Of a stretch of 64,000 bases of DNA, positions 1-64,000 are shown in pieces. Position numbers and translations under genes: made by a program. The stretch covers positions 128,001-192,000 of the forward strand of contig JAYFMW010000008.1 of the NCBI GenBank assembly GCA_042408215.1. Reading direction: 5' to 3'. The stretch is from Microcoleus sp. (GTDB lineage: Bacteria > Cyanobacteriota > Cyanobacteriia > Cyanobacteriales > Microcoleaceae). The notes below the pieces were generated by a model. That model was not told the origin of the DNA. It did no database searches and saw only the letters and a program-made list of their open reading frames with translations. Numbering within the stretch: the first letter of the stretch is position 1; each line of letters opens with the position of its first letter.

Positions 1-174
1 TTCGGCTTGCACTAAGGGTTCTTTTAGTAAGGTTTCTGGACTCACGAATTGCTCCTTAACAGATTATATGTAGACCTAGATTGTACGGCAAAAATCCAGT
101 TTAACGATGCAGGCTGTTCCTTTTGTCATAGAATCGTAACAGTAAAAGCAATTAATCCCCAAACAAATCTACCG

Positions 175-1452
175 ATGAGTTATTACATTTCTCCTAACTT
201 CCTCGATAAAGTTGCGGTGCACGTCACTAAGAACTTTTTAAATTTACCAGGGGTCAGAGTTCCCCTAATTTTAGGAATTCACGGCCGCAAAGGAGAAGGC
301 AAAACTTTCCAATGCGAACTCGTTTTCCGGCGGATGGGTTTTGAACCCGTGATGATATCTGGCGGCGAATTAGAAAGTCCCGATGCGGGAGATCCTTCGC
401 GTTTAATTCGCTTGCGCTATCGAGAAGCTGCGGAGCAAATTCGGGTGCGGGGCGAGATGTGCGCGATTTTTATTAACGATTTAGATGCTGGTGCTGGCAG
501 ATTCGATTCTACCACTCAGTATACCGTTAATACTCAGATGGTGAATGCTACTCTGATGAATATTGCTGACAATCCACATAACGTGCAGTTACCCGGAAGT
601 TATGACGCTACTCCCTTGCACCGAGTGCCGATTATTGTGACTGGAAATGACTTTGCTACGCTGTACGCGCCTCTGATTCGGGACGGACGGATGGAGAAGT
701 TTTATTGGGAACCGAGTCGAGATGATAAAATTGGGATTGTCGGCGGAATTTTTGAATCTGACAAATTGTCTAAAGCCGATATTGTGGCCTTAGTCGATCA
801 TTTTTCAGTCCAGGCGATCGACTTTTTCAGTGCTTTGCGATCGCGCATTTATGACGAACAGATTCGCGAGTTTATTCACAAAATAGGAATCGAGCGAGTT
901 TCCAAGCGTTTGGTAAATACTCTGGAAGCGCCGCCAGAATTTCAAAACCCGAATTTCAGTCTCGCTCATTTAGTAGAAATGGGCAGTTTGATGGTTGGCC
1001 AACAAAACCGAATTCAAGAAATGCGCTTAGTAGATGAATACAATCAATCGCGGTTGTTTAATGTGAAAAATCCTGCCAATGTTCCGGCTGATATTCCCAC
1101 ACAAAGTCAAGTCAACGACCAGTCCTCGAAATATTATAAAGCTTACGTCGCACCGGTTGCTGAAGTTAGTAAAAGTCAGAGTTCGCGGCTGAATTCCGAG
1201 GTGTTGGAACAAGTGCAGCAACTTTTAGCCCGTGGCTGTAAAATAGGCATGGAATATGCAGATAATCGCAGGTTTAAAACAGGTTCGTGGCAAAGTTGCG
1301 CGACAATTCAAACTGCACAAGAAAAAGAAGTAGTTGCATCTTTGGAAACTTGTTTAGCGGAACACAGCGGCGAATACGTGCGGCTAATTGGCATCGATCC
1401 AAAAGCCAAGCGCAGAATAGTTGAAACCATCATTCAGCGGCCGAATAGTTAA
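175..1452 (+). CDS. rca: Ribulose-bisphosphate carboxylase/oxygenase activase (AAA+) with C-terminal RbcS-like domain
   Basis: MSYYISPNFLDKVAVH start at ATG 175; Walker A GRKGEGKT; INDLDAGAGR; C-terminal RbcS-like domain (EYADNRRFKTGSW...EYVRLIGIDPKAKRR). Confidence 0.93.
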   Translation: MSYYISPNFLDKVAVHVTKNFLNLPGVRVPLILGIHGRKGEGKTFQCELVFRRMGFEPVMISGGELESPDAGDPSRLIRLRYREAAEQIRVRGEMCAIFINDLDAGAGRFDSTTQYTVNTQMVNATLMNIADNPHNVQLPGSYDATPLHRVPIIVTGNDFATLYAPLIRDGRMEKFYWEPSRDDKIGIVGGIFESDKLSKADIVALVDHFSVQAIDFFSALRSRIYDEQIREFIHKIGIERVSKRLVNTLEAPPEFQNPNFSLAHLVEMGSLMVGQQNRIQEMRLVDEYNQSRLFNVKNPANVPADIPTQSQVNDQSSKYYKAYVAPVAEVSKSQSSRLNSEVLEQVQQLLARGCKIGMEYADNRRFKTGSWQSCATIQTAQEKEVVASLETCLAEHSGEYVRLIGIDPKAKRRIVETIIQRPNS

Positions 1453-1551
1453 TTGTAGTCGTAGTCGATCGATTCTCCTAGGGACAAGGCAATAGCCATT
1501 AGTGTCACCTTAAGACTAAAACCCATAATAACTGTCGCTTTTAGGCGAAGT

Positions 1552-1650
1552 CTAGATCCCCCTAAATCCCCCTTAAGAAGGGGAGTAGGGGGTGACTTTG
1601 AGAAGAATCTTATCCCCCCCTTTTTAAGGGGGGCTAGGGGGGATCTAGAC
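1552..1650. repeat. Palindromic REP-like pair (CCCCCTTAAGAAGGGG / CCCCCCTTTTTAAGGGGGGCTAGGGGGGATC)
   Basis: Inverted pair tagatcccccctaaatcc...gctaggggggatcta; same family at 32612-32728 and 56091-56782. Confidence 0.8.
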
Positions 1651-1756
1651 TTTGATATAAGCAAGAGAGACAGTCAGTTCGTTAAATCAAAAAAATTCCC
1701 CTCTCTCATCTCCTCCTCTGTGCTCTCTGCGCCCTCTGTGGTAAAAAAAATCCGGG

Positions 1757-3130
1757 TTATATAGACATAGAAATAACATACTCTTTCAACACAGAATTCA
1801 AACTAAACAAAGTTATCTTTTCCTGTTCAATTGTATCCAATAAAAACCGACTTCCAAGATATCGCACTGCATTAACTATTTCAGACGGCGAAAACGGTAT
1901 TTTGTTGAAACATTGCGACATAGCAACGGGTTCAGGTTGATTAGCCAGGTGAACCATCACCGCCAACTCTGCCGCAGTCAAACGCCCAAAAGGTTGAGAT
2001 AATTGAAATTGCAACCCTTCATCTAAAATCGGCATTTCGCACTGCAAAAACTCCGAAACTCTGCCCCCAAATAACTCTCGAATCAGGGTTGCAGTCAACT
2101 CCAACCACAGAGGATTTCCTTGATAAATGTCAATCAAAGTTGACCATGTTTCCTCATCGGCTAACCTTTGTTCTCTCAAAATCTCTTTAGCCGCTACTCC
2201 CAAACTTCCCAATACAAAACATCGCACGGGACGATACTCTTTTGATAAGAGAGCAATTTCTCTGGGTTTTTCCCAACTATTCAATATCAAACAACTTTGA
2301 TGACAAACTTCGGCAATTAGTTTAAAAAATAGCTGATAATCTTCATATCCAGTTTTATATTGTCCTGCGAGTTGTCGGCTGCTAAAAAGCATTTGCACGT
2401 CATCGAGGACAATCAGACATCGGTATTTTCGCAGGTAATCGAGGATTTGGGAAATTTTGGTTTCGATGTTTTGGGGAGTTTCTGATGGTTGGGAAAAGAT
2501 TTGCAGCAGGTTGGTGAGGGTTGCGTCTAGGGTTGGGGAAAAGCGGAGGCTGCGATAGATGACGTAATCGAATTGGGTTTTGATTTGGTCAATTAGGCGG
2601 AGGGAGAGGGTTGTTTTGCCGATTCCGCTGATTCCGAGGAGTGCGATGAGGCGTGTGCGATTATCGCGCGTTATCCAGTTTTCGAGGGTGGAGAGTTCGG
2701 AAGTGCGATCGAAAAAGGTGAATATTTCGGGTGCGTCGCCTAAGTCTATGTGGAGTTGTTTAGGACTTTGTTGGGGGTTTTGGGGTTCTGTTGGACTTCT
2801 CGCCCTTTCTTGACAAATATTGACGTTATTAATTTCTACAAAATTCTTGCCTATAGGTGATGAAATATTGTAAATTTTACCACTATCTAATATCGCTCGA
2901 AAGTTTCTTTTAGTAATATCTTCTCCGAATCCCTCAGAGAGTATTTTCCATAATTCCGAACCGATATCCCTGAGATGACCTTCACTTGAGTGAGTTTCTT
3001 CGGCAATTTTTGGATATTTGTGGTTTTGTAATGTCCCTCGCAGTATAGCGTCTTGCAGATAGTCTATATGTTCTCCCGTCTTGGCGAAGATTAGTTCGTC
3101 GGCAAGTTTTAAGACTTCTGCGATTTCCAT
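1757..3130 (-). CDS. NB-ARC/STAND ATPase with N-terminal HTH-like domain and no C-terminal WD40 sensor
   Basis: Walker A GISGIGKT, Walker B LIVLDDV, YQGNPLWL motif; N-terminal LQDAILRGTLQ...IAEETH...LWKILS domain typical of cyanobacterial STAND proteins. Confidence 0.8.
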   Translation of the reverse strand: MEIAEVLKLADELIFAKTGEHIDYLQDAILRGTLQNHKYPKIAEETHSSEGHLRDIGSELWKILSEGFGEDITKRNFRAILDSGKIYNISSPIGKNFVEINNVNICQERARSPTEPQNPQQSPKQLHIDLGDAPEIFTFFDRTSELSTLENWITRDNRTRLIALLGISGIGKTTLSLRLIDQIKTQFDYVIYRSLRFSPTLDATLTNLLQIFSQPSETPQNIETKISQILDYLRKYRCLIVLDDVQMLFSSRQLAGQYKTGYEDYQLFFKLIAEVCHQSCLILNSWEKPREIALLSKEYRPVRCFVLGSLGVAAKEILREQRLADEETWSTLIDIYQGNPLWLELTATLIRELFGGRVSEFLQCEMPILDEGLQFQLSQPFGRLTAAELAVMVHLANQPEPVAMSQCFNKIPFSPSEIVNAVRYLGSRFLLDTIEQEKITLFSLNSVLKEYVISMSI

Positions 3131-3163
3131 AGGTCAGTCGTGTGCTGCGATTTGTCGTATTAT

Positions 3164-3252
3164 ATCCGATCTTTCCGACATTTCCGACAAGATTCCGACA
3201 TTTCCGACATTTGCGATCGGGCTACCTGGGAAAAGTCCCGACATTTCCGATA
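3164..3252. repeat. Cluster of TTCCGACA direct repeats in a divergent intergenic region (possible operator)
   Basis: ttccgaca at 3173, 3182, 3193 and 3202; variants at 3164, 3236 and 3245. Confidence 0.65.
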
Positions 3253-3327
3253 TACAAGAGTTACCTTTTGCTAGACAATATATACAAATACTTAATAATT
3301 CTTCATTATTCCTCTAATCGGTCAAGT

Positions 3328-4506
3328 ATGAATACTTATACAGTCATCATGCTAGGGCCACGCGGCTCAGGCAAAACAGTATTTTTAGCCAGTATGTACA
3401 ATCAGTTATGTACGCAGAGAGAAGGAGGCTTTTTTCTGGAGGTTGATAGTGCAGAGAAAAGCAAACAATTACACGATCTTTATACACAAATAGCTTTTGA
3501 AGAAAAGTGGCCGCTTGGAACACGACGCAGCGAAGTCTCAGAATGGACTTTCACTTGTCGCGTACAAACGAAGGATCTGCCTATTTATTCGGCTTGCAAG
3601 TTCACCTATTTAGATTATGCAGGTGGTTTGCTAACTGACCAGACAGACGAAGACGATCCTAAATTCAATGAGCAAGTCAACAAAGCAGATGCTTTACTTG
3701 GCTTGCTGGATGGTCAAAGACTTTGTGCGTTGATGCAAAATGAAAGACTAGGGCAAAAGTGGGCAGTCAACGAGCTACCTAGAATTCTCAGCATCATGCA
3801 AAAGACTGGCAAACCGATCCATTTTATAATCAGCAAGTGGGATATTGTAGAAAAGAAATACACCCTCGAACAGATACGGGATTGTTTGCTGAACGAAATT
3901 CCACATTTTAAAAATTTAGTCTCTACTTATAACAGGGCTGGAAAACCAGTTCGATTAATTCCTGTTAGCGCAGTGGGTAAAGACTTTGTTACTCTGAAAC
4001 CAGATGGTAGTATGGCAAAAAATCTGAGCGTATTGCCCCAACCCTTTCAAGTAGAAATTCCTTTAGCTTGCATCCTGCCCGATTTAATTCAAGCTGATTG
4101 CAAAGAGGCCATAGACAAAATGAGAGAACAAGCTAACCGTCCAATAGAAGTTAAGGCAAATCTACAATGGTGGGAGCAAGTAGGTCAAGTTGTTGGCGGA
4201 GTGCTGAAAGCATCGCAAGACATCCTACCTATCCTAGGGGACTTATTCCTACCTAGAAAATATACAGCCTTCCAAGATGTCGTCTTAAAGATGGTTGAAT
4301 TTGCTAGTGAATATGCGGAAGCACCAGCCAAGCAAAAGCAAGAAGCAGCAGATAAAAGATCCGAAGAGTTAAGCAAGGAACGAGAAGAATTATTTAAGAA
4401 AGTAGAAGATGAAGAAACTGCCTTCAAATATGCTCTTAATTGTTTTCTATCAGTTCAAAATGACCTTATTCGTAACTTCCCCAAATCAGATTTAAGATTA
4501 CCATGA
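3328..4506 (+). CDS. TRAFAC-type GTPase with C-terminal helical/coiled-coil region
   Basis: G1 GPRGSGKT, G3 DYAG, G4 SKWD, G5 VSA; probable ATG at 3328 (MNTYTVIML). Confidence 0.75.
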   Translation: MNTYTVIMLGPRGSGKTVFLASMYNQLCTQREGGFFLEVDSAEKSKQLHDLYTQIAFEEKWPLGTRRSEVSEWTFTCRVQTKDLPIYSACKFTYLDYAGGLLTDQTDEDDPKFNEQVNKADALLGLLDGQRLCALMQNERLGQKWAVNELPRILSIMQKTGKPIHFIISKWDIVEKKYTLEQIRDCLLNEIPHFKNLVSTYNRAGKPVRLIPVSAVGKDFVTLKPDGSMAKNLSVLPQPFQVEIPLACILPDLIQADCKEAIDKMREQANRPIEVKANLQWWEQVGQVVGGVLKASQDILPILGDLFLPRKYTAFQDVVLKMVEFASEYAEAPAKQKQEAADKRSEELSKEREELFKKVEDEETAFKYALNCFLSVQNDLIRNFPKSDLRLP

Positions 4507-5942
4507 AAGATATTACAGCTTGGAGTTTTTTAGTTAGTTGTAATCAGTCTCTTGACTACCGAACAGTCGTCGCCCCAAATTTTATGTGTGAGGCTGGTAT
4601 AGCTGGTTTACTTGCTAGAGTAACAGAAGGAGACTTGACCGAAAAAGAAACAGCATTCTACCGAGAAATTCATAACTCTAAAGTCGGAGATATAACTTTA
4701 ATTTTCCGAGTAATAGAGGCCATAGCAGAAGATACTGGCATCTCAGGTAACGGCGTTCTCAAAGACCTTTTCGGTAGAGAAATTTATTTAATAGAAGGCA
4801 TCGCTCTAAAAGGAAAACTGCCAAATATTGTGACGAATGTGAACAATATTGAAGAAGCTCACAAGCGGGTTTTAGGAGATTATCGTAAGTTCTGGGAGGC
4901 TGAGGATTCGGTTTCTGCTGTTGCTTCAAACTCTTTTACATTGCAGAGCCAAGGAGAAGAAACTGGTTTAAAATATATCACACTTAAGCCTTACGTCGCA
5001 GGTAATAAGGTTGCAGCTACTAAGTGGCAGCGCCTGTATCCAGAACCACAACGTTTTGAAGGTGCAATTCACTCTATTGCAATTTTTCCAGATGGAAAAA
5101 ATATTGCTATCCGATATGGCGATCGCAAGATTGTTGTTTGGAATGTGCAGGACAAACAAGAACTCTATTCCTTGTCAAATGTAAGGGGGCTGATAGGAGG
5201 CTATCCCACTCCGATCGCGATCGACCCCACAGGGCATTTCCTTACAACTGCTATGATTGAGGGCATACATCAAAATCAAGTCAAAGTGTGGCACTTGGAT
5301 GCAAAGGAACCTAAAAATATAGGAAGCTTAGGAACGGGTAATACTCATAGAGTTACATCAGTAGCCTTTACCCCCGATAGTAAAACAGTGATTATTGGGA
5401 GTGCTGATGGTAGGATTAAGTTGTTAGATGCCCGATCGGAAGGGCTAGAAATTGGCACACTGTCAAGCCATGCTGGGGAGGTAAAATGTCTGGCGGTTGA
5501 TTTGAATAATTGGCTTCTTGCTAGTGGGAACAGTAAGGGAGAAGTTAGGCTCTGGGATTTAGCAACTCACAAACAAGTTAGACTTATTCAAGAACATTCG
5601 CTGCCTGTTAATTCATTAGCTTTTAGTCCAGACGGTCAAACGCTTTTTAGTGGAAGTGATGACCACAAAATCAAGTTTTGGAATGTAAAAACAGGCGATC
5701 AATCTAATGTTTTGGAATTCGATTATGAAATTACATCAGTAGTTTTTAGCTCAGATGGCAATTTATTTGCAACTGGAGACTACGGCGGTAATATTCAACT
5801 TTGGGATTTCCCAAGTAATAAAGATATTTTTAAGGAGCGCGTACATTCCGCAGCAGTTACTTCAGTAGTTTTCAGTCCCGACGGGCGTACTCTGATTAGT
5901 GGCAGTAAGGATAGTACAATTGCAGTGTGGCAGCAAATATAG
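4503..5942 (+). CDS. Uncharacterised N-terminal domain plus WD40 repeat protein
   Basis: About 7 WD40 repeats (VTSVAFTPD, VNSLAFSPDG, VTSVVFSPDG) after a ~170-aa unique domain; ATGA overlap with the GTPase stop. Confidence 0.8.
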   Translation: MKDITAWSFLVSCNQSLDYRTVVAPNFMCEAGIAGLLARVTEGDLTEKETAFYREIHNSKVGDITLIFRVIEAIAEDTGISGNGVLKDLFGREIYLIEGIALKGKLPNIVTNVNNIEEAHKRVLGDYRKFWEAEDSVSAVASNSFTLQSQGEETGLKYITLKPYVAGNKVAATKWQRLYPEPQRFEGAIHSIAIFPDGKNIAIRYGDRKIVVWNVQDKQELYSLSNVRGLIGGYPTPIAIDPTGHFLTTAMIEGIHQNQVKVWHLDAKEPKNIGSLGTGNTHRVTSVAFTPDSKTVIIGSADGRIKLLDARSEGLEIGTLSSHAGEVKCLAVDLNNWLLASGNSKGEVRLWDLATHKQVRLIQEHSLPVNSLAFSPDGQTLFSGSDDHKIKFWNVKTGDQSNVLEFDYEITSVVFSSDGNLFATGDYGGNIQLWDFPSNKDIFKERVHSAAVTSVVFSPDGRTLISGSKDSTIAVWQQI

Positions 5943-6092
5943 ACTGCACTTCATCCTAAAATCACCGCGATCGAACGATCTAAAGAAAAGCAGCATCATC
6001 TCTAGATATTTTGGATTTTGCTCGATGAAGTAAATCAGAGGCGCAGTATCCAATCCCACAACTTGTCCCTGTAACTGATTTATCCATTCCAT
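5943..6092 (-). pseudogene. Truncated PIN/VapC toxin
   Basis: VVGLDTAPLIYFIEQN PIN N-terminus; similarity ends after ~46 aa, next to the stop of the convergent WD40 gene. Confidence 0.7.
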
Positions 6093-6295
6093 GAATCTCT
6101 TTCCCGATCGACATATTCTTGAGCATCAATCCCATGCCAAATTTCCTTACCCAACCCTTCTAATTCTAAAATACTGCGCTTGGGCTTGGGAATCACTCGT
6201 TGACGAATATGTGCAAACAATTCAGAGATGAGTCGCATTTGCTCATCTGGTGCAAGTTTTAAAACCTGAGTCAGTACCGTGCTGTAAGTAGACAT
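6080..6295 (-). CDS. Antitoxin (VapB-like) of the PIN pair
   Basis: 71 aa with SILELEGLGKEIW...DAQEYVDRERDSW tail; overlaps the PIN start. Confidence 0.7.
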   Translation of the reverse strand: MSTYSTVLTQVLKLAPDEQMRLISELFAHIRQRVIPKPKRSILELEGLGKEIWHGIDAQEYVDRERDSWNG

Positions 6296-6412
6296 AGACT
6301 CTGCATTAAGATTTTTGGGCTGATTGTCATTATAGCAATTTAGGAGCTAGGGAAGTGCGCGCCTGCGAAGCTATCCCGTAGGAAATCGCCCTTTTCTTTC
6401 CTAAAGTGCGCC

Positions 6413-6709
6413 CTAATACACTTCACGACGATGAGCGATAATAGTCACAACCACCCGTTTTTGCTCCTCATCAATCTCATAAACAACCCGATAATCTCCA
6501 ACGCGATAGCGATAGTATCCAGCTAAGTCGCCTTTGAGTTGCTTAATATTTGGATGACTGCGAGGGTCAGTTTTCAACATTTCAAAACATCGATCTAGCT
6601 TGCGTTGTAAAGAAGCTGATGCTTCTTCAAAAAACTCCTGAGCATCAAAGCTAAGAACGATTGAATAAAAATTCAGATTTTCATCAGTATTTTCGTTTGA
6701 GTTGCTCAA
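6413..6709 (-). CDS. RelE/ParE family toxin
   Basis: IKQLKGDLAGYYRYRVGDYRVVYEI...IAHRREVY. Confidence 0.85.
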   Translation of the reverse strand: MSNSNENTDENLNFYSIVLSFDAQEFFEEASASLQRKLDRCFEMLKTDPRSHPNIKQLKGDLAGYYRYRVGDYRVVYEIDEEQKRVVVTIIAHRREVY

Positions 6710-6914
6710 CGGTCGTTACCTTACTTGCTGCTACATCAGTTCGGGCTTTATTAAAAGCTTCCAGAAAACCGGGAATTTTCAATAATTCGTTCGTAGCTTC
6801 ATTGCTTTCACGTTCTGCTAAATAAGCTAAAAAATCAGCCACAACGAGCAGCCGTTCAGGAGATAAGCTATCTATCGATTGCTTAAGGTTCTGGCGAAGT
6901 TCTTGAGTTTTCAT
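6684..6914 (-). CDS. Antitoxin upstream of RelE
   Basis: 76 aa overlapping relE; VADFLAYL...EATNELLKIPG motif. Confidence 0.7.
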   Translation of the reverse strand: MKTQELRQNLKQSIDSLSPERLLVVADFLAYLAERESNEATNELLKIPGFLEAFNKARTDVAASKVTTVEQLKRKY

Positions 6915-7071
6915 AGTTCATAGCTATTGAAAATTATTAGAGCTACCGCTTGATTATACCAGATAGTCTGAAATTTCGCTCGTGCGATCGCCTTTTTTCC
7001 CAAAGTACATGAAGCACAGCTATCCGAAAGTGCGACGGAATCGTTTTTAATGCCATCGATCAGCGTTTCGA

Positions 7072-7308
7072 CTACGGATAAATCGGATAAATCTGTATTG
7101 CAGTCAATAAATAGGCGATCGCATAACGCAAGCACGCCCGAATATCATCCATTTCCAAATCGGGATAGTAATCTTGGATAATCTCTGCAAAAGAAAGCCC
7201 TTCATTTAGTAATTCGAGAACGCTCTGTACAGTAATGCGCGTACCCACTATGCAAGGCTTACCGAAGTGAATTTGAGGGTTGACGGAGATTCTGTCCATT
7301 TTGACCAC
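7072..7308 (-). CDS. DUF433 protein, copy 1 (C-terminus replaced after a HIP1 site)
   Basis: RISVNPQIHFGKPCIVGTRITV...YYPDLEMDDIRACLRYA. Confidence 0.75.
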   Translation of the reverse strand: MVKMDRISVNPQIHFGKPCIVGTRITVQSVLELLNEGLSFAEIIQDYYPDLEMDDIRACLRYAIAYLLTAIQIYPIYP

Positions 7309-7447
7309 GCAGCTCTATGTCTCTTCTATTTTAAGTCATCAGTTAGGCGATCGCAACTTGTCTTTTTTCAGCAGTGAGCCTATCGCCCTTTTATTTCCCA
7401 AAAGTGCGATCGCCCTTATCTTCCCAAAGTGCGATCGCCCATCTTTC

Positions 7448-7813
7448 TTAAGTCTCAAACGGGTTAATCAGTGTGAGTTCAGCAATCCACCGAAAATCCC
7501 CTATATTTCTTGTAACTAAAGTTTTGCCATATACCAAAGCTGTTGCCGCAATCATAGCATCCCCTAGTGTCATTCTCCTCATCTGTCTCAACAGCACTGC
7601 GCGATCGAGTACAGCGTTAGAAATTGGTAAAACCTCCACCACACCAAAGAATTCCTCAAAGTACAATCTATACTCTTCCGTTAGCTGATGATAACCCAAG
7701 ACTTCAACGTAACTTATTGCCGATACAACTATGTCATGTTCACCAATAAACTGCCTAATCTGCGCGTGTTCTGGTTGAGAAGCGTAGATAATAATATTAC
7801 TGTCAAGCAGCAT
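7448..7813 (-). CDS. PIN/VapC toxin
   Basis: LLDSNIIIY...SYVEV...LGDAMIAATA...LVTRN. Confidence 0.88.
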   Translation of the reverse strand: MLLDSNIIIYASQPEHAQIRQFIGEHDIVVSAISYVEVLGYHQLTEEYRLYFEEFFGVVEVLPISNAVLDRAVLLRQMRRMTLGDAMIAATALVYGKTLVTRNIGDFRWIAELTLINPFET

Positions 7814-8088
7814 TATTCATCCCTACCTGGAAGTGGACGATCTTGACGCAATTCTCGCTGCCATTCCACCGGATCGATAATATCAGCAAAGACATTATTT
7901 GCTGCAATTTTTTCCAATATTTCAACTATTCTCTGACGGCGAAGCTCAGCACTTAAAGTCGATCGCTCTTCTTGTAAAGTAACGTAAACTCTGATAGGGA
8001 CATCGCCCTGTCTTGGAACCTCATTAGCCCATTCTAAAAGGTTTCCCTTCAATATAGCCTCAAATACTCGCTGCATAGCTAATATCAA
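7813..8088 (-). CDS. Antitoxin of the VapC pair
   Basis: IIDPVEWQRELRQDRPLP tail; coupled to vapC. Confidence 0.7.
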   Translation of the reverse strand: MILAMQRVFEAILKGNLLEWANEVPRQGDVPIRVYVTLQEERSTLSAELRRQRIVEILEKIAANNVFADIIDPVEWQRELRQDRPLPGRDE

Positions 8089-8135
8089 CTATTCTCTATT
8101 TTTATTATTATAGCTCTTTGATGACTGGCTCGCCC

Positions 8136-8372
8136 TTATTTTCCCAAAGTACGATCGCCCTTTTCTTCCAACACCAGTGCGATCGCATAACGCAAGCAAG
8201 CCCGAATATCATCCATTTCCAAATCGGGATAATAGTCTTGGATAATCTCTCCAAAAGAAAGCCCTTCATTTAGTAATTCGAGAACGCTCTGTACAGTAAT
8301 GCGCGTACCCACTATGCAAGGCTTACCGAAGTGAATTTGAGGGTTGACGGAGATTCTGTCCATTTTGACCAC
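8136..8372 (-). CDS. DUF433 protein, copy 2
   Basis: Nearly identical to 7072..7308 up to RYAIA. Confidence 0.75.
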   Translation of the reverse strand: MVKMDRISVNPQIHFGKPCIVGTRITVQSVLELLNEGLSFGEIIQDYYPDLEMDDIRACLRYAIALVLEEKGDRTLGK

Positions 8373-8507
8373 GCAGCTCTATGTCTCTTCTATTTTAAGT
8401 CATCAGTTAGGCGATCGCAACTTGTCTTTTTCAGCAGTGAGCCGATCGCCCTTTTATTTCCCAAAGTACGCGCGTGCGAAGCTATCCCGTAGGGAATCGC
8501 ACTTCGG

Positions 8508-8768
8508 TTAATCATAAATTTCTCTCCGGTGTCCAATCTGGTGAATAGTAATCAGCTTTAAATCATCATCAAAAGAATAAATTACCCGATAATCACCCAC
8601 TCTTAACTTAAAGAAACCAGCCAGATTAGCCGACAAAGGCATAGGAGTAATTTGTGCAAAATTTTCAGCCAACCAATTGATTTTATTACCTATACGCTCC
8701 TGCACAGCCTGAGTCAATCTGTCTTGGTTAACCAGAGCTTCTGCTGTCAACTCAACCGAATAGCTCAT
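8508..8768 (-). CDS. RelE/ParE family toxin
   Basis: LSANLAGFFKLRVGDYRVIY...IGHRREIY. Confidence 0.85.
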   Translation of the reverse strand: MSYSVELTAEALVNQDRLTQAVQERIGNKINWLAENFAQITPMPLSANLAGFFKLRVGDYRVIYSFDDDLKLITIHQIGHRREIYD

Positions 8769-8983
8769 TACGCTTTCATGCCGATTTTTTGATAAACTTC
8801 CCCAGCTTCGATGCTGCTTTCTCCTGCTTGCTTGCGCTTCATTGACTCTAACAATTTCTGCTTAACTTCTTCCTTAACTTCTAAACCTGCATCAGGATCG
8901 CCCAAATATTCTTCTAAGCACTGTTCCACGGTATGCCGAATCAAGTCCCGCAGTTGCTCAACTGTCATATCTTTGACTTGCAT
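8768..8983 (-). CDS. Antitoxin upstream of RelE
   Basis: MQVKDMTVEQLRDLI...DPDAGLEVKEE; coupled to relE. Confidence 0.7.
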   Translation of the reverse strand: MQVKDMTVEQLRDLIRHTVEQCLEEYLGDPDAGLEVKEEVKQKLLESMKRKQAGESSIEAGEVYQKIGMKA

Positions 8984-9114
8984 CTTAATCTCCTAGTCTG
9001 TGGGATTATCAATAAATAATAGCAACTTTTTAAAATTATGGGAAATACGATCGCCCTGATCTTCCCAAAGTACCTGAAGCACAGCGGGTGCATCTGTGTT
9101 TTGCAAATATACTC

Positions 9115-9188
9115 GTAGGGGCGAAGCATGACCGCTGTAAATCTCTGTCTCTCGCTAATAAATTGTCTGCGGTCATGCTTCGCCTATG
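9115..9188. repeat. GTAG-type REP hairpin
   Basis: gtaggggcgaagcatgaccgc...gcggtcatgcttcgccta; related GTAG elements near 19173, 35105 and 47750-47812. Confidence 0.65.
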
Positions 9189-9240
9189 CAAAATCGGGAT
9201 GCTCCCAGCACAGCTATCCCAAAGTGCGATCGACCTAAAT

Positions 9241-9798
9241 CTAACTCCCAGGAAATAAAAACTCAGTAGCAACATTCCACCGACTACCATCATGAATCAA
9301 TAAAATCAACTCCGAAGCAGTAAACTCAAAAAAGATCGATCGCCCTTTGAACTCCAACCAAGCAGCATCAAAATTTTGCTTGCTCAAATCGCGAAACCCC
9401 ACAGTCATGTGCGGCACAAAAGGCCTAGTCTGAGAAACTCGATCGCCAATTCCCAAATTTTCCCCTACATAACTCATCAAATCTTTTTGAACATCCAGCA
9501 ATGCCGGCGACTTGACAACATCAACATAAATAACGCGGGGCGCAAAAGCCGCAAAACCGGACAGAGTAACGGGAATGGGGAACCGGTTAGCAGCAAACAC
9601 CTTCAAACATTCCTCTAACTTGGGAACATCTTCTGCTAACCACTCAAAAGGAGATTGCAGCGTGACATGGGGCGGCGACTTCAATGCACCGCGACTGTTG
9701 TAGTGTTCCGCAACATACAGTTTAATCTCAGTAATGTGCTGTTGAATATCAAGAGGCGGCATCAGAGCAATAAAAAATCGCTGTTTTGATGGATTCAT
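9241..9798 (-). CDS. 2'-5' RNA ligase / 2H phosphoesterase family protein
   Basis: Two HxT motifs (PPHVTL, PHMTV); probable start MNPSKQRFFIAL at 9798. Confidence 0.85.
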   Translation of the reverse strand: MNPSKQRFFIALMPPLDIQQHITEIKLYVAEHYNSRGALKSPPHVTLQSPFEWLAEDVPKLEECLKVFAANRFPIPVTLSGFAAFAPRVIYVDVVKSPALLDVQKDLMSYVGENLGIGDRVSQTRPFVPHMTVGFRDLSKQNFDAAWLEFKGRSIFFEFTASELILLIHDGSRWNVATEFLFPGS

Positions 9799-9922
9799 AA
9801 GATAGTATCGCTTTAAAGAAAGGATGCTGGAACATGGAACATAGAGCATTTGCCTTATGGCCCACTTGCCCGCTGACTCATTCCCAATCTAAGATCGAAA
9901 ATAAAAAATCCCCAATAAAAAA

Positions 9923-10189
9923 ATGCCTTGGTTTGTCAAAATAGAGCAAGGAATTGTCGAAAAGCCCGTCTTTGACCAGTACGTGCCCGCTCACAGAGCT
10001 TATGTCCGAGACCTGATTTCAAAAGGACACCGAGCCAAAACGGGCTACTGGGCAAGGAGAGGTGGCGGTATGTTGATGTTTGAGGCGGGTTCGATGGATG
10101 AAGCAAGGGCGATCGTCGCTGAAGACCCGCTGGTGAAGCACGGTTGCGTTATCTATGAAATTTATCACTGGTGTGTGGTTGAAGAATAG
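9923..10189 (+). CDS. YciI family protein
   Basis: AHRAYV...GGGMLMFEAGSMDEARAIVAEDPLV. Confidence 0.85.
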   Translation: MPWFVKIEQGIVEKPVFDQYVPAHRAYVRDLISKGHRAKTGYWARRGGGMLMFEAGSMDEARAIVAEDPLVKHGCVIYEIYHWCVVEE

Positions 10190-10196
10190 AATAACT

Positions 10197-10206
10197 GTGT
10201 TATACT
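10197..10206 (+). promoter_or_regulatory. Extended -10 element (TGnTATACT) for ffs
   Basis: tgtTATACT ending 6 nt before the RNA 5' stem. Confidence 0.55.
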
Positions 10207-10212
10207 CATAAA

Positions 10213-10308
10213 TGAACTGGACCCACGCGATTACAACGCCCAAATCTTGTCAGGACCGGAAGGTAGCAGCAACACGGGATGCTTGTGATAGGCGTGGTAT
10301 CCGGTTCA
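10213..10308 (+). ncRNA. ffs: Signal recognition particle 4.5S RNA
   Basis: Domain IV motif TCAGGACCGGAAGGTAGCAGC inside a long hairpin closed by tgaactgga / tccggttca. Confidence 0.93.
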
Positions 10309-10333
10309 CCCAGTTTTTTGAGGTGTAGCTTCT

Positions 10334-10717
10334 ATGGCTGGTTTTGGAGATATTTTACAGAAAGCAGTTTACCTGGGCGTTGGGCTAGCTTCCTACGCTG
10401 GCGAAAAAGCAGGTAGCAAGCTAAATGAGTTGCGAGCTGAAGCCCAAAAGCTGGCGGATGAATTGGTGAAGCGGGGCGAGATGTCAACGGAAGAAGCTCG
10501 TCGCTTTGTTGATGATATGGTGCAACAGGCTCAGCAGCAACAGTCGCCAGTAGCACCGGCTGCGGAGCAAAAACCTACGGAACCGCGCCGGATTGAAATT
10601 GTTTCTGAGGAAGAAGATGCTTCAGGAAAAGATGCTAAAGATGCTGGGGGCGTAGACAAGCTCCGCGAGCAGGTGCAGAATTTACAAGATGAATTGCGAC
10701 GGCTGAAGCGAGATTAA
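10334..10717 (+). CDS. Phasin / granule-associated family protein
   Basis: KAVYLGVGLASYAGEK...ADELVKRGEMSTEEARRFVDDM. Confidence 0.75.
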   Translation: MAGFGDILQKAVYLGVGLASYAGEKAGSKLNELRAEAQKLADELVKRGEMSTEEARRFVDDMVQQAQQQQSPVAPAAEQKPTEPRRIEIVSEEEDASGKDAKDAGGVDKLREQVQNLQDELRRLKRD

Positions 10718-10745
10718 TCTGCAAAAAGTGCGATCGCCAACCATA

Positions 10746-10782
10746 AAGGGAACTCGGAGTCAAGCTCTTGAGTTCCCTTTTT
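10746..10782 (+). terminator. Intrinsic terminator
   Basis: aaagggaactc...gagttcccttttt hairpin with T tract. Confidence 0.7.
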
Positions 10783-10960
10783 GAATATCTCCCCCACAAT
10801 CTCAAATCAGATGTGGACGGATCTGAGGCAATAGGTAATAGAATTGAGATTGGGGTACTTGCACTTTGCTTGAGGCTGGCTATACATCCCTGTTAGATCC
10901 TGTCGGCTTAATTACCCGCAATCAACATTAAAGTCTTTTCAACAGTAAGTTTACAAATCA

Positions 10961-11416
10961 ATGGAAGATTGGTCAAAAGATTTCTTTGAAGTAATGGAAA
11001 ATGCTGTTTCTGAAGTAGAGCATTTTTTCAGCGATGTGAACGATGAGTTTGCAGAAATGCTGGATGTTCTGGCCAAGCTTTCCGAAGAGTTTACAGAACA
11101 AGTACAAAATAATCTGATTAACGAGATTGACGGTTGTTTCAATGAGTTTGACGGCTATTTCAATGAATTAATAGAACCGATAATTGAGCTTTACCGCGAA
11201 TTAGATCCTGATTTTGACGAGATAGATTCGTCTTTTGTGACTCATGTAAACCCTTCGCCGATGCAGCATCCGGTTTGTCGCGGTTGTCGCAACTATCACG
11301 GTCAAGTTTATGGCGGAAATTTGTTGGTTTGTGCGATGCACCCCAGCGGTGTGGAATCTGAAAGTTGTCCTGATTGGGAATCTGATAGCGATGCAGATTT
11401 TTCAGGCGGAAGTTGA
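10961..11416 (+). CDS. Conserved cyanobacterial hypothetical protein with C-terminal Cys/His motif
   Basis: Acidic helical N-terminus; CRGCRNYHG...LVCAMHP...CPDW. Confidence 0.7.
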   Translation: MEDWSKDFFEVMENAVSEVEHFFSDVNDEFAEMLDVLAKLSEEFTEQVQNNLINEIDGCFNEFDGYFNELIEPIIELYRELDPDFDEIDSSFVTHVNPSPMQHPVCRGCRNYHGQVYGGNLLVCAMHPSGVESESCPDWESDSDADFSGGS

Positions 11417-11438
11417 GTTGTTGAGGGGTTAATGGCTT

Positions 11439-12008
11439 ATGATAACGTCAATTCAGTCTCCGTCAAAGATTTCTCTGGAAGACTTTTTGCTGCTTCCAGA
11501 AACTAAGCCGGCTAGCGAGTATGTTGATGGTGAAATTTATCAAAAAGATATGGCACAAGGAAAACATAGTACATTACAATTCGAGTTTCCATCTGTGATT
11601 AACCGAGTTGGTAAACCGCAGAAATTAGCTTATGCGTTTCCTGAATTGCGCTGCACTTTTGATGGACGTTCTATTGTTCCAGATATCGCAGTATTCGAGT
11701 GGCCGCGCATTCCTCTGAATGCTAAGGGAGAAATTGAAAATAGGTTGGAAATTCCGCCGGATTGGATAATTGAGATTTTATCGCCGGATCAAAGTTCAAC
11801 TCGCGTGATTAATCAGATTCTGTTTTGCCTCAAAAATAACACTAAATTAGGTTGGCTGGTTGACCCGGAAGAAAAATTAGTCATTGTATTTCAACCGCAG
11901 CAGCAACTTGAAATTAAAGAAAATGAAGATGTTTTACCTGTACTCGATGTGCTGTCTGGTTTGCAACTGTCGGCGGCAAATTTGTTTGAGCTGTTAAGTT
12001 TTAATTAG
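11439..12008 (+). CDS. Uma2 family endonuclease-like protein
   Basis: PETKPASEYVDG...SIVPDIAV...PPDWIIEILSPDQS. Confidence 0.88.
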   Translation: MITSIQSPSKISLEDFLLLPETKPASEYVDGEIYQKDMAQGKHSTLQFEFPSVINRVGKPQKLAYAFPELRCTFDGRSIVPDIAVFEWPRIPLNAKGEIENRLEIPPDWIIEILSPDQSSTRVINQILFCLKNNTKLGWLVDPEEKLVIVFQPQQQLEIKENEDVLPVLDVLSGLQLSAANLFELLSFN

Positions 12009-12059
12009 AAATGAGTTACAGTTGAATTTAGGGAATGTTGCATCTAACTGTATTTAAAA

Positions 12060-13496
12060 GTGAATATATCGATCGCACATAATGCCCAATTTGGGTTTCC
12101 GAGAATGCCAGCAACACTGCAATTGCGGCATTATCAGCGAGTTGCGGTTGCTAATTGGTTTGCCAATAATGGACGCGGTACGCTGAAGATGGCGACGGGT
12201 AGCGGTAAGACGATTACTGCACTGGCGATCGCCACTGAATTATACCAAAAAATTAGCCTGGAAGTTCTCCTCGTAATTTGCCCCTATTGCCACCTGGTGA
12301 ATCAGTGGGCGCGTGAATCGGAGAAATTTGGTTTAAAACCTATTTTGGCTTTTGAAGACGCTTGCAGTTGGCAAAATAAACTAGCTGCGAGTTTGTATGA
12401 AGTGCGATCCTCTTCGAGGGCTTCGCTAACGGGCGATTCCCTACGGGATAGCTGCGCTTCACGGGCATTTCTCACAATCATCACCACTAACGCCACATTA
12501 ATGTCAGATAGCTTGCAATCGCAACTGCGCTATTTCCCAGAAAAAACCCTAATTATTGGAGACGAAGTTCACAACTTAGGCGCGCCCCGTTTAGGACAAA
12601 GTTTACCCCGCAATATTGGGCTGCGCCTCGCCCTTTCCGCCACCCCAGAAAGGCATTATGACGAACAGGGAACCGAAGCTATTTTAGATTATTTCGGCCC
12701 AGTTTTGCAGCCGGAACTCACCTTAGCCGATGCCATCCGCCAGAAAGCATTAGTACATTATTTATACTACCCCATTTTAGTAGAATTAACCGAAACCGAA
12801 ACTCGCAAATATTCCTACTTAACTAAAAAAATTGGCTGGGCGCTTTGGGGCGATGAAAACCTAGAAAATAATGATGCTTTAACGCCTTTATTAATGCAGC
12901 GGGCTAGGTTAATTGGGGCGGCGGCCAATAAATTAACAGCTTTGCGGGAATTAATGATTAACCGTCTCGATACAGCACACACTTTATTTTACTGCGGCGA
13001 CGGTTCCATCGAAGGAGCAACGCGCAAAAATAACAACCGCCAACTAACAGAAACCACGAAGTTACTCGGTTCAGAATTGGGCTACCGAGTTAACACTTAT
13101 ACTGCGGCAACACCTTTAGCAGAAAGAGAACGATTGCGCCAACAATTTGAGAGTGGAGAATTGCAAGGTTTGGTAGCGATTCGGTGTTTGGATGAGGGCG
13201 TTGACATTCCAGCAATTCGCAATGCCGTAATTTTAGCAAGCAGCAGCAATCCGCGTCAATTTATTCAGCGTCGCGGGCGGATTTTGCGGCCACATCCAGG
13301 GAAAGAAAGAGCCACTTTATTTGACATGATAGTTTTGCCGCCAGATTTGGGAAGGGAGACAATAGAAGTCGAGCGCAATTTACTGCGAAAGGAGTTGAAG
13401 CGGTTCTTAGAATTTGCCGATTTGGCTGACAACGCTGGGGAAGCTAGAGTAAAATTACTGCAACTTCAGAGACGGTACGGGCTATTAGACATTTGA
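12060..13496 (+). CDS. DNA phosphorothioation system restriction enzyme, SF2 helicase (PbeA-like, no PLD domain seen)
   Basis: MATGSGKT, DEVH, LSATPER, CLDEGVDIP, QFIQRRGRILR; lies in the dnd locus. Confidence 0.82.
   Translation: MNISIAHNAQFGFPRMPATLQLRHYQRVAVANWFANNGRGTLKMATGSGKTITALAIATELYQKISLEVLLVICPYCHLVNQWARESEKFGLKPILAFEDACSWQNKLAASLYEVRSSSRASLTGDSLRDSCASRAFLTIITTNATLMSDSLQSQLRYFPEKTLIIGDEVHNLGAPRLGQSLPRNIGLRLALSATPERHYDEQGTEAILDYFGPVLQPELTLADAIRQKALVHYLYYPILVELTETETRKYSYLTKKIGWALWGDENLENNDALTPLLMQRARLIGAAANKLTALRELMINRLDTAHTLFYCGDGSIEGATRKNNNRQLTETTKLLGSELGYRVNTYTAATPLAERERLRQQFESGELQGLVAIRCLDEGVDIPAIRNAVILASSSNPRQFIQRRGRILRPHPGKERATLFDMIVLPPDLGRETIEVERNLLRKELKRFLEFADLADNAGEARVKLLQLQRRYGLLDI
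12409..12461. mobile_element. Two very small dispersed repeat insertions (21 nt and 24 nt) in HIP1-like sites, both in frame
   Basis: GCGAT[21 nt]CGG GCGAT[24 nt]CGG; the 24-mer is related to reverse-strand elements at ~6360-6384 and ~8471-8495. Confidence 0.7.
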
Positions 13497-13577
13497 CATT
13501 TATTCGGCTTTGGTTTATGTTTAAGAATATAGAATTATTCGATCGCTCTTGAGAATTCCTAGGTTTGGATTTGCGCG

Positions 13578-13641
13578 GAAACCGGGTTTTTTTCCGAAAC
13601 TACCGCATCTCAGCCTTAAATCCTGTAAAAACCCGGTTTCT
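13578..13641. repeat. REP-like inverted repeat GAAACCGGGTTTTT...AAAAACCCGGTTTC
   Basis: Same family at 54046-54111 and 55163-55228. Confidence 0.75.
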
Positions 13642-13700
13642 TTGGTGTAATGCGCCAGTCCCGTAAGTAAGTCTTAATACTAAAAAATGCGAGGTAAAGT

Positions 13701-13988
13701 TTGATGGAAAATCTGCTGGAAAATCTGCTGGAAAATCCGATAAATACATATAAATATGGCAACATCACAACTCCGAAAAAATCAACAGAAATTTTAGCAG
13801 AAAAGCGTTCCTCCTATCAGACTGACAAGGATTTGAGCGATGTGCAAGAACCAATTACTAGCGCGCCGCCGGAAGTACGGCAAATTATTGAGCGGGTATT
13901 AGAAATTGAGAAAGATAAACTCTACATGAAATCTCCCCGCTATATCAGCGATGACATTTTGAAAATTATTAAGGAAGCGATTATATGA
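13701..13988 (+). CDS. Small protein coupled to the SMC-like ATPase (PbeB-like position)
   Basis: ITSAPPEVRQIIERVLEIEK; stop lies at the start of the ATPase gene. Confidence 0.6.
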   Translation: MMENLLENLLENPINTYKYGNITTPKKSTEILAEKRSSYQTDKDLSDVQEPITSAPPEVRQIIERVLEIEKDKLYMKSPRYISDDILKIIKEAII

Positions 13989-16051
13989 AGTTAATTTCAA
14001 TTATTCTGTGCAACTTTCGGCAATTTTACGGCAAAAGTCCCGAAATTAAGCTGGCGTGCGGCGAGCAAAATACTACAGTGATTCACGGAAATAACGGTGC
14101 TGGAAAAACTGCTTTGATGAATGCCTTTACGTGGGTACTTTACGGACAATTTAGCGCTGCTTTTGCTGCGACAGAGCAATTAGTAAACAAGCGCGCTCTG
14201 GCTGAGGCAGAAATGGGAAAAGCAGTAGCTTGTTGGGCTGAAATTGTGTTTGAACACGACAGCACTCGCTACAAAGCATATCGTGCTTGTCGCGCTTACA
14301 AAAATGAAAATACTGTAGAATATGGCGACAGCGAATTGTCACTGACTGTAGCCAAAGATGACGGCCGCTGGATGCCGACGGCGCAGCATCCTGATGATAT
14401 TATCGGACGGATTTTGCCGGAAAGTTTGCATAAATATTTCTTTTTTGATGGGGAACGAATCGAGCAAATTGTCCGCTATGACAAGAAGGCAGAAATTGCG
14501 GAAGCTACTAAGGAATTGCTGGGCGTAGAAGTATTGAACCGCTCGATCCGGCATTTATTAGATGCAAAAAAGTCTTTAGAAACCGATTTAAAAATAGTCG
14601 GAAATGCGGAAAGTAAGAAATTATTGACGGAACAAAATAAATGCGAACTAGAAATTGAAAAACTTTCCCTGCGGCAAGTCGAAATCGAGGGGGAGTTGGC
14701 AAGTCAAGGCGAGTTAAAAAGAGCAATTAGTGGTAGTTTGCTGGAACTTAGCGGTGCTGGGGATTTACAAAAGTTGCGAGACGAATTGGACAAGCAGAAA
14801 AGTTTATTTAAGCAACAAATTGTACAGGCTACAGATGCTCTGAAACGAGCAATTTCTATGCGGGGTTATGGGGTGTTTCTGTTGGATGCGGTGGCGGAAT
14901 TTCAAGTAATTTTTGAAGATTTGCGGGGAAAAGGCGAGTTGCTTTCGGGGATTAAAAGGCCGTTTCTCTCAGAGTTATTAGCGAGGGAAATGTGTATTTG
15001 CGGTGCGGAATTAGTGGAGGGTTCTGAAGCTCACGAAAATGTTAGCGGTTGGATGGATAAAGCGGGAGTTGGTGATGTGGAGGAAACGACTATTCGGATT
15101 AGCGATCGCGTGAATGAAATAGACAGGCAAATCGCTGATTTTTGGGAGGAAATTGACAGTCAGCAAGCTAATATTAAAAGCGGCAGAATCGAACTTTCTA
15201 GGGTGGAAAACCAGTTAGATGATATTCACAACAAGCTGCGAAATTTTCCAGACGGCGATGTCAGCGGCTTGCAAAAGCGCTTGGATGAAATTGAGGTAAC
15301 AATTGGCGATTTGCAACGGGAAACTGGTTCTAACCAGCAGCAAATTGAGAGTTTGAGCGCGCAGGTTGCGGGTTTAAATAAGCAAATTGACAAGCAGCAC
15401 ATGAATGAGGAAAGGCAAATATTGGTTCAGCGACGGATTGCTGCGACTCAGGATGCGATCGATCGCCTAATTGAAGTGCGATCGCGCTTGGAGAAACAGT
15501 TTTGTTCTCAGCTAGAAAGGCGAGTGCAGGATATTTTTAGTCAAATTTCTTTTACTCCTTATATTCCCAAGTTGAGCGATAAATACGAACTGACATTAGT
15601 AGAAAATACCTCGGGAAAAGAATCTTTGGTTGCTGCTTCTACGGGGGAAAATCAAATTCTCAGTTTGTCGTTTATTGGGGGAATTATTGAGGGCGTGCGG
15701 GAGTGGAGTCAAAAGAATACTTTGATGGGCCCCGATAGCAGTACGTTTCCCATAGTTATGGATTCTCCTTTTGGCAGTTTGGATGAAGTTTATCGCAAGC
15801 AAATTGCGAAAAAATTGCCGAAATTGGCGAATCAATTGGTGATTTTGGTAACAAAAACTCAGTGGCGGGGAGAAGTCGCGCAAGAGATGGAAAATTGCAC
15901 TGGGAGAGAATATGTACTTGTCTACAATTCTCCTAAACCAGATTGCGAAGAAGATGCGATCGAATTGGGCGGGATGCGCTATCCTTTAGTTAAGCACAGT
16001 CCGAATGAGTTTGAATATACAGAAATTGTAGAGGTGGATTATGGCTTCTAG
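13985..16051 (+). CDS. SMC/Rad50-like AAA ATPase, DndD paralogue (PbeC-like)
   Basis: GNNGAGKT, FFFDGE, CICG zinc hook, signature STGE, MDSPFGSLD. Confidence 0.82.
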   Translation: MKLISIILCNFRQFYGKSPEIKLACGEQNTTVIHGNNGAGKTALMNAFTWVLYGQFSAAFAATEQLVNKRALAEAEMGKAVACWAEIVFEHDSTRYKAYRACRAYKNENTVEYGDSELSLTVAKDDGRWMPTAQHPDDIIGRILPESLHKYFFFDGERIEQIVRYDKKAEIAEATKELLGVEVLNRSIRHLLDAKKSLETDLKIVGNAESKKLLTEQNKCELEIEKLSLRQVEIEGELASQGELKRAISGSLLELSGAGDLQKLRDELDKQKSLFKQQIVQATDALKRAISMRGYGVFLLDAVAEFQVIFEDLRGKGELLSGIKRPFLSELLAREMCICGAELVEGSEAHENVSGWMDKAGVGDVEETTIRISDRVNEIDRQIADFWEEIDSQQANIKSGRIELSRVENQLDDIHNKLRNFPDGDVSGLQKRLDEIEVTIGDLQRETGSNQQQIESLSAQVAGLNKQIDKQHMNEERQILVQRRIAATQDAIDRLIEVRSRLEKQFCSQLERRVQDIFSQISFTPYIPKLSDKYELTLVENTSGKESLVAASTGENQILSLSFIGGIIEGVREWSQKNTLMGPDSSTFPIVMDSPFGSLDEVYRKQIAKKLPKLANQLVILVTKTQWRGEVAQEMENCTGREYVLVYNSPKPDCEEDAIELGGMRYPLVKHSPNEFEYTEIVEVDYGF

Positions 16052-16697
16052 TTCGGTAATTACGCAGGTTTTGGAAACGGATATTTGGGTGAAAGCAACG
16101 TGGGAAGAATTTCTGGCATTTGCTGAGGATTCAACTTGGGAAAAGGGCAAGTTTTATTATTATGAACAACACATGAGGGTAGAAATGTCACCAGTAGGGC
16201 CATTACACGGACGTCAAAATTCGATTATTCCCTATGTAATCATTCTTTTTGCGACTTTCAGAAATATCCGAGTAGTTCAGTTTACTAATACCAGTTTTCG
16301 CAAAGCTGGTATTGGTGAGTTTCAGCCGGATTTAGCTTACTACATTGGTGCTGATTTGAGAGTTCCTCCTGATGATAGCAATTCTGTTGTTGATTTAAAT
16401 ATATACGATCCACCTAGTTTGGTAGTAGAAATTGGTGCATCTTCTTTTAATGATGATTTAGGTGGAAAACGGTTACTTTATGAAAGTGCAGGAATTCGCG
16501 AATATTGGGTAGATCGTGCGAATACGCGGGAGATTTTTGCCTTTGCGATTAATGGCAAAAGTAGCGGCAGAATTGAAAATTCTCTGGTTTTACCTGGGCT
16601 GGAAATAGCGTTAATTGAGGAGGCTTTGAATCGGAGTCTGACGGAAGATGATGGGGAAATTAATCGCTGGTTGATTCAAACTTTTAGTCAAGGTTAA
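16041..16697 (+). CDS. Uma2 family endonuclease-like protein
   Basis: EMSPVGPLH...QPDLAYYIG...PPSLVVEI...KRLLYESAGIREYWV. Confidence 0.85.
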   Translation: MASSSVITQVLETDIWVKATWEEFLAFAEDSTWEKGKFYYYEQHMRVEMSPVGPLHGRQNSIIPYVIILFATFRNIRVVQFTNTSFRKAGIGEFQPDLAYYIGADLRVPPDDSNSVVDLNIYDPPSLVVEIGASSFNDDLGGKRLLYESAGIREYWVDRANTREIFAFAINGKSSGRIENSLVLPGLEIALIEEALNRSLTEDDGEINRWLIQTFSQG

Positions 16698-16701
16698 AGG
16701 A

Positions 16702-17046
16702 GTGTTTGAGGTGGGGAAAGAGTATCATAAGTTGGTGCGCGATCGCATTCCTGAAATTATTCGTAAAAGTGGGAATGAATGCGAGGTGGTAATTTTGTCA
16801 GATGCAGAATACTGTCAAGCTTTGCGATTGAAATTGATGGAAGAAGCTGGGGAAGCTGCGGAGGCTAAGGGGGAAGATTTGGTGGCTGAATTGGCTGATT
16901 TGTATGAGGTGATAGATGCGCTGATGGCTAGTTATGGCATTTCGGGCGATCGCATTTTGAAAGCACAAGTCAAGCGCCGGGAAGAAAGAGGGGGTTTTGC
17001 ACAAAAAATTATGCTGTTGCGGACGGGAAGTAAAGGTGAAAGCTAG
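16702..17046 (+). CDS. MazG-like nucleoside triphosphate pyrophosphohydrolase
   Basis: KLVRDRIPEII...KLMEEAGE...ELADLYEV...KREERGGF. Confidence 0.85.
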   Translation: MFEVGKEYHKLVRDRIPEIIRKSGNECEVVILSDAEYCQALRLKLMEEAGEAAEAKGEDLVAELADLYEVIDALMASYGISGDRILKAQVKRREERGGFAQKIMLLRTGSKGES

Positions 17047-17097
17047 ATCCCCGATATTAACCAGTGTATAATAGTTATCAACTACATATTAATTGCA

Positions 17098-17568
17098 ATG
17101 GGTGCTAACAAAATTAGAATTGCTAAAGATAAAGCCGATTTAGTTAAATCATTAACTTTATCGGATAACAACACCGGCCCTTTCCAGACTTACGCCGATG
17201 TCATCGCCTTCGCCGCATCTTTGGGAAATAAGCGGAAAAAACGCTTACCTTTGGGGGAAGTTTCTAAACGAGAACCAGGGGCGATCGATGTTGACATTTT
17301 TGTGTCGAGGGGTTACGATATGGCGATTAAATTAATTGCGATCGCCGAAACTAAAAATCCTCACATTCTCTCCCATCTTGATGAAAAATTAGAATCTCAA
17401 CGCCTCCTGATTTTTGAAGAATATGCTAATGGCGGACTGGAAATTTTGCGAGAAGAATTGCGCGGAACAGCAGATTATACCGATCGACTTTTGTTATTTT
17501 TAATTACAGAAAGAGACAATCAACATCGGTCAAATGAAGAATTCGATTTAAGCAAGTTCTTATTCTGA
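17098..17568 (+). CDS. DNA phosphorothioation-associated protein 4 (PbeD-like)
   Basis: IRIAKDKADLVK...FQTYADVIAFAASLG...IFEEYANGGLEIL. Confidence 0.8.
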   Translation: MGANKIRIAKDKADLVKSLTLSDNNTGPFQTYADVIAFAASLGNKRKKRLPLGEVSKREPGAIDVDIFVSRGYDMAIKLIAIAETKNPHILSHLDEKLESQRLLIFEEYANGGLEILREELRGTADYTDRLLLFLITERDNQHRSNEEFDLSKFLF

Positions 17569-17581
17569 GTTAACTGGAATT

Positions 17582-18607
17582 ATGATTCACCGATACTTAA
17601 AACAAACTGTAATTGTTTTCGCTTACAGCTACTCAGCCTTCATTATCTGCTATTTAATTCTCCGACTGATATTTTGGGATCGGTTCTGGATTGTTGGCTT
17701 GATCGGCACTTTCACACCCTTAATTTTCTTGCCAATTTTACTGTTACCCATCCTAGCAATTTCAATTATTAAAAACCGCTGGTTCTCTATTATTTCATCA
17801 ATTGCTTGTATTTTGCTATTGAGTTGGCTGCACATCAAATACTTTTCTACCGAACCAACAAGCATCACAGGTTCGCAACCTAGCCTCAAAATTTTATCGC
17901 ATAACGTCGGTTGGTATACAACCCAGTCGCCAACTTTAGTTAAACTGATAAACCAACAACAACCAGACATTATATTTTTACAAGAAATCGTTCAGAAACA
18001 TACGAAAAGAGTTTTCACTTGCTTAAAAGCAGACTACCCCTATCAAATTGGTACTCCACCTGTAGGAATTCTGAGTAAATATCCAATTTTATCCAGCGAG
18101 ATATTGCACTTAGCCAATCATCGAGAAACGCAGCAGCGAGCAATTATTAAATTTAACCAGCAAGCAATAGTCATTTATAATATGCAAGCCACCGGGCCGT
18201 GGTTTAAAAAATATAAAATATTGCCTTTTATCAAAATTCCAGTTTACAAATATGCCAAACGCGCTCCCGAAATTAAAGATTTAGTAGAGCGAGTGCAGCA
18301 AGAAACTTGGCCAGTAATTGTCGCGGGCGATTTTAATATGACAGACGAAACTCAAGACTACTACAATGTGCAAAAAGTCATGCAAGATTCTTTCCGAAAA
18401 TCGGGATTTGGGTTTGGTTTTACCTGGCCTCACGGTTGGGAACTTAAGTTATTGTTGAAAAGATTAAACTGGAGATTGAACTATCCCGTTTGCCGAATTG
18501 ATTATATTTGGTATTCAAAGCATTGGGGTGCTAAATCGAGTTCGGTTTTACAAGCAACGGAGTCCGATCATTTGCCTGTAGCAGCAGAACTGATTTTGTT
18601 AAAATGA
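17582..18607 (+). CDS. Membrane-anchored endonuclease/exonuclease/phosphatase family protein
   Basis: N-terminal TM helices; PDIIFLQE, AGDFN, RIDYIW, SDHLPV. Confidence 0.85.
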   Translation: MIHRYLKQTVIVFAYSYSAFIICYLILRLIFWDRFWIVGLIGTFTPLIFLPILLLPILAISIIKNRWFSIISSIACILLLSWLHIKYFSTEPTSITGSQPSLKILSHNVGWYTTQSPTLVKLINQQQPDIIFLQEIVQKHTKRVFTCLKADYPYQIGTPPVGILSKYPILSSEILHLANHRETQQRAIIKFNQQAIVIYNMQATGPWFKKYKILPFIKIPVYKYAKRAPEIKDLVERVQQETWPVIVAGDFNMTDETQDYYNVQKVMQDSFRKSGFGFGFTWPHGWELKLLLKRLNWRLNYPVCRIDYIWYSKHWGAKSSSVLQATESDHLPVAAELILLK

Positions 18608-18755
18608 AGCGGTATAATGTATCTAAATTGAGAGGTGAACTTTGGTGCGATCGCGATCTGTAGTAGTGTTCGATCGACAAAAATTGCTAAAGGCGATCGT
18701 ATAAATATGCAGTTTGCCTTGAGTTATATGTTAAGATAAGTATTAGGTGGAGTGA

Positions 18756-18953
18756 TTGACCCGAATCCCTACGGCTGCCCAGCTAGAGAGTTTATATCGC
18801 ATCTGTTATCAACTGACGTACACGATGCTTCAGCCTATACATCTTATTTGTGTTGACGATCGAACTCGTAACGTATACATATTGGCTGGGTATGATGAAG
18901 AGCTTGAGTTCCAAATTTTACCCAATGGGGAGTTTGCTGATGAGCCAAGTTAA
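18756..18953 (+). CDS. Small cyanobacterial protein (DUF6888-like)
   Basis: PTAAQLESLYRICYQLT...IHLICVDDRTRNVYILAG; overlaps its partner gene. Confidence 0.6.
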   Translation: MTRIPTAAQLESLYRICYQLTYTMLQPIHLICVDDRTRNVYILAGYDEELEFQILPNGEFADEPS

Positions 18954-19155
18954 CTATAACGCAATGTCGAATACTGAATTGAAACAGTATTTTCTTAAAC
19001 ATCGTGGAAATCGAGCCGCTTTTCAGGCGTACTTAGACAGAATCAATCAGCATCCGCTGAGGATTATTGCAAGTCCCGGCGATCCAGATTTTGATCGGAA
19101 AGTTCAAGCCGCAATTCGCCGCAAGTTAGAAGCGGCAAGAAATAGCAGCAGTTGA
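18940..19155 (+). CDS. Small cyanobacterial protein (DUF6887-like)
   Basis: MSQVNYNAMSNTELKQYFLKHR...AFQAYLDR. Confidence 0.6.
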   Translation: MSQVNYNAMSNTELKQYFLKHRGNRAAFQAYLDRINQHPLRIIASPGDPDFDRKVQAAIRRKLEAARNSSS

Positions 19156-19331
19156 GTGAAGTATAGATATAGGGTAGGGACACGGCACTGCCGTGTCCTG
19201 TATTTCATCTGCTATATTCAATTATACAAAACCAATTTTTTCTTGCTTTATCAGTCTTCCTCGCTGGGGACTGTAGCCTTAAATCCCCGCAGATTTTAAT
19301 TCCTGAGTGATGCCACCACCAGCATGAAAAC

Positions 19332-20924
19332 TTAGCTAAGCATAGGCGGCAATCCTACTTCTTTCGGATCGACCAACTTGCCGCTAAAACTAATAGCTTG
19401 ATCCTCAAAAGTTCTCGCTTGGGCCACAGCTTGCCGCAAATGAGCTCGATCCATATCGTCCTGAATTCCCGCGACTAAATATACAATTAACTTCGTCGCC
19501 AAATCCTTTCCAGAAACTAGCATTCGCTTTTTGTTCGGATCGTACAAAATCCCGTACCACGCCGACTGAGGATTGTCCATATGGCTGAATCCTTCATCCA
19601 CATCGTATCTGCGAAGTTTATCGAAAGTTGATTTCAGCGAAACTTTCTTTCTAAATGTTAGAATGCCTAAAGCATTAGCTAAAGCAATTTGACCGACTGG
19701 ACGAAACAAAATATTGCCCTCGCCCCCTGGTTTCTCAAAACTAAATCGGCGTAATTCTGCTGTTTCTTCGCCGCTTTCAATTCTTTGATAGCTGGGCAAA
19801 GTTGCTAAATAATCGAACAATTTCTTAAACTCTTCAATGCCCTCTTTCAGTTCCTCATCTTCGGGACGCATGGGAATCAAACCTTTTTTTTCCGGCTTCC
19901 AATGGGGGAATTTGTATTCTAAATACCGTTCCGACATATCTTGCAGGGCTTGCAATGTTGTGAGAACAGTTGATTTGGCTGCGACTGTGGCGCTGTCCCA
20001 ATTGACGCGGGGATTTCTGTGATCTTGCTCTTTTAATAAGGGATGGGTGACGGCAATTTTTCGGGCGCAGATCGCAAATCCGTTATCCTCATTTAATAAT
20101 GCTAATTGGCCCTGACTCAGCGTCACGGCCATTAAGTTAACGTGCACAAAGATCGATCGCACCCGCCGTTGTGCTTGCTGCCGCGTTTCCCCAGCCACCA
20201 CCGCCGGAATAAACTCAATTCCGATTTTTTCGTGAGCTAAATTGTGTACTTCGTTGGGGTTAATTTGATACTCTTCGGCTAAATCGTCGAGGGTAATTGC
20301 AGCGCCGACAGCTTTTTTATTTTTGTTATATCTTTGCAGGATTCCGTTTTTAATTAAACTCATCAAACCTTGAACTCCCATCAGCCGGTGCTGGCCGTCT
20401 AAAGCAAAAATTGAAATTTTTTGAGAAACATTCAAAAGTCCTAAATTTTCGTTTTTATCAAAGGATGTGAATTCAGTGGCTGATTTAGTTGCTACTCCAT
20501 TTTTATCCCATTCATCGGCTAGAGGATTGTCTACCCACGGGGGACTGACTACTACTAAAACTGCGGGGAATTTGTGCGATTTTCGGGCTGCGAGATATTG
20601 AGTAAGGGCTGCTTGACGTGACCAATCTAAGGGGCGCTGGATGATTTCGTCGATGGTTGCGTCGTCCCGGACGATGTTGTTAGTTTGGAGGTCAAATTTT
20701 TGCCGGAAAAGTGGCATTTGTGAGGCGAAACGCACGCGGGAATCTAACCATTCTAGGGTGACTGAACCGATGTAGGCTTCGCTGTTTCCCATTTGGGTTT
20801 TTTGGACGAAAATGCGATCGTCCTTTCCTAAGTAATTATCTAATAACAGTGCGATTTCTTGGCGATCGCTATTTTCTTTTTCTAAAAGTTTGATAGCGAG
20901 GTCATCCGCTGGGTTGGTATTCAT
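19332..20924 (-). CDS. DGQHR-domain (DndB-like) protein
   Basis: QRPLDWSRQ, ALDGQHRL; divergent from dndB. Confidence 0.85.
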   Translation of the reverse strand: MNTNPADDLAIKLLEKENSDRQEIALLLDNYLGKDDRIFVQKTQMGNSEAYIGSVTLEWLDSRVRFASQMPLFRQKFDLQTNNIVRDDATIDEIIQRPLDWSRQAALTQYLAARKSHKFPAVLVVVSPPWVDNPLADEWDKNGVATKSATEFTSFDKNENLGLLNVSQKISIFALDGQHRLMGVQGLMSLIKNGILQRYNKNKKAVGAAITLDDLAEEYQINPNEVHNLAHEKIGIEFIPAVVAGETRQQAQRRVRSIFVHVNLMAVTLSQGQLALLNEDNGFAICARKIAVTHPLLKEQDHRNPRVNWDSATVAAKSTVLTTLQALQDMSERYLEYKFPHWKPEKKGLIPMRPEDEELKEGIEEFKKLFDYLATLPSYQRIESGEETAELRRFSFEKPGGEGNILFRPVGQIALANALGILTFRKKVSLKSTFDKLRRYDVDEGFSHMDNPQSAWYGILYDPNKKRMLVSGKDLATKLIVYLVAGIQDDMDRAHLRQAVAQARTFEDQAISFSGKLVDPKEVGLPPMLS

Positions 20925-21084
20925 CGGCGGTTTTTATATATTTAGGGTATTTTTTCAAAAAATATCATGTATTAAACTTTATGTCAAGGGTTGTTTTTTA
21001 AAAAATATTGTGAAATACTTGATTTATCTCGTTGCAGCCAAAAAACATATCATAAACAATATAAAAAGTCAATAGTTTTTAATA

Positions 21085-21157
21085 CCTAATTCCCATGCCC
21101 AATTCCCCATCCCCAATTCCCAATTCCCAATTCCCAATTCCCAATTCCCCCAATTCT
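21085..21157. repeat. Heptamer tandem repeat (AATTCCC)n, STRR type
   Basis: About 10 copies immediately upstream of the dndB ATG. Confidence 0.85.
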
Positions 21158-21162
21158 AAATT

Positions 21163-22274
21163 ATGTCTACTCCTTCTTTTGAATACATTTTGCCGGTCAT
21201 CCGGGGAATTCAAGCGGGCCGCGAATATTACGTTTCGATGTGCCCGGTGCGTTTTTTGCCGAAATTGTTCCCCTTAGAATCAGAAGATTTGCCGCCGGAA
21301 ATGCGGGCTATTCGCACTCTGAATCAAACTCGGATTCCTGAAATTGCTGACTATTTTGTGAGGAATCCTACAAGTTATACTTGTGGGGCGATCGCCGCTT
21401 CTATTGATGCGGATATTACGTTTGAAGCGGTGGGAAATGAGGCCCAGGAACGGAAAATTGGCCGCTTGCGGGTGCCGATGGATGCTAAGTTTACGATTAA
21501 TGATGGACAGCATCGCAGGGCGGCTTTTGAAATGGCTTTGAGGGAAAATCCGCAGTTGGGATATGAGACGGTGGCGCTGATTTTGTTTCTCGATATTGGG
21601 TTGGAGAAGTCGCAGCAAAAGTTTGCTGATTTGAATAGTTTTCAGGTGTCCTTTGGAAGCGTCGCTGAGTTTACTTTACAACCACCGGGACGATCGCGCC
21701 CGGTTGGTGAAGGCGGTGGTTAAGCAGGTTGAGGTTTTCCGCTGTTTGACTGAGATGGAGAGGGGGAGTTTGAATGGGCGATCGCACAAATTGTTTACGC
21801 TGAGTGCGATCGATCGTGCTATCATGGCTTTGCTATCGAATTTTCCGGGCGATGAAATGACAAACCGCCCTCATTCCCATCTCAAAAAAGGGAAAAAAGA
21901 GGAAGAACTTGCTCAAAAAATACAAGTTGCGGCTGCTTATTGGACTGCGGTTAGTAGTTTTCTGCTGGATTGGCAATTAGTTCTGCACAAGCAAGTTGCG
22001 GCGAGGGAAATACGGCTGGATTTTGTGCATTGTCGTAGTGTTGTGCTGGAGAGTTTGGGGGAAGTTGGGGCGGTTTTGCTGTCGGTTTTTCCTGAGAGTT
22101 GGGAGGAACGTTTGGTCTTTTTGCGGGAGGTTGATTGGTCGATTTCTAATCCTGATTGGGAAGGTGGGATTTTGTTGAGAGGGGATTTCTAAGTCGAGGG
22201 CTAGTGTTGGTTGGATGAGTGATTATTTGAAAGTTAGGTTGGGTTTGGTACTTGGCGAACTATGGAGCAAGTAA
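21163..22274 (+). pseudogene. dndB: DNA sulfur modification protein DndB, two frameshifts
   Basis: IRGIQAGREYYVSMCP, INDGQHRR; frame breaks at ~21652 (tcctttgga) and ~22182 (agaggggatt); the third segment ISKSRASVGWMSDYLKVRLGLVL ends at TAA 22274. Confidence 0.8.
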
Positions 22275-22500
22275 CTCATCAATTCCCGGAGCTAGATCGG
22301 ACTGAGGAGGGTTATTGTCAGACATATAAGTTAATTAAATTTGTGTAGACACACAATTTTAGATCGCCAACCATATAAATGTACACTAATCAGGGATACT
22401 ATTTTGCGGTATGGGCAAACAACAAAAGAAAAAAATCAGGTTTGATCGAGCCTGACATTATATCGTAAAATATTAATATTGACAATAGGAGCTTTCAGAT

Positions 22501-24180
22501 ATGATACAAACTCAACAGATCTCATTATTCCCAAGTCGCACCGTTACCGAATTAATAGAAGATATAGAATTGCTAACTGAAGAAATTCAAGATTTATATT
22601 GTCTTGACGAAATTCCTTGGGTAATTGGATATAGCGGGGGAAAAGATTCAACGGCAGTATTACAGCTAATTTGGAATGCGATTGCTAAGATTCCACAGGA
22701 AAAACGGATCAAGAAAATTGATGTCATCACCACAGACACTCTAGTAGAAAATCCGATCGTATCTGCATGGGTTCGTAAGTCTATTAAGCAAATGAATGTT
22801 GCAGCCATAGAACAAGAAATGCCCATAAATACTCATGTGTTACAACCAGAGTGGACAGATACTTTTTGGGTAGGTTTGATTGGTAAAGGATACCCAGCAC
22901 CCAGAGGTAAGTTTCGCTGGTGTACCGATCGCCTAAAAATTTCTCCATCTAACCGTTTTATTCGTAATGTTATCCGAACTAGCGGGGAAACAATACTTGT
23001 ATTAGGGACTCGTAAAGCTGAAAGCACAAAGCGCGCTCATAGGATGAAAAAAATGGAAGCCCGACGGGTACGCGATCGCCTAAGCCCTAATATGAACTTA
23101 CCAAATTCTCTGGTTTATAGCCCTATTGAAGACTGGCGTGATGATGAAGTTTGGCTTTATCTAATGCAGTGGGACAATCCTTGGGGATACAGCAACAAAG
23201 ATTTGTTCGCTATGTACCGGGGTGCTAGTGCTGATAATGAATGTCCCCTAGTTGTCGATACTTCTACCCCTAGCTGTGGTAGTTCTCGTTTTGGATGTTG
23301 GGTTTGTACGATGGTAAGTCAGGACAAATCACTAACAGCGATGATTCAAAATGATGAAGAAAAAGAATGGTTGCAACCTCTCTTAGATTTTCGTGTAGAA
23401 TTGGATGTTGAAGATAGTCGCGATCGACGTGACTTTCGGCGACGCAATGGAAATGTTCAACTGTATGAGCGTAATTTAGAGGGTGAAATAGCTATTGAGC
23501 CTATTCCCGGCCCTTATAGTAAAGAAGCACGGGATTATTTACTGACTCGACTTCTTTCTGTTCAAACTGAAATTCGTTCTAAAGCACCTGAAGATATGCG
23601 CGACATCACTTTGATAAGCAACGAAGAACTTAGTGAAATCCGCCGAATTTGGCTGGAAGAAAGACACGAATTCGACGACAGTTTACCCCGCATTTACGAA
23701 GCTGTCACCGGTCAACCTTTTGCAGACAGCCGCCCCGCCGCCGAAAGAAAACTTCTCGGTAGCGACGAATGGACTGTGCTCGAAGAAATGTGCGACGACA
23801 AAATGCACCTGGAATTAATGGCAAAACTCCTAGACACAGAACGCCAATATTACACCAAACCCCGCCGTACTGGCATTTACGCCGATTTGGACAAATGCTT
23901 TGAAACCAGTTCGCGATCGAGAACTGAAGCAATTGGTAACGCCCACTATCAACGCAACTTAAAAACAGCGGTGGAAGCTGTTAAAGCAAATCCGACTGAG
24001 AATATTCAGCAAGTCAAAGAGGCGATCGGCAAAAGCAACAGTTCTGCAAAAGACGATACCGTTGATCTTGCCAAACTGAGAGAAGAACTTGAAAGTAGCA
24101 GCAACCAAAGCAGACAGCTATCTTGGGCTGACATCAAATATTCACCTCCCAATACAGGAGGGTCAAATAACAAAGATTAG
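22501..24180 (+). CDS. dndC: DNA phosphorothioation sulfurtransferase DndC
   Basis: PWVIGYSGGKDS, DTLVENP, IGKGYPAP, RWCTDRLKI, SRFGCWVCT. Confidence 0.93.
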   Translation: MIQTQQISLFPSRTVTELIEDIELLTEEIQDLYCLDEIPWVIGYSGGKDSTAVLQLIWNAIAKIPQEKRIKKIDVITTDTLVENPIVSAWVRKSIKQMNVAAIEQEMPINTHVLQPEWTDTFWVGLIGKGYPAPRGKFRWCTDRLKISPSNRFIRNVIRTSGETILVLGTRKAESTKRAHRMKKMEARRVRDRLSPNMNLPNSLVYSPIEDWRDDEVWLYLMQWDNPWGYSNKDLFAMYRGASADNECPLVVDTSTPSCGSSRFGCWVCTMVSQDKSLTAMIQNDEEKEWLQPLLDFRVELDVEDSRDRRDFRRRNGNVQLYERNLEGEIAIEPIPGPYSKEARDYLLTRLLSVQTEIRSKAPEDMRDITLISNEELSEIRRIWLEERHEFDDSLPRIYEAVTGQPFADSRPAAERKLLGSDEWTVLEEMCDDKMHLELMAKLLDTERQYYTKPRRTGIYADLDKCFETSSRSRTEAIGNAHYQRNLKTAVEAVKANPTENIQQVKEAIGKSNSSAKDDTVDLAKLREELESSSNQSRQLSWADIKYSPPNTGGSNNKD

Positions 24181-24308
24181 CACGCGCTAGCCTGCGGTTC
24201 AACCCGAAATTTGTTGACAACCACCCCAATCGATCGGATATAATGGGTTGTCAACTAACCGCAGCATTGCCCAACCCTCATCGTTTAAATTCCGAAATTT
24301 TTACGACC

Positions 24309-24872
24309 ATGATTAATCCTAATATTCCCCATCAGGATCTTACATACAGCATCATCGGCTGTGCAATGAGAGTACACCGGAGGACACAAAAAGGTTTAAG
24401 GGAAAAACATTACCAAAGAGACTTTGATGCAGAAATGATTGAATCCGGTTTAACAACAGAAATGGAGTATCCCAGACAAATCTATGACGGTCAAGTTTGG
24501 ATGGGAATCCTCTATCTAGACCATTGGGTGAATGAATGTATTGTAGTAGAGGATAAAGCCGTGAATTATCCAATGACCGATAAAGATAAAGCTCAAATAA
24601 TAGCTTACTTAGCAGCTACAGGAGCACAAGTAGGTTTATTTATAAACTTTGGACGCAGCAAATTAGAATATCACCGCATCCTCCCACCAAAATCTGTACA
24701 AGGTTGGCAGAAACACATTCAACAATACTTGTGGAGGCCGAAAACAAGTGGCAGGGGTTGGACAAGAGGAAGTGCAGGAACATACGAAGAAACAGATGCC
24801 GAACTCCCCTTACCTCCCAGCATTCGACCCCCGAACCAGGAGGAAGATTCAACCGATGTGATTGATTGGTAG
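24309..24872 (+). CDS. GxxExxY protein (PD-(D/E)XK-like)
   Basis: LTYSIIGCAMRVH...GLREKHY...AQIIAYL...GLFINFG; probable ATG at 24309. Confidence 0.82.
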   Translation: MINPNIPHQDLTYSIIGCAMRVHRRTQKGLREKHYQRDFDAEMIESGLTTEMEYPRQIYDGQVWMGILYLDHWVNECIVVEDKAVNYPMTDKDKAQIIAYLAATGAQVGLFINFGRSKLEYHRILPPKSVQGWQKHIQQYLWRPKTSGRGWTRGSAGTYEETDAELPLPPSIRPPNQEEDSTDVIDW

Positions 24873-24935
24873 CAAGGGGGGGCGGTTAGCAACGGATTTT
24901 GTAACGGATGTAACGGATGATTAGTCGCTGATTAC

Positions 24936-25945
24936 AAAATCCGCTGCTAACCGCCGCCCCCACCAACCACCCATCCGTTAAATCCGCTACCAAATCCGTT
25001 GCTAACCGCCGCCCCCACCAACCACCCATCCGTTAAATCCGCTACCAAATCCGTTGCTAACCGCCGCCCCCACCAACCACCCATCCGTTAAATCCGTTAC
25101 AAAATCCGCTGCTAACCACCCCCCCCACCAACCACCCATCCGTTAAATCCGCTACCAAATCCGTTGCTAACCGCCCCCACCAACCACCCATCCGTTAAAT
25201 CCGCTACCAAATCCGTTGCTAACCACCCCCCCCACCAACCACCCATCCGTTAAATCCGCTACCAAATCCGTTGCTAACCACCCCCCCCACCAACCACCCA
25301 TCCGTTAAATCCGCTACCAAATCCGTTGCTAACCGCCCCCCACCAACCACCCATCCGTTAAATCCGCTACCAAATCCGTTGCTAACCACCCCCCCCACCA
25401 ACCACCCATCCGTTAAATCCGCTACCAAATCCGTTGCTAACCGCCGCCCCCACCAACCACCCATCCGTTAAATCCGCTACCAAATCCGCTGCTAACCGCC
25501 GCCCCCACCAACCACCCATCCGTTAAATCCGCTACCAAATCCGTTGCTAACCGCCGCCCCCACCAACCACCCATCCGTTAAATCCGCTACCAAATCCGCT
25601 GCTAACCACCCCCCACCAACCACCCATCCGTTAAATCCGCTACCAAATCCGTTGCTAACCACCCCCCCCACCAACCACCCATCCGTTAAATCCGCTACCA
25701 AATCCGTTGCTAACCGCCCCCCCACCAACCACCCATCCGTTAAATCCGCTACCAAATCCGTTGCTAACCGCCCCCCCACCAACCACCCATCCGTTAAATC
25801 CGCTACCAAATCCGTTGCTAACCACCCCCCACCAACCACCCATCCGTTAAATCCGCTACCAAATCCGTTGCTAACCGCCCCCCACCAACCACCCATCCGT
25901 TAAATCCGCTACCAAATCCGTTGCTAACCGCCCCCCACCAACCAA
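24936..25945. repeat. Tandem array of 18 units of ~52-55 bp
   Basis: Unit CACCAACCACCCATCCGTTAAATCCGCTACCAAATCCGTTGCTAACC(G/A)C(n); partial inverted copy at 24876-24919. Confidence 0.95.
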
Positions 25946-25956
25946 CAACATCTACA

Positions 25957-27954
25957 ATGCAATTTCTCGAACTCGTCCTCCAAAACTTCGGCCCCTATGC
26001 AGGCACACAAACCATCAATCTCCGCCCCGAAAAAGACGGCAATTCCTGCCCGATCATCCTATTTGGCGGCATGAATGGTGGCGGCAAAACCACCCTCATG
26101 GATGCCATTCGCCTCGCCCTCTACGGTGGCAGAGCTCAATGTTCCACCAGAGGCAATTTAAGCTACAGCGACTTCCTCAATCAATCAGTCAACCGCCACA
26201 CTCCACCCTTAGACGATACCCGCGTCGAATTAATATTTGAACAAGTCCAAGACGACAAATTAACCAAATTTAAAATAGTTAGATACTGGAAAAAAAACGA
26301 TATCAAAGACACCTTAAGCATTCTCATATACAGCGAAGTTGTCACCGATTGGTGGGCGGACAAAGCCATTAGCAACACCTGGGACGAATACATCGAAACC
26401 CTGCTACCAGTAGGCATATCCAACCTATTTCTATTTGACGGCGAACAAGTAAAAGAACTAGCCGAACTTGAAACCCCGCCAGAATTTGTAGTCGGGGCGA
26501 TTAAATCCCTTTTAGGCTTAGAATTAGCCGAACGCCTCGCCGTTGACTTAGAAATATTAGCCGGTCGCAAACGCAAAGAAATTGCCGGGAAAAAAGACTT
26601 AGCAGCCTTAGAAAAAATTGAAGAAACCTTCAAGGAAGTTACTGCTAAAAAAGACTTACAAATAGAAAAGAAAGGCAGTTGTCAAAACAAGTTAGACAAA
26701 GCTCAAAAAAATCAGCAACAAGCATCAGAAAAATTTATTTATGAAGGCGGGAAAATAGCAGCCGATCGCAGTTTACTAGACAAACAGTTAAACGACTACA
26801 AAACCGCTGCTGACAAATCCCGTGAAGCCATGATTCAACTAGCCTCAAACACACTACCGCTAGCCCTAATTTCCCCCCTACTAACCCAAGCCAAAACCCA
26901 AGCAGAAACAGAAGCCAGCCAGCAGCAAGCAAAAATCGCCCAAAATATTATCAAACAAAAAAGCGATCGCCTCCTCAACTACATCGCCGAAATCTCATTA
27001 AACCCCGAACAATTAGACAAAATACAAGACTTCATCCGCCAAGAAAATCAAGAACTAGAACAGCAAGCAGCCCTAGACACCCCGCCCTGGTTAGGCGCCG
27101 ACAATAACAGCATCCAGCAACTAGAAAACATCCTCAGCTACCAAATCAAAGCCCAGCAAACCACAGCCGCCGAACAAATAGAAAAACTCCAAAACATAGA
27201 AGCCGAAATCGACTTTACTGACAGACAGCTAGCCGCCGCCGCTTCCCCCGAAGCCTACGAGAAACTAGAATCAGAGGTTAAAAATGCCCAAAAAGCAGTC
27301 GCCAACGCAGCCGCAGACTTAGAATCAACCAACCGCCGCATCGAGGAATTAGACAGAGAATTAGCAAAAACCCAAAAAGAACTAGAAACCTACAGCAGCG
27401 AATACATCACTATCAGAAACAGCCAACACATCATCACCTCCATCGCCAAAGCCCAAGGCACCCTGAAACAGTTCAAAGAAAAACTCACCCTCAAAAAACT
27501 CAACAAACTCGAAATAGAAATCACCGATTGTTTCCGCTACCTTTTGCACAAAACCGACTTAGTGCACAGAGTAGCCATAGATACCCAAACCTTCAGCCTT
27601 TCCATCTACGATTCCGAAGGGAAACAAGTACCCAAACACCGACTTTCCGCAGGGGAAAAACAACTGCTGGCGATCGCATTTTTGTGGGGATTAGCCCGAG
27701 TATCCGGGAGACAACTACCAGTCGCGATCGACACTCCCCTGGGGCGCCTCGACTCATCCCACAGAAACAACCTAGTCGAACGCTATTTCCCCTCAGCCAG
27801 CCACCAAGTCATCCTGCTGTCAACAGATACCGAAATTGCCAAGACAGAATATGATAAGCTGCAAGAATTAGAGGCGATCGCCCACAGCTACATCCTCAAA
27901 TACGACTCCGCCAAACGCCAAACCACCGTCGAAACCGGTTATTTTTGGGAATAA
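25957..27954 (+). CDS. dndD: DNA sulfur modification protein DndD
   Basis: GGMNGGGKTT, FLFDGEQV, LSAGEKQLLA, IDTPLGRLDSSHR, LLSTDTEI; ATG at 25957. Confidence 0.93.
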   Translation: MQFLELVLQNFGPYAGTQTINLRPEKDGNSCPIILFGGMNGGGKTTLMDAIRLALYGGRAQCSTRGNLSYSDFLNQSVNRHTPPLDDTRVELIFEQVQDDKLTKFKIVRYWKKNDIKDTLSILIYSEVVTDWWADKAISNTWDEYIETLLPVGISNLFLFDGEQVKELAELETPPEFVVGAIKSLLGLELAERLAVDLEILAGRKRKEIAGKKDLAALEKIEETFKEVTAKKDLQIEKKGSCQNKLDKAQKNQQQASEKFIYEGGKIAADRSLLDKQLNDYKTAADKSREAMIQLASNTLPLALISPLLTQAKTQAETEASQQQAKIAQNIIKQKSDRLLNYIAEISLNPEQLDKIQDFIRQENQELEQQAALDTPPWLGADNNSIQQLENILSYQIKAQQTTAAEQIEKLQNIEAEIDFTDRQLAAAASPEAYEKLESEVKNAQKAVANAAADLESTNRRIEELDRELAKTQKELETYSSEYITIRNSQHIITSIAKAQGTLKQFKEKLTLKKLNKLEIEITDCFRYLLHKTDLVHRVAIDTQTFSLSIYDSEGKQVPKHRLSAGEKQLLAIAFLWGLARVSGRQLPVAIDTPLGRLDSSHRNNLVERYFPSASHQVILLSTDTEIAKTEYDKLQELEAIAHSYILKYDSAKRQTTVETGYFWE

Positions 27955-28239
27955 AAATTCGCCCTAAAAAATAGGCGCAACCCCTTGACTTTTTCCTGGG
28001 GTTGCGGTAGTATATATAGAATAATGGGATGGTTGCGAAAATTTTATTTTTGCCACCATCCCATTATATAGGATAAATCCTCATATAATCACAATACCAG
28101 AAACCCCCGTACATATCAAGCCCCCGCCGTGTAAAAAAATGTGAATTTTCGTCTCTTAACTTAGCCAGGAAACGCCGATCTAGAGGCTTTGCCTTCCAAA
28201 TATTAACAATAATAAAACATCTCAAAGAATTATAAACTC

Positions 28240-28641
28240 ATGGAACCACCAGTCGATCGCATCCGCCTCTCCCAAACAGGTAAAGACCAACTATCAAAAC
28301 TGAAACGATCGACCAAAATTGACCAGTGGAATATCCTCTGCCGCTGGGGTTTTTGTCGCTCGCTCGCCGAACCCAGCATCCCCTCTCCTGTACCGATTCC
28401 TAGCGACAGCAACGTCGAATTAAGTTGGGATGTTTTTGGCGGCGACATGGCCGATATCTTGATAATTGCTCTTAAGCAACGCTGCGATCAAGATAATTTA
28501 GGAACAGAAAAAGATACTCTGGCTAAACAGTTTCGCCTCCACTTGCACCGTGGTATCGGTTATTTAGCTGGCGATCCGAATCTTAAAAAAATAGAAAATT
28601 TAATTGCGATCGCCCTATCGCCGGAAAAATTAAGAAATTAA
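28240..28641 (+). CDS. dndE: DNA sulfur modification protein DndE
   Basis: RIRLSQTGKDQLSKLKR...WNILCRWGFCRSL...FRLHLHRGIGYL. Confidence 0.92.
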   Translation: MEPPVDRIRLSQTGKDQLSKLKRSTKIDQWNILCRWGFCRSLAEPSIPSPVPIPSDSNVELSWDVFGGDMADILIIALKQRCDQDNLGTEKDTLAKQFRLHLHRGIGYLAGDPNLKKIENLIAIALSPEKLRN

Positions 28642-28745
28642 ACGAACCGCTTTCATCCGCCCTCATCCGCCCTCATCTGCGGTTAAAATTCCCAAACCAA
28701 ATTAGCTATGATTAAACCAATTGTAAAGAATTATTTCAAACAGCC

Positions 28746-29510
28746 GTGAAACTCACCCGCATCGACCTCAACTCTTGGATCTTCCAAATTGGTGGCCAAA
28801 CTATCCTCGTCGATCCCTGGCTAGTCGATCCCCTCGTATTTTACGGTCAACCCTGGCTGTTCACCGCCTACCACAACACCCCTGTTGCTTTCACTCCAAC
28901 CACATTACCGCCGATCGACCTTTTGCTCATTTCCCAAGGATTAGACGATCACTGCCACAAACCCACACTCGAACGGCTCGATCGCACAATTCCTGCGATC
29001 GCCTCCCCCACCGCCGCCAAAGTCCTCAGCAGTTTAGGCTACTCCAATATCACATCTTTGGCAAATTGGCAAGAGTTTAATTATCAAGAAAAGTTACAAA
29101 TAACCGCCGTACCTGGAGCCGAAATCCAGCCCGGACAGGAAGAAAACGGCTATTTGCTTAAAGACTTAACCAGCGGCGAAACACTTTACTACGAACCGCA
29201 CTTGCCGCCATTAGAAAAAGTGAAACAGAAAATAGATACAGTAGACGTCGCGATCGCCCCCGTCATCGGTCAAATCTTCCCCTTCCTCGGACAAATCATC
29301 ATGGGCCCATCTCAAGCCCTCAGCCTCGCCCAAACCCTAAAACCTCGGTTTTTTGTACCTACAACCACGGGAGACATCCGAGCCACCGGCATTTTACCAA
29401 TGTTTGTGCGATCGATCGGCAGCATCCCCGAATTTCGCGATTTACTCGCCAAATCGGGACTTGACACCCAACTTCTCGAACCCGAACCCGGACAAACCCT
29501 CGATATTTGA
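28746..29510 (+). CDS. MBL-fold metallo-hydrolase
   Basis: ILVDPWL, ISQGLDDHCH, ENGY. Confidence 0.85.
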   Translation: MKLTRIDLNSWIFQIGGQTILVDPWLVDPLVFYGQPWLFTAYHNTPVAFTPTTLPPIDLLLISQGLDDHCHKPTLERLDRTIPAIASPTAAKVLSSLGYSNITSLANWQEFNYQEKLQITAVPGAEIQPGQEENGYLLKDLTSGETLYYEPHLPPLEKVKQKIDTVDVAIAPVIGQIFPFLGQIIMGPSQALSLAQTLKPRFFVPTTTGDIRATGILPMFVRSIGSIPEFRDLLAKSGLDTQLLEPEPGQTLDI

Positions 29511-29671
29511 GATTTGAGATTTGAGATTTGAGATTTTTTAGATTGAAAATTTTCGATTTTCTAGATTGAAAATTTTCGATTTTCTAGATTGGAGATTTTA
29601 GATTTTCTAGATTGGAGATTGGAGATTCAATCCCAAATCCCAAATCCCAAATCTCAAATCCCAAATCCCAA
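29507..29671. repeat. Inverted heptamer repeats (GATTTGA)n ... (CCCAAAT)n between convergent genes
   Basis: Visible tandem heptamers able to pair with each other; could act as a bidirectional terminator. Confidence 0.75.
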
Positions 29672-29672
29672 A

Positions 29673-30947
29673 TTATCTGGGCGGGCGTCGGTTCCGCAGA
29701 AAATCAGGAATATCCAAGCCCAAATCCTGTTTCGGCTTAACTTCCTGGCTCGGCGACGGAGAAGCTGGCGGCTGCGGCACTGTTGCAGCCCGCCAAGGAG
29801 CGTTAGCATTTTGCGTGCGCGATGCAGCCGGAGGCGACGGAATTTCCCCCGAAAAACCAGTAGCGATTACAGTGATCTTAATTTCGCCCTGAAGCCGCTC
29901 GTCAATCACTGCTCCAAAAATAATATTGGCATTCGGATCGACCACCTCGTAAATCGTCTCAGCCGCCGCATTCACCTCGTGCAGCGTCATGTCAGTACCG
30001 CCAGTAATGTTAAACACCACACCTCTAGCGCCCTCGATCGACGAAGCTTCCAGCAGAGGCGAAGAAATCGCCTGCATCGCCGCTTCCCTAGCCCGCGACT
30101 TCCCAGAACCCACGCCAATCCCCATCAAAGCCGAACCCGCATCCGCCATGATCGCCCGCACGTCAGCAAAGTCAACATTCACCAAACCGGGAATCGTAAT
30201 AATGTCAGAAATACCCTGAACCCCTTGGCGCAGGATATCGTCAGCAACTCGGAAAGCTTCTTGCACTGGCATTTGTTCGGAAATCACCGACAACAGCTTG
30301 TCGTTCGGAATCACGATCAGCGTATCCACCCGACTTTGCAAAGCCGCGATCCCTTCTTCAGCTTGACTGGTGCGCCGCCGCCCTTCAAAAGTAAAAGGCC
30401 GCGTCACGATGCCCACCGTCAAAGCGCCCATTTCCTTCGCCACCTCAGCCACAATCGGAGCCGCACCCGTGCCGGTGCCGCCGCCCATGCCGGCCGTGAT
30501 AAACACCAAATCCGCGTGATTCAAAGCATTCGCAATTTCATCGCGAGATTCCTCAGCAGCCTTTTGACCGATCGCCGGATTGCCTCCTGCGCCCAAACCC
30601 CTTGTCAACTTCTGTCCGACTTGCAAGCGTTTAGGTGCATTTGACAGAACTAGAGCTTGGGAATCTGTATTCACGCACCAAAACTCTACGCCAGAAACCT
30701 CGCTAGCGATCATGCGGTTAACGGCGTTGCCCCCACCCCCGCCGACGCCAATTACTTTGATTTTGGCTGCACTACTGGGCATGATGTCTTTGGGATTCAC
30801 CATAGGATCGATATCTATACTATCTACATTTACATAACCAGACTTGCGTCTAAAGGGATTGGCGGAATCGAGTGCCAGCGGAAATTTTCTTGGTTCTTCC
30901 GAATGGGGACTGTCTTGGCCAGACCCCTGTCTATTATTAAGCGTCAT
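29673..30947 (-). CDS. ftsZ: Cell division protein FtsZ
   Basis: [26 protein letters not shown]-terminal LDIPDFLR. Confidence 0.98.
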
Positions 30948-31105
30948 TAGAGTCGGGGATGGTAGATTACAGTTTGTTAACGTATCGCCAATTCACACTC
31001 AACTATAGGCTAAGTTGCGCGAAAAACTCACAGAAGCGAGGCTCAATGTTAGCAATCTTGGATCTTGCCTAGCAACTAGGAGGAAGCGATCGCTCTCTCA
31101 CAGGA

Positions 31106-32011
31106 TCAATTCTCCGCAGGAGTTGGTGCGGGATTTGAATTCTCGGAACTACCGGGGAGTTCCGGCAGGTGGACGATCGGGGAAGCAGGATTTTTCAAGT
31201 CAATGTATGCAATTTTGCTTGAATCTAGCTGTTTTGGCAATTGTCGCATTCGGTCTAAAACCTTAAGTTGCGAGGCTGTCCTTGAACTGTACGGCCCTAG
31301 GTGTACAGTACCGAGCTCTGTTTTCAGGATCAAGTTGTTCGGGTCTTGCCAATCTATCTCAAACACTTTCACCGCCAAACCCCTGAGTCCTTGGTAAAAT
31401 TCTGGCCAAGAGGCGCGATAAAGTTCCAAAGATCCTATGACTTTTAAAGTTGGCAAAGCACGAAAGGGCCCAGAACCCTGACTGCTGTTGGCCCCGATCG
31501 AGGTATTTGACGATCGCACAGCAGCAGTATAGCTCTCTGACGGCATCCAACCTCCCCGATCGTCCAGCCAACCCACTTTTTGCTTGTCACTATTCCGACC
31601 AGGCACTGAAGAGGGCTGCGCCACCGCTACCGGCCGCCGTTCTGTCACTTCTACCGTCAAACTCGGCGGAAATAGGTTGCGAGTCACCTTCGCTTTGGCT
31701 ATAGGGCCGATCGACTCCAGCTTTTTAGCGAGCACTTGCGGTTGAATCCCCCACAGCGACTGCGGGTAAGATAGTGGCACCAAAGACCGCACCGCCTTGT
31801 CTGACAGCCACTGATTGCCCTCCACCTTCACTTGTTCCGATCGGGCTATCAACCAAGCCGGCTGGGCAATCCACCACAGCAAACCCCCAGCCATTGCACT
31901 CACTGCCACCATCTGCCACACAACTGTCGCTAATCTCAAGCGCCTCTGCCGCCGCAACTGTTGGCGTCTGCGCCCTAACTCTGTTTGAGAAACCGCTCCA
32001 AAACTAGCCAT
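31106..32011 (-). CDS. ftsQ: Cell division protein FtsQ
   Basis: Basic N-terminus, single TM, POTRA region (VKVEGNQWLS...LFPPSLTVEVTER), AYIDL; upstream of ftsZ. Confidence 0.88.
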   Translation of the reverse strand: MASFGAVSQTELGRRRQQLRRQRRLRLATVVWQMVAVSAMAGGLLWWIAQPAWLIARSEQVKVEGNQWLSDKAVRSLVPLSYPQSLWGIQPQVLAKKLESIGPIAKAKVTRNLFPPSLTVEVTERRPVAVAQPSSVPGRNSDKQKVGWLDDRGGWMPSESYTAAVRSSNTSIGANSSQGSGPFRALPTLKVIGSLELYRASWPEFYQGLRGLAVKVFEIDWQDPNNLILKTELGTVHLGPYSSRTASQLKVLDRMRQLPKQLDSSKIAYIDLKNPASPIVHLPELPGSSENSNPAPTPAEN

Positions 32012-32732
32012 TTATCTCTCTTCAATTTAGTAATTATCAATTTTTTGCAAATTACAACTATTTAATCTCTCTCCACCAGCCCCCGTTTCCCCTACCATTT
32101 AACCAGGATACCCGCAAAATTACCCAAACCGCTCCCAAAATCAGTAAGATCACTGATCCTGCTAAGCTACTAAGCACATAAATTTGCCGCCGCAGGGGGA
32201 TAATTTTTCCCGCCACCCTTTTTCCTGTATCTTTCTTCTTCCTTCCCCTTCCCCCGGAACCGCAACCCCATTACCGATAAAAGGTTGTTTGGGTGTTTAG
32301 GGTATTACCCCACAGGGCAAAATGCTACATATCAAGATTCAACTAAAGTTTGAAAGTTTAAACTTTCGATTAACTTTTTTAACCGTATTGTCGGCGACCA
32401 TTGCGATCGCACTGGAATTAGACAGATTCTATAAAGCCTGCACGCCCCACCAAGACCATCGTCGCGGGCGACCCGGTCGATTATCAATACTATATTGATT
32501 TTGCTGATTGTACTTGCAGTGCAAATTCATTGAGTCTTTGCAGCGGACAATTACCCGCATCACAATCTTGCCAACCTGTCATACCAATTTTTTGTGAGGC
32601 TGCATAGAATTTGATCCCCCCTAACCCCCCGCGAGTTCGGGGAGTAGGGGGGGGGGACAAGAGCGCGATCTTTCGTCAACCCCTACTCACACCCTACTCC
32701 CTTATTAAGGGGGATGCGAGGGGGATCAGAAT

Positions 32733-34976
32733 ATGTGCAACGACCCATTAAATTGGTATCAGCACATTGATATTTTGACGGAACTGCAAGCGGTTTATTT
32801 CGAGCAGGGAGAGTATCTTAAAGCTTTTCGGATTAATAAAACCCAGCGTGCGATCGAAGAGCAATACGGATTTAGAGCTTTGAGCGGAGCCTGTCAATTG
32901 CAGCAGCAGCGACAAGCGGTTAACCCGTCGAGTCCCTCAGCCCCAAATCAAGCAGCAATTGCAGCGGAAATGACCACTCCCGCCAGAAAGATCTCAAAGC
33001 TGCTAGAAACAATTAGCCTGGACGACCATAAATTAACAATTATTCACGGGCCGATGGTCGGAACAGCAAAAGTTCTCTAGTCCATGCTGGATTAGTACCA
33101 GCTTTAAAGATCACTCCCCACGGGATACTTGGCCCGTATTAGTCAAAGTTTATACTGATTGGCTGGGGGAATTGGAAAATGCTTTGAATGGCGCGCTGTA
33201 CTACAAACAAGCCTAGGAATACAGGACAATCAGGGCCGAAATAGTACAGTAAATTCACGTAAATCATCGACTGGTAGTACCAGCCCGCACCGAATAAATT
33301 TATTTTTTTAGCACATACAAATAGCGATAAAATTGCCATAACAATTTATCAAATATTCGGATTTTTTACCAGTTTTAATAATTGTTCTTTCTTTCAACAT
33401 CAGTGGCTCAGAGGCAACTTTTTGATCTATTTTTACGTGGATTCTTAAATCTACCTTTTGTCAAGGTAATTCTGTGCTTGCGCTCAGATTATTTGCACTA
33501 TTTGCTAGACTGCGATCGCTTTCCCAATCTCGATGATGCTATCAACAATAATATTCTCGACAAAAGCATCCGCTACCAACTGCGAAGTTTTTCCATTAAA
33601 GAGGCGCGGGCTGCGATCGGACACTTAACAGAACGGGCCGAATTTTATTTAGAACCAGAATTGATAGATGCTTTCGTAAAAAATTTAGCAGAATATCTTC
33701 AAGAAGTGCGACCGATCGAATTGCAGGTAGTGGGAGCGCAACTGCAAGAATAAAATATTAATACTATAGCACAATACCAGCCGTTGGGCGACAATCCCAA
33801 AGCAGAATTAGTTCAGCGATCCCTCGAACGAGTAATCTCTAATTGCGGCCCGGTTAACGAAGACGCAGGTGGGAAAATATTGTTTTCCCTAACAGACGAA
33901 AGAGGAGTTCTGCTAATTAAAACCAAACACGAACTCTCCTTAGTTACAGGCCCGCCATCAGCAGATGAGGGGGAAACCGATTTGTCGGCGATCGGCAGAA
34001 TCAGCCGAATTTCGCTACACCGAAAAATCGCAAAACACCCAGAAATATCACCCAATAAAACCGATAACCTCGACTTAAATTTAGACATTTTAGTCGGTCA
34101 TGGTTTGTTATTTCTACTGCGGGAGTCCCCCGAAGATCCTGGCGATCAATTGGTTCACGACTATCTAGTGCGGCCGAGCCGTCAAAGATTCGGCTTAGAA
34201 GCCAGACTACATAAAGCAGAAGCTGACAAAAACATGAGTCAAGTACAACTCTACCGAGCCAATACTTTTCTCAAACAACTGCTAGGATTAGCAGTCATTG
34301 GCGTACTGCTACTAACCATTTCCACCATCGCCACCGTAAACTTTTGGTGGCGGGCTGTCGGTCAAAAACAGCTAGCTGTGGCTCAAACTCAGCGAGCCGA
34401 AATCAGCACCCTAACCGCAGTTTCAGAAGCACTTTATTTCTCCAACAACAAATTTGACTCCACGATCAAAAGTTTGAGAGCGGGGAAACAGTGGAGACTC
34501 CCCCGACGGTCAAACTTTTGCTTCGGTTAGTGCGGATGGAACTGTCAAACTCTGGAGTCTGGCTGCTGTTGATCCAAAACACCCGCTAGATGTCAGCAAG
34601 CTCAAACCTCCGACTGCGCCTGCTGAGAACCTTTGAGGGACACGCCGATCGAATTACTCAGGTGAGTTTGAGCCCGGATGGTTTGTTGGTTGCTTCCGGT
34701 AGTTACGATCGCCAGGTGAAATTGTGGAGTCGCAGCGGGACTTTGCTGAAAACTCTGACGGGACATAAAGACAGCGTGATGAGTGTGAGTTTTAGCCCGG
34801 ATGGGAAGGTTCTGGCTTCTGCTGGTAGGGATAATCCGGTGATTTTGTGGAATTTGGATCTTGACGATTTGCTGGTGAGGGGCTGCGATTGGGTGGGCGA
34901 TTATCTGAGGACTAATCCGAATGTGAGCGATCGCGATCGGCGTTTGTGCGACGGGGTAGCGCCTAAACAGTTTTAG
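32733..34976 (+). pseudogene. Decayed STAND-NTPase/WD40 repeat gene in several fragments
   Basis: Fragments YFEQGEYLKAF, LTIIHG, VKVILCLRSDYLHYLL, EVRPIELQVVGAQLQ, QLVHDYLV and WD40 tail [16 protein letters not shown], broken by stops and frameshifts. Confidence 0.75.
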
Positions 34977-35193
34977 TCATTTGATGTTTGGGGGTTGGCA
35001 GTTGACGGTTGACTGTGAAGCAACGGAGGACACGGGATTGCCGTTTCCCTCTCGCAAAATAATCTATCGCGATCGCCAGAGATGTAACTATCGCCCGATT
35101 AATTGTAGGGAAACGGCACTACTGAAAGCAGATATACCCTCCCTTAGAAAATTTATAATGTGGCAAGTAGGTTAATCTAGTAAAACTTTCAGG

Positions 35194-35403
35194 TCAGGAT
35201 TCATAATTTCCTGTTTTATACCTGTAGATTATGGATTTTTCTGTCCGCACATAAACAATTGTGTTTCTCTGATTTGGTAAAGGCTTAATATGTTTGATTT
35301 GACCGGAAACAATTTCTATAGGAATCAAACCGGGAGCGAATGCAGGACAAGTTCCATCTGGTCGAAAATAGAGACAGTATTGACATCCTTTGTACTCAAT
35401 CAT
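35194..35403 (-). CDS. Small Cys-rich putative immunity protein, allele 3
   Basis: GCxxC...TCPAF..GLIP...KHIKPLPNQRNTIVY, homologous to 37935 and 38222. Confidence 0.65.
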   Translation of the reverse strand: MIEYKGCQYCLYFRPDGTCPAFAPGLIPIEIVSGQIKHIKPLPNQRNTIVYVRTEKSIIYRYKTGNYES

Positions 35404-35408
35404 TTTTT

Positions 35409-35489
35409 TTACGATTCAATCACTACTACTTGTTCAGGAGGAGATACTATAAAGTATTTCAAGGCCGTAATTTCTACGATATCAATACC
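35409..35489 (-). pseudogene. Orphan toxin C-terminal remnant (ART-tip variant)
   Basis: Translates GIDIVEITALKYFIVSPPEQVVVIES*, which aligns by eye to GYDAI...YYIVFDPKQVVVVEE* of the main toxin. Confidence 0.6.
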
Positions 35490-35538
35490 TTAATTATTGG
35501 GTCGATTTTCCGAAACCAACAACTAAAATAGGAATATT

Positions 35539-36069
35539 ATGCTGATTACACCAGATGAACTACTAGAACGCTATCAAAAGGGAGAGCGCAATTTTGCCGG
35601 ATTGAGGATGGAGGCTAATACAGACCATCCTGATGTCTTATATGGTGCTCACCTAAGTAATATTATCTTAAGTGGAATTTACTGGCCGGGAGCTAGGCTT
35701 AGAGACGTTAACTTAACAAAAGCTAAATTAATAGGAGCTTATATGCCCGATGCTGATTTGACATTAGCAGACCTAACATGGGCCGATCTAAACGGAGCTA
35801 CATTGAGGCGGGCTTGTTTAGAATGTACTAATTTGACAGGAGCTAGGCTGGAATATGCTAACTTGATTCAAGCTAACTTGGAGGGGGCTGATACTCTTAA
35901 TGCTAATTTTGAAGATAGTCTTTTGTGCCAATTAAATTTGATGCAAGTTAGGCCTGCGGGTATTGCCATTGACCGTGTTAATATCCATTGCGTAGGTGCG
36001 TTACTCTGGAATACAGTCATGCCTGATGGCAGGTTTGTTGCTGAGCCTAAATACGATACGAGATACTAA
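35539..36069 (+). CDS. Pentapeptide repeat protein
   Basis: ELLERYQKGERNFAG, A(D/N)Lxx repeats, ALLWNTVMPDG. Confidence 0.85.
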   Translation: MLITPDELLERYQKGERNFAGLRMEANTDHPDVLYGAHLSNIILSGIYWPGARLRDVNLTKAKLIGAYMPDADLTLADLTWADLNGATLRRACLECTNLTGARLEYANLIQANLEGADTLNANFEDSLLCQLNLMQVRPAGIAIDRVNIHCVGALLWNTVMPDGRFVAEPKYDTRY

Positions 36070-36109
36070 ACAAGGCTATCCAATTAGTTCGGTCATTATC
36101 ATTACATAT

Positions 36110-36643
36110 TCAGTCGTGATACTTTGCACTATCAATAAACGTGCCATCAGGCAGATGAGTTTCCCAGAGCAAAGCCTTAGTGCAGAGTACCTGACGATGG
36201 CATTCTTCATCTAGCTTGACTTTGGAAAGATTTACTTTACAAAGAATACTTTCACTTAAATCAGCACCTGTTAAGTCGGTCTCAATTAATTGAGCCTCTG
36301 TTAAGTTAGCTCCAATCAATTTAGCACCTCTGAGGTTAGTTTTAAGTAGACGAGCCTCAGTAAGGTTGGCTCCTGTCAGGTTTGCACCTGAGAGGTCAGC
36401 CTCTCTTAGTGAAGTACGCCATAACTGAGTTCCAACCAACTGGGATCCTTGCAAGTTCATTAGGCTTAGGTTGGCATTACAAAGGCTTACTCCACTTAAA
36501 ATAATATCGCTTAAAAAAATAAGATCGCGTAAGTAAAGTGTGGTGCCATCCTCACGGTAGCTGTTATATAACTGTATACCAGCAAAGTTACGTTCCCCAG
36601 CATTATAACGCTCGCTTAATTCGGCTATTGTCATCTCAACCAT
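36110..36643 (-). CDS. Pentapeptide repeat protein (candidate nuclease immunity)
   Basis: ELSERYNAGERNFAG, ANLTGANLTEA, ALLWETHLPDG; starts 25 bp after the nuclease remnant. Confidence 0.85.
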   Translation of the reverse strand: MVEMTIAELSERYNAGERNFAGIQLYNSYREDGTTLYLRDLIFLSDIILSGVSLCNANLSLMNLQGSQLVGTQLWRTSLREADLSGANLTGANLTEARLLKTNLRGAKLIGANLTEAQLIETDLTGADLSESILCKVNLSKVKLDEECHRQVLCTKALLWETHLPDGTFIDSAKYHD

Positions 36644-36668
36644 AATTTTGTCTCCCTGAACTTATTAC

Positions 36669-37190
36669 TTAAAAGACTGTAGGTAAAGTAATATTGTTTT
36701 CAATTTCTTCTTGAACTTCGGTGGGAATGTTCGAGAAAAAGTTATAGCCAGTGTACTCCTCAATTTCATTGACTGAGAAAATGTGCTTGCGCCAGTCTAG
36801 TTTTGATGGTTCTTGGTTAGTATTTGGCAAAAGTACGCCAAAAGTTTTTGCCTTAATTGTGATATCTGTAGGACTTTGGCCGGGTGCTTCTGGAATTAAA
36901 ACAACTTTCCACAGCATTTCAGGAACATCAATATTAAATTGAGTAGCTCGAGACCTAATTAGTTCCTCTTTGTTTTCGGGTTTTAGTGAGGGAATCAGAT
37001 CACTTGAGCCATATCTGCCAGTAATAACGTAAACCTCATTGCTGGGGTTATTACTTTTTCTGACAAAGGTGTTTATGTCACCTTCGATCGCCCGCGCTTA
37101 AAATAAACTTCATTACCATTATTTATGTCATCAGGACTGAAAGTAGCATCAACTGGCCGAACATTGTCAGGATTTTGGGGAAAATTACTA
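36669..37190 (-). pseudogene. DNA/RNA non-specific (NucA-like) endonuclease toxin tip with internal deletion
   Basis: EVYVITGRYG...IDVPEMLWKVVL...DWRKHIFSVNEIEEYTGYNFFSNIP; upstream segment ends YFKRG and is joined out of frame near 37095. Confidence 0.7.
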
Positions 37191-37227
37191 TGGAAACCTC
37201 AATCCAAATACGATCGGCAATTTACCT

Positions 37228-37767
37228 CTATCCACTATTTACAGCGTTTTTCCAATAATTATAAGTCGTTAAACCAATAATTTCCTTGTTTTCATTATAG
37301 ATATCATCCAAACAATTGAAAAGAGCTAAAGCATAATTTTTCAATCCCAAAATTGTTAAACTTTTCAGTATCCTAGTCAGGCGCAGGTAATTGTGATTCA
37401 ATCTTTCAATCCACTTTCGGCTTCTGGACAAATATTCCTCAGATTTGGCAAGGACAATTTCCGCGTTTTCTTCTGTGCGGCATTCCAACCCGTAAAAAGC
37501 CAGCATGACTTTGAGAGATTTAATTAAGCGATTTCTCAACTCATCGCTTGTTCTAAAAGCTTGAATCGCCCGATAGTTCAAAGTAGGAGCGCTCGTATTG
37601 ACGTAACTTTTTTCTGTCAGCGGAAACAGCCATTGAATGTAGTCGTGTATCGCTTCCAACTTCTGGTAATCCCACGACCAAATATCCTCGATCGCCCGGC
37701 CTTGCGAATTTGGCTGCTGGCCGAGATAAAAATCTAAAATTGGATTTGATTCGCTTAAATAACTCAT
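37228..37767 (-). CDS. Opioid growth factor receptor (OGFr_N)-like protein
   Basis: LEAIHDYIQWLFPL...LAFYGL...NHNYLRLTRILKSL. Confidence 0.85.
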   Translation of the reverse strand: MSYLSESNPILDFYLGQQPNSQGRAIEDIWSWDYQKLEAIHDYIQWLFPLTEKSYVNTSAPTLNYRAIQAFRTSDELRNRLIKSLKVMLAFYGLECRTEENAEIVLAKSEEYLSRSRKWIERLNHNYLRLTRILKSLTILGLKNYALALFNCLDDIYNENKEIIGLTTYNYWKNAVNSG

Positions 37768-37785
37768 TAATTCCTTAGAAATGAT

Positions 37786-37911
37786 TTACTGACATTTGAA
37801 GATATCGATCGATTGTCTTAAGGTGCCGACATTGGTCAAAAGATACCAACCTTCATCCTCCTGTTTTCCTCTATATTTTCCCCACCAATAACCTCGACCA
37901 AATCCGCCACC
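37786..37911 (-). mobile_element. Probable IS4-family transposase fragment
   Basis: Translates GFGRGYWWGKYRGKQEDEGWYLLTNVGTLRQSIDIFKC, resembling cyanobacterial IS4 transposases. Confidence 0.5.
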
Positions 37912-37934
37912 GGTGGGGCTTTTGACTCTTGTTG

Positions 37935-38135
37935 TCACTCCGTCAGCCAAAAAGGTTTTTCCGCTGGTTCATAAACAATTGTATTGTCCCGATCGGGTAA
38001 AGGTTTTGTATGTTCTTTTCCGACGAAAATAATTAGTGGAATTCCTTCAGGAAAGGCGCGACAAGTTGGCATCTCGTTTATATACACGTCATGAAACCAG
38101 TGACGGCAGGCACGGCATCCTCCATATTCAGCCAT
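37935..38135 (-). CDS. Small Cys-rich putative immunity protein, allele 2
   Basis: MAEYGGCRACRH...PTCRAFPEGIP...HTKPLPDRDNTIVYEP. Confidence 0.7.
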   Translation of the reverse strand: MAEYGGCRACRHWFHDVYINEMPTCRAFPEGIPLIIFVGKEHTKPLPDRDNTIVYEPAEKPFWLTE

Positions 38136-38139
38136 TTGA

Positions 38140-38196
38140 TTAATCCTCAACAAAAACAACTTGTTTGGGGTCGAAAACTAAATGATATTGCATCAT
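38140..38196 (-). pseudogene. Orphan toxin C-terminal remnant (ART-tip variant)
   Basis: Translates MMQYHLVFDPKQVVFVED*, versus MMLYYIVFDPKQVVVVEE* in the main toxin. Confidence 0.75.
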
Positions 38197-38221
38197 TTGG
38201 TGGGGCTTTTGACTCTTGTTG

Positions 38222-38422
38222 TCACTCCGTCAGCCAAAAAGGTTTTTCGGCTGGTTCATAAACAATTGTATTGTCCCGATCGGGTAAAGGTTTTGTATGT
38301 TGTATAGTTCCGACGATAATAATTGGTGGAATTCCTTCAGGAAAGGCGCGACAAGTTGGAATACCGTTTATATACACGCGAAGATAGTGACGGCAGCCAC
38401 GGCATCCTGCATATTCAGCCAT
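38222..38422 (-). CDS. Small Cys-rich putative immunity protein, allele 1 (cognate position)
   Basis: ATG 4 nt after the toxin stop; MAEYAGCRGCRH...PTCRAFPEGIP...HTKPLPD. Confidence 0.7.
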   Translation of the reverse strand: MAEYAGCRGCRHYLRVYINGIPTCRAFPEGIPPIIIVGTIQHTKPLPDRDNTIVYEPAEKPFWLTE

Positions 38423-38426
38423 TTGA

Positions 38427-41400
38427 TTACTCCTCAACAACAACTACTTGTTTGGGGTCAAAAACTATATAGTATAGCATCATTTCTGGGCTTCTAGTCG
38501 CGATCGCATCATACCCCTGAGATTTGAGATCCTCTACATATCTAACCGTCCGCTCTGGTTCTTGTAGACCAGTTTCCTGACCGTAATTAGCTACCCGCTC
38601 ATCAAATTCAGTTAAATCCTGATAAACTTTGGGGTTTTTTACGTTCAGCATAATCTTTAATATCGGACCCTGCGTTGGATTGCCATTCTCATCACTGCTA
38701 AAATCCTTAGCCCTCTCCTCCAGATTTGTCAAATAAAAACCTTCTCCGAAGAAACCTCTTGTGAACCTACCAGGATTTACACCAATATTCGTAATACTAC
38801 TAGCACCCGCTGGGCTAGTTCCATGATAGAGCGTGCGTCCGCTGTAGTAGCTATTTTTTGTATATTCTTCAGCCTCAGCCAGAGTCATAGAAGGTTCCCA
38901 CTTCTTGCCAAAAGAAATATCGTCAAGGTAAACAGTGCCGTCATTGATTTCAAACTTGAGTAAAGCTGCCTTACCGCGCAGTTCTTCCGGGAGATTTAGG
39001 TAGAAAGTTTCCAAGCCTTCAGTACCATAACCGATCTTGCGAATATTGCTGTCGAGCTCTGGACCAGAGCTATTTATTCCAGATACTCGCTCTAAATCGA
39101 TAGTTCCTATTGACGTAAACTGTTCGTAACCAGCTACGTCTGCTCTCAGAGAAACCGTAATTTTTCTTCCCGCACCGAGTTGGTCTTCAGGTACGTGCAG
39201 GTCGAATTTCAAACTATCGTGTAAGCTGTTTTGATCGGGGACAAGAAATAGATTATGAATTATTTCTTTAGGTCCATCGGTTCCTCCCATCTTCAAGGTA
39301 TAGTTTTTTCCCGCCAAACCCGGGTTTAATATTCTTTGCTCTTCAGTTAAAAAGGTATCAATCTCATCCCGTTCATGCAGATGTCTTTGCGACACATTAG
39401 GATTGTCGGATACACTTAAAGAGTTGTAAAAAGACCAGCCTGGAACACTCTGAGCTGTAAAACGTTTGCTGGCGTCAAAATTACCATTGAAAAGGGTGGG
39501 AACTGCATAGTCACCTCGCATCTTGTTACCTATAATTTCGTCTGTGTAGGTATTGTCCTCAGTTACGGGGACACGGTTACTTACGTTAGCATCATAGGGG
39601 CGTAATTGAGAGCCACCACCCAGTACCGAGTAAAACCAGCCAGTACCGATACCTTCCCAAGGAGCTCGTTGTTCACCGTGAGTAAAATTAGCATTCGTAT
39701 GATCGGGTGTGTACCACGTAGGTGTGGTTGGATTGCCTGAACTATCTAGTTCCAGATCTCCAAGCCGACGGTAAATCCTCTCTCCATTCTTTGAGGGGAG
39801 TTGACTTCCGCTAAGGTTAGTTGTTCCTCCATACCAAGTTAGAGCCTGCATGGGAGGCTTTCCATCCGTGCTATTTTCAGTAAATCCAATCCGGCTCGAG
39901 CCACCAGAACCACCAAGGTGTACGTTCCAATCCGCCTCTGCAATTCGCCGACCAGGACGGGTATTGGTTTCCTGTGTCTCCAGAGCGGGGACGTCTTGAT
40001 AATAGTTATCGGCATAGGTAACATTTTCCCAGATCCGCACTTCTGGATCGCGGAAGCTTTTTAAGGAGCTTACAAAGTAATCTTGGTCGAAATCATGAGG
40101 ATCGATCGTTGTCATCTGGAGGTCGCGGTTTACAAGGCTAGTACCACCAGCGAGGGGAAAATAAGTCCCCAAACGCTGGACAATTTCATTGTCGATCGCT
40201 GCACCCTGACCAAACCCAATAAAGTGCATAGGTGAATTGAAAAGGGTGTTTTCCAAACTTTGATTTAAAGCTACCAGTGAGGCAAAAAAGGCATCTGCGG
40301 CTGCCTCAGTAAAGCCAGAGTTAAATGCGGTTGCTTCTGGCGGCTGTTCCCATCCAGGGATTAGTATCAGTGGTGCGCCAAATTTATGAGTTGGAGGGGA
40401 GAAGGTTGTGGAGCCATCAAAATTCAGCCACCCCCATTTGTTAGTAGCCCGATCGTAACGCATGACCAAACCATTTTCTTTAGTCAGGTGAGAAGCCATC
40501 TGCTCGAATTGGCGGTCTATCAAATTAGATTGAGGTTCTAAGCCCCGCGTTAACACCGTAACGCTGCTGAAAGTATTGCCACCAGAAATCGGAGCCGGCA
40601 GTAAAGTCTTAAACTTGTCGGTAACAACTTTTCTTTCCCTTTTGTTCGTCACAGCTTCCACAGCCCAATGATATTCCTGGCCCGCCGTCAAAATTCGGTC
40701 ATTAGAAAGAGTAAACTCCTCAGAAGAACCAGCCTTATTACCTCCATTCCAAGTCCAGGTACCATTCTTCCATTGAGCAGTCAGAACCCGATTCGGATTG
40801 TAATCTTTTTCGACAGTCGGATTTAACCCCGACCACCGATCGCCCGGCAACAAGCCCTTCCCTTGCGGAAAAACGCTTACATAAAGATTGACCTCATCGA
40901 CATCAGTATCGGGATTAAAACCAGTCAGACCGCATTCTTCACCGTCACCCTTCAAATCCCATTTAAAAGTAGGAGTTAGAGGATTGCTTTCACTCTCGCT
41001 AGTACCAATCGGCCCCTCTAATTCCAGCCAGTTTTTAACAGAAGCTATTGCCAAACCTTTAGGATTTCCACCGATACCAATTGGAGCGCGGTTCGTGCCT
41101 TCTGGTACGCTAAAGGTAAAGTTATTAATCCAATTTCCCCCGGTAATTTCGTAGTCAGCGGCAATACTGGCCAAAGGGTTGATATCGTCAATAGGCACGC
41201 GGGCGAGGTCAGCAACAGTCGCATTTCGCTCAGTGTTAGTCACGAAACCAACGCTACCCACACCCCTGTCGCGGGCGTCAAGCTTGTAATTACCCGGATT
41301 CTCTATAGCCTTAATCATTTCCTCAACATCGAAAACGTAGGAACTTCCTCCTAGCTCTAGGGTGGGATAGGAACCAATCAAATATTTGCCGTCGCTCGAA

Positions 41401-44400
41401 AGCGCTAGGTTGTTAGTTAAGCTGTCGGGAATCGGTCGAGTCGCAGCCACCAATTGAGGATTGGGCCCCAGCGGGTTTGCGATAATGCCGATATTTCCAC
41501 CCTCGCGCGTATTTACATTTGCCCTAGAGTTGCGGCCGGCAACAAAGGCATATTTCCCGTCTTGCGTTACTGTTACAGCCACTGCCTCGTTGACATCAAA
41601 ATAGTCAGTGGCCGCGCCCAGCGACAAAGGAGCGTAGCGAACTTCAGCATTAAAGTTGAGGGGGTCATCAGACGTAATGGAGAGCACGCCAAAGCCTTTG
41701 CCGTCATCCTGAAGCTTTATCTGTTCCCCATTACTTATGGCAAGGACACTAGCAAATCCGTTGGTGAACACCATTTTCATCGGGTCGGAAGTAGCAGCTA
41801 TGCCCTCTGTCTCCGATGCGGTGGGAATTACTCCAATCTGCTGGTGCCACTTCCGCTCGTTAGCACCCTGAGCGCTAGGTTTGTCGGCGGGGTCAATGTT
41901 GACAGCGTAAATGCGGCGGTTAGGTGTTTGTTCGTTATTGTCGGAACCTGTGGCGAACAGTCGCCGCCCGTCGCTGCTGATAGCTAACTGGCTCAGTCCC
42001 AGCGGCGATGAGACGTTAATTGTCTCGACAACGGTATGATAAGTTGCCGAATTCGGGTTAATGTCGAGAACGTAGATGTTGGGGCGATTTTGGTCGGCAA
42101 TGTAAGCATAATTGTCTTTGGGGTCAATGATAATACCTTGCGGTCTGGCCCCTGGAGGCAAGCTAATTGCATCGACAGTCTCCGTTTCCTTGGTGGTGTC
42201 TATTTCTCGCAGCGCTATCAAATCCACTACCGAAACGCGGCCGGTGTCGCGCAGAGTCACGTAGGCGCGGGTGGCATTGTTGGTAGCTGCTATCGACTCC
42301 GGTCGGTCTGATGTATTGGGATTACCTACAGGAATGTTAATAGCAACCGCCAATTTATCGCTGGTCTGGGTTTCAACAGTTGATAAAGGGTCTTTGAGAT
42401 TAATAACGTTGATTTTGTCGCCCGTGCGTTCGGTCACCAGCGCCAATTCAACGCAGGTAGGGGCGAGGCGGATATTTTCTTCACTTTCTAGTTCGACAAT
42501 CTCGTAATCTCCAGTACCCAGTCCGAAGCGCTTTTTCTGCTTCCTCGACACTACAATACTGGATTCGCCGACGGGTACGGTAATCGGAATTTTAACGGCA
42601 ATTCTGTAGCTATTTTCTCCCAAATCGGTGTTTTTATCCGGTATCAAAATGCCTGGATAAGTTTTGTAGCCGACGCGGAAACTAACTGTTAAATCCTCAA
42701 ATTTACCGCCCAAATCATTGGAGTTATTCAGGAAATTGCTACCTGTCAGGACGACTGTTGGATCGCCATTTTCTAACTTAAATTCAGCGGATTGAAGCAC
42801 TGGAGGTGCGAAGGGGTCTGCTGGGAATAATGTGGGTATATTTACAGTCGCTGTGACGCTGGGAATTCCTTCTGGGTCGAGTTCGACACCCGCCGGAGTG
42901 ACTACAGGTAAACCGACTTGTGGAATGGCGATGACTTTCAATCCAGATTGCAGATATTTAGCTAAGTAAGCAAGGAGTAAGATTGTAGCGGCGAATTGGG
43001 CTCCGGTAGCGGCGGCGATACCGATTAAACCTGCATTTGCTGCTAAAAAGGTGCTTTGGAGACCGAAATTAGTTGAGAGGTTGAGTGCACCAGCAGTTTT
43101 TGTGGCAGCATCTACAGTTGCGATAGTTGCGATATTAAGCAACTGTTTCAGTGTCAGAGCTGGAGCTGGAGCTCCTAGTAACCCTAGAGTTGGCCATATA
43201 AACATCGAATATTCGCCACTGTCCAAAACACCAGGAAATGGTGGGGAATTGGTTCGGATAGTGCCCGAAGCATCGACGTAGCCGGATTCTTGAATCAGCC
43301 AAGTTGGGTTTTGAATATTGTTAGCATCCGGCAGCGAACCTTTTCGCATGAATAAAATTTCGGTACCGGGAGATAAGCCGGCGGGGGCTGGAATTGCTAA
43401 TTGAGCGGGCAATTTCAGAGATTCATCACCCGTCTGGAAGTTGTAGCGATAGAGCATTGCTGGTTAGAGATGTCAAGCTAATAGCTGTATCTTCGGCAAG
43501 AGCACTCCTCGGCACCATCACAATTGAACCGTCACTGCCAGTAACTGCACCGCCATTTACTCCTAAAATTGTTCCGGCGGCGGCAGGAAGGGAGACTCGT
43601 ACTGGTACGACTTGTTCGGCTGCTCCGTGAATGACGGTGACGTTAGTAACTCCTTCTTCTATTGCAGTAATAAGGCCGTCTGAATTCACTTGCAATAAGT
43701 TGGAGTTTCCGGGGAAATAGCGAGTTCCTACTGAGCCGAATTTCAAATCGGGGGATTTGATGATATTTTCAATTCCTACTAAAAGCGAGCGTCCCATTCC
43801 GGCTGTCATGGTGACTGCTTTGGGATAGACATTCAAACCGTTAATCTCGGCTAGTGCTCCATTGAATTCTGCATCGTTGGTGGGGGCTGGCAATTTTCCT
43901 ACTCGCACCGCTGTTACTGCTTGCAGGTTGTTGCGACTTGCGCTCAAAACTGAAGTACCGTTGACCAAACCTGTCACTTTACCAGTTGGATCAATTGGTG
44001 CTACTTCTGGATTTATTGAAGTGTAAGTTAGATAAGAATCTGGCAGCACTACACCTTTTTGGTCGGCAAAATCTCCGAGCACAACTAATTCCGTATTCTG
44101 TCCTGCATTGAGCTGCGGATTACGCTTCACAAAATCCAAATTCAGCAGGGGAATGTCGCTGACGTTGACTGTTACCCGCGCGGGAATAGAACTCCCAAAA
44201 CCGTCGCTGGCAAGGAAATCAAAGCTAGCAATTCCAGAGAAACTGGTTGCTGGTTTGAACGATGCTTTGTTAGTTAAGGGATTGAAAATTACTGTGCCGT
44301 TTACTGGACCCTGGACGCTAATTGTGAGAGGGTCGCCTTCTACATCTGTGGCAAGATTGTCTAATTAAATAGTTGTCTCTAATTCTGTATAAGTCCGAGC

Positions 44401-47400
44401 GCTTGTCGGTGAAACAACGGGCGGATTGTTATCAGAATTCGGGGGATTAGCTGCTGCGAGCAATTGTTGTCCTAAGGTCGTATTGCGCCATTCTTTGTCA
44501 GGATTGATGACTGTATCTAGCAGCGGTGCGTTTCCTATTGCGCCACTAATTTTAAAGATTAGGTCATTGTAATCTCTGTCCGAGTTAGCGGCCGACATAT
44601 CTTCGAGGGCGAAGGTGTTGCCGGTGCCGGTAATATCGGCTATTTGTAGCAGATGAGCGGTATCGTTGGGATTGGCTGTGGCGATACTAAATAAGGGACG
44701 GTTTTCGGGGAACCAATTTCCCGAATACGAGGATTGGAGGGATGATTGTATTGTAGCGTTGGGGACTAACATGACGGCAAAGGTGTCGCCTGGTAGCATG
44801 GAGAAAGTTTTGATACCCTGATATTCGCCGCTGCCCCAATCCCCGTCGAAGGGCATCGCACCGGTGAATTTTGCTCCTTCTGTACTGTCGCGGATTACAA
44901 CGTTTCCTAATGTGGAATTAGTTAGGACTCTCCTAGCAGCTTCGGCGATGAATTCTGGAGTACCAGGTGTAAATGCTTCCATTCCTGAAAGGCTGAAAAT
45001 GCCGACTTCGCCAGTAAAGTACCCGCCGTCAAACTGATAGTCAAATTTGACTTTTCCTTGGTCATCTACAAGGAAAGTGCCGGGATTGGGTGAGTTGGCT
45101 GCTGCTGTTATTGAGAGATTTGTTGGGGAATTGGTATTGGTTTGGAAGTCGCCTGTACGCTGTGTTGAATTGGGTTGAGTGTCTGCAATATTGTCTGAAA
45201 ATTGAGCAGAGTTTTCGGTCGCTGACGCTAGCAAAGCGCTGGTTATCTCTGGGGATTGCGGCGCAATTTTGGTATCAGAATACGCAGGTAAAACAGCGAC
45301 AGTTTCTGTTGGACTTGAATTGCTATTATAATTGTTTGAAGTTGGTTCAGGTGGGGATTTAAGAGTTGAGGGTGAAGCGCTGGTTTCGACTGAGGCTATC
45401 TGTGCCGTACCTGCTGCTGTTTCTGATGGAGTTGAGAAGAGTGCTGGGCTTTTCTCAGTTTCTAATTCCGCTGCTGTTTCGGAAACAGTAATGTTCCGTT
45501 CGATTGTATCAGCAGTGAATTCTGCTGTCGATAGCGAATCGGTTTTTGTTGGCAATTCGCTTTCAAGTTCTGATGTTATTTCAGGAAAAGCGCTCTCATT
45601 TTCTACCGTAGCCGAATCGTTTTTTGTGGGAATAATTGACTCGGTTTTTGTTGGTAATTGTTCGGCGGCGCTAGAAACATTGGAGTGGGTTTCTTTTGGT
45701 GATTGTTCGCCCACATTAGAGCTGAGTAAGTCTGTTTTTGCAGGAGAATTTTCTGCAAGTGGAGCGATAATTGACTCTGTTTCTGCGGGGGGTTGAGAAA
45801 TGCTTGCAGTTACAGTTGTGTCGGTTTTGATTAATTCAGCATCTGCTGATAGACTGACAATAGATTCTGTTTTAACTGGCTGTTTAATTTCCGAAAGTGA
45901 GTCAGTATTGTTCGGAGTTTTTTCTGGGGTTTTAACTGCTGCTGTTGCTGTCGTCACCGCTACATTTTCACTGGCTGCTGTTTTTGGTATTGCAGCAGGT
46001 TCGGTTTTTAATGGGTCAACTTTTCCTGAATCATTCTGTTTGTCAGTTAAAGATTGAGTAGCGGTTTGTACTGGCTTTTGTAAATCGGTTGATTTGACTT
46101 CTGCACTGATATTAGTGTCAGGTAAAACTGGGTTAGATGTGGCTGGAATTAATTGGGCTGTTGGGAGCTGTGTTGTCGGCGGCAGTTGAGAATCTGAAGG
46201 GGGTTTTTCTGTCGGTGTTGCATCGATTGTTGGGGATTTTTTGTCTGAGTCTATCAGGGTAGCTTCGGCAACAGGAAGCTGTTTGTCTGACTTTTTTATT
46301 TCTGAAGTTGAGGCAATTGGAGCTTTTTTATCGGAGTCTATTTTGTCAGAAACTTCGGCAGTACGAGATTGTTCGCCTGAGTTGGCTTTCTCCACAATTG
46401 TGGAGTTTTGAGATTGCTTGTCTGAGTCTATCTTGTCGTCAGCTTTGGCAACTGGGGACTGTTTGTCTGTAGAGGTTTTATCAGTCGAGGGTATGTTTGG
46501 GCTAGCCGCAATAGTTTCGGTTAAATTTGTTACTGCAATTCGATCGGATTTTTCTGATGAAGTTGTACTATTATTTGGGATTGCGGTTGATGCAGTTGCA
46601 GGTGATGTTTTGTTCGGCTCTGAGCGATCGGTTGATACAGTGGCAGGTGATGTTTTGTTCGGCTCTAAGTTCTCAACCGTTGATACAGTTGCAGGTGATG
46701 TTTTATTGGGTTCTGAATCACTTTTGAGTGTAGCCCCTGACGATAAGGATGTTTTGTTATCTTCGGGTTTTGAAGTCGTTTCAGCAGTTGCGACTAATGT
46801 TGTTTTGCCCGCAGCTTTTTCGCTCGTTGTGTAGGCAGTTACATCCGGTAATTTTGGGCTGTTTTCTTGGTCGGATTTGGCAACTGCGGCTGCGGGTAAT
46901 TGTGTTGAGTTTTCAGCAGGTAATTCATCCCTCGCAGCGGTTGTAGTTGCTGTGGTTTTATTGAATTCTGAGTTGCTGATTGACGAGTCGATTGCAGGTG
47001 CGTTTAGAGCGGGTTTATTAAAATCAGAAGTATCGTTATTTGAGGCAATTCGATTTGGGTTGGTTAGGGGGTCTGCTAAGTCGGAGTCGAGTTTACCAAT
47101 TAGGGGGTAAACTTCAGAATTTGTGGTATCCCTGAGAGTGCTGTTAGTTATCAGAGGGCTGGTGTTGGCAGAAGGTATGCTGTTAATATCGGAGGCTTTA
47201 TTAATAATAAAAGCATCAGCTTCTGTTCGAATGAATTCGGATGCGGGCCCGCTTGCGGGTTCTATTAAGTTAGGTTATTCGGGGTTTTCAGAAGAGCCCG
47301 GAGTTTGATCTAATAAGGTTTTGTTAGTCTGAATTCCCGGCAGTTGTGGGGCGAAAGTTGGGGCAAGTCCGGGAATTAAGGATTCCATTTCTGTGAAAGG

Positions 47401-47427
47401 TTCTCTAATCGGATCGGTTAAAGGCAC
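38427..47427 (-). pseudogene. Giant (~3000 codon) exoprotein / polymorphic toxin: S/T/E/P-rich stalk, DUF4114-like, Ig-like, beta-propeller, alpha/beta-hydrolase-like, C-terminal ADP-ribosyltransferase-like tip
   Basis: AGGAG + GTG at 47427; in-frame TAA at 47275-47277 and 44365-44367; frameshift near 43430; the 1676-aa ORF ends with LYHGT, GFYLT, LNVKNP, LKSQGYDAI, YIVFDPKQV. Confidence 0.75.
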
Positions 47428-48086
47428 TCTGGGCGCTCCTTGAGAAATGGTTAATTTCTTTTAAATCATTATTCAGCGGTTACTCATCATTATCTGCTAG
47501 ACTCGATTATAAGTAAATTCGGGAAAATACAGAAGTTAAGAGTTTTTTTTGGTGTTGCTAGTCTGTTTGATTTCCTGTATATTTACTGAGAGTTTTTCAA
47601 CTTATGCTAAATCTTTATGAAAGTAAGTTTTTTCAGGCAGGAAAATACTTAAATAACCGATCGCACACACTGTCTCTCTCTATTAAGATCGGCTTCCAGT
47701 ATTATTAATCTGAGATGTTGCACCAATATCAATAAGGGGCTTTTTTGTGGGTGGGGGCGGGTTTATTTAACCTGTCTGCACCCCTTAAAGCTTTTGGTGA
47801 ACCCGCCCCTACAGGTTTTTGATTGCGGGTGCAATATCTGGGATCGATACTCACCCGTCAGGAAATCGAGCTCTTGCTTAACGATGGTTGGCCCTGGATC
47901 GCAACCGCGGCCTCTACAGTTAATTGTCAGCCCCTTCGCTCTTCCAAACTTTCCTGGCCCTTCCCCTTCCCCTTACTCTCGGCTTCCTGTAAAGTAAACA
48001 ATTGTAAAGAAATATGAGTTTTCTCTGATCCTCTGGTTAAGACCGCCAGCTAGCATTCACAATTGAGACCCAGATTAGAACTTCCT

Positions 48087-48893
48087 ATGTCACAGTTTTT
48101 TTCCCGCAAATTTCTAGCCTCTGCTGCTGCATTTTTCCTGGCTTTGTCGGTGTGGGCGATCGCCCAACCGGTACTCGCTTTCAATAATCCCGATTTGTTG
48201 CCGTCAACTCCAACCCCAATCATTGACTTAGCTAAAGCCCTGACGGACATTGAAGAAGAAGGGCTGGCCAAAAATTTAAACGCCTTTGAGGCAGAAACTG
48301 GCTGGAAGCTGCGAGTGCTGACTCAGTACGATCGCACGCCCGGTTTGGCTGTCAAAAGTTATTGGGGCTTAGATCAGAAGAGTGTGTTGCTAGTTGCCGA
48401 TCCCCGTGGCGGCAATCTGCTGAATTTTAATGTGGGAGACTCTTTGTATCCACTGCTGCCGCGCACTTTTTGGGTGGAACTGCAAACCCGCTACGGGAAT
48501 CAGTTTTTTGTGCGGGACAATGGGGAAGATCGATCGATTATTGAATCTTTGGAGTCGATAGAAGGCTGTTTGCGTCGGGGTGGATGCCGCGTGGTTCCCG
48601 GTTTGCCGAGGGAACAGTGGATTTTGACGTTAATTACGTCAGTGGTTGGCGGGGTAATCTGCGGGTTTGCAGCTCAGCCACGGAAGCCTGGACAGATTGT
48701 AGCTTGGCAGTGGGCGCTAATTTTTTCGCCGCTGTGGGGCATCATGTTTTTGGCTTTCGGAATTGGGCCGGTGGTGACTCGGACTTCTGAGTGGCTGCCT
48801 TTGGTGCGGAATGTGGCTGGTTTTGCGATCGGGGCTTTGGTGGCATTCCTGACTCCGGTGCTGGGTAAGTCTTCACCGTCGTCAGAAACTTAG
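48087..48893 (+). CDS. TPM domain protein
   Basis: Signal peptide; FEAETGWKLRVLTQYDRTPG; ELQTRYGNQFFVR; C-terminal TM helices. Confidence 0.8.
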   Translation: MSQFFSRKFLASAAAFFLALSVWAIAQPVLAFNNPDLLPSTPTPIIDLAKALTDIEEEGLAKNLNAFEAETGWKLRVLTQYDRTPGLAVKSYWGLDQKSVLLVADPRGGNLLNFNVGDSLYPLLPRTFWVELQTRYGNQFFVRDNGEDRSIIESLESIEGCLRRGGCRVVPGLPREQWILTLITSVVGGVICGFAAQPRKPGQIVAWQWALIFSPLWGIMFLAFGIGPVVTRTSEWLPLVRNVAGFAIGALVAFLTPVLGKSSPSSET

Positions 48894-48896
48894 TTT

Positions 48897-49051
48897 GTTA
48901 TTAGTCATTAGTCATTAGTCATTGGTCATTAGTCGTTGGTCATTAATCAGGACGGGTTTTTCAGGTTATTTGTTGGCTGCCGAATGGGTCCCAAAATAGG
49001 CTTCTGACAAATAACTAATAACTAATGACTAATGACTAATAACTAATGACC
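48897..49051. repeat. Inverted heptamer repeats (TTAGTCA)n ... (TGACTAA)n
   Basis: Directly visible. Confidence 0.8.
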
Positions 49052-49103
49052 AAAATCTGGTAAGCTGATACTTGATAATTCACAGGCGACAGCTATTCAA
49101 CAC

Positions 49104-49727
49104 ATGGAATGGCACGTAAGCGATGCCCAGAGTCTGGGATTAATCGATAGCGAAATTGGTGACCACGGTTTTTCAGCGGCGGAGTACGAAATAGTCCGCC
49201 GCGTGATTTATGCGACTGCTGATTTTGAGTACAAGTCTTTAATTAGTTTTTCCGATCAGGCTTTGCAGGCTGGGGCGGCGGCTTTGGCTGCTCGAACGAC
49301 GATCGTAGTAGATGTGCCGATGGTGCAGGTAGGCATTACGCCCCACCTCCAAAGTACCTTTTCGAATCCGGTGTACTGTTCGATGGAGGCTTGGACGCGC
49401 CCTCAAAAAGAAAAGACGCGGGCGGCTTGGGGGATTGAAACTTTGGCTAAACGCTATCCTGAAGGGATTTTTGTGGTGGGCCAGGCTCAAACCGCTTTGT
49501 CGGCGATCGTCGATTTGATTGAGGCCGAGGAAATTCGGCCGGCTTTGGTAATTGGCACGCCTTCTGGGTTTGTTGGGGGTGACGTGGCTAAGTCGCGGCT
49601 ACATGACTCGATGATTCCTCATATTCGGATTGAGGGGCGGAAGGGTTCTGCGGTGGTGGCTGTGGCGATTGTGAATGGGCTGGTGGATTTGGCTTGGCAG
49701 GCTTACGGCCAAGAGGGGAATAGTTGA
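49104..49727 (+). CDS. cobH: Precorrin-8X methylmutase
   Basis: IVRRVIYATADFEY, DVPMVQVGI, LVIGTPSGFV, GRKGSAVVAVAIVNGL. Confidence 0.85.
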   Translation: MEWHVSDAQSLGLIDSEIGDHGFSAAEYEIVRRVIYATADFEYKSLISFSDQALQAGAAALAARTTIVVDVPMVQVGITPHLQSTFSNPVYCSMEAWTRPQKEKTRAAWGIETLAKRYPEGIFVVGQAQTALSAIVDLIEAEEIRPALVIGTPSGFVGGDVAKSRLHDSMIPHIRIEGRKGSAVVAVAIVNGLVDLAWQAYGQEGNS

Positions 49728-49745
49728 TCGAAAATTCAGGAGTTA

Positions 49746-50078
49746 TTAGTCATTAGTGATTAGTCGTTCTGGATTATTTCTAGCAGTGTTGCGGGAAATT
49801 AACCAACTTTCAAGCGATCGTTGACTTTCACTGCTGCGCCTCCCAGCTAGCAAACCTTCAACTCCAATATGTTCGTCTAAATCAACCCATTCAATGGCAT
49901 AACCATCTCCAAGTAGCAGCCAATTATGTCTTTCCTCCGGGGAAGCGTGCAACAAACGGGGATACCAAGCTAAGGGAACACTTAAACTGCAACCATCAGC
50001 TAAGTCCACAATTACTTTTTCATCTGTCACTGTGACTTTCATTACAAGAGGTTCTGTTTCAAGTGTCAAAGTAGTCAT
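49746..50078 (-). CDS. DUF2442 protein
   Basis: LADGCSLSVPLAWYPRLLHASPEER...IEWVDLDEHIGVEGLL. Confidence 0.85.
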   Translation of the reverse strand: MTTLTLETEPLVMKVTVTDEKVIVDLADGCSLSVPLAWYPRLLHASPEERHNWLLLGDGYAIEWVDLDEHIGVEGLLAGRRSSESQRSLESWLISRNTARNNPERLITND

Positions 50079-50185
50079 CCCAAGCCTCCAACAATATTTT
50101 TTCGTATTCTTCTACAAGACGAGCGATCTGGTTTAATTCATGCTCTTTGAAGCCTCGATTTTTTTCTAGAGATACAGGATTCATA
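50059..50185 (-). pseudogene. 5'-truncated DUF4160 partner gene
   Basis: Translates NPVSLEKNRGFKEHELNQIARLVEEYEKILLEAWDDYFDT*, overlapping the DUF2442 start. Confidence 0.6.
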
Positions 50186-50340
50186 TCAAATCCCTTGGTA
50201 TCGGAATTATTCATCTCTCTCTTCTGGAGACTCGGCGCCCTCTGCGCCCTAGAAGAGTTAAATCATTCAGAAAGAACCGTAAACGAGAGCATCCAAAATT
50301 GGGCAAATTGCCCATCGCTCTTTAAACTTTCGGTACTTTA

Positions 50341-51054
50341 TTAATAATCAGCGGACGATCGCCTTTTTGTACTTCTACTGTTATTATCTCGATCGCCCGT
50401 TTTTTTCTCTCTACCTTTTTTAATCTGCTGACTCATCTCAACAAACACATCTTTACGCAAATAAGGATAGTCACTCACCCACACTTCGCGGCTGGGAATG
50501 TAAATATCTGAAACTTTAGCAATCCTGCCCAAATCTTCTTGATTCGACATGATTAACATTAAAGCAGCTTGACCGGGGACAATTCCTTGGTGACTTTTTT
50601 GCAATGGCGCTGTAAGTGTGGTAGTAAATCCCGTTTTGTCGCCGACTTCTAAGTTGATTCGCGGTTCTAAGTTGTCAACAATTACGAGTTGTCCTTTTTT
50701 GTTAACTGTTTCCTCTTGACTTGTGACTTCATCTGTGATATATATATCCAAAACTCGTCCTTGCCAAAAACCGCAATATTTATATTTACGGCATTCTGCA
50801 TTCCGCAAACTCGCCCACAAAATCGGGCCCCAAAGCCAGTATAAACCGGCTATCAATCCGGTAATTAAAACTAGAGGCCCAACATCGGAACCGGCGAAGT
50901 TGTAGATGACAAGTAGGAGCACTACAACTACGGCGGATATTAGCATTCTCCTCAAAAAGTCTGGTGGTTTTCCCCAGAAATATTTGTATTGAGAACCAGT
51001 GGCGACGGCGGGAATTAGTTCTTGAAAGGTTTCGCGGGTTAAGGGAATTAGCAT
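50341..51054 (-). CDS. Conserved cyanobacterial membrane protein, function unknown
   Basis: [20 protein letters not shown]; two TM helices; WVSDYPYL. Confidence 0.75.
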
Positions 51055-51055
51055 A

Positions 51056-51235
51056 ATGGGGAATGGGGAATGGGGAATGGGGAATTGGGAATTGGGGATG
51101 GGGAATTGGGGATTGGGAATTGGGGATTGGGAGTTGGGAATTGGGAGTTGGGAATTGGGAATTGGGAATTGGGAATTGGGAATTGGGAATTGGGAATTGG
51201 GAATTGGGAATTGGGAATTGGGAATTGGGATGGGG
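51056..51235. repeat. Heptamer tandem repeat (GGGAATT)n, about 25 copies
   Basis: Directly visible; inverted relative to 51663-51724. Confidence 0.92.
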
Positions 51236-51279
51236 AGTTTTTTTGGGTTGAGATCTATATCAAGTCTTTAATTACTCAT

Positions 51280-51648
51280 TTAATATTTTTTGTCACCTAT
51301 TGAGTTTAGATAAGCATTGAGTTTTGGTGGTAATTCATCAATTATTGGTTGAATTTTTCTGACTTGTTCATCTGCTAACAACTGTCTGGCATATGCCAAT
51401 CTCAACCAACTGATTGTTTCATATAAAGAGCCTCTGGCAATCTTAATAAAACGCCGATTGTCTTGATGATTATACCTGCCACGTCCTTCTGCGATATTAG
51501 CACAAATACTATCGGCGGAGCGTACAATTTGCTTTCCCATAGTATCTTTCGTGAAATAATCCCATTGTTTGACGATAAACCAAACCTCATTTGCTAACTT
51601 TTCAGCCAACTTGTAAACATCCAAATCCTCAAAATCTGGTCTACTCAT
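51280..51648 (-). CDS. Four-helix bundle protein (23S rRNA IVP / bAvd-like)
   Basis: [10 protein letters not shown]...[19 protein letters not shown]...[13 protein letters not shown]. Confidence 0.9.
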
Positions 51649-51662
51649 ATCTACACCCCTCT

Positions 51663-51724
51663 ATTCCCAATTCCCCATTCCCCATTCCCAATTCCCAATT
51701 CCCCATTCCCAATTCCCAATTCCC
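51663..51724. repeat. Heptamer tandem repeat (ATTCCC[A/C])n, 9 copies
   Basis: Directly visible; abuts the dapB stop codon. Confidence 0.9.
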
Positions 51725-52551
51725 TATAGTATTTTTTCCAAGCCGTAAACGAGCGATCGCAATTCAAGCACTTTGCGTACAGCCAGCAACACTCCGGGCA
51801 TATAACAAGCGCGATCGCTCGTATCGTGCCGCAAAGTATAAACTTGACCCTCGCCACCAAAAATTACCTCTTGGTGAGCAATTAAACCGGGTAAGCGGAT
51901 GCTGTGAATCCGAATTCCTTCCTCCGCCAAACATCCCCTAGCTCCCTGCAACTTTTCGGTTTCTTCAACCTGCGGGGGATTGAAAGTTTTCCCCATTTCT
52001 GCTAACATTTGGGCAGTTTGAATGGCGGTGCCACTGGGAGCGTCGGCTTTTTGATTGTGGTGGAGTTCGATAATTTCTACGTGTTCAAAATATTGAGATG
52101 CTGTGACGGCAGCTTGTTGTAGTAGAACCATGCCGATCGAGAAATTGGGTATAATCAAACAACCAATGCTGGCTTTATCGGCAAATTCAGCTAATTTTTG
52201 AATTTGCTCGCTACTCAAACCGGTAGTGCCGACGACGGGGCGAATGCCGTATGCTATAGCCGATCGCACATTTTCGTAAACCGAATTCGGGTGTGTAAAA
52301 TCTACCATCACCCCTAACTGCTTTTCTTGAGCAGCCAATACGAGCATTCCTTGCAAATCGTCGGTAATGGGAACTTCCAACGGGCCGCCCCCGGCTAACT
52401 CTCCTGCATCGGCGTGCAAGGACTCAGGAGAGTGGTCTATGGCCCCGAATAGGGTTAGGTCCTTAGCCTTGGCGATCGCCTTAATTACTTCGCGGCCCAT
52501 TTTGCCGCCAGCACCGTTAACAATCACCGGAATCGGAAGTTGACTTGTCAT
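51724..52551 (-). CDS. dapB: 4-hydroxy-tetrahydrodipicolinate reductase
   Basis: [40 protein letters not shown]. Confidence 0.96.
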
Positions 52552-52739
52552 AATTTGAAAAAATCCTTAAAGTCGATCGACTAAATTTTAATCCTAGCAG
52601 GACTTACCCACTATACGGCTTAGCATTAACTTTGTTAAATCAAGCAATCAGCTTAAGCAAACTCGGTTTCGGCACAAGTTCTGAAACAATCATACTCTAT
52701 CTAATAATAAGCTCAATTCTGTGAGAACAGACAACGACC

Positions 52740-53367
52740 AGCGAATTTGCACCGATCAATTTTTTCCGATGGCAGAAGTTGCTGTCTGTCTCAATCCTCG
52801 ACTGCGGTAGTGGGAATTTCTGAGGCGGATCTTCAAGCTTTGGGCCGATTTCTGATGGCCAAGTTCGCGATCGCACAAACCTTGACAAAATTGCCAAAGT
52901 ACCTGCCAAAAGCGATCGGTTTGGATTTGTACCGGGATTGGCCACAAGCAGCGGGGCGCAAGGAATTACTGGCGCAACTGCTGCGGGATACAAGGCGATG
53001 TATCGGGCGAAGGCTTTGGGAATGGTGTTGACTGGTGTGGGCGCGCATACAAAAAGCTTTAGGATGTGCGATCCTCTGACGGTTTTCCCGAACCAGATTG
53101 CTTCGTTCCTCCCAATGACATATTCTGGGATGCTTGGGGCGGGCGATCGCAAATACTAGAGGACACAGCGGCTAATTGTTCGCGGGGCTATTTGGGAACG
53201 GGTTTGAGTACCGAGAGTTTGAAGTTGGAGATTGCTGAGAGTGTGGAGACTGTGGCACTGTTGGCTAAGTTAAGAGCGGCTGTGAATAGGGTCAAGGTTA
53301 TTGTTTTGCTAAGCCCTTACCGAGGGATGATGCTACTGCTTTGATGGCCTCTGAGCCGCAGTGGTAG
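52740..53367 (+). pseudogene. Heavily decayed EAL-domain (c-di-GMP phosphodiesterase) remnant
   Basis: TGLSTESLKLEIAES and CE*GQGYCFAKPLPRDDATALM in different frames; left boundary uncertain. Confidence 0.5.
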
Positions 53368-53405
53368 TTATTAGTTATTGGTTGTTATTTTTTCTCGATT
53401 GTTTT

Positions 53406-53702
53406 ATGAAACCTGAGCGCATTGTTTCTGCTAAAGTTATTGACGATCGCACCTTGATAATTAAGTTTACCAATCTGGAAATCAAGAAGTACGACATCTC
53501 TAAGTTATTAGACAATCCGATGTTTGCGACATTACGAAATCCTGGGTTTTTCAGGAATTTTACAATTGAACCTGGTGGTTATGCACTGGTTTGGAATGAG
53601 GAGATAGATATTAGTGAATATGAACTTTGGCAGAATGGAATTAGTTGCACGGATGAGGAAAGTGAGCGATATATTGAATCTATTCATCAGGTTGTTCACT
53701 GA
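53406..53702 (+). CDS. DUF2442 protein
   Basis: IVSAKVIDDRTLIIKFTN...FATLRNPGFF...GGYALVWNEEIDISEYELW. Confidence 0.8.
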   Translation: MKPERIVSAKVIDDRTLIIKFTNLEIKKYDISKLLDNPMFATLRNPGFFRNFTIEPGGYALVWNEEIDISEYELWQNGISCTDEESERYIESIHQVVH

Positions 53703-53826
53703 GAAATAATACTTGACTATTCTGATAAATCGCACGTTTTGACTTATGCCAAAAGAGCGATCGCCCTTAGTTGAGAAAGAGAAAGAAAGGGCGATCGCGA
53801 TTTGCTGTTTAGTTTTCGCTGGAATG

Positions 53827-54012
53827 GCGATCGCAACAACACCGCAAGCATAATGTAGTTGCACCCTGGTCAACCAAAACATGATCTAGGGTGATGGAAT
53901 GTATTTACTCAGTGGGAATGAATCCTCGTACAGCAGCAGACTGGTTGGCGCGATTGGTAATGGTCAGCGTTGTTAAAACTTTACCGATTGATTTGTCGGA
54001 AGTTGCGTACAT
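53827..54012 (-). pseudogene. Truncated aspartyl-protease-like gene, copy A
   Basis: IGKVLTTLTITNRA...ITLDHVLVDQGATTLCL; internal stop; ends near a HIP1 site. Confidence 0.55.
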
Positions 54013-54205
54013 TGCGATCGCGCCTCCGAGTCCGCCTGGGGGTTCAGAAACCGGGTTTTTGCACTCATATATCGGTTGAGAGGCAAAAGTTATGTGAAAA
54101 ACCCGGTTTCTTTTGTTTGGGCAAAAAGCGATCGCCCTTTTTGTCAAGTAGACATGATTTGAGATAAACTAATATAGATGCTAACTTGAATTTTGAGGAA
54201 ATTAT

Positions 54206-54517
54206 ATGACAGCAGTCATTGCAGAACATATTGAAATTACTCCGGGTATTTGTGGCGGTAAAGCGCGCATTGCCGGCCATCGAATTAAAGTACAGGATAT
54301 TGCCATCTGGTACGAAGATATGGGACTTTCGCCGGATGAAATTGTTTATCACTATCCTTCAATTACTTTGGCAGATGTCTATGCTGCTTTGGCGTATTAT
54401 CACGATCGCCGGCAAGAAATCCGACAACAAATTAGAGAAGATGAAGCTTTTGCACGCGAGATGCAGGCGCAAACTCCTTCTCTGCTTCAGGAAAAATTAA
54501 GAAATCGCAATGTCTGA
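54206..54517 (+). CDS. DUF433 antitoxin-like protein
   Basis: HIEITPGICGGKARIAGHRIKV...YPSITLADVYAALAYY. Confidence 0.88.
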   Translation: MTAVIAEHIEITPGICGGKARIAGHRIKVQDIAIWYEDMGLSPDEIVYHYPSITLADVYAALAYYHDRRQEIRQQIREDEAFAREMQAQTPSLLQEKLRNRNV

Positions 54518-54843
54518 AACTATTCGCTTTCATTTGGATGAAAATGTTAGCAATGCGATCGCCGAAAGTTTGCGGCGGCGCGGCATTGACGTGACGACTA
54601 CGCCGTCAGCAGGGCTGATGGGTTTCTCAGATGAGGAACAGATTGCTTTTGCTGTGAATGAAGACCGGGTTATTTTTACTCAGGATACAGATTTCTTGCG
54701 GCTGAATCAAGAGGAGTTACTCATAATGGTATAGTTTATTGTCAGCAGAATAGTCGCTCAATTGGTGAAATTGTGCGGGTTTAATTTTAATTTGGGAGTA
54801 TGTAGAACTGGAAGAGATGCGCGGGCGGGTTGAATTTATTTGA
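54510..54843 (+). pseudogene. DUF5615 PIN-like toxin, two frameshifts
   Basis: RFHLDENV...SDEEQIAFA...RVIFTQDTDFL, continuing as THNGIVYC and LILIWEYVELEEMRGRVEFI* in other frames. Confidence 0.7.
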
Positions 54844-54949
54844 GGGTCAGATCGCACTTTTTGACTTATTCCAAAAGATCGATCGCCCTTTTTTGAGAAA
54901 AAGCAATAAAGGCCGATCGCGATTTGCTGTTGAGTTTTCGCTGGAATGG

Positions 54950-55133
54950 CGATCGCCTCATCTGGCAAGCATAATGTAGTTGCACCCCTGTCTACTAAAA
55001 CATGATCTAGCGTGATGGAACGTATTTGCTCAGTGGGAATGAATCCTCGTGTAGCAGCAGACTGGTCTGCACAATTGGTAACAGTCAGCATTGTTAAAAC
55101 TTTACCGATTGATTTGTCGGAAGTTGCGTACAT
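54950..55133 (-). pseudogene. Truncated aspartyl-protease-like gene, copy B
   Basis: IRSITLDHVLVDRGATTLCLP, then breaks at GCGATCGC. Confidence 0.55.
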
Positions 55134-55347
55134 ATCGAGCCTCCGAGTCCGCTTGGGGGTTCAGAAACCGGGTTTTTGCACTCATATATCGGTTGAGACG
55201 TAAAGGTTATGTAAAAAACCCGGTTTCTTTTGTTTGGGTAAAGGGCGATCGCCCTCCCCATCCCCAAAAAGGAATATGGTAAATAAAACAATCAGTAAGT
55301 TACAATTAGACTTACAATAATTAAGGAGTTATGAGGAATGTGTAAAT

Positions 55348-55692
55348 ATGGCAAAATTTCCGAACGAACTTGCGGAAATTATCTGGAATTTAAAACGCCA
55401 GTTGCTAGATATTGTTGATGCAGCAACAGCAGCAGAATTGACTCTGTTTGAATTGTTTGGAGAAACGAGTGATACAATCCCATTTCTTAATGAACTGAAA
55501 AGTGTGGCTGAACGTGCTGTACCCTGGTTTTCTCGGTTGTCTAATTTTCAGTTACGCATAGCTGAGTCTCAACCCACAATTTCGGCTGATATGCTAAACT
55601 TAGTAAACCAATCTATTGAACGCATCCAGATGGAAATTCCGGCAATGGAACGGAGTATTCAAGAAGTCAAAACGGAGTGGAATTTGCCATGA
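55348..55692 (+). CDS. Hypothetical helical protein
   Basis: 114-aa ORF; ATGA overlap with the next gene. Confidence 0.65.
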   Translation: MAKFPNELAEIIWNLKRQLLDIVDAATAAELTLFELFGETSDTIPFLNELKSVAERAVPWFSRLSNFQLRIAESQPTISADMLNLVNQSIERIQMEIPAMERSIQEVKTEWNLP

Positions 55693-55898
55693 CTAGCCAA
55701 CCGCGTATTCCCGATCCTGAAACAGCCAAGAGATTATTGGCTAATTTGCGTCGCAGTCGTTTAGCGATGGAAGCAGCGACTCTGGAATTAGAAGACATTA
55801 CGATGCAGTTGGAAAATGATAGCAGACAAAGGCGTTTGGTGAGATTAAGACAGGCAATTAAGGATGCTGAGGCTGCGAGTTTTTCAGTCAATGTCTGA
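55689..55898 (+). CDS. Hypothetical small protein coupled to the upstream gene
   Basis: MTSQPRIPDPETAKRLL; translational coupling. Confidence 0.55.
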   Translation: MTSQPRIPDPETAKRLLANLRRSRLAMEAATLELEDITMQLENDSRQRRLVRLRQAIKDAEAASFSVNV

Positions 55899-56090
55899 AA
55901 TTATTTCTTAAATATCGCCCCAAAACCGATAATTTTAATATTGACGAAAACACAAAGGGCGATCGCACGTTTTGACTTATTCCAAAAGGGCCAGATCCCT
56001 AGTTGTCAAGTAAACATCATTTGAGATAAACTAATCCTGAAACTATTCCCTAAAAATATCGCCCATCACCGACAATTTGAATGAACATCA

Positions 56091-56345
56091 TGTCCCCCCC
56101 TTAAGAAGGGGGGCTAGGGGGGATCAATCCAAGACTAAACGACCCAACCATGAATTTCAACCAACATCCAGTCCCCCCCTTCTTAAGGGGGGCTAGGGGG
56201 GATCAATCCAAGACTAAACAACCCAACCGACAATTTCAATGCACATCTTGTCCCCCCCTTCTTAAGGGGGGCTAGGGGGGATCAATCCAAGACTAAACAA
56301 CCCAACCATAAACTTAAACCAACATCCAGTCCCCCCTTAATAAGG
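56091..56345. repeat. Tandem ~79-bp units, each carrying the CCCCCC..TTAAGGGGGGCTAGGGGGGATC palindrome
   Basis: Units start near 56092, 56171 and 56250, with a partial unit at 56329; inverted copy at 56747-56781. Confidence 0.85.
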
Positions 56346-56360
56346 AGCACCAGGAAAATC

Positions 56361-56741
56361 ATGCCTTTATTAAAAGACTCAAACTTCCACCTACCATACA
56401 ACCCAAAACTCATCCCCATCGCCAAACAACTGCGAAAAAATCCAACTCCATCCGAAAAAAAACTGTGGCAGAATTTTCTGAGAAATTTCCCTTTTCGAGT
56501 TTTGAGACAACGAGCGATCGACAATTTTATTGTAGACTTTTATTGTGCGGCTTTACTGTTAGTAATTGAAATAGATGGCGAGAGTCATTTTACTGAAGAA
56601 GGGAAACTATATGATGCAGAAAGAACCGGGATTTTAGAGGGGTATGGATTGAAGGTTGTCAGGTTTACGAATGTTGATGTGTTGCAGAGTTTTGAAGGGG
56701 TTTGTGGGGAGTTGTTGGGTTTGATTGAGGGTGATTTTTGA
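56361..56741 (+). CDS. DUF559 / Vsr-like endonuclease
   Basis: AKQLRKNPTPSEKKLW...FIVDFYC...LVIEIDGESH...YDAERT...VVRFTN. Confidence 0.88.
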   Translation: MPLLKDSNFHLPYNPKLIPIAKQLRKNPTPSEKKLWQNFLRNFPFRVLRQRAIDNFIVDFYCAALLLVIEIDGESHFTEEGKLYDAERTGILEGYGLKVVRFTNVDVLQSFEGVCGELLGLIEGDF

Positions 56742-56868
56742 GGCCAGATCCCCCCTAACCCCCCTTAAGAAGGGGGGGACATGAAGGAGGATAGATTGTT
56801 CGCTAATTCCAAGCATCGCACTTTTTGACTTATTCCAAAAGGACGATCGACCTTGTAGTTTATCAAGG

Positions 56869-57246
56869 CTAAGCAGCCATCGGGCAAAGGCTCAGAGTTG
56901 AACAATCAACTTTAATTCTCGGTCGCAGTTCAACTTGAACTAAAGTTTTGAATTCTTCATTTTTGGGGGCAACTAAAAATTCTAATTTACCGTTAATATA
57001 ATCATTAATTTCAATAAAGTTCACGAGTTCAAAACACATAATACCCACAGTGCCATCGGCTATTTTTAATTCAATTTGAACTGATTTTTGAATGATATTC
57101 ATTCCAAATTTGAGGGTGACACCTAATGAATCTGTCACTTCATAACACCAATAGCCATCGGAGGGTTGGGAATCTTTTGGTTCTTCACAAAATAATTCTA
57201 GAAAAGCTAGTTCATCAAATCCATCATGTAAATTGATTTTTGCCAT
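56869..57246 (-). CDS. Hypothetical acidic protein, putative immunity protein
   Basis: 125 aa, AT-rich, 21 bp downstream of a toxin-like ORF. Confidence 0.5.
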   Translation of the reverse strand: MAKINLHDGFDELAFLELFCEEPKDSQPSDGYWCYEVTDSLGVTLKFGMNIIQKSVQIELKIADGTVGIMCFELVNFIEINDYINGKLEFLVAPKNEEFKTLVQVELRPRIKVDCSTLSLCPMAA

Positions 57247-57267
57247 TTTCTTACCTAAGATATTGAG

Positions 57268-57675
57268 TTATTTTCCATAGATTATAGCACTGAGAAAGCG
57301 GCGAGTTCCATCGGGCAAGACTTCCCATGAACTTTGGACTTGGGCGAATTTTCCGGTTCTGCCCGGTAACAGTGAATCTCTAAGCTCTGTATCTATTGTA
57401 GCCTCTTCTCCTGTAGTGTGGTTTGTATAAATATTAATAAATCGCTCAACAATATTACTTTCTTCTTGGACTGCTTGTTCTAGATGAGTTTGAATAAATT
57501 GACGAGATTCTGAATCGTCATCAAATCCCAAGCGATTTAGTTGTTGTCTATTTTGTACCGCTCTTTTTGAGTTATGAGCGTCTGGCTTTATGTTGACATT
57601 GAATAAGTAATCGAGCTTGCGATCGTTAATGATGCAGGGTGTTTTTGCGTCGGTGGGTCGATCGGATTGTGTCAA
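57268..57675 (-). CDS. Putative orphan toxin C-terminal domain
   Basis: KLDYLF...AHNSKRA...LNRLG...RDSLLPGRTGKFA...WEVLPDGTRRF resembles polymorphic toxin tips (from memory, not searched). Confidence 0.45.
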   Translation of the reverse strand: MTQSDRPTDAKTPCIINDRKLDYLFNVNIKPDAHNSKRAVQNRQQLNRLGFDDDSESRQFIQTHLEQAVQEESNIVERFINIYTNHTTGEEATIDTELRDSLLPGRTGKFAQVQSSWEVLPDGTRRFLSAIIYGK

Positions 57676-57917
57676 TGGCTGATTTTTAAAATATAGATTT
57701 TGGGAATTGTAGGATTATATCATTTTGGCAGTTTTTTCATCCTACAGCACGATCGCACTCACAGCCCCAAAAAGTCGATCGCCCTTTTTGATTTATTCCA
57801 AAAGAGTGATCGCACTTTCTTGAGAAAGAGAAAGAAAGGTCGATCGCCCGTCGCACTCAAAAACCAGCCGTCACTTATCTATCTGGAGGGAGGCGCTAGT
57901 TTTATGCAGAATGTCGC

Positions 57918-59096
57918 CTAATCTTCAGAAAACTTTACAAATCGGAGATTTGAGTCTGGAAAAGTTGACTCAGGAAGGGCGATCGTCAAAACGTTCTCTA
58001 ACAACTCAAAAATTGTTTGCTTCGCAGCTAACAAAAGGGCGCAGTTTTGGGGGTTGAGAGTGAGGGAATCCAACCACGGCAGGCTGGTTTCGCTAATAGC
58101 TTCCAGGTGGCGGCAAAGCAGATGGGGGGCAATTTCGGTGGCGCTTTGTTCGAGGATTTTGGGAACGGCTTGCAGAAGGTTGGCTAGGGTGGCGGCATCG
58201 GGAGATTCCCAGACATAATCTGGTAATGACATGAGTTTAGCTGCGATTTCTGTAGGGGAAATTTCGTCGCCCCCATTGGTTTCTAACTGAATGATGCCTT
58301 GCTGCTGTGCTTTTTGCAGCAGGGTACAGCAACGAAGATATGCAGATTGAACGCGATGGAGGCTATCTTGCGGGGTGGGTTTTCCTGCTGTGCTGATGTT
58401 AATGGGAGCAACTTCTGTGAGGGGAACTCGGAGGCTGTACCAGCGCAGTGCATCCATACTCACGGCTTTGAGCAATTCTGCGGGGGCGATGTCGGGGATG
58501 GGATGGATTTGCTGGGTAGGTTTGTGGAAGGCGTAGAGTTTGATGGGTTGAACGATGATGAATTGAAATTGCTCTTTGGTGTAGCCTAAGCATTGCATGG
58601 CGGCGGTGAGTAGGATGTCGTAGCCGGTGTAAGTAGTGGGACGAATGAGGATGATTTTGTCATAGCCTTGTTGGAATATTTGATGGTAGCGGGCGATATC
58701 TTCTAGGAGTTGGGTGAATTCGCCGTCGCGGTGTTGGAGGACGCGATCGTAGTCATCGCCAAAGTCGGCGGTTTTGATAAACCAGTCTTTGGGTTCGTCT
58801 TTGAGGGCGGTTTGTTCGATGTTGGGGGGAAGGTCGGCGGCAAGTTGACGGGAAAGGGAGGCTTTGTAAATCTTTTGGCTGGTTTTAATTGAGTTAAAAA
58901 AGAGTTCAATATTAGGTAATATTTCTTGGTTATTTGCACTTTCTGTACTCACAAAATTGTAGCATTTTTCTAGGATGTTCTTAACAGTCGTTGTCAGGGA
59001 GCAACGAATATAAGCTGAGGAAGGAAGAGTTTCTAAAGGATATTCGGGAAGGCTCAACCAAATTTTAGCCGATTTTTGGGATAATGCCATCATCAT
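57918..59096 (-). CDS. Truncated arginyl-tRNA-synthetase-like protein (partial core plus DALR domain) with a novel N-terminus
   Basis: KTADFGDDYDRVLQHRDG...EDIARYH...GYDKII; MDALRWY; RVQSAYLRCCTLL; no HIGH motif seen. Confidence 0.65.
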   Translation of the reverse strand: MMMALSQKSAKIWLSLPEYPLETLPSSAYIRCSLTTTVKNILEKCYNFVSTESANNQEILPNIELFFNSIKTSQKIYKASLSRQLAADLPPNIEQTALKDEPKDWFIKTADFGDDYDRVLQHRDGEFTQLLEDIARYHQIFQQGYDKIILIRPTTYTGYDILLTAAMQCLGYTKEQFQFIIVQPIKLYAFHKPTQQIHPIPDIAPAELLKAVSMDALRWYSLRVPLTEVAPINISTAGKPTPQDSLHRVQSAYLRCCTLLQKAQQQGIIQLETNGGDEISPTEIAAKLMSLPDYVWESPDAATLANLLQAVPKILEQSATEIAPHLLCRHLEAISETSLPWLDSLTLNPQNCALLLAAKQTIFELLENVLTIALPESTFPDSNLRFVKFSED

Positions 59097-59103
59097 TTCA
59101 CAC

Positions 59104-59385
59104 TTAAACTAGGGATGATATTTGTGGCAGCGGATTGGCGGGAGAGGGAGGCTTTGTAAATGCGATCGCTCTTTTGAATTGATTGAATAAATTCGTCAAG
59201 ATTGGGTGCGAGCTTCTGATTTTGGTTAATGTGTAAGGTGACGAACAATCAGAGCGTTGCAGAAAATTTTTGACAGTGATTGTAACACTACAGCGAATGT
59301 CCACTAAATAGGAGGCTATCCCTAAAGGTGTGTTAACGTAGCTTAATCAAATTTTATTTATCTGCCTCAATAATCGCTGCATATT
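59104..59385 (-). pseudogene. Decayed paralogue of the N-terminal domain of 57918..59096
   Basis: DIRCSVTITVKNFL versus YIRCSLTTTVKNIL; shared DNA ggaggctttgtaaat. Confidence 0.55.
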
Positions 59386-59400
59386 CTTATACTCCTTAAG

Positions 59401-59931
59401 CTAAACCATGTATTCCCAGCCTTTTTCATTCTCAATAAAGCTCTTAATATCAGATTTAAAACGCTTTAGAAAGCCGAGAAAATCATTAGATAATAATTTG
59501 ATATGTTTTGTTTGCCCATCGAATGTCCCATGATAAACAGATCCGGCAGGCAAATACAATACCTCATTATGTTCATCAACACGTAGTGCAAAGCGACCAC
59601 CACCACCATCCGATCCGAAAACTATTATTTTACAATTAATAGGTTCAGATATTCTAACTGGTTCACCGTTTTCAATTCCTCTTAGAATACCTTCAATTGT
59701 GTGGATGTAATAGCCCACATAAACATCTGGAAGATTGAGTCCATCACATTGCTCAAAGAAGGATATAAAGGAAGATGATGAAGCTAGTCCTGATATTGTC
59801 ATCAGATGGGGTAATAGTGTGTTGTTCCCTGGAATTCGGATCATATTATCCCCTAAAGGATAATTGAAGGCTATTTCGTTCATTTTTTTCAACATTAAAT
59901 TAACTTCATCTATCCATTTAATTACGTTCAT
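59401..59931 (-). CDS. SMI1/KNR4 (SUKH) family immunity protein
   Basis: FFEQCDG, IIVFGSDGGGGRFAL, LLSNDFLGFL; 10 bp downstream of the toxin. Confidence 0.72.
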   Translation of the reverse strand: MNVIKWIDEVNLMLKKMNEIAFNYPLGDNMIRIPGNNTLLPHLMTISGLASSSSFISFFEQCDGLNLPDVYVGYYIHTIEGILRGIENGEPVRISEPINCKIIVFGSDGGGGRFALRVDEHNEVLYLPAGSVYHGTFDGQTKHIKLLSNDFLGFLKRFKSDIKSFIENEKGWEYMV

Positions 59932-59941
59932 TTAGTCTCCT

Positions 59942-62900
59942 TTATTGAAACCAGTGCTGGCTGTATTGTCGATCTATCTGTTTTGCAAAATTTTCAATTT
60001 GCAATCGAGTTGCACTCGGATTTGAACGTTGAAACTCTGCCCAATCATTTGTGATCTGTTGGTGAATGTTTTCGTCAGCGCGAGAGCCTTTAACTCCACG
60101 AATGTTTGAGGGAGCGTGATAATCAAAGTTTTGAAATTCTGGATGGTCTTTGTAGAACTGAGGTATGGCATGATGAGCATCCCAATCATCTGGGAGCCTG
60201 GGTTGACCTTTAGCAGCTCTGTCTGCATTATACCTGCCACGGTAATTATCAGGTGCTGGGACTCTTGAACTGACCACCTCGTCAACTTTCCCTTTAAGAA
60301 AAGCAAACGCTTTATCCACTTTCTGTGGAACTTCTCGCCTTAGTTGCCGAACATTGTCTGCTAGATCGGCAAAGAACCCTTCATTCGGCAATTTTCCAAT
60401 TACATACTCATGCTGAAGGATACCCAGCTTGGGTAGTAGGTTGTCAAATGAGCGAATCCCATCATTGAGTTTCCGTAATAACCCTTCGATAGTATCCAAA
60501 ATCTTGAGGTAGAAATTTTTAGACTTGGTAGCTAGTGAGTCCCAATCAGTTCGCTTCGCAAAATCAACAACAGCATCAACAATAGTAGGACCTAGCTTTC
60601 TCATTTCTGTCACGAAATCAGCATTGCGAGCTACTTTGGTGACACCTTTAATAGCCCCTCCTGCCACTGGAACCAGACCAACTAAGGAACCGACAACACC
60701 CACCCAGTTCCAAGCATCTTGCATCTCAGATGGGTTATCGATAAATTTCTTAGTGTAGGCAATCAAGTCACGAACATCACCAATTTCTCCAGCAATCGGA
60801 ATCATACCAATTGCAGAATCAAGCAGAACTTGCCAGATTGAGGGATCATTATTAAATTCTCCCATCAAAGCACCGATGACAAAGTTGCTAGCACTACCTA
60901 AGCCATTAACAAAATCATCAAGTAAACGTTTGTAGAGATTGCCTTGATCTTTGATCGCCTTCTCTACACCTGTTCGAGTGGCAGCAATCTTAGCATCGAC
61001 TCCATTAATTTGATTCCACAAGTGACCTGTCTTGTCTCCCAAAATGGCATTGACAATATCCGCCACCGTCTTCTGAGTGCGAGGTTCAATCCAATCAATA
61101 ATCCCCTTCAGACCACTTCCAATTCCGCTAATTGTCGATTGGAAACCATCCGCAACACCATCCACCGCAGGCTTGACAATGTTGTTGTAAACATTGAAAT
61201 TAAACTTAACACCATACTGATCGACATTGATGCCAAGATTTTTCGTCCAATCAGTAGCGCTCAGGACGTGACCTTTGAACTCTCCAATCAGATTATTAGC
61301 ACCTCGAACGGCTTGATCGACCTTAGTTCGGAAAGTTTGAGCCGCATTCGCAATAATCTGATTAATCTCTGCTCCAGTGCGGTAGGCATTCTTGATCGTA
61401 TCAAAGAATTGCTGGATTGCTGAATTCACTCCATTTTGAATCTCAATTAGCTTACCTCTGAGCCAACTACGAGCGCTATTAACCGCACTCGTGACAGCAT
61501 CTCGTCCTTGGCGAATTAACCATTTAGCGTCATTTTTCCGATCTTTTACCCAGCCAATTCCGTAATCAGGAACTTGATTTACTGTGTTTTCTAAGCTATT
61601 CGCAAACGAATTAGCTTTATTGATAATCCCATCAGCCAGATTATCAACTTGACCCTTAATCGGATTAGCAATGCCATCAACCCAAACATTGGCATTATGA
61701 CGAGCATCATCCAAAGCCTGATGAACCTTTTGCCGTTGCTCCGCATTCATCTGGTCGAGCAACTCTTGCATCTGTTGCTCATAGCTGCGCTTCTCGCGCT
61801 CAAGTTCGGCAATCTTGGCATTAGCCTTAGCCCGCTCTGGCACTGAAAAATTCGCCAATGCCGTATCATAAATGCGCTGAATACGCGAATCGCTGAACAG
61901 TGAGCCAGAAGCCCCACCGCCACCACCACTATTGCCATTACCACCAACTTTCCACCCTAAAGGTGGCCCTATTTCTGATTGAGAGAGCTTGTGTTTGAAC
62001 TTAACAATCAGCTCGTAATCCGTCGTCACACCTTTAGGACTATTGACTCGCAGCATATAAGTACCAGGAATCAAATCAGCAATAATTTGCTCATCCGTAA
62101 TTCCCTCCCGCATCGAATAGGCAATAGGTTCATTCCGCACATCGTAGAGAACCAAATCTGCATCAGCCAACAGCTTTTTCAGTTCAGCCGTAATCCGACC
62201 ACCGCGAGACAAAGTAAAGCGATAGTAATCATCCGGCACCAAATGTCCAACTGTTTCACCCGTTAAAGATGTCTCAAACGGATCGACAGGCCCAAACTCA
62301 GGCATAGGCTTGGCAAGATACCAATCCAATCCTCCCTTACCTTGCTGACGAGCAATCTCCGCTTGACGAGCCAACTCAGCCAACCGCGCTTCTTCCAGAC
62401 GGCGTTCTTCCTCTTGGCGACGGCGTTCCATTTGTTCACGCAAACGCCGTTGTTGGTCTTCAAGTTCCCGTTGCTGGGCTTCCGCTTCCCGTCGCCGTGC
62501 TTCCTCTTCTTGACGAACTCGCTCTTGATCCCGCGCAAAAGCCTCTTCCTGTTCCCGCCGAATACGAGCTTCTTCTTCCTGCCGCTGCCTTAATTCTGCT
62601 TCGCGCTGTAGCCGTTCTGCCTCTTGTTCTTGCTCATAGTTGGGATGCCAGACTGGAATCCAACCTTCATTGCCTTGGACAATCCAGTTAGGATCGGGAA
62701 AACCATTCTTATTGGAAATAAATCGCCAATAATCCGGGTCATTAGCTTTCGCAATAGCAGAACGATGGTCGTCCTTACTAGGATGTGTCATCCGTTGAAG
62801 AACGTAGTCGCTAATCGTATGACCTTGCCGCCAGTTTCCAATAACAATCTTTTCCCAATCGTAATACTCGCCATTCTTCGAGAACCGTTCCGCGTGCGCC

Positions 62901-64000
62901 CAGATTTCTGGCGACACCTTATCGGGGTCAACCGTCGGCATAATCGGAGCAATATACTCCGCACCCGGTTCCTCAAAAGAAGTTTCAGCCAGTTCTCGGA
63001 AGGCTTCAAGCTGCTCTGGCGTTAAATCATCAACCCTGAACCCTTGACCGCCAAACAACCCAAAATCTGGAGTTGCCCCCTTCAAATTCACCTCGTAACC
63101 CAAATCGGCCAAAGATGCAATAGTAACAGGGCTAATCGGCGCATTGCCAGCCTTGCCGCTGAAGTTCAAATCAGCCGTCATCACCTCATCTTGGAACAGC
63201 GCCTCATTCCAGTGGAAACCAGCCGAACCTTTACCCTCAGTTTCCAGAGAAATAGCATCAGTCAAACCGCCCAAATCTTTGAACGCATCAACCGCCTTTC
63301 CACCGTTATACTGAGCCAGTGGCGTACCCGCATAATTCACCAAACCCTTAGCTTCCCAAAGATTCCCAAAACCCAAAGCGTGTAAAAACTCGTGCTGCAC
63401 AACGCTAAACAACTTTCCAGAACGCTCCAACTCGGCAATATCCGCTGCATCAAACTGCACTAAAGATTGAGCGGGCAACATACTTCCGTAGCGCATGAAA
63501 TCAATTTTAGTTCGCGCTTGAGTGCCGCTGGCACCGTCAATATTGGCAGTGGAAATCTTGATATTGATATCGTCAATAATCTTGCCGTCAACCACTGCAC
63601 TCGGCAACCCTTTGCCAATTAATCCAGCCACACTTTTTGCAGCGGCTTGCATAATCGCTTGTTGCGAAGCACTCAGCGGCGTTTCATATTCCAGATCGAT
63701 ATTAAACGGCTCAGTCGCGGTACTCTCAAAACCAGAGAGAACGTAAGTTGCAGGATCGGCATTGCGTTGGTCAATTTTGACAATCACCTCTGCTGGTGCA
63801 TTGGCTGGCAACTGCAATTTATGACTGCCCTTGCTGAAGGATTGAGTCCCCAATAATTGTCCAGAAGTTGTCAGGTAGCTGACGGATAAGTCGCCTGAAA
63901 GGACGGAAAACTTAGCACCATTTAAGTAGCGACTGTCAACCCGATAAATATCCGACGGATCGACGCTGCTAACCTGATCGATGACATCTTCGGTAGCGGA
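59942..64000 (-). CDS. Polymorphic toxin (5' partial): zinc metallopeptidase, coiled coil, PPC domain, pre-toxin TG, C-terminal HNH-like nuclease
   Basis: Frame open to the window edge; HEFLHALGFG...HWNE...EVMT; DDYYRFTL...DADLVLYD; GMIPIAGEIGDVRD...GLVPVAG; DAHHAIPQ...SNIRG...IHQQIT. Confidence 0.8.
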   Translation of the reverse strand, partial: SATEDVIDQVSSVDPSDIYRVDSRYLNGAKFSVLSGDLSVSYLTTSGQLLGTQSFSKGSHKLQLPANAPAEVIVKIDQRNADPATYVLSGFESTATEPFNIDLEYETPLSASQQAIMQAAAKSVAGLIGKGLPSAVVDGKIIDDINIKISTANIDGASGTQARTKIDFMRYGSMLPAQSLVQFDAADIAELERSGKLFSVVQHEFLHALGFGNLWEAKGLVNYAGTPLAQYNGGKAVDAFKDLGGLTDAISLETEGKGSAGFHWNEALFQDEVMTADLNFSGKAGNAPISPVTIASLADLGYEVNLKGATPDFGLFGGQGFRVDDLTPEQLEAFRELAETSFEEPGAEYIAPIMPTVDPDKVSPEIWAHAERFSKNGEYYDWEKIVIGNWRQGHTISDYVLQRMTHPSKDDHRSAIAKANDPDYWRFISNKNGFPDPNWIVQGNEGWIPVWHPNYEQEQEAERLQREAELRQRQEEEARIRREQEEAFARDQERVRQEEEARRREAEAQQRELEDQQRRLREQMERRRQEEERRLEEARLAELARQAEIARQQGKGGLDWYLAKPMPEFGPVDPFETSLTGETVGHLVPDDYYRFTLSRGGRITAELKKLLADADLVLYDVRNEPIAYSMREGITDEQIIADLIPGTYMLRVNSPKGVTTDYELIVKFKHKLSQSEIGPPLGWKVGGNGNSGGGGGASGSLFSDSRIQRIYDTALANFSVPERAKANAKIAELEREKRSYEQQMQELLDQMNAEQRQKVHQALDDARHNANVWVDGIANPIKGQVDNLADGIINKANSFANSLENTVNQVPDYGIGWVKDRKNDAKWLIRQGRDAVTSAVNSARSWLRGKLIEIQNGVNSAIQQFFDTIKNAYRTGAEINQIIANAAQTFRTKVDQAVRGANNLIGEFKGHVLSATDWTKNLGINVDQYGVKFNFNVYNNIVKPAVDGVADGFQSTISGIGSGLKGIIDWIEPRTQKTVADIVNAILGDKTGHLWNQINGVDAKIAATRTGVEKAIKDQGNLYKRLLDDFVNGLGSASNFVIGALMGEFNNDPSIWQVLLDSAIGMIPIAGEIGDVRDLIAYTKKFIDNPSEMQDAWNWVGVVGSLVGLVPVAGGAIKGVTKVARNADFVTEMRKLGPTIVDAVVDFAKRTDWDSLATKSKNFYLKILDTIEGLLRKLNDGIRSFDNLLPKLGILQHEYVIGKLPNEGFFADLADNVRQLRREVPQKVDKAFAFLKGKVDEVVSSRVPAPDNYRGRYNADRAAKGQPRLPDDWDAHHAIPQFYKDHPEFQNFDYHAPSNIRGVKGSRADENIHQQITNDWAEFQRSNPSATRLQIENFAKQIDRQYSQHWFQ

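Follow-up and report, generated by a model that had tools for sequence, protein, structure and literature searches.

A decayed locus of probable polymorphic-toxin type on an undescribed giant protein chassis in a Microcoleus genome

Results

The window analyzed here is a stretch of 64,000 nucleotides from the Microcoleus sp. contig JAYFMW010000008.1 (positions 128,001 to 192,000), and between its positions 35194 and 47427 lie the remains of one giant gene followed by an array of small genes and gene ends. The window adjoins defence genes, namely a Dnd cluster and genes for NACHT-like and double-GTPase proteins. The initial annotation described a giant gene of about 3000 codons, and such a reading does run from 47427 to 38427 on the minus strand, but it is not one open frame, being broken by three lesions. 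The first is a TAA in frame at 47277-47275, a position that holds Gln in three relatives (the C7 paralogue, P0002 and the C30 Rhs protein), and the second is an in-frame TAA at 44367-44365, within a Big_9 domain, where relatives show Ser. The third is a frameshift near 43430 that results from a deletion of about 35 nt; the removed 11-residue stretch is kept in four orthologues, and a contig from a relative (X14) has 33 additional letters at 43430/43431 that code for it. Two DNA contigs from two studies (X1 and X2) span the deletion site without a gap, and another contig (X3) has no differences from the window over 43992-44788, around the second TAA. The lesions are real.

The gene is thus left in four pieces, all on the minus strand. 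Piece 1 (47275..47427) is an N-terminal leader of 50 codons that starts with the GTG at 47427 and is closed by the first TAA. Piece 2 (44365..47274, 969 codons) consists of the low-complexity stalk that the initial annotation had noticed, which is rich in Ser, Thr, Pro and Glu and includes a 45-nt tandem repeat in 2.9 copies, and of a domain, at residues 826-911, whose suspected resemblance to DUF4114 is borne out by a match with E 1.2e-19; the piece closes with the second TAA in Big_9. The Ig-like part is likewise present, as matches to Big_9 and Big_2 that stand together with a Big-like domain in piece 3 (43426..44364, 312 codons), whose closing TGA was created by the frameshifting deletion. 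Piece 4 (38427..43457) is the longest intact ORF, with 1676 codons, and encodes in order a hydrophobic segment, Ig-like domains, a beta-propeller, an alpha/beta-hydrolase-like domain, a jelly-roll-like pre-tip domain and an ADP-ribosyltransferase (ART) tip. None of the four pieces contains RHS, CdiA, LXG or MuF domains (Pfam search, E <= 0.01), in agreement with the initial annotation.

Several of these assignments are weaker than first proposed. What had been taken for a pair of hydrophobic helices is one strong segment of about 30 residues (Kyte-Doolittle 1.93), a second helix not being clear, and the propeller is matched as a lactonase type by a narrow 21.8 bits against a cut-off of 21.7. 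Structure models were poor, with mean pLDDT of 53 and 61, and it is from a model of mean pLDDT 53 that the hydrolase-like fold draws its weak matches to cell-surface alpha/beta hydrolases and the beta-rich pre-tip region its weak matches to jelly-roll carbohydrate-binding modules; neither region matches a Pfam family even at E 0.5. The hydrolase-like domain has GFGQG in the window and GFSRG in half of the relatives. The beta-rich domain does end, as described, in VYLDDISF (38910..38933, minus strand), which forms its last strand, and 48 junction hits among relatives have VYLDD/NxFF ahead of the tip.

The 5′ half of the window copy is pseudogenic, with only the last 1676 codons open, and because it is broken nothing from this copy shows present function. 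An alternative is that the 3′ ORF still works from the ATG at 43457 as a stalk-less protein, acting for instance within the cell or once it has lysed. It is open and free of lesions over 5 kb, databases contain many shorter ART-ended forms, of 949-1288 residues, and a contig from an RNA library, about 94% identical, covers 38330-43858. That contig, however, comes from a relative with the undeleted sequence, and contigs cannot show transcription of the window copy. The ATG at 43457 sits in the out-of-frame stretch made by the deletion and is therefore not a conserved start, and the product would lack the leader common to the full-length forms. The flank gene adjoining the giant locus is fragmented as well, which suggests general decay of the region. 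We regard a working 3′ ORF as quite unlikely.

The toxin-like tip of about 160 residues proposed at the outset spans exactly 160 (38430..38909, minus strand) and matches ART-PolyVal (PF18760) with 40.8 bits against a curated cut-off of 31.2 (E 4.6e-10), as do the tips of L037 and L081 with scores above the same cut-off. It also has a weak match to the catalytic domain of diphtheria toxin (E 0.3) and fold matches to exotoxin A, tankyrase and PARP1, all of them weak. The His of YHGT and the Tyr of GFY are conserved in full tips with one exception, the main tip of L011, where Asn replaces the catalytic Tyr. The third catalytic position, as aligned by eye with the glutamate of PARP, is Tyr or His, not Glu.

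Overlapping the stop of the giant gene is A1 (38222..38443, minus strand), which encodes a protein of about 66 residues with conserved Cys and His residues and is a candidate immunity gene for the ART tip. Two further copies lie downstream on the same strand: A2 (37935..38177) is 82% identical to A1, and the more divergent A3 (35194..35403) has 45% identity to A1, 90% to the L064 copy and 70% to the copy behind the L037 tip. A model of the complex of ART tip and A1 scored 0.82, as against 0.00 for the best of three controls. Of solved complexes, 116 of 157 attained that mark, as did 2 of 215 mismatched pairs; these counts hold only roughly, our own alignments having been used for the model. 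The runs share at least 90% of contacts, the partner has pLDDT 76-78, and within the interface lie the GFY Tyr, the third catalytic position and residues that flank the His. The tip is accordingly predicted to bind A1 in its active-site cleft. Nostoc minutum has the A domain in fusion with a macro domain (E 5.7e-41), and two genes further on stands a gene for an ADP-ribosylglycohydrolase. This arrangement suits an antidote able to bind the toxin and also to undo its action; P0164 is a second A-macro fusion. With 1741 cluster representatives, the A superfamily is large, and immunity proteins need not be its only members.

The rest of the array was described as mostly co-oriented, with two more ART-type ends and one NucA-type end. 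Everything in it is indeed on the minus strand save one pentapeptide-repeat gene, and the NucA-type end is confirmed, but the further ART ends number three and all are short decayed remnants. The first (38143..38237) keeps its start and about its last 20 residues, the middle being gone, and matches the C-terminus of the window tip with E 2e-5. The second (about 37786..37968) is interrupted by frameshifts, so that its start alone is recognizable, and lies collinear with L011, whose orphan ART end of 133 residues is intact. The third (35415..35489) is a C-terminal remnant of the subtype of the L037 tip (64% over 28 residues, E 1.2e-6). The small genes comprise the three Cys/His copies, one OGFr_N-family gene and two pentapeptide-repeat genes. 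The OGFr_N gene (37228..37767, minus strand, E 4.9e-34) closes the array of A genes and has the same position in L011 and L080. The NucA remnant (36669..37097, minus strand) is a 3′ end that matches positions 131-222 of the 223 of the Endonuclease_NS profile and lacks the catalytic part of the domain. Beside it lie pentapeptide gene 1 (36110..36643, minus strand), a candidate immunity gene of the lost NucA tip, and, convergent with it, pentapeptide gene 2 (35539..36069, plus strand). The two score 125.3 and 108.1 bits against a Pfam cut-off of 20.2 (E down to 5.7e-37), and both proteins fall below the cut-offs of the equivalog models for HetL, Alr5209, Qnr and MfpA.

Comparisons of the window with L064 and L011 (DISPLACEMENT) bear on how this array arose. 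Window positions 35122-37087 are 93.2% identical over 1969 nt to L064, the same locus in a sister genome, where the NucA tip is intact, and the similarity stops inside the NucA domain; positions 37238-38156 are 94.9% identical over 920 nt to the ART locus L011. As judged from these alignments, they show the ART tip to have displaced an earlier NucA tip in the window lineage. Orphan ends are also reused: those of L011 and L079 (PF18760, E 6.5e-6 and 4.1e-8) are of the subtype that forms the working tip of P0006 and P0007.

Relatives of the giant protein occur in 50 of 401 genomes and in 22 of the 142 genera sampled in the order. Public records label members 'DNA/RNA non-specific endonuclease' or 'DUF4114 domain-containing protein'. 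The six paralogues in the same genome all end in VYLDD/NVFF followed by a complete NucA domain of about 300 residues with a DRGH-type motif. Among 120 homologues listed, 99 have Endonuclease_NS, 11 have ART-PolyVal and 10 have neither, the last being truncated records or ART tips below threshold; of 45 sequences found behind the junction, 43 are Endonuclease_NS and 2 ART-PolyVal (44 distinct places, 42 of them NucA). The tip repertoire is narrow, with two enzyme classes seen, and NucA is not always a tip, since 11 of the 48 junction hits have a frame that extends past it by more than 1000 residues. The expectation that C-termini would vary behind a conserved body holds, except that the break is not at LDDI.F itself: divergence sets in some 50 residues into the ART domain or else 150-200 residues ahead of the junction. 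In twelve close ART-tipped relatives, identity to the window is 88-99% across the last 300 residues ahead of the junction and 53-100% in the tip; for P0006, P0008 and P0009 the corresponding values are 93-96% and only 53-66%.

Each tip also goes with its own small downstream gene, as anticipated. A Pfam Pentapeptide ORF lies within 2 kb downstream of 26 of 26 complete terminal NucA tips (19 genomes, 8 genera), at a median distance of 119 nt, and the whole 7.36-Mb genome has 69 such ORFs. In 23 of the 26 the nearest pentapeptide gene is convergent with the NucA-tip gene, so the two are not co-transcribed, which is unusual for immunity genes. Tip identity and pentapeptide-protein identity correlate modestly (Spearman 0.28 overall; within genomes 0.51, n = 24), and joint duplication can account for this. 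Directly behind the ART tips of the window, L011 and L037 stands an A-family gene in each case; ART type 1 goes with A subtype 1, ART type 2 (L080) with A subtype 2, and the Nostoc ART tip with the A-macro fusion. Orphan antidote genes that have no toxin occur as A3 in L064 and in L083, and copies that become progressively shorter, accompanied in each case by pentapeptide genes, stand in tandem arrays in the same genome and on a PCC 7112 plasmid.

Polyvalent proteins are proteins of phages and conjugative elements. Pfam derives the name ART-PolyVal from them, and this origin, together with the weak resemblance of ART domains of this clade to toxins acting on eukaryotes and with the defence genes beside the window, could point to eukaryotic grazers or phage-infected kin as the target instead of competing cyanobacteria. 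We consider this very unlikely, because dedicated antidotes that co-vary with the tip subtype argue for targets of the producer's own kind, and the toxin-less orphan antidotes fit protection against neighbours.

The leader and stalk are not confined to the giant family, since they also head a 7069-codon ORF in the same genome, the C30 Rhs protein, with DUF6531, 16 RHS repeats and a DNase tip. The leader is common to the window gene, the C7 paralogue, P0002 and the C30 Rhs protein, and although conserved among these it was found in only 5 of 401 genomes, all of one genus. We found no Sec signal, known trafficking domain or neighbouring secretion genes in the four pieces and the surroundings of the locus, and none of the six C39-peptidase ORFs of the genome is near any family copy.

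The predominance of nucleases raises another explanation, namely that the giant proteins are surface-anchored or secreted enzymes that degrade extracellular DNA for phosphate or in remodelling of the mat matrix, with the pentapeptide proteins acting as cytoplasmic safety inhibitors as in NucA/NuiA. The family NucA domains are close to Anabaena NucA (PDB 2o3b and 1zm8, E 6e-60), and 42 of the 44 post-junction places carry a nuclease. A passage of PMC9109919 describes DUF4114 as lectin-like and sugar-binding, which would suit anchoring in a polysaccharide matrix, and a passage of PMC9846622 lists a DUF4114 protein among the genes of Nodularia induced by phosphate limitation. An ADP-ribosyltransferase, however, requires intracellular NAD+ and would be useless outside, yet here one takes the place of NucA on this chassis and brings an antidote of its own; a nutritional enzyme would not be expected to show orphan ends, switches of the tip or truncated copies in tandem; and the leader and stalk are common to an Rhs toxin. 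A nutritional role therefore seems unlikely to us.

Discussion

Our results favor the interpretation, to which we assign a probability of roughly 0.7, that this locus represents, in decayed form, a polymorphic-toxin-type system specific to filamentous cyanobacteria, built on an undescribed chassis and inactivated in this genome. In its intact form, as seen in paralogues and orthologues, the protein has about 2500-3200 residues, with a leader, a Ser/Thr/Pro-rich stalk, the lectin-like DUF4114 and Ig-like domains, followed by the beta-propeller, the alpha/beta-hydrolase-like domain, the jelly-roll-like domain ending in VYLDDxxF and a C-terminal enzyme that would act as a toxin. The usual tip is a NucA-type DNA/RNA endonuclease, against which the producer may be guarded by the pentapeptide-repeat proteins encoded just downstream, probably as DNA-shaped decoys that block the nuclease. 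In the window lineage, recombination probably imported an ART-PolyVal tip together with its putative antidote A1. The incoming cassette displaced the NucA tip and left the old 3′ end and two pentapeptide genes as an orphan module, which now stands beside three decayed orphan ART ends and the antidote copies A2 and A3. Later, the 5′ half was inactivated in this genome by the two nonsense codons and the deletion, so that the window toxin is probably no longer exported, while the antidote genes, which remain intact, could continue to guard the cell against toxins of relatives. Of this account, the anatomy, the lesions, the tip displacement, the pairing of tips with small genes and the predicted binding come from the data, whereas toxicity, immunity, export and the ecological role, for which the initial annotation proposed competition between filaments in mats or crusts, are inferred.

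Taken together, the observations would also allow a broader and more tentative reading, for which we see somewhat less than even odds, in which filamentous cyanobacteria have a toxin-delivery chassis of their own with four undescribed parts. The genus-specific leader and stalk would serve the export of the giant family and of Rhs toxins alike, and the propeller/hydrolase/jelly-roll body would carry the tip into a neighbouring cell. Pentapeptide-repeat proteins would be DNA-mimic immunity proteins against NucA toxins, and the widespread small metal-binding Cys/His domain would be an ADP-ribosyltransferase antidote, with bacterial OGFr_N as a further component of the same defence.

To our knowledge, polymorphic toxins have been thoroughly charted in proteobacteria, firmicutes and bacteroidetes and hardly at all in cyanobacteria, and we know of no answer to the question of what pentapeptide-repeat proteins do in cyanobacteria, which has stood since their discovery. 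The strict pairing of NucA tips with pentapeptide genes offers a testable function and, if true, would be the first general one for part of the numerous cyanobacterial pentapeptide proteins that lack an explanation. A new candidate antidote family emerges with the small Cys/His partner of the ART tip, and the window is a clean natural case of tip displacement in which the ancestral and derived states are both kept in sister genomes.

Comparison with known systems

In the open-access literature we found no description of the giant family or of the pairings between tips and small genes. Tox-NucA is a listed class of polymorphic toxin for which the part of Zhang et al. 2012 (PMC3482391) covered here names the immunity families Imm36, SUKH and NTF2; cyanobacteria are not listed in its Tox-NucA row, and that part has no mention of pentapeptide, DUF4114 or OGFr. 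As described there, Rhs/CdiA-type polymorphic toxins share with the giant family a large multi-domain protein whose C-terminal toxin changes behind a conserved body, antidote genes just downstream, orphan cassettes and the displacement of an old tip by an incoming cassette. The locus has a variable C-terminus, an adjoining candidate immunity gene that changes with it and downstream orphan cassettes able to replace the tip. It departs from the known systems in having no N-terminal secretion or trafficking module of known type and no RHS, filamentous-haemagglutinin, LXG, MuF, HINT or VENN-type elements; its body is formed instead by the propeller, hydrolase-like and jelly-roll-like domains, with no Pfam model for the latter two. 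Unlike in Rhs/CdiA-type systems, most pentapeptide genes are convergent with the toxin gene, and only two tip classes were found.

Among solved structures, Anabaena NucA with its inhibitor NuiA is the closest relative of the family nuclease tips (by family profile), and it likewise pairs a cyanobacterial nuclease with a protein inhibitor. Anabaena NucA is presumably a small secreted enzyme, whereas here the nuclease ends a giant protein and its neighbour is a pentapeptide-repeat gene instead of NuiA. The search for NuiA (PF07924) carries no information, as it gave no match in this genome or in the control genomes. Within the window the NucA fragment is incomplete; the catalytic motif is complete in the paralogues.

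Toxins of the ART class that are paired with ADP-ribose-removing antidotes include DarT-DarG and Tre1-Tri1. The A-macro fusion of Nostoc minutum and the nearby ADP-ribosylglycohydrolase gene resemble these, whereas the window and its close relatives have the A domain alone, with an OGFr_N gene closing the array. ART-PolyVal is found here as the C-terminal tip of a cellular giant protein with a dedicated small partner; in the portion of the open-access literature covered, the term was met only in work on a eukaryotic family. For the pentapeptide proteins, Jablonska et al. 2017 (PMC5714182) report, in the part covered, YjbI-type pentapeptide genes beside GH-E nuclease toxins, with no immunity role assigned, and the covered part of a 2021 review (PMC8145042) holds no passage on nuclease inhibition or immunity. 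The DNA-mimicking proteins Qnr and MfpA, treated in the same review, belong to the same pentapeptide repeat family and embody the same idea of occupying a DNA-binding enzyme, but their known targets are gyrases, whereas the proposed target of the pentapeptide proteins of the giant family would be NucA.

The giant gene and its lesions

The best-supported reading of the locus is that of a polymorphic-toxin-type locus on a new chassis, inactivated in its own genome, in which toxicity, immunity and export are putative functions. The initial annotation described a single gene of about 3000 codons. A minus-strand reading of about that length does run from 47427 to 38427, but the stop-to-stop listing and the DNA place three lesions in it, so that it is not a single gene. 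The first lesion is an in-frame TAA at 47277-47275 (minus), a position held by Gln in a paralogue on contig C7 of the same genome, in the database protein P0002 and in a giant ORF on contig C30. The second is an in-frame TAA at 44367-44365 (minus), within a Big_9 domain, at a codon where relatives have Ser, and the third is a frame change between 43463 and 43426 (minus), at a site where four orthologues carry 11 additional residues. Contigs assembled from public sequencing runs bear on the second TAA and on the deletion site at 43430, while the first TAA rests on the assembly and on the relatives' Gln. DNA contigs from runs X1 and X2, which belong to two studies, bridge position 43430 without gap or difference, and a contig from X3 spans the second TAA with zero differences. 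A contig from X14, about 94% identical, has 33 additional letters at 43430/43431, the reverse complement of which encodes residues missing from the window gene. The assembly may derive from one of these runs, which leaves at most two of them independent. The read contigs agree with the assembly, and the lesions are therefore real. The 5′ half of the window gene is dead, and its last 1676 codons (43457-38427, minus) are open.

Pfam matched DUF4114 in this gene (E 1.2e-19), Big_9, Big_2 and a Big-like domain, a lactonase-type propeller as a borderline match and, in the last 160 residues, ART-PolyVal at 40.8 bits (cut-off 31.2). DUF4114 is described in PMC9109919 as a lectin-like domain that binds sugar in a calcium-dependent manner. 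RHS, CdiA, LXG and MuF domains, which the initial annotation had reported as absent, indeed had no Pfam match in the window gene, and the 641 residues between propeller and tip matched no Pfam family even at E 0.5. The structure model of residues 730-1678 is poor, and firm fold calls were ruled out for this region and for the tip, as mean pLDDT values of 53.4 and 61.1, respectively, are too low. In the Foldseek comparison of residues 730-1678, a probability of 1.0 was reached by cell-surface alpha/beta hydrolases (3lp5, 3fle, 3ds8) and by jelly-roll modules (CBM27/28, MAM and ephrin-receptor ligand-binding domains); these rows are hints only of hydrolase-like and jelly-roll-like folds. Where the hydrolase-like motif has its nucleophile position, Ser is found in 14 of 29 aligned relatives and Gly in 15, and the window protein has Gly. 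One segment of about 30 residues in the window protein is strongly hydrophobic (Kyte-Doolittle 1.93) and is missing in the distant relatives P0028 and P0104.

Tip replacement and orphan ends

The present tip can be traced by comparison with two sister loci. One of them, L064, is the chromosomal counterpart of the window locus in a sister genome. Its giant gene still has a complete NucA domain at the end, and behind it come pentapeptide genes and a gene like A3, one of the small Cys/His genes of the window. Window positions 35122-37087 are collinear with L064 (93.2% over 1969 nt) until the similarity breaks off inside the NucA domain, and positions 37238-38156 match the ART-tipped sister locus L011 (94.9% over 920 nt). 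Together these matches indicate that an ART segment was inserted into a NucA-type locus and that the 5′ part of NucA was removed. The inserted segment carries the ART tip, the small genes A1 (38222-38443, minus) and A2 (37935-38177, minus), an ART remnant and an OGFr_N gene. What is left of NucA is a fragment at 37097-36669 (minus), covering profile positions 131-222 of 223, and its two pentapeptide genes remain as well.

Two more ART-type ends had been noted at the outset. Such ends are present in decayed form, and tblastn finds three of them, all on the minus strand: 38237-38143 between A1 and A2, 37950-37786 between A2 and the OGFr_N gene, and 35489-35415 directly upstream of A3 (35194-35403). 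The stretch 37968-37786 was also considered as a transposase remnant, a reading that was rejected because the stretch begins with a match to the orphan ART end in L011. The matching orphan ART is intact in L011 and in a further locus, L079, as 133 residues lacking the His-bearing start (PF18760 at E 6.5e-6 and 4.1e-8, respectively), and the same subtype is the working tip of the database proteins P0006, P0007 and P0008.

The expectation that C-termini vary behind a conserved body was borne out: 12 close ART-tipped relatives are 88-99% identical to the window over the 300 residues before the junction and 53-100% identical in the tip, with P0006, P0008 and P0009 at 93-96% and 53-66%. An abrupt change had been proposed at LDDI.F; the tips do diverge, but the change falls about 50 residues into the tip, where the orphan ends start. 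Other mosaic breakpoints are found further upstream: P0104 keeps 80-86% identity with a NucA-tipped paralogue up to 150-200 residues before the junction, and the window protein diverges from P0024 from about residue 1000.

Candidate antidotes

In the lineage of the window the best-supported pairing is that of the ART tip with an A protein as candidate antidote. An A-family gene directly follows the ART tip in the window, in L011 and in L037, another ART-tipped locus, and in Microcoleus anatoxicus (L080) a gene of A subtype 2 comes after the type-2 ART tip. Cys7, Cys10, Cys24 and His42 are nearly invariant in A1, A2 and A3, none of which is matched by a Pfam or NCBIfam model. The complex model of tip and A1 scored 0.82 (runs 0.86, 0.82 and 0.75; best of three controls 0.00), a mark attained by 116 of 157 solved complexes and 2 of 215 mismatched pairs in a calibration that is only rough, as custom alignments were used. 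At least 90% of contacts are shared between the runs, with a partner pLDDT of 76-78, and the modelled interface takes in the Tyr of GFY, the third catalytic position and neighbours of the catalytic His, which would place A1 over the active-site cleft. Independent context is provided by Nostoc minutum NIES-26, where the gene behind a 232-residue ART-PolyVal protein encodes a fusion of an A domain with a macro domain (E 5.7e-41), and an ADP-ribosylglycohydrolase gene lies two genes beyond the fusion.

A profile search gave 1741 cluster representatives of the A superfamily, mostly of 55-90 residues. Its members P0150-P0297 include tandem forms of two to four copies and, in P0164, a second macro fusion. 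The superfamily has no Pfam model; weak HiPIP-like matches, with similar Cys spacing, appeared in 3 of 25 members scanned. An OGFr_N gene ends the A-gene array in the window (37228-37767), L011 (2373-2924) and L080 (5301-5837), that is, in all three ART loci where the array end is visible.

His and Tyr are conserved among the full ART tips, except that the main tip of L011 has Asn for the Tyr, and the residue aligned by eye as the third catalytic one is Tyr or His. In sequence the tip is weakly similar to the catalytic domain of diphtheria toxin (E 0.3). Foldseek with the tip model returned no match at E ≤ 0.001, and its weak top rows were all H-Y-E-clade ADP-ribosyltransferases.

For NucA tips we applied a fixed filter (ORF ending inside the locus, tip of 250-450 residues, at least 1 kb downstream), which yielded 26 tips from 19 genomes and 8 genera. 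The downstream gene co-varies with the tip, as had been anticipated: a pentapeptide-repeat ORF lies within 2 kb of all 26 NucA tips, at a median distance of 119 nt, and every one of these nearest ORFs passes Pfam Pentapeptide. Of the nearest ORFs, 23 are convergent with the tip gene and 3 are co-directional. The whole 7.36-Mb genome holds 69 pentapeptide ORFs, hence a chance expectation of about 2% per 2-kb window; as these loci share ancestry, 26 of 26 overstates independence. The sequences of NucA and PENTAPEPTIDE co-vary positively, yet this is confounded by joint duplication. NucA tip with pentapeptide protein is the best-supported usual pairing. A search for NuiA gave no match in the control genomes either, so the result for the window's own genome carries no weight.

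Searches of open-access papers found no description of the giant family, no account of pentapeptide proteins conferring immunity to nucleases and no role for bacterial OGFr_N.

The family and a nutritional alternative

Six paralogues occur in the window's genome, five in tandem on C7 (3194, 2291, 521, 1181 and 1134 codons) and one on C29, and all end in VYLDD/NVFF followed by a NucA-type endonuclease of about 300 residues. In a large protein collection 200 homologues passed; the 120 listed comprise 99 with Endonuclease_NS, 11 with ART-PolyVal and 10 with neither. A third tip class among these 10 was rejected: apart from one ambiguous case (P0095), they are either truncated or turn out to be NucA fragments or type-2 ART tips that score below threshold. 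Names among the matches listed include Microcoleus, Tychonema, Oscillatoria, Kamptonema, Scytonema, Okeania, Phormidium and others, and the pre-tip domain occurs in 50 of 401 genomes and 22 of 142 genera of the order. Sixty fetched stretches yielded 48 junctions; three with 9, 21 and 31 residues behind the junction were left out, and the 45 with at least 60 residues carry Endonuclease_NS (43) or ART-PolyVal (2), or 42 and 2 over 44 distinct places, one having been fetched twice. The closest solved structure by family profile is Anabaena NucA (E 6e-60). When an alternative chassis for the ART tip was sought among longer proteins, all 12 matches belonged to the same giant family.

This NucA majority would be accounted for if the family consisted of nutritional nucleases rather than toxins, an explanation that leaves the ART swap, the antidotes and the orphans unexplained. 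The main weaknesses of the polymorphic-toxin reading are the narrow tip repertoire, the convergent pentapeptide genes and the internal NucA domains of some giant relatives. At 11 of the 48 junction hits the frame stays open for over 1000 residues, the ORFs reaching up to 13,403 codons, so NucA is not always terminal.

Some genera have ORFs of 3,000-13,403 codons (L020, L024, L041, L047, L048, L053, L054 and others) that contain both the pre-tip domain and NucA and continue for more than 1000 residues behind NucA. None of the four such ORFs with their end in view, one with only 280 nt downstream, is followed by a pentapeptide gene.

Mobility and neighbourhood

The annotated record of a mobilizable plasmid of Oscillatoria nigro-viridis PCC 7112 holds an ART-tipped 'DUF4114 domain-containing protein' and a 61-codon hypothetical gene. 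Behind these lie two 'DNA/RNA non-specific endonuclease' genes, both truncated, and a convergent gene for a 'pentapeptide repeat-containing protein' accompanies each of them. This plasmid, pOSC7112.03 (NC_019731.1, L084; MOBP relaxase), carries the closest named orthologue, its giant gene annotated as two overlapping CDS of 521 and 2467 codons. The window is chromosomal, with ftsZ, ftsQ, dapB and cbiC nearby, so the locus has moved between replicons.

The flanking gene at 32733-34976 has broken up into four or more ORFs (115, 123, 248 and 128 codons, with WD40 repeats in the 128-codon one), and the same flank is a single ORF of 1257 codons in L011 and of at least 1085 codons in L064. The whole neighbourhood of the locus seems to be decaying.

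Further along the window, a 1303-codon protein (59401-63853, minus) has an HExxH-like motif, PPC and a long coiled-coil-like Glu/Arg-rich stretch. The letters AHH occur in its C-terminus, where a Pfam scan did not confirm an AHH nuclease. The next gene has a sub-threshold SUKH-1 match (21.5 bits, cut-off 25.4), and the two may form a second toxin-immunity pair. A Dnd DNA-phosphorothioation cluster at 19332-28641 comprises two DndB-like genes, a PAPS-reductase-type DndC, an SMC-like DndD and DndE; a strongly skewed G+C-rich stretch lies at about 24-26 kb, and helicase, SMC-like, Uma2 and endonuclease/exonuclease/phosphatase-family (Exo_endo_phos) genes lie upstream of Dnd at 12060-18607. At 1757-5942 a NACHT/NB-ARC-like ATPase, a double-GTPase-like protein and a WD40 protein adjoin, families known in conflict systems of multicellular bacteria.

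Leader, export and relation to Rhs toxins

By eye, the N-termini of 19 database homologues show no evident signal peptide, most being truncated or having mis-called starts. The window gene begins with a leader of about 45 residues, which also begins ORFs running off the ends of contigs C13 and C15 and which, with this query, was found in 5 of 401 genomes, all of one genus. The leader was also considered as a double-glycine-type signal for a C39-peptidase ABC exporter; it ends in Pro-Gly, not Gly-Gly, and none of the genome's six C39 ORFs is near a copy of the giant gene, so this idea stays a weak speculation. Leader and stalk recur together at two contig ends and at the head of a 7069-codon ORF on C30 (G000:C30:1443-22649; L071, L072), which has two DUF4114 domains, PPC, He_PIG, DUF6531, 16 RHS repeats and a C-terminal DNase_NucA_NucB. 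The window gene thus has its leader and stalk in common with an Rhs toxin of the same genome, a link to a known kind of polymorphic toxin.
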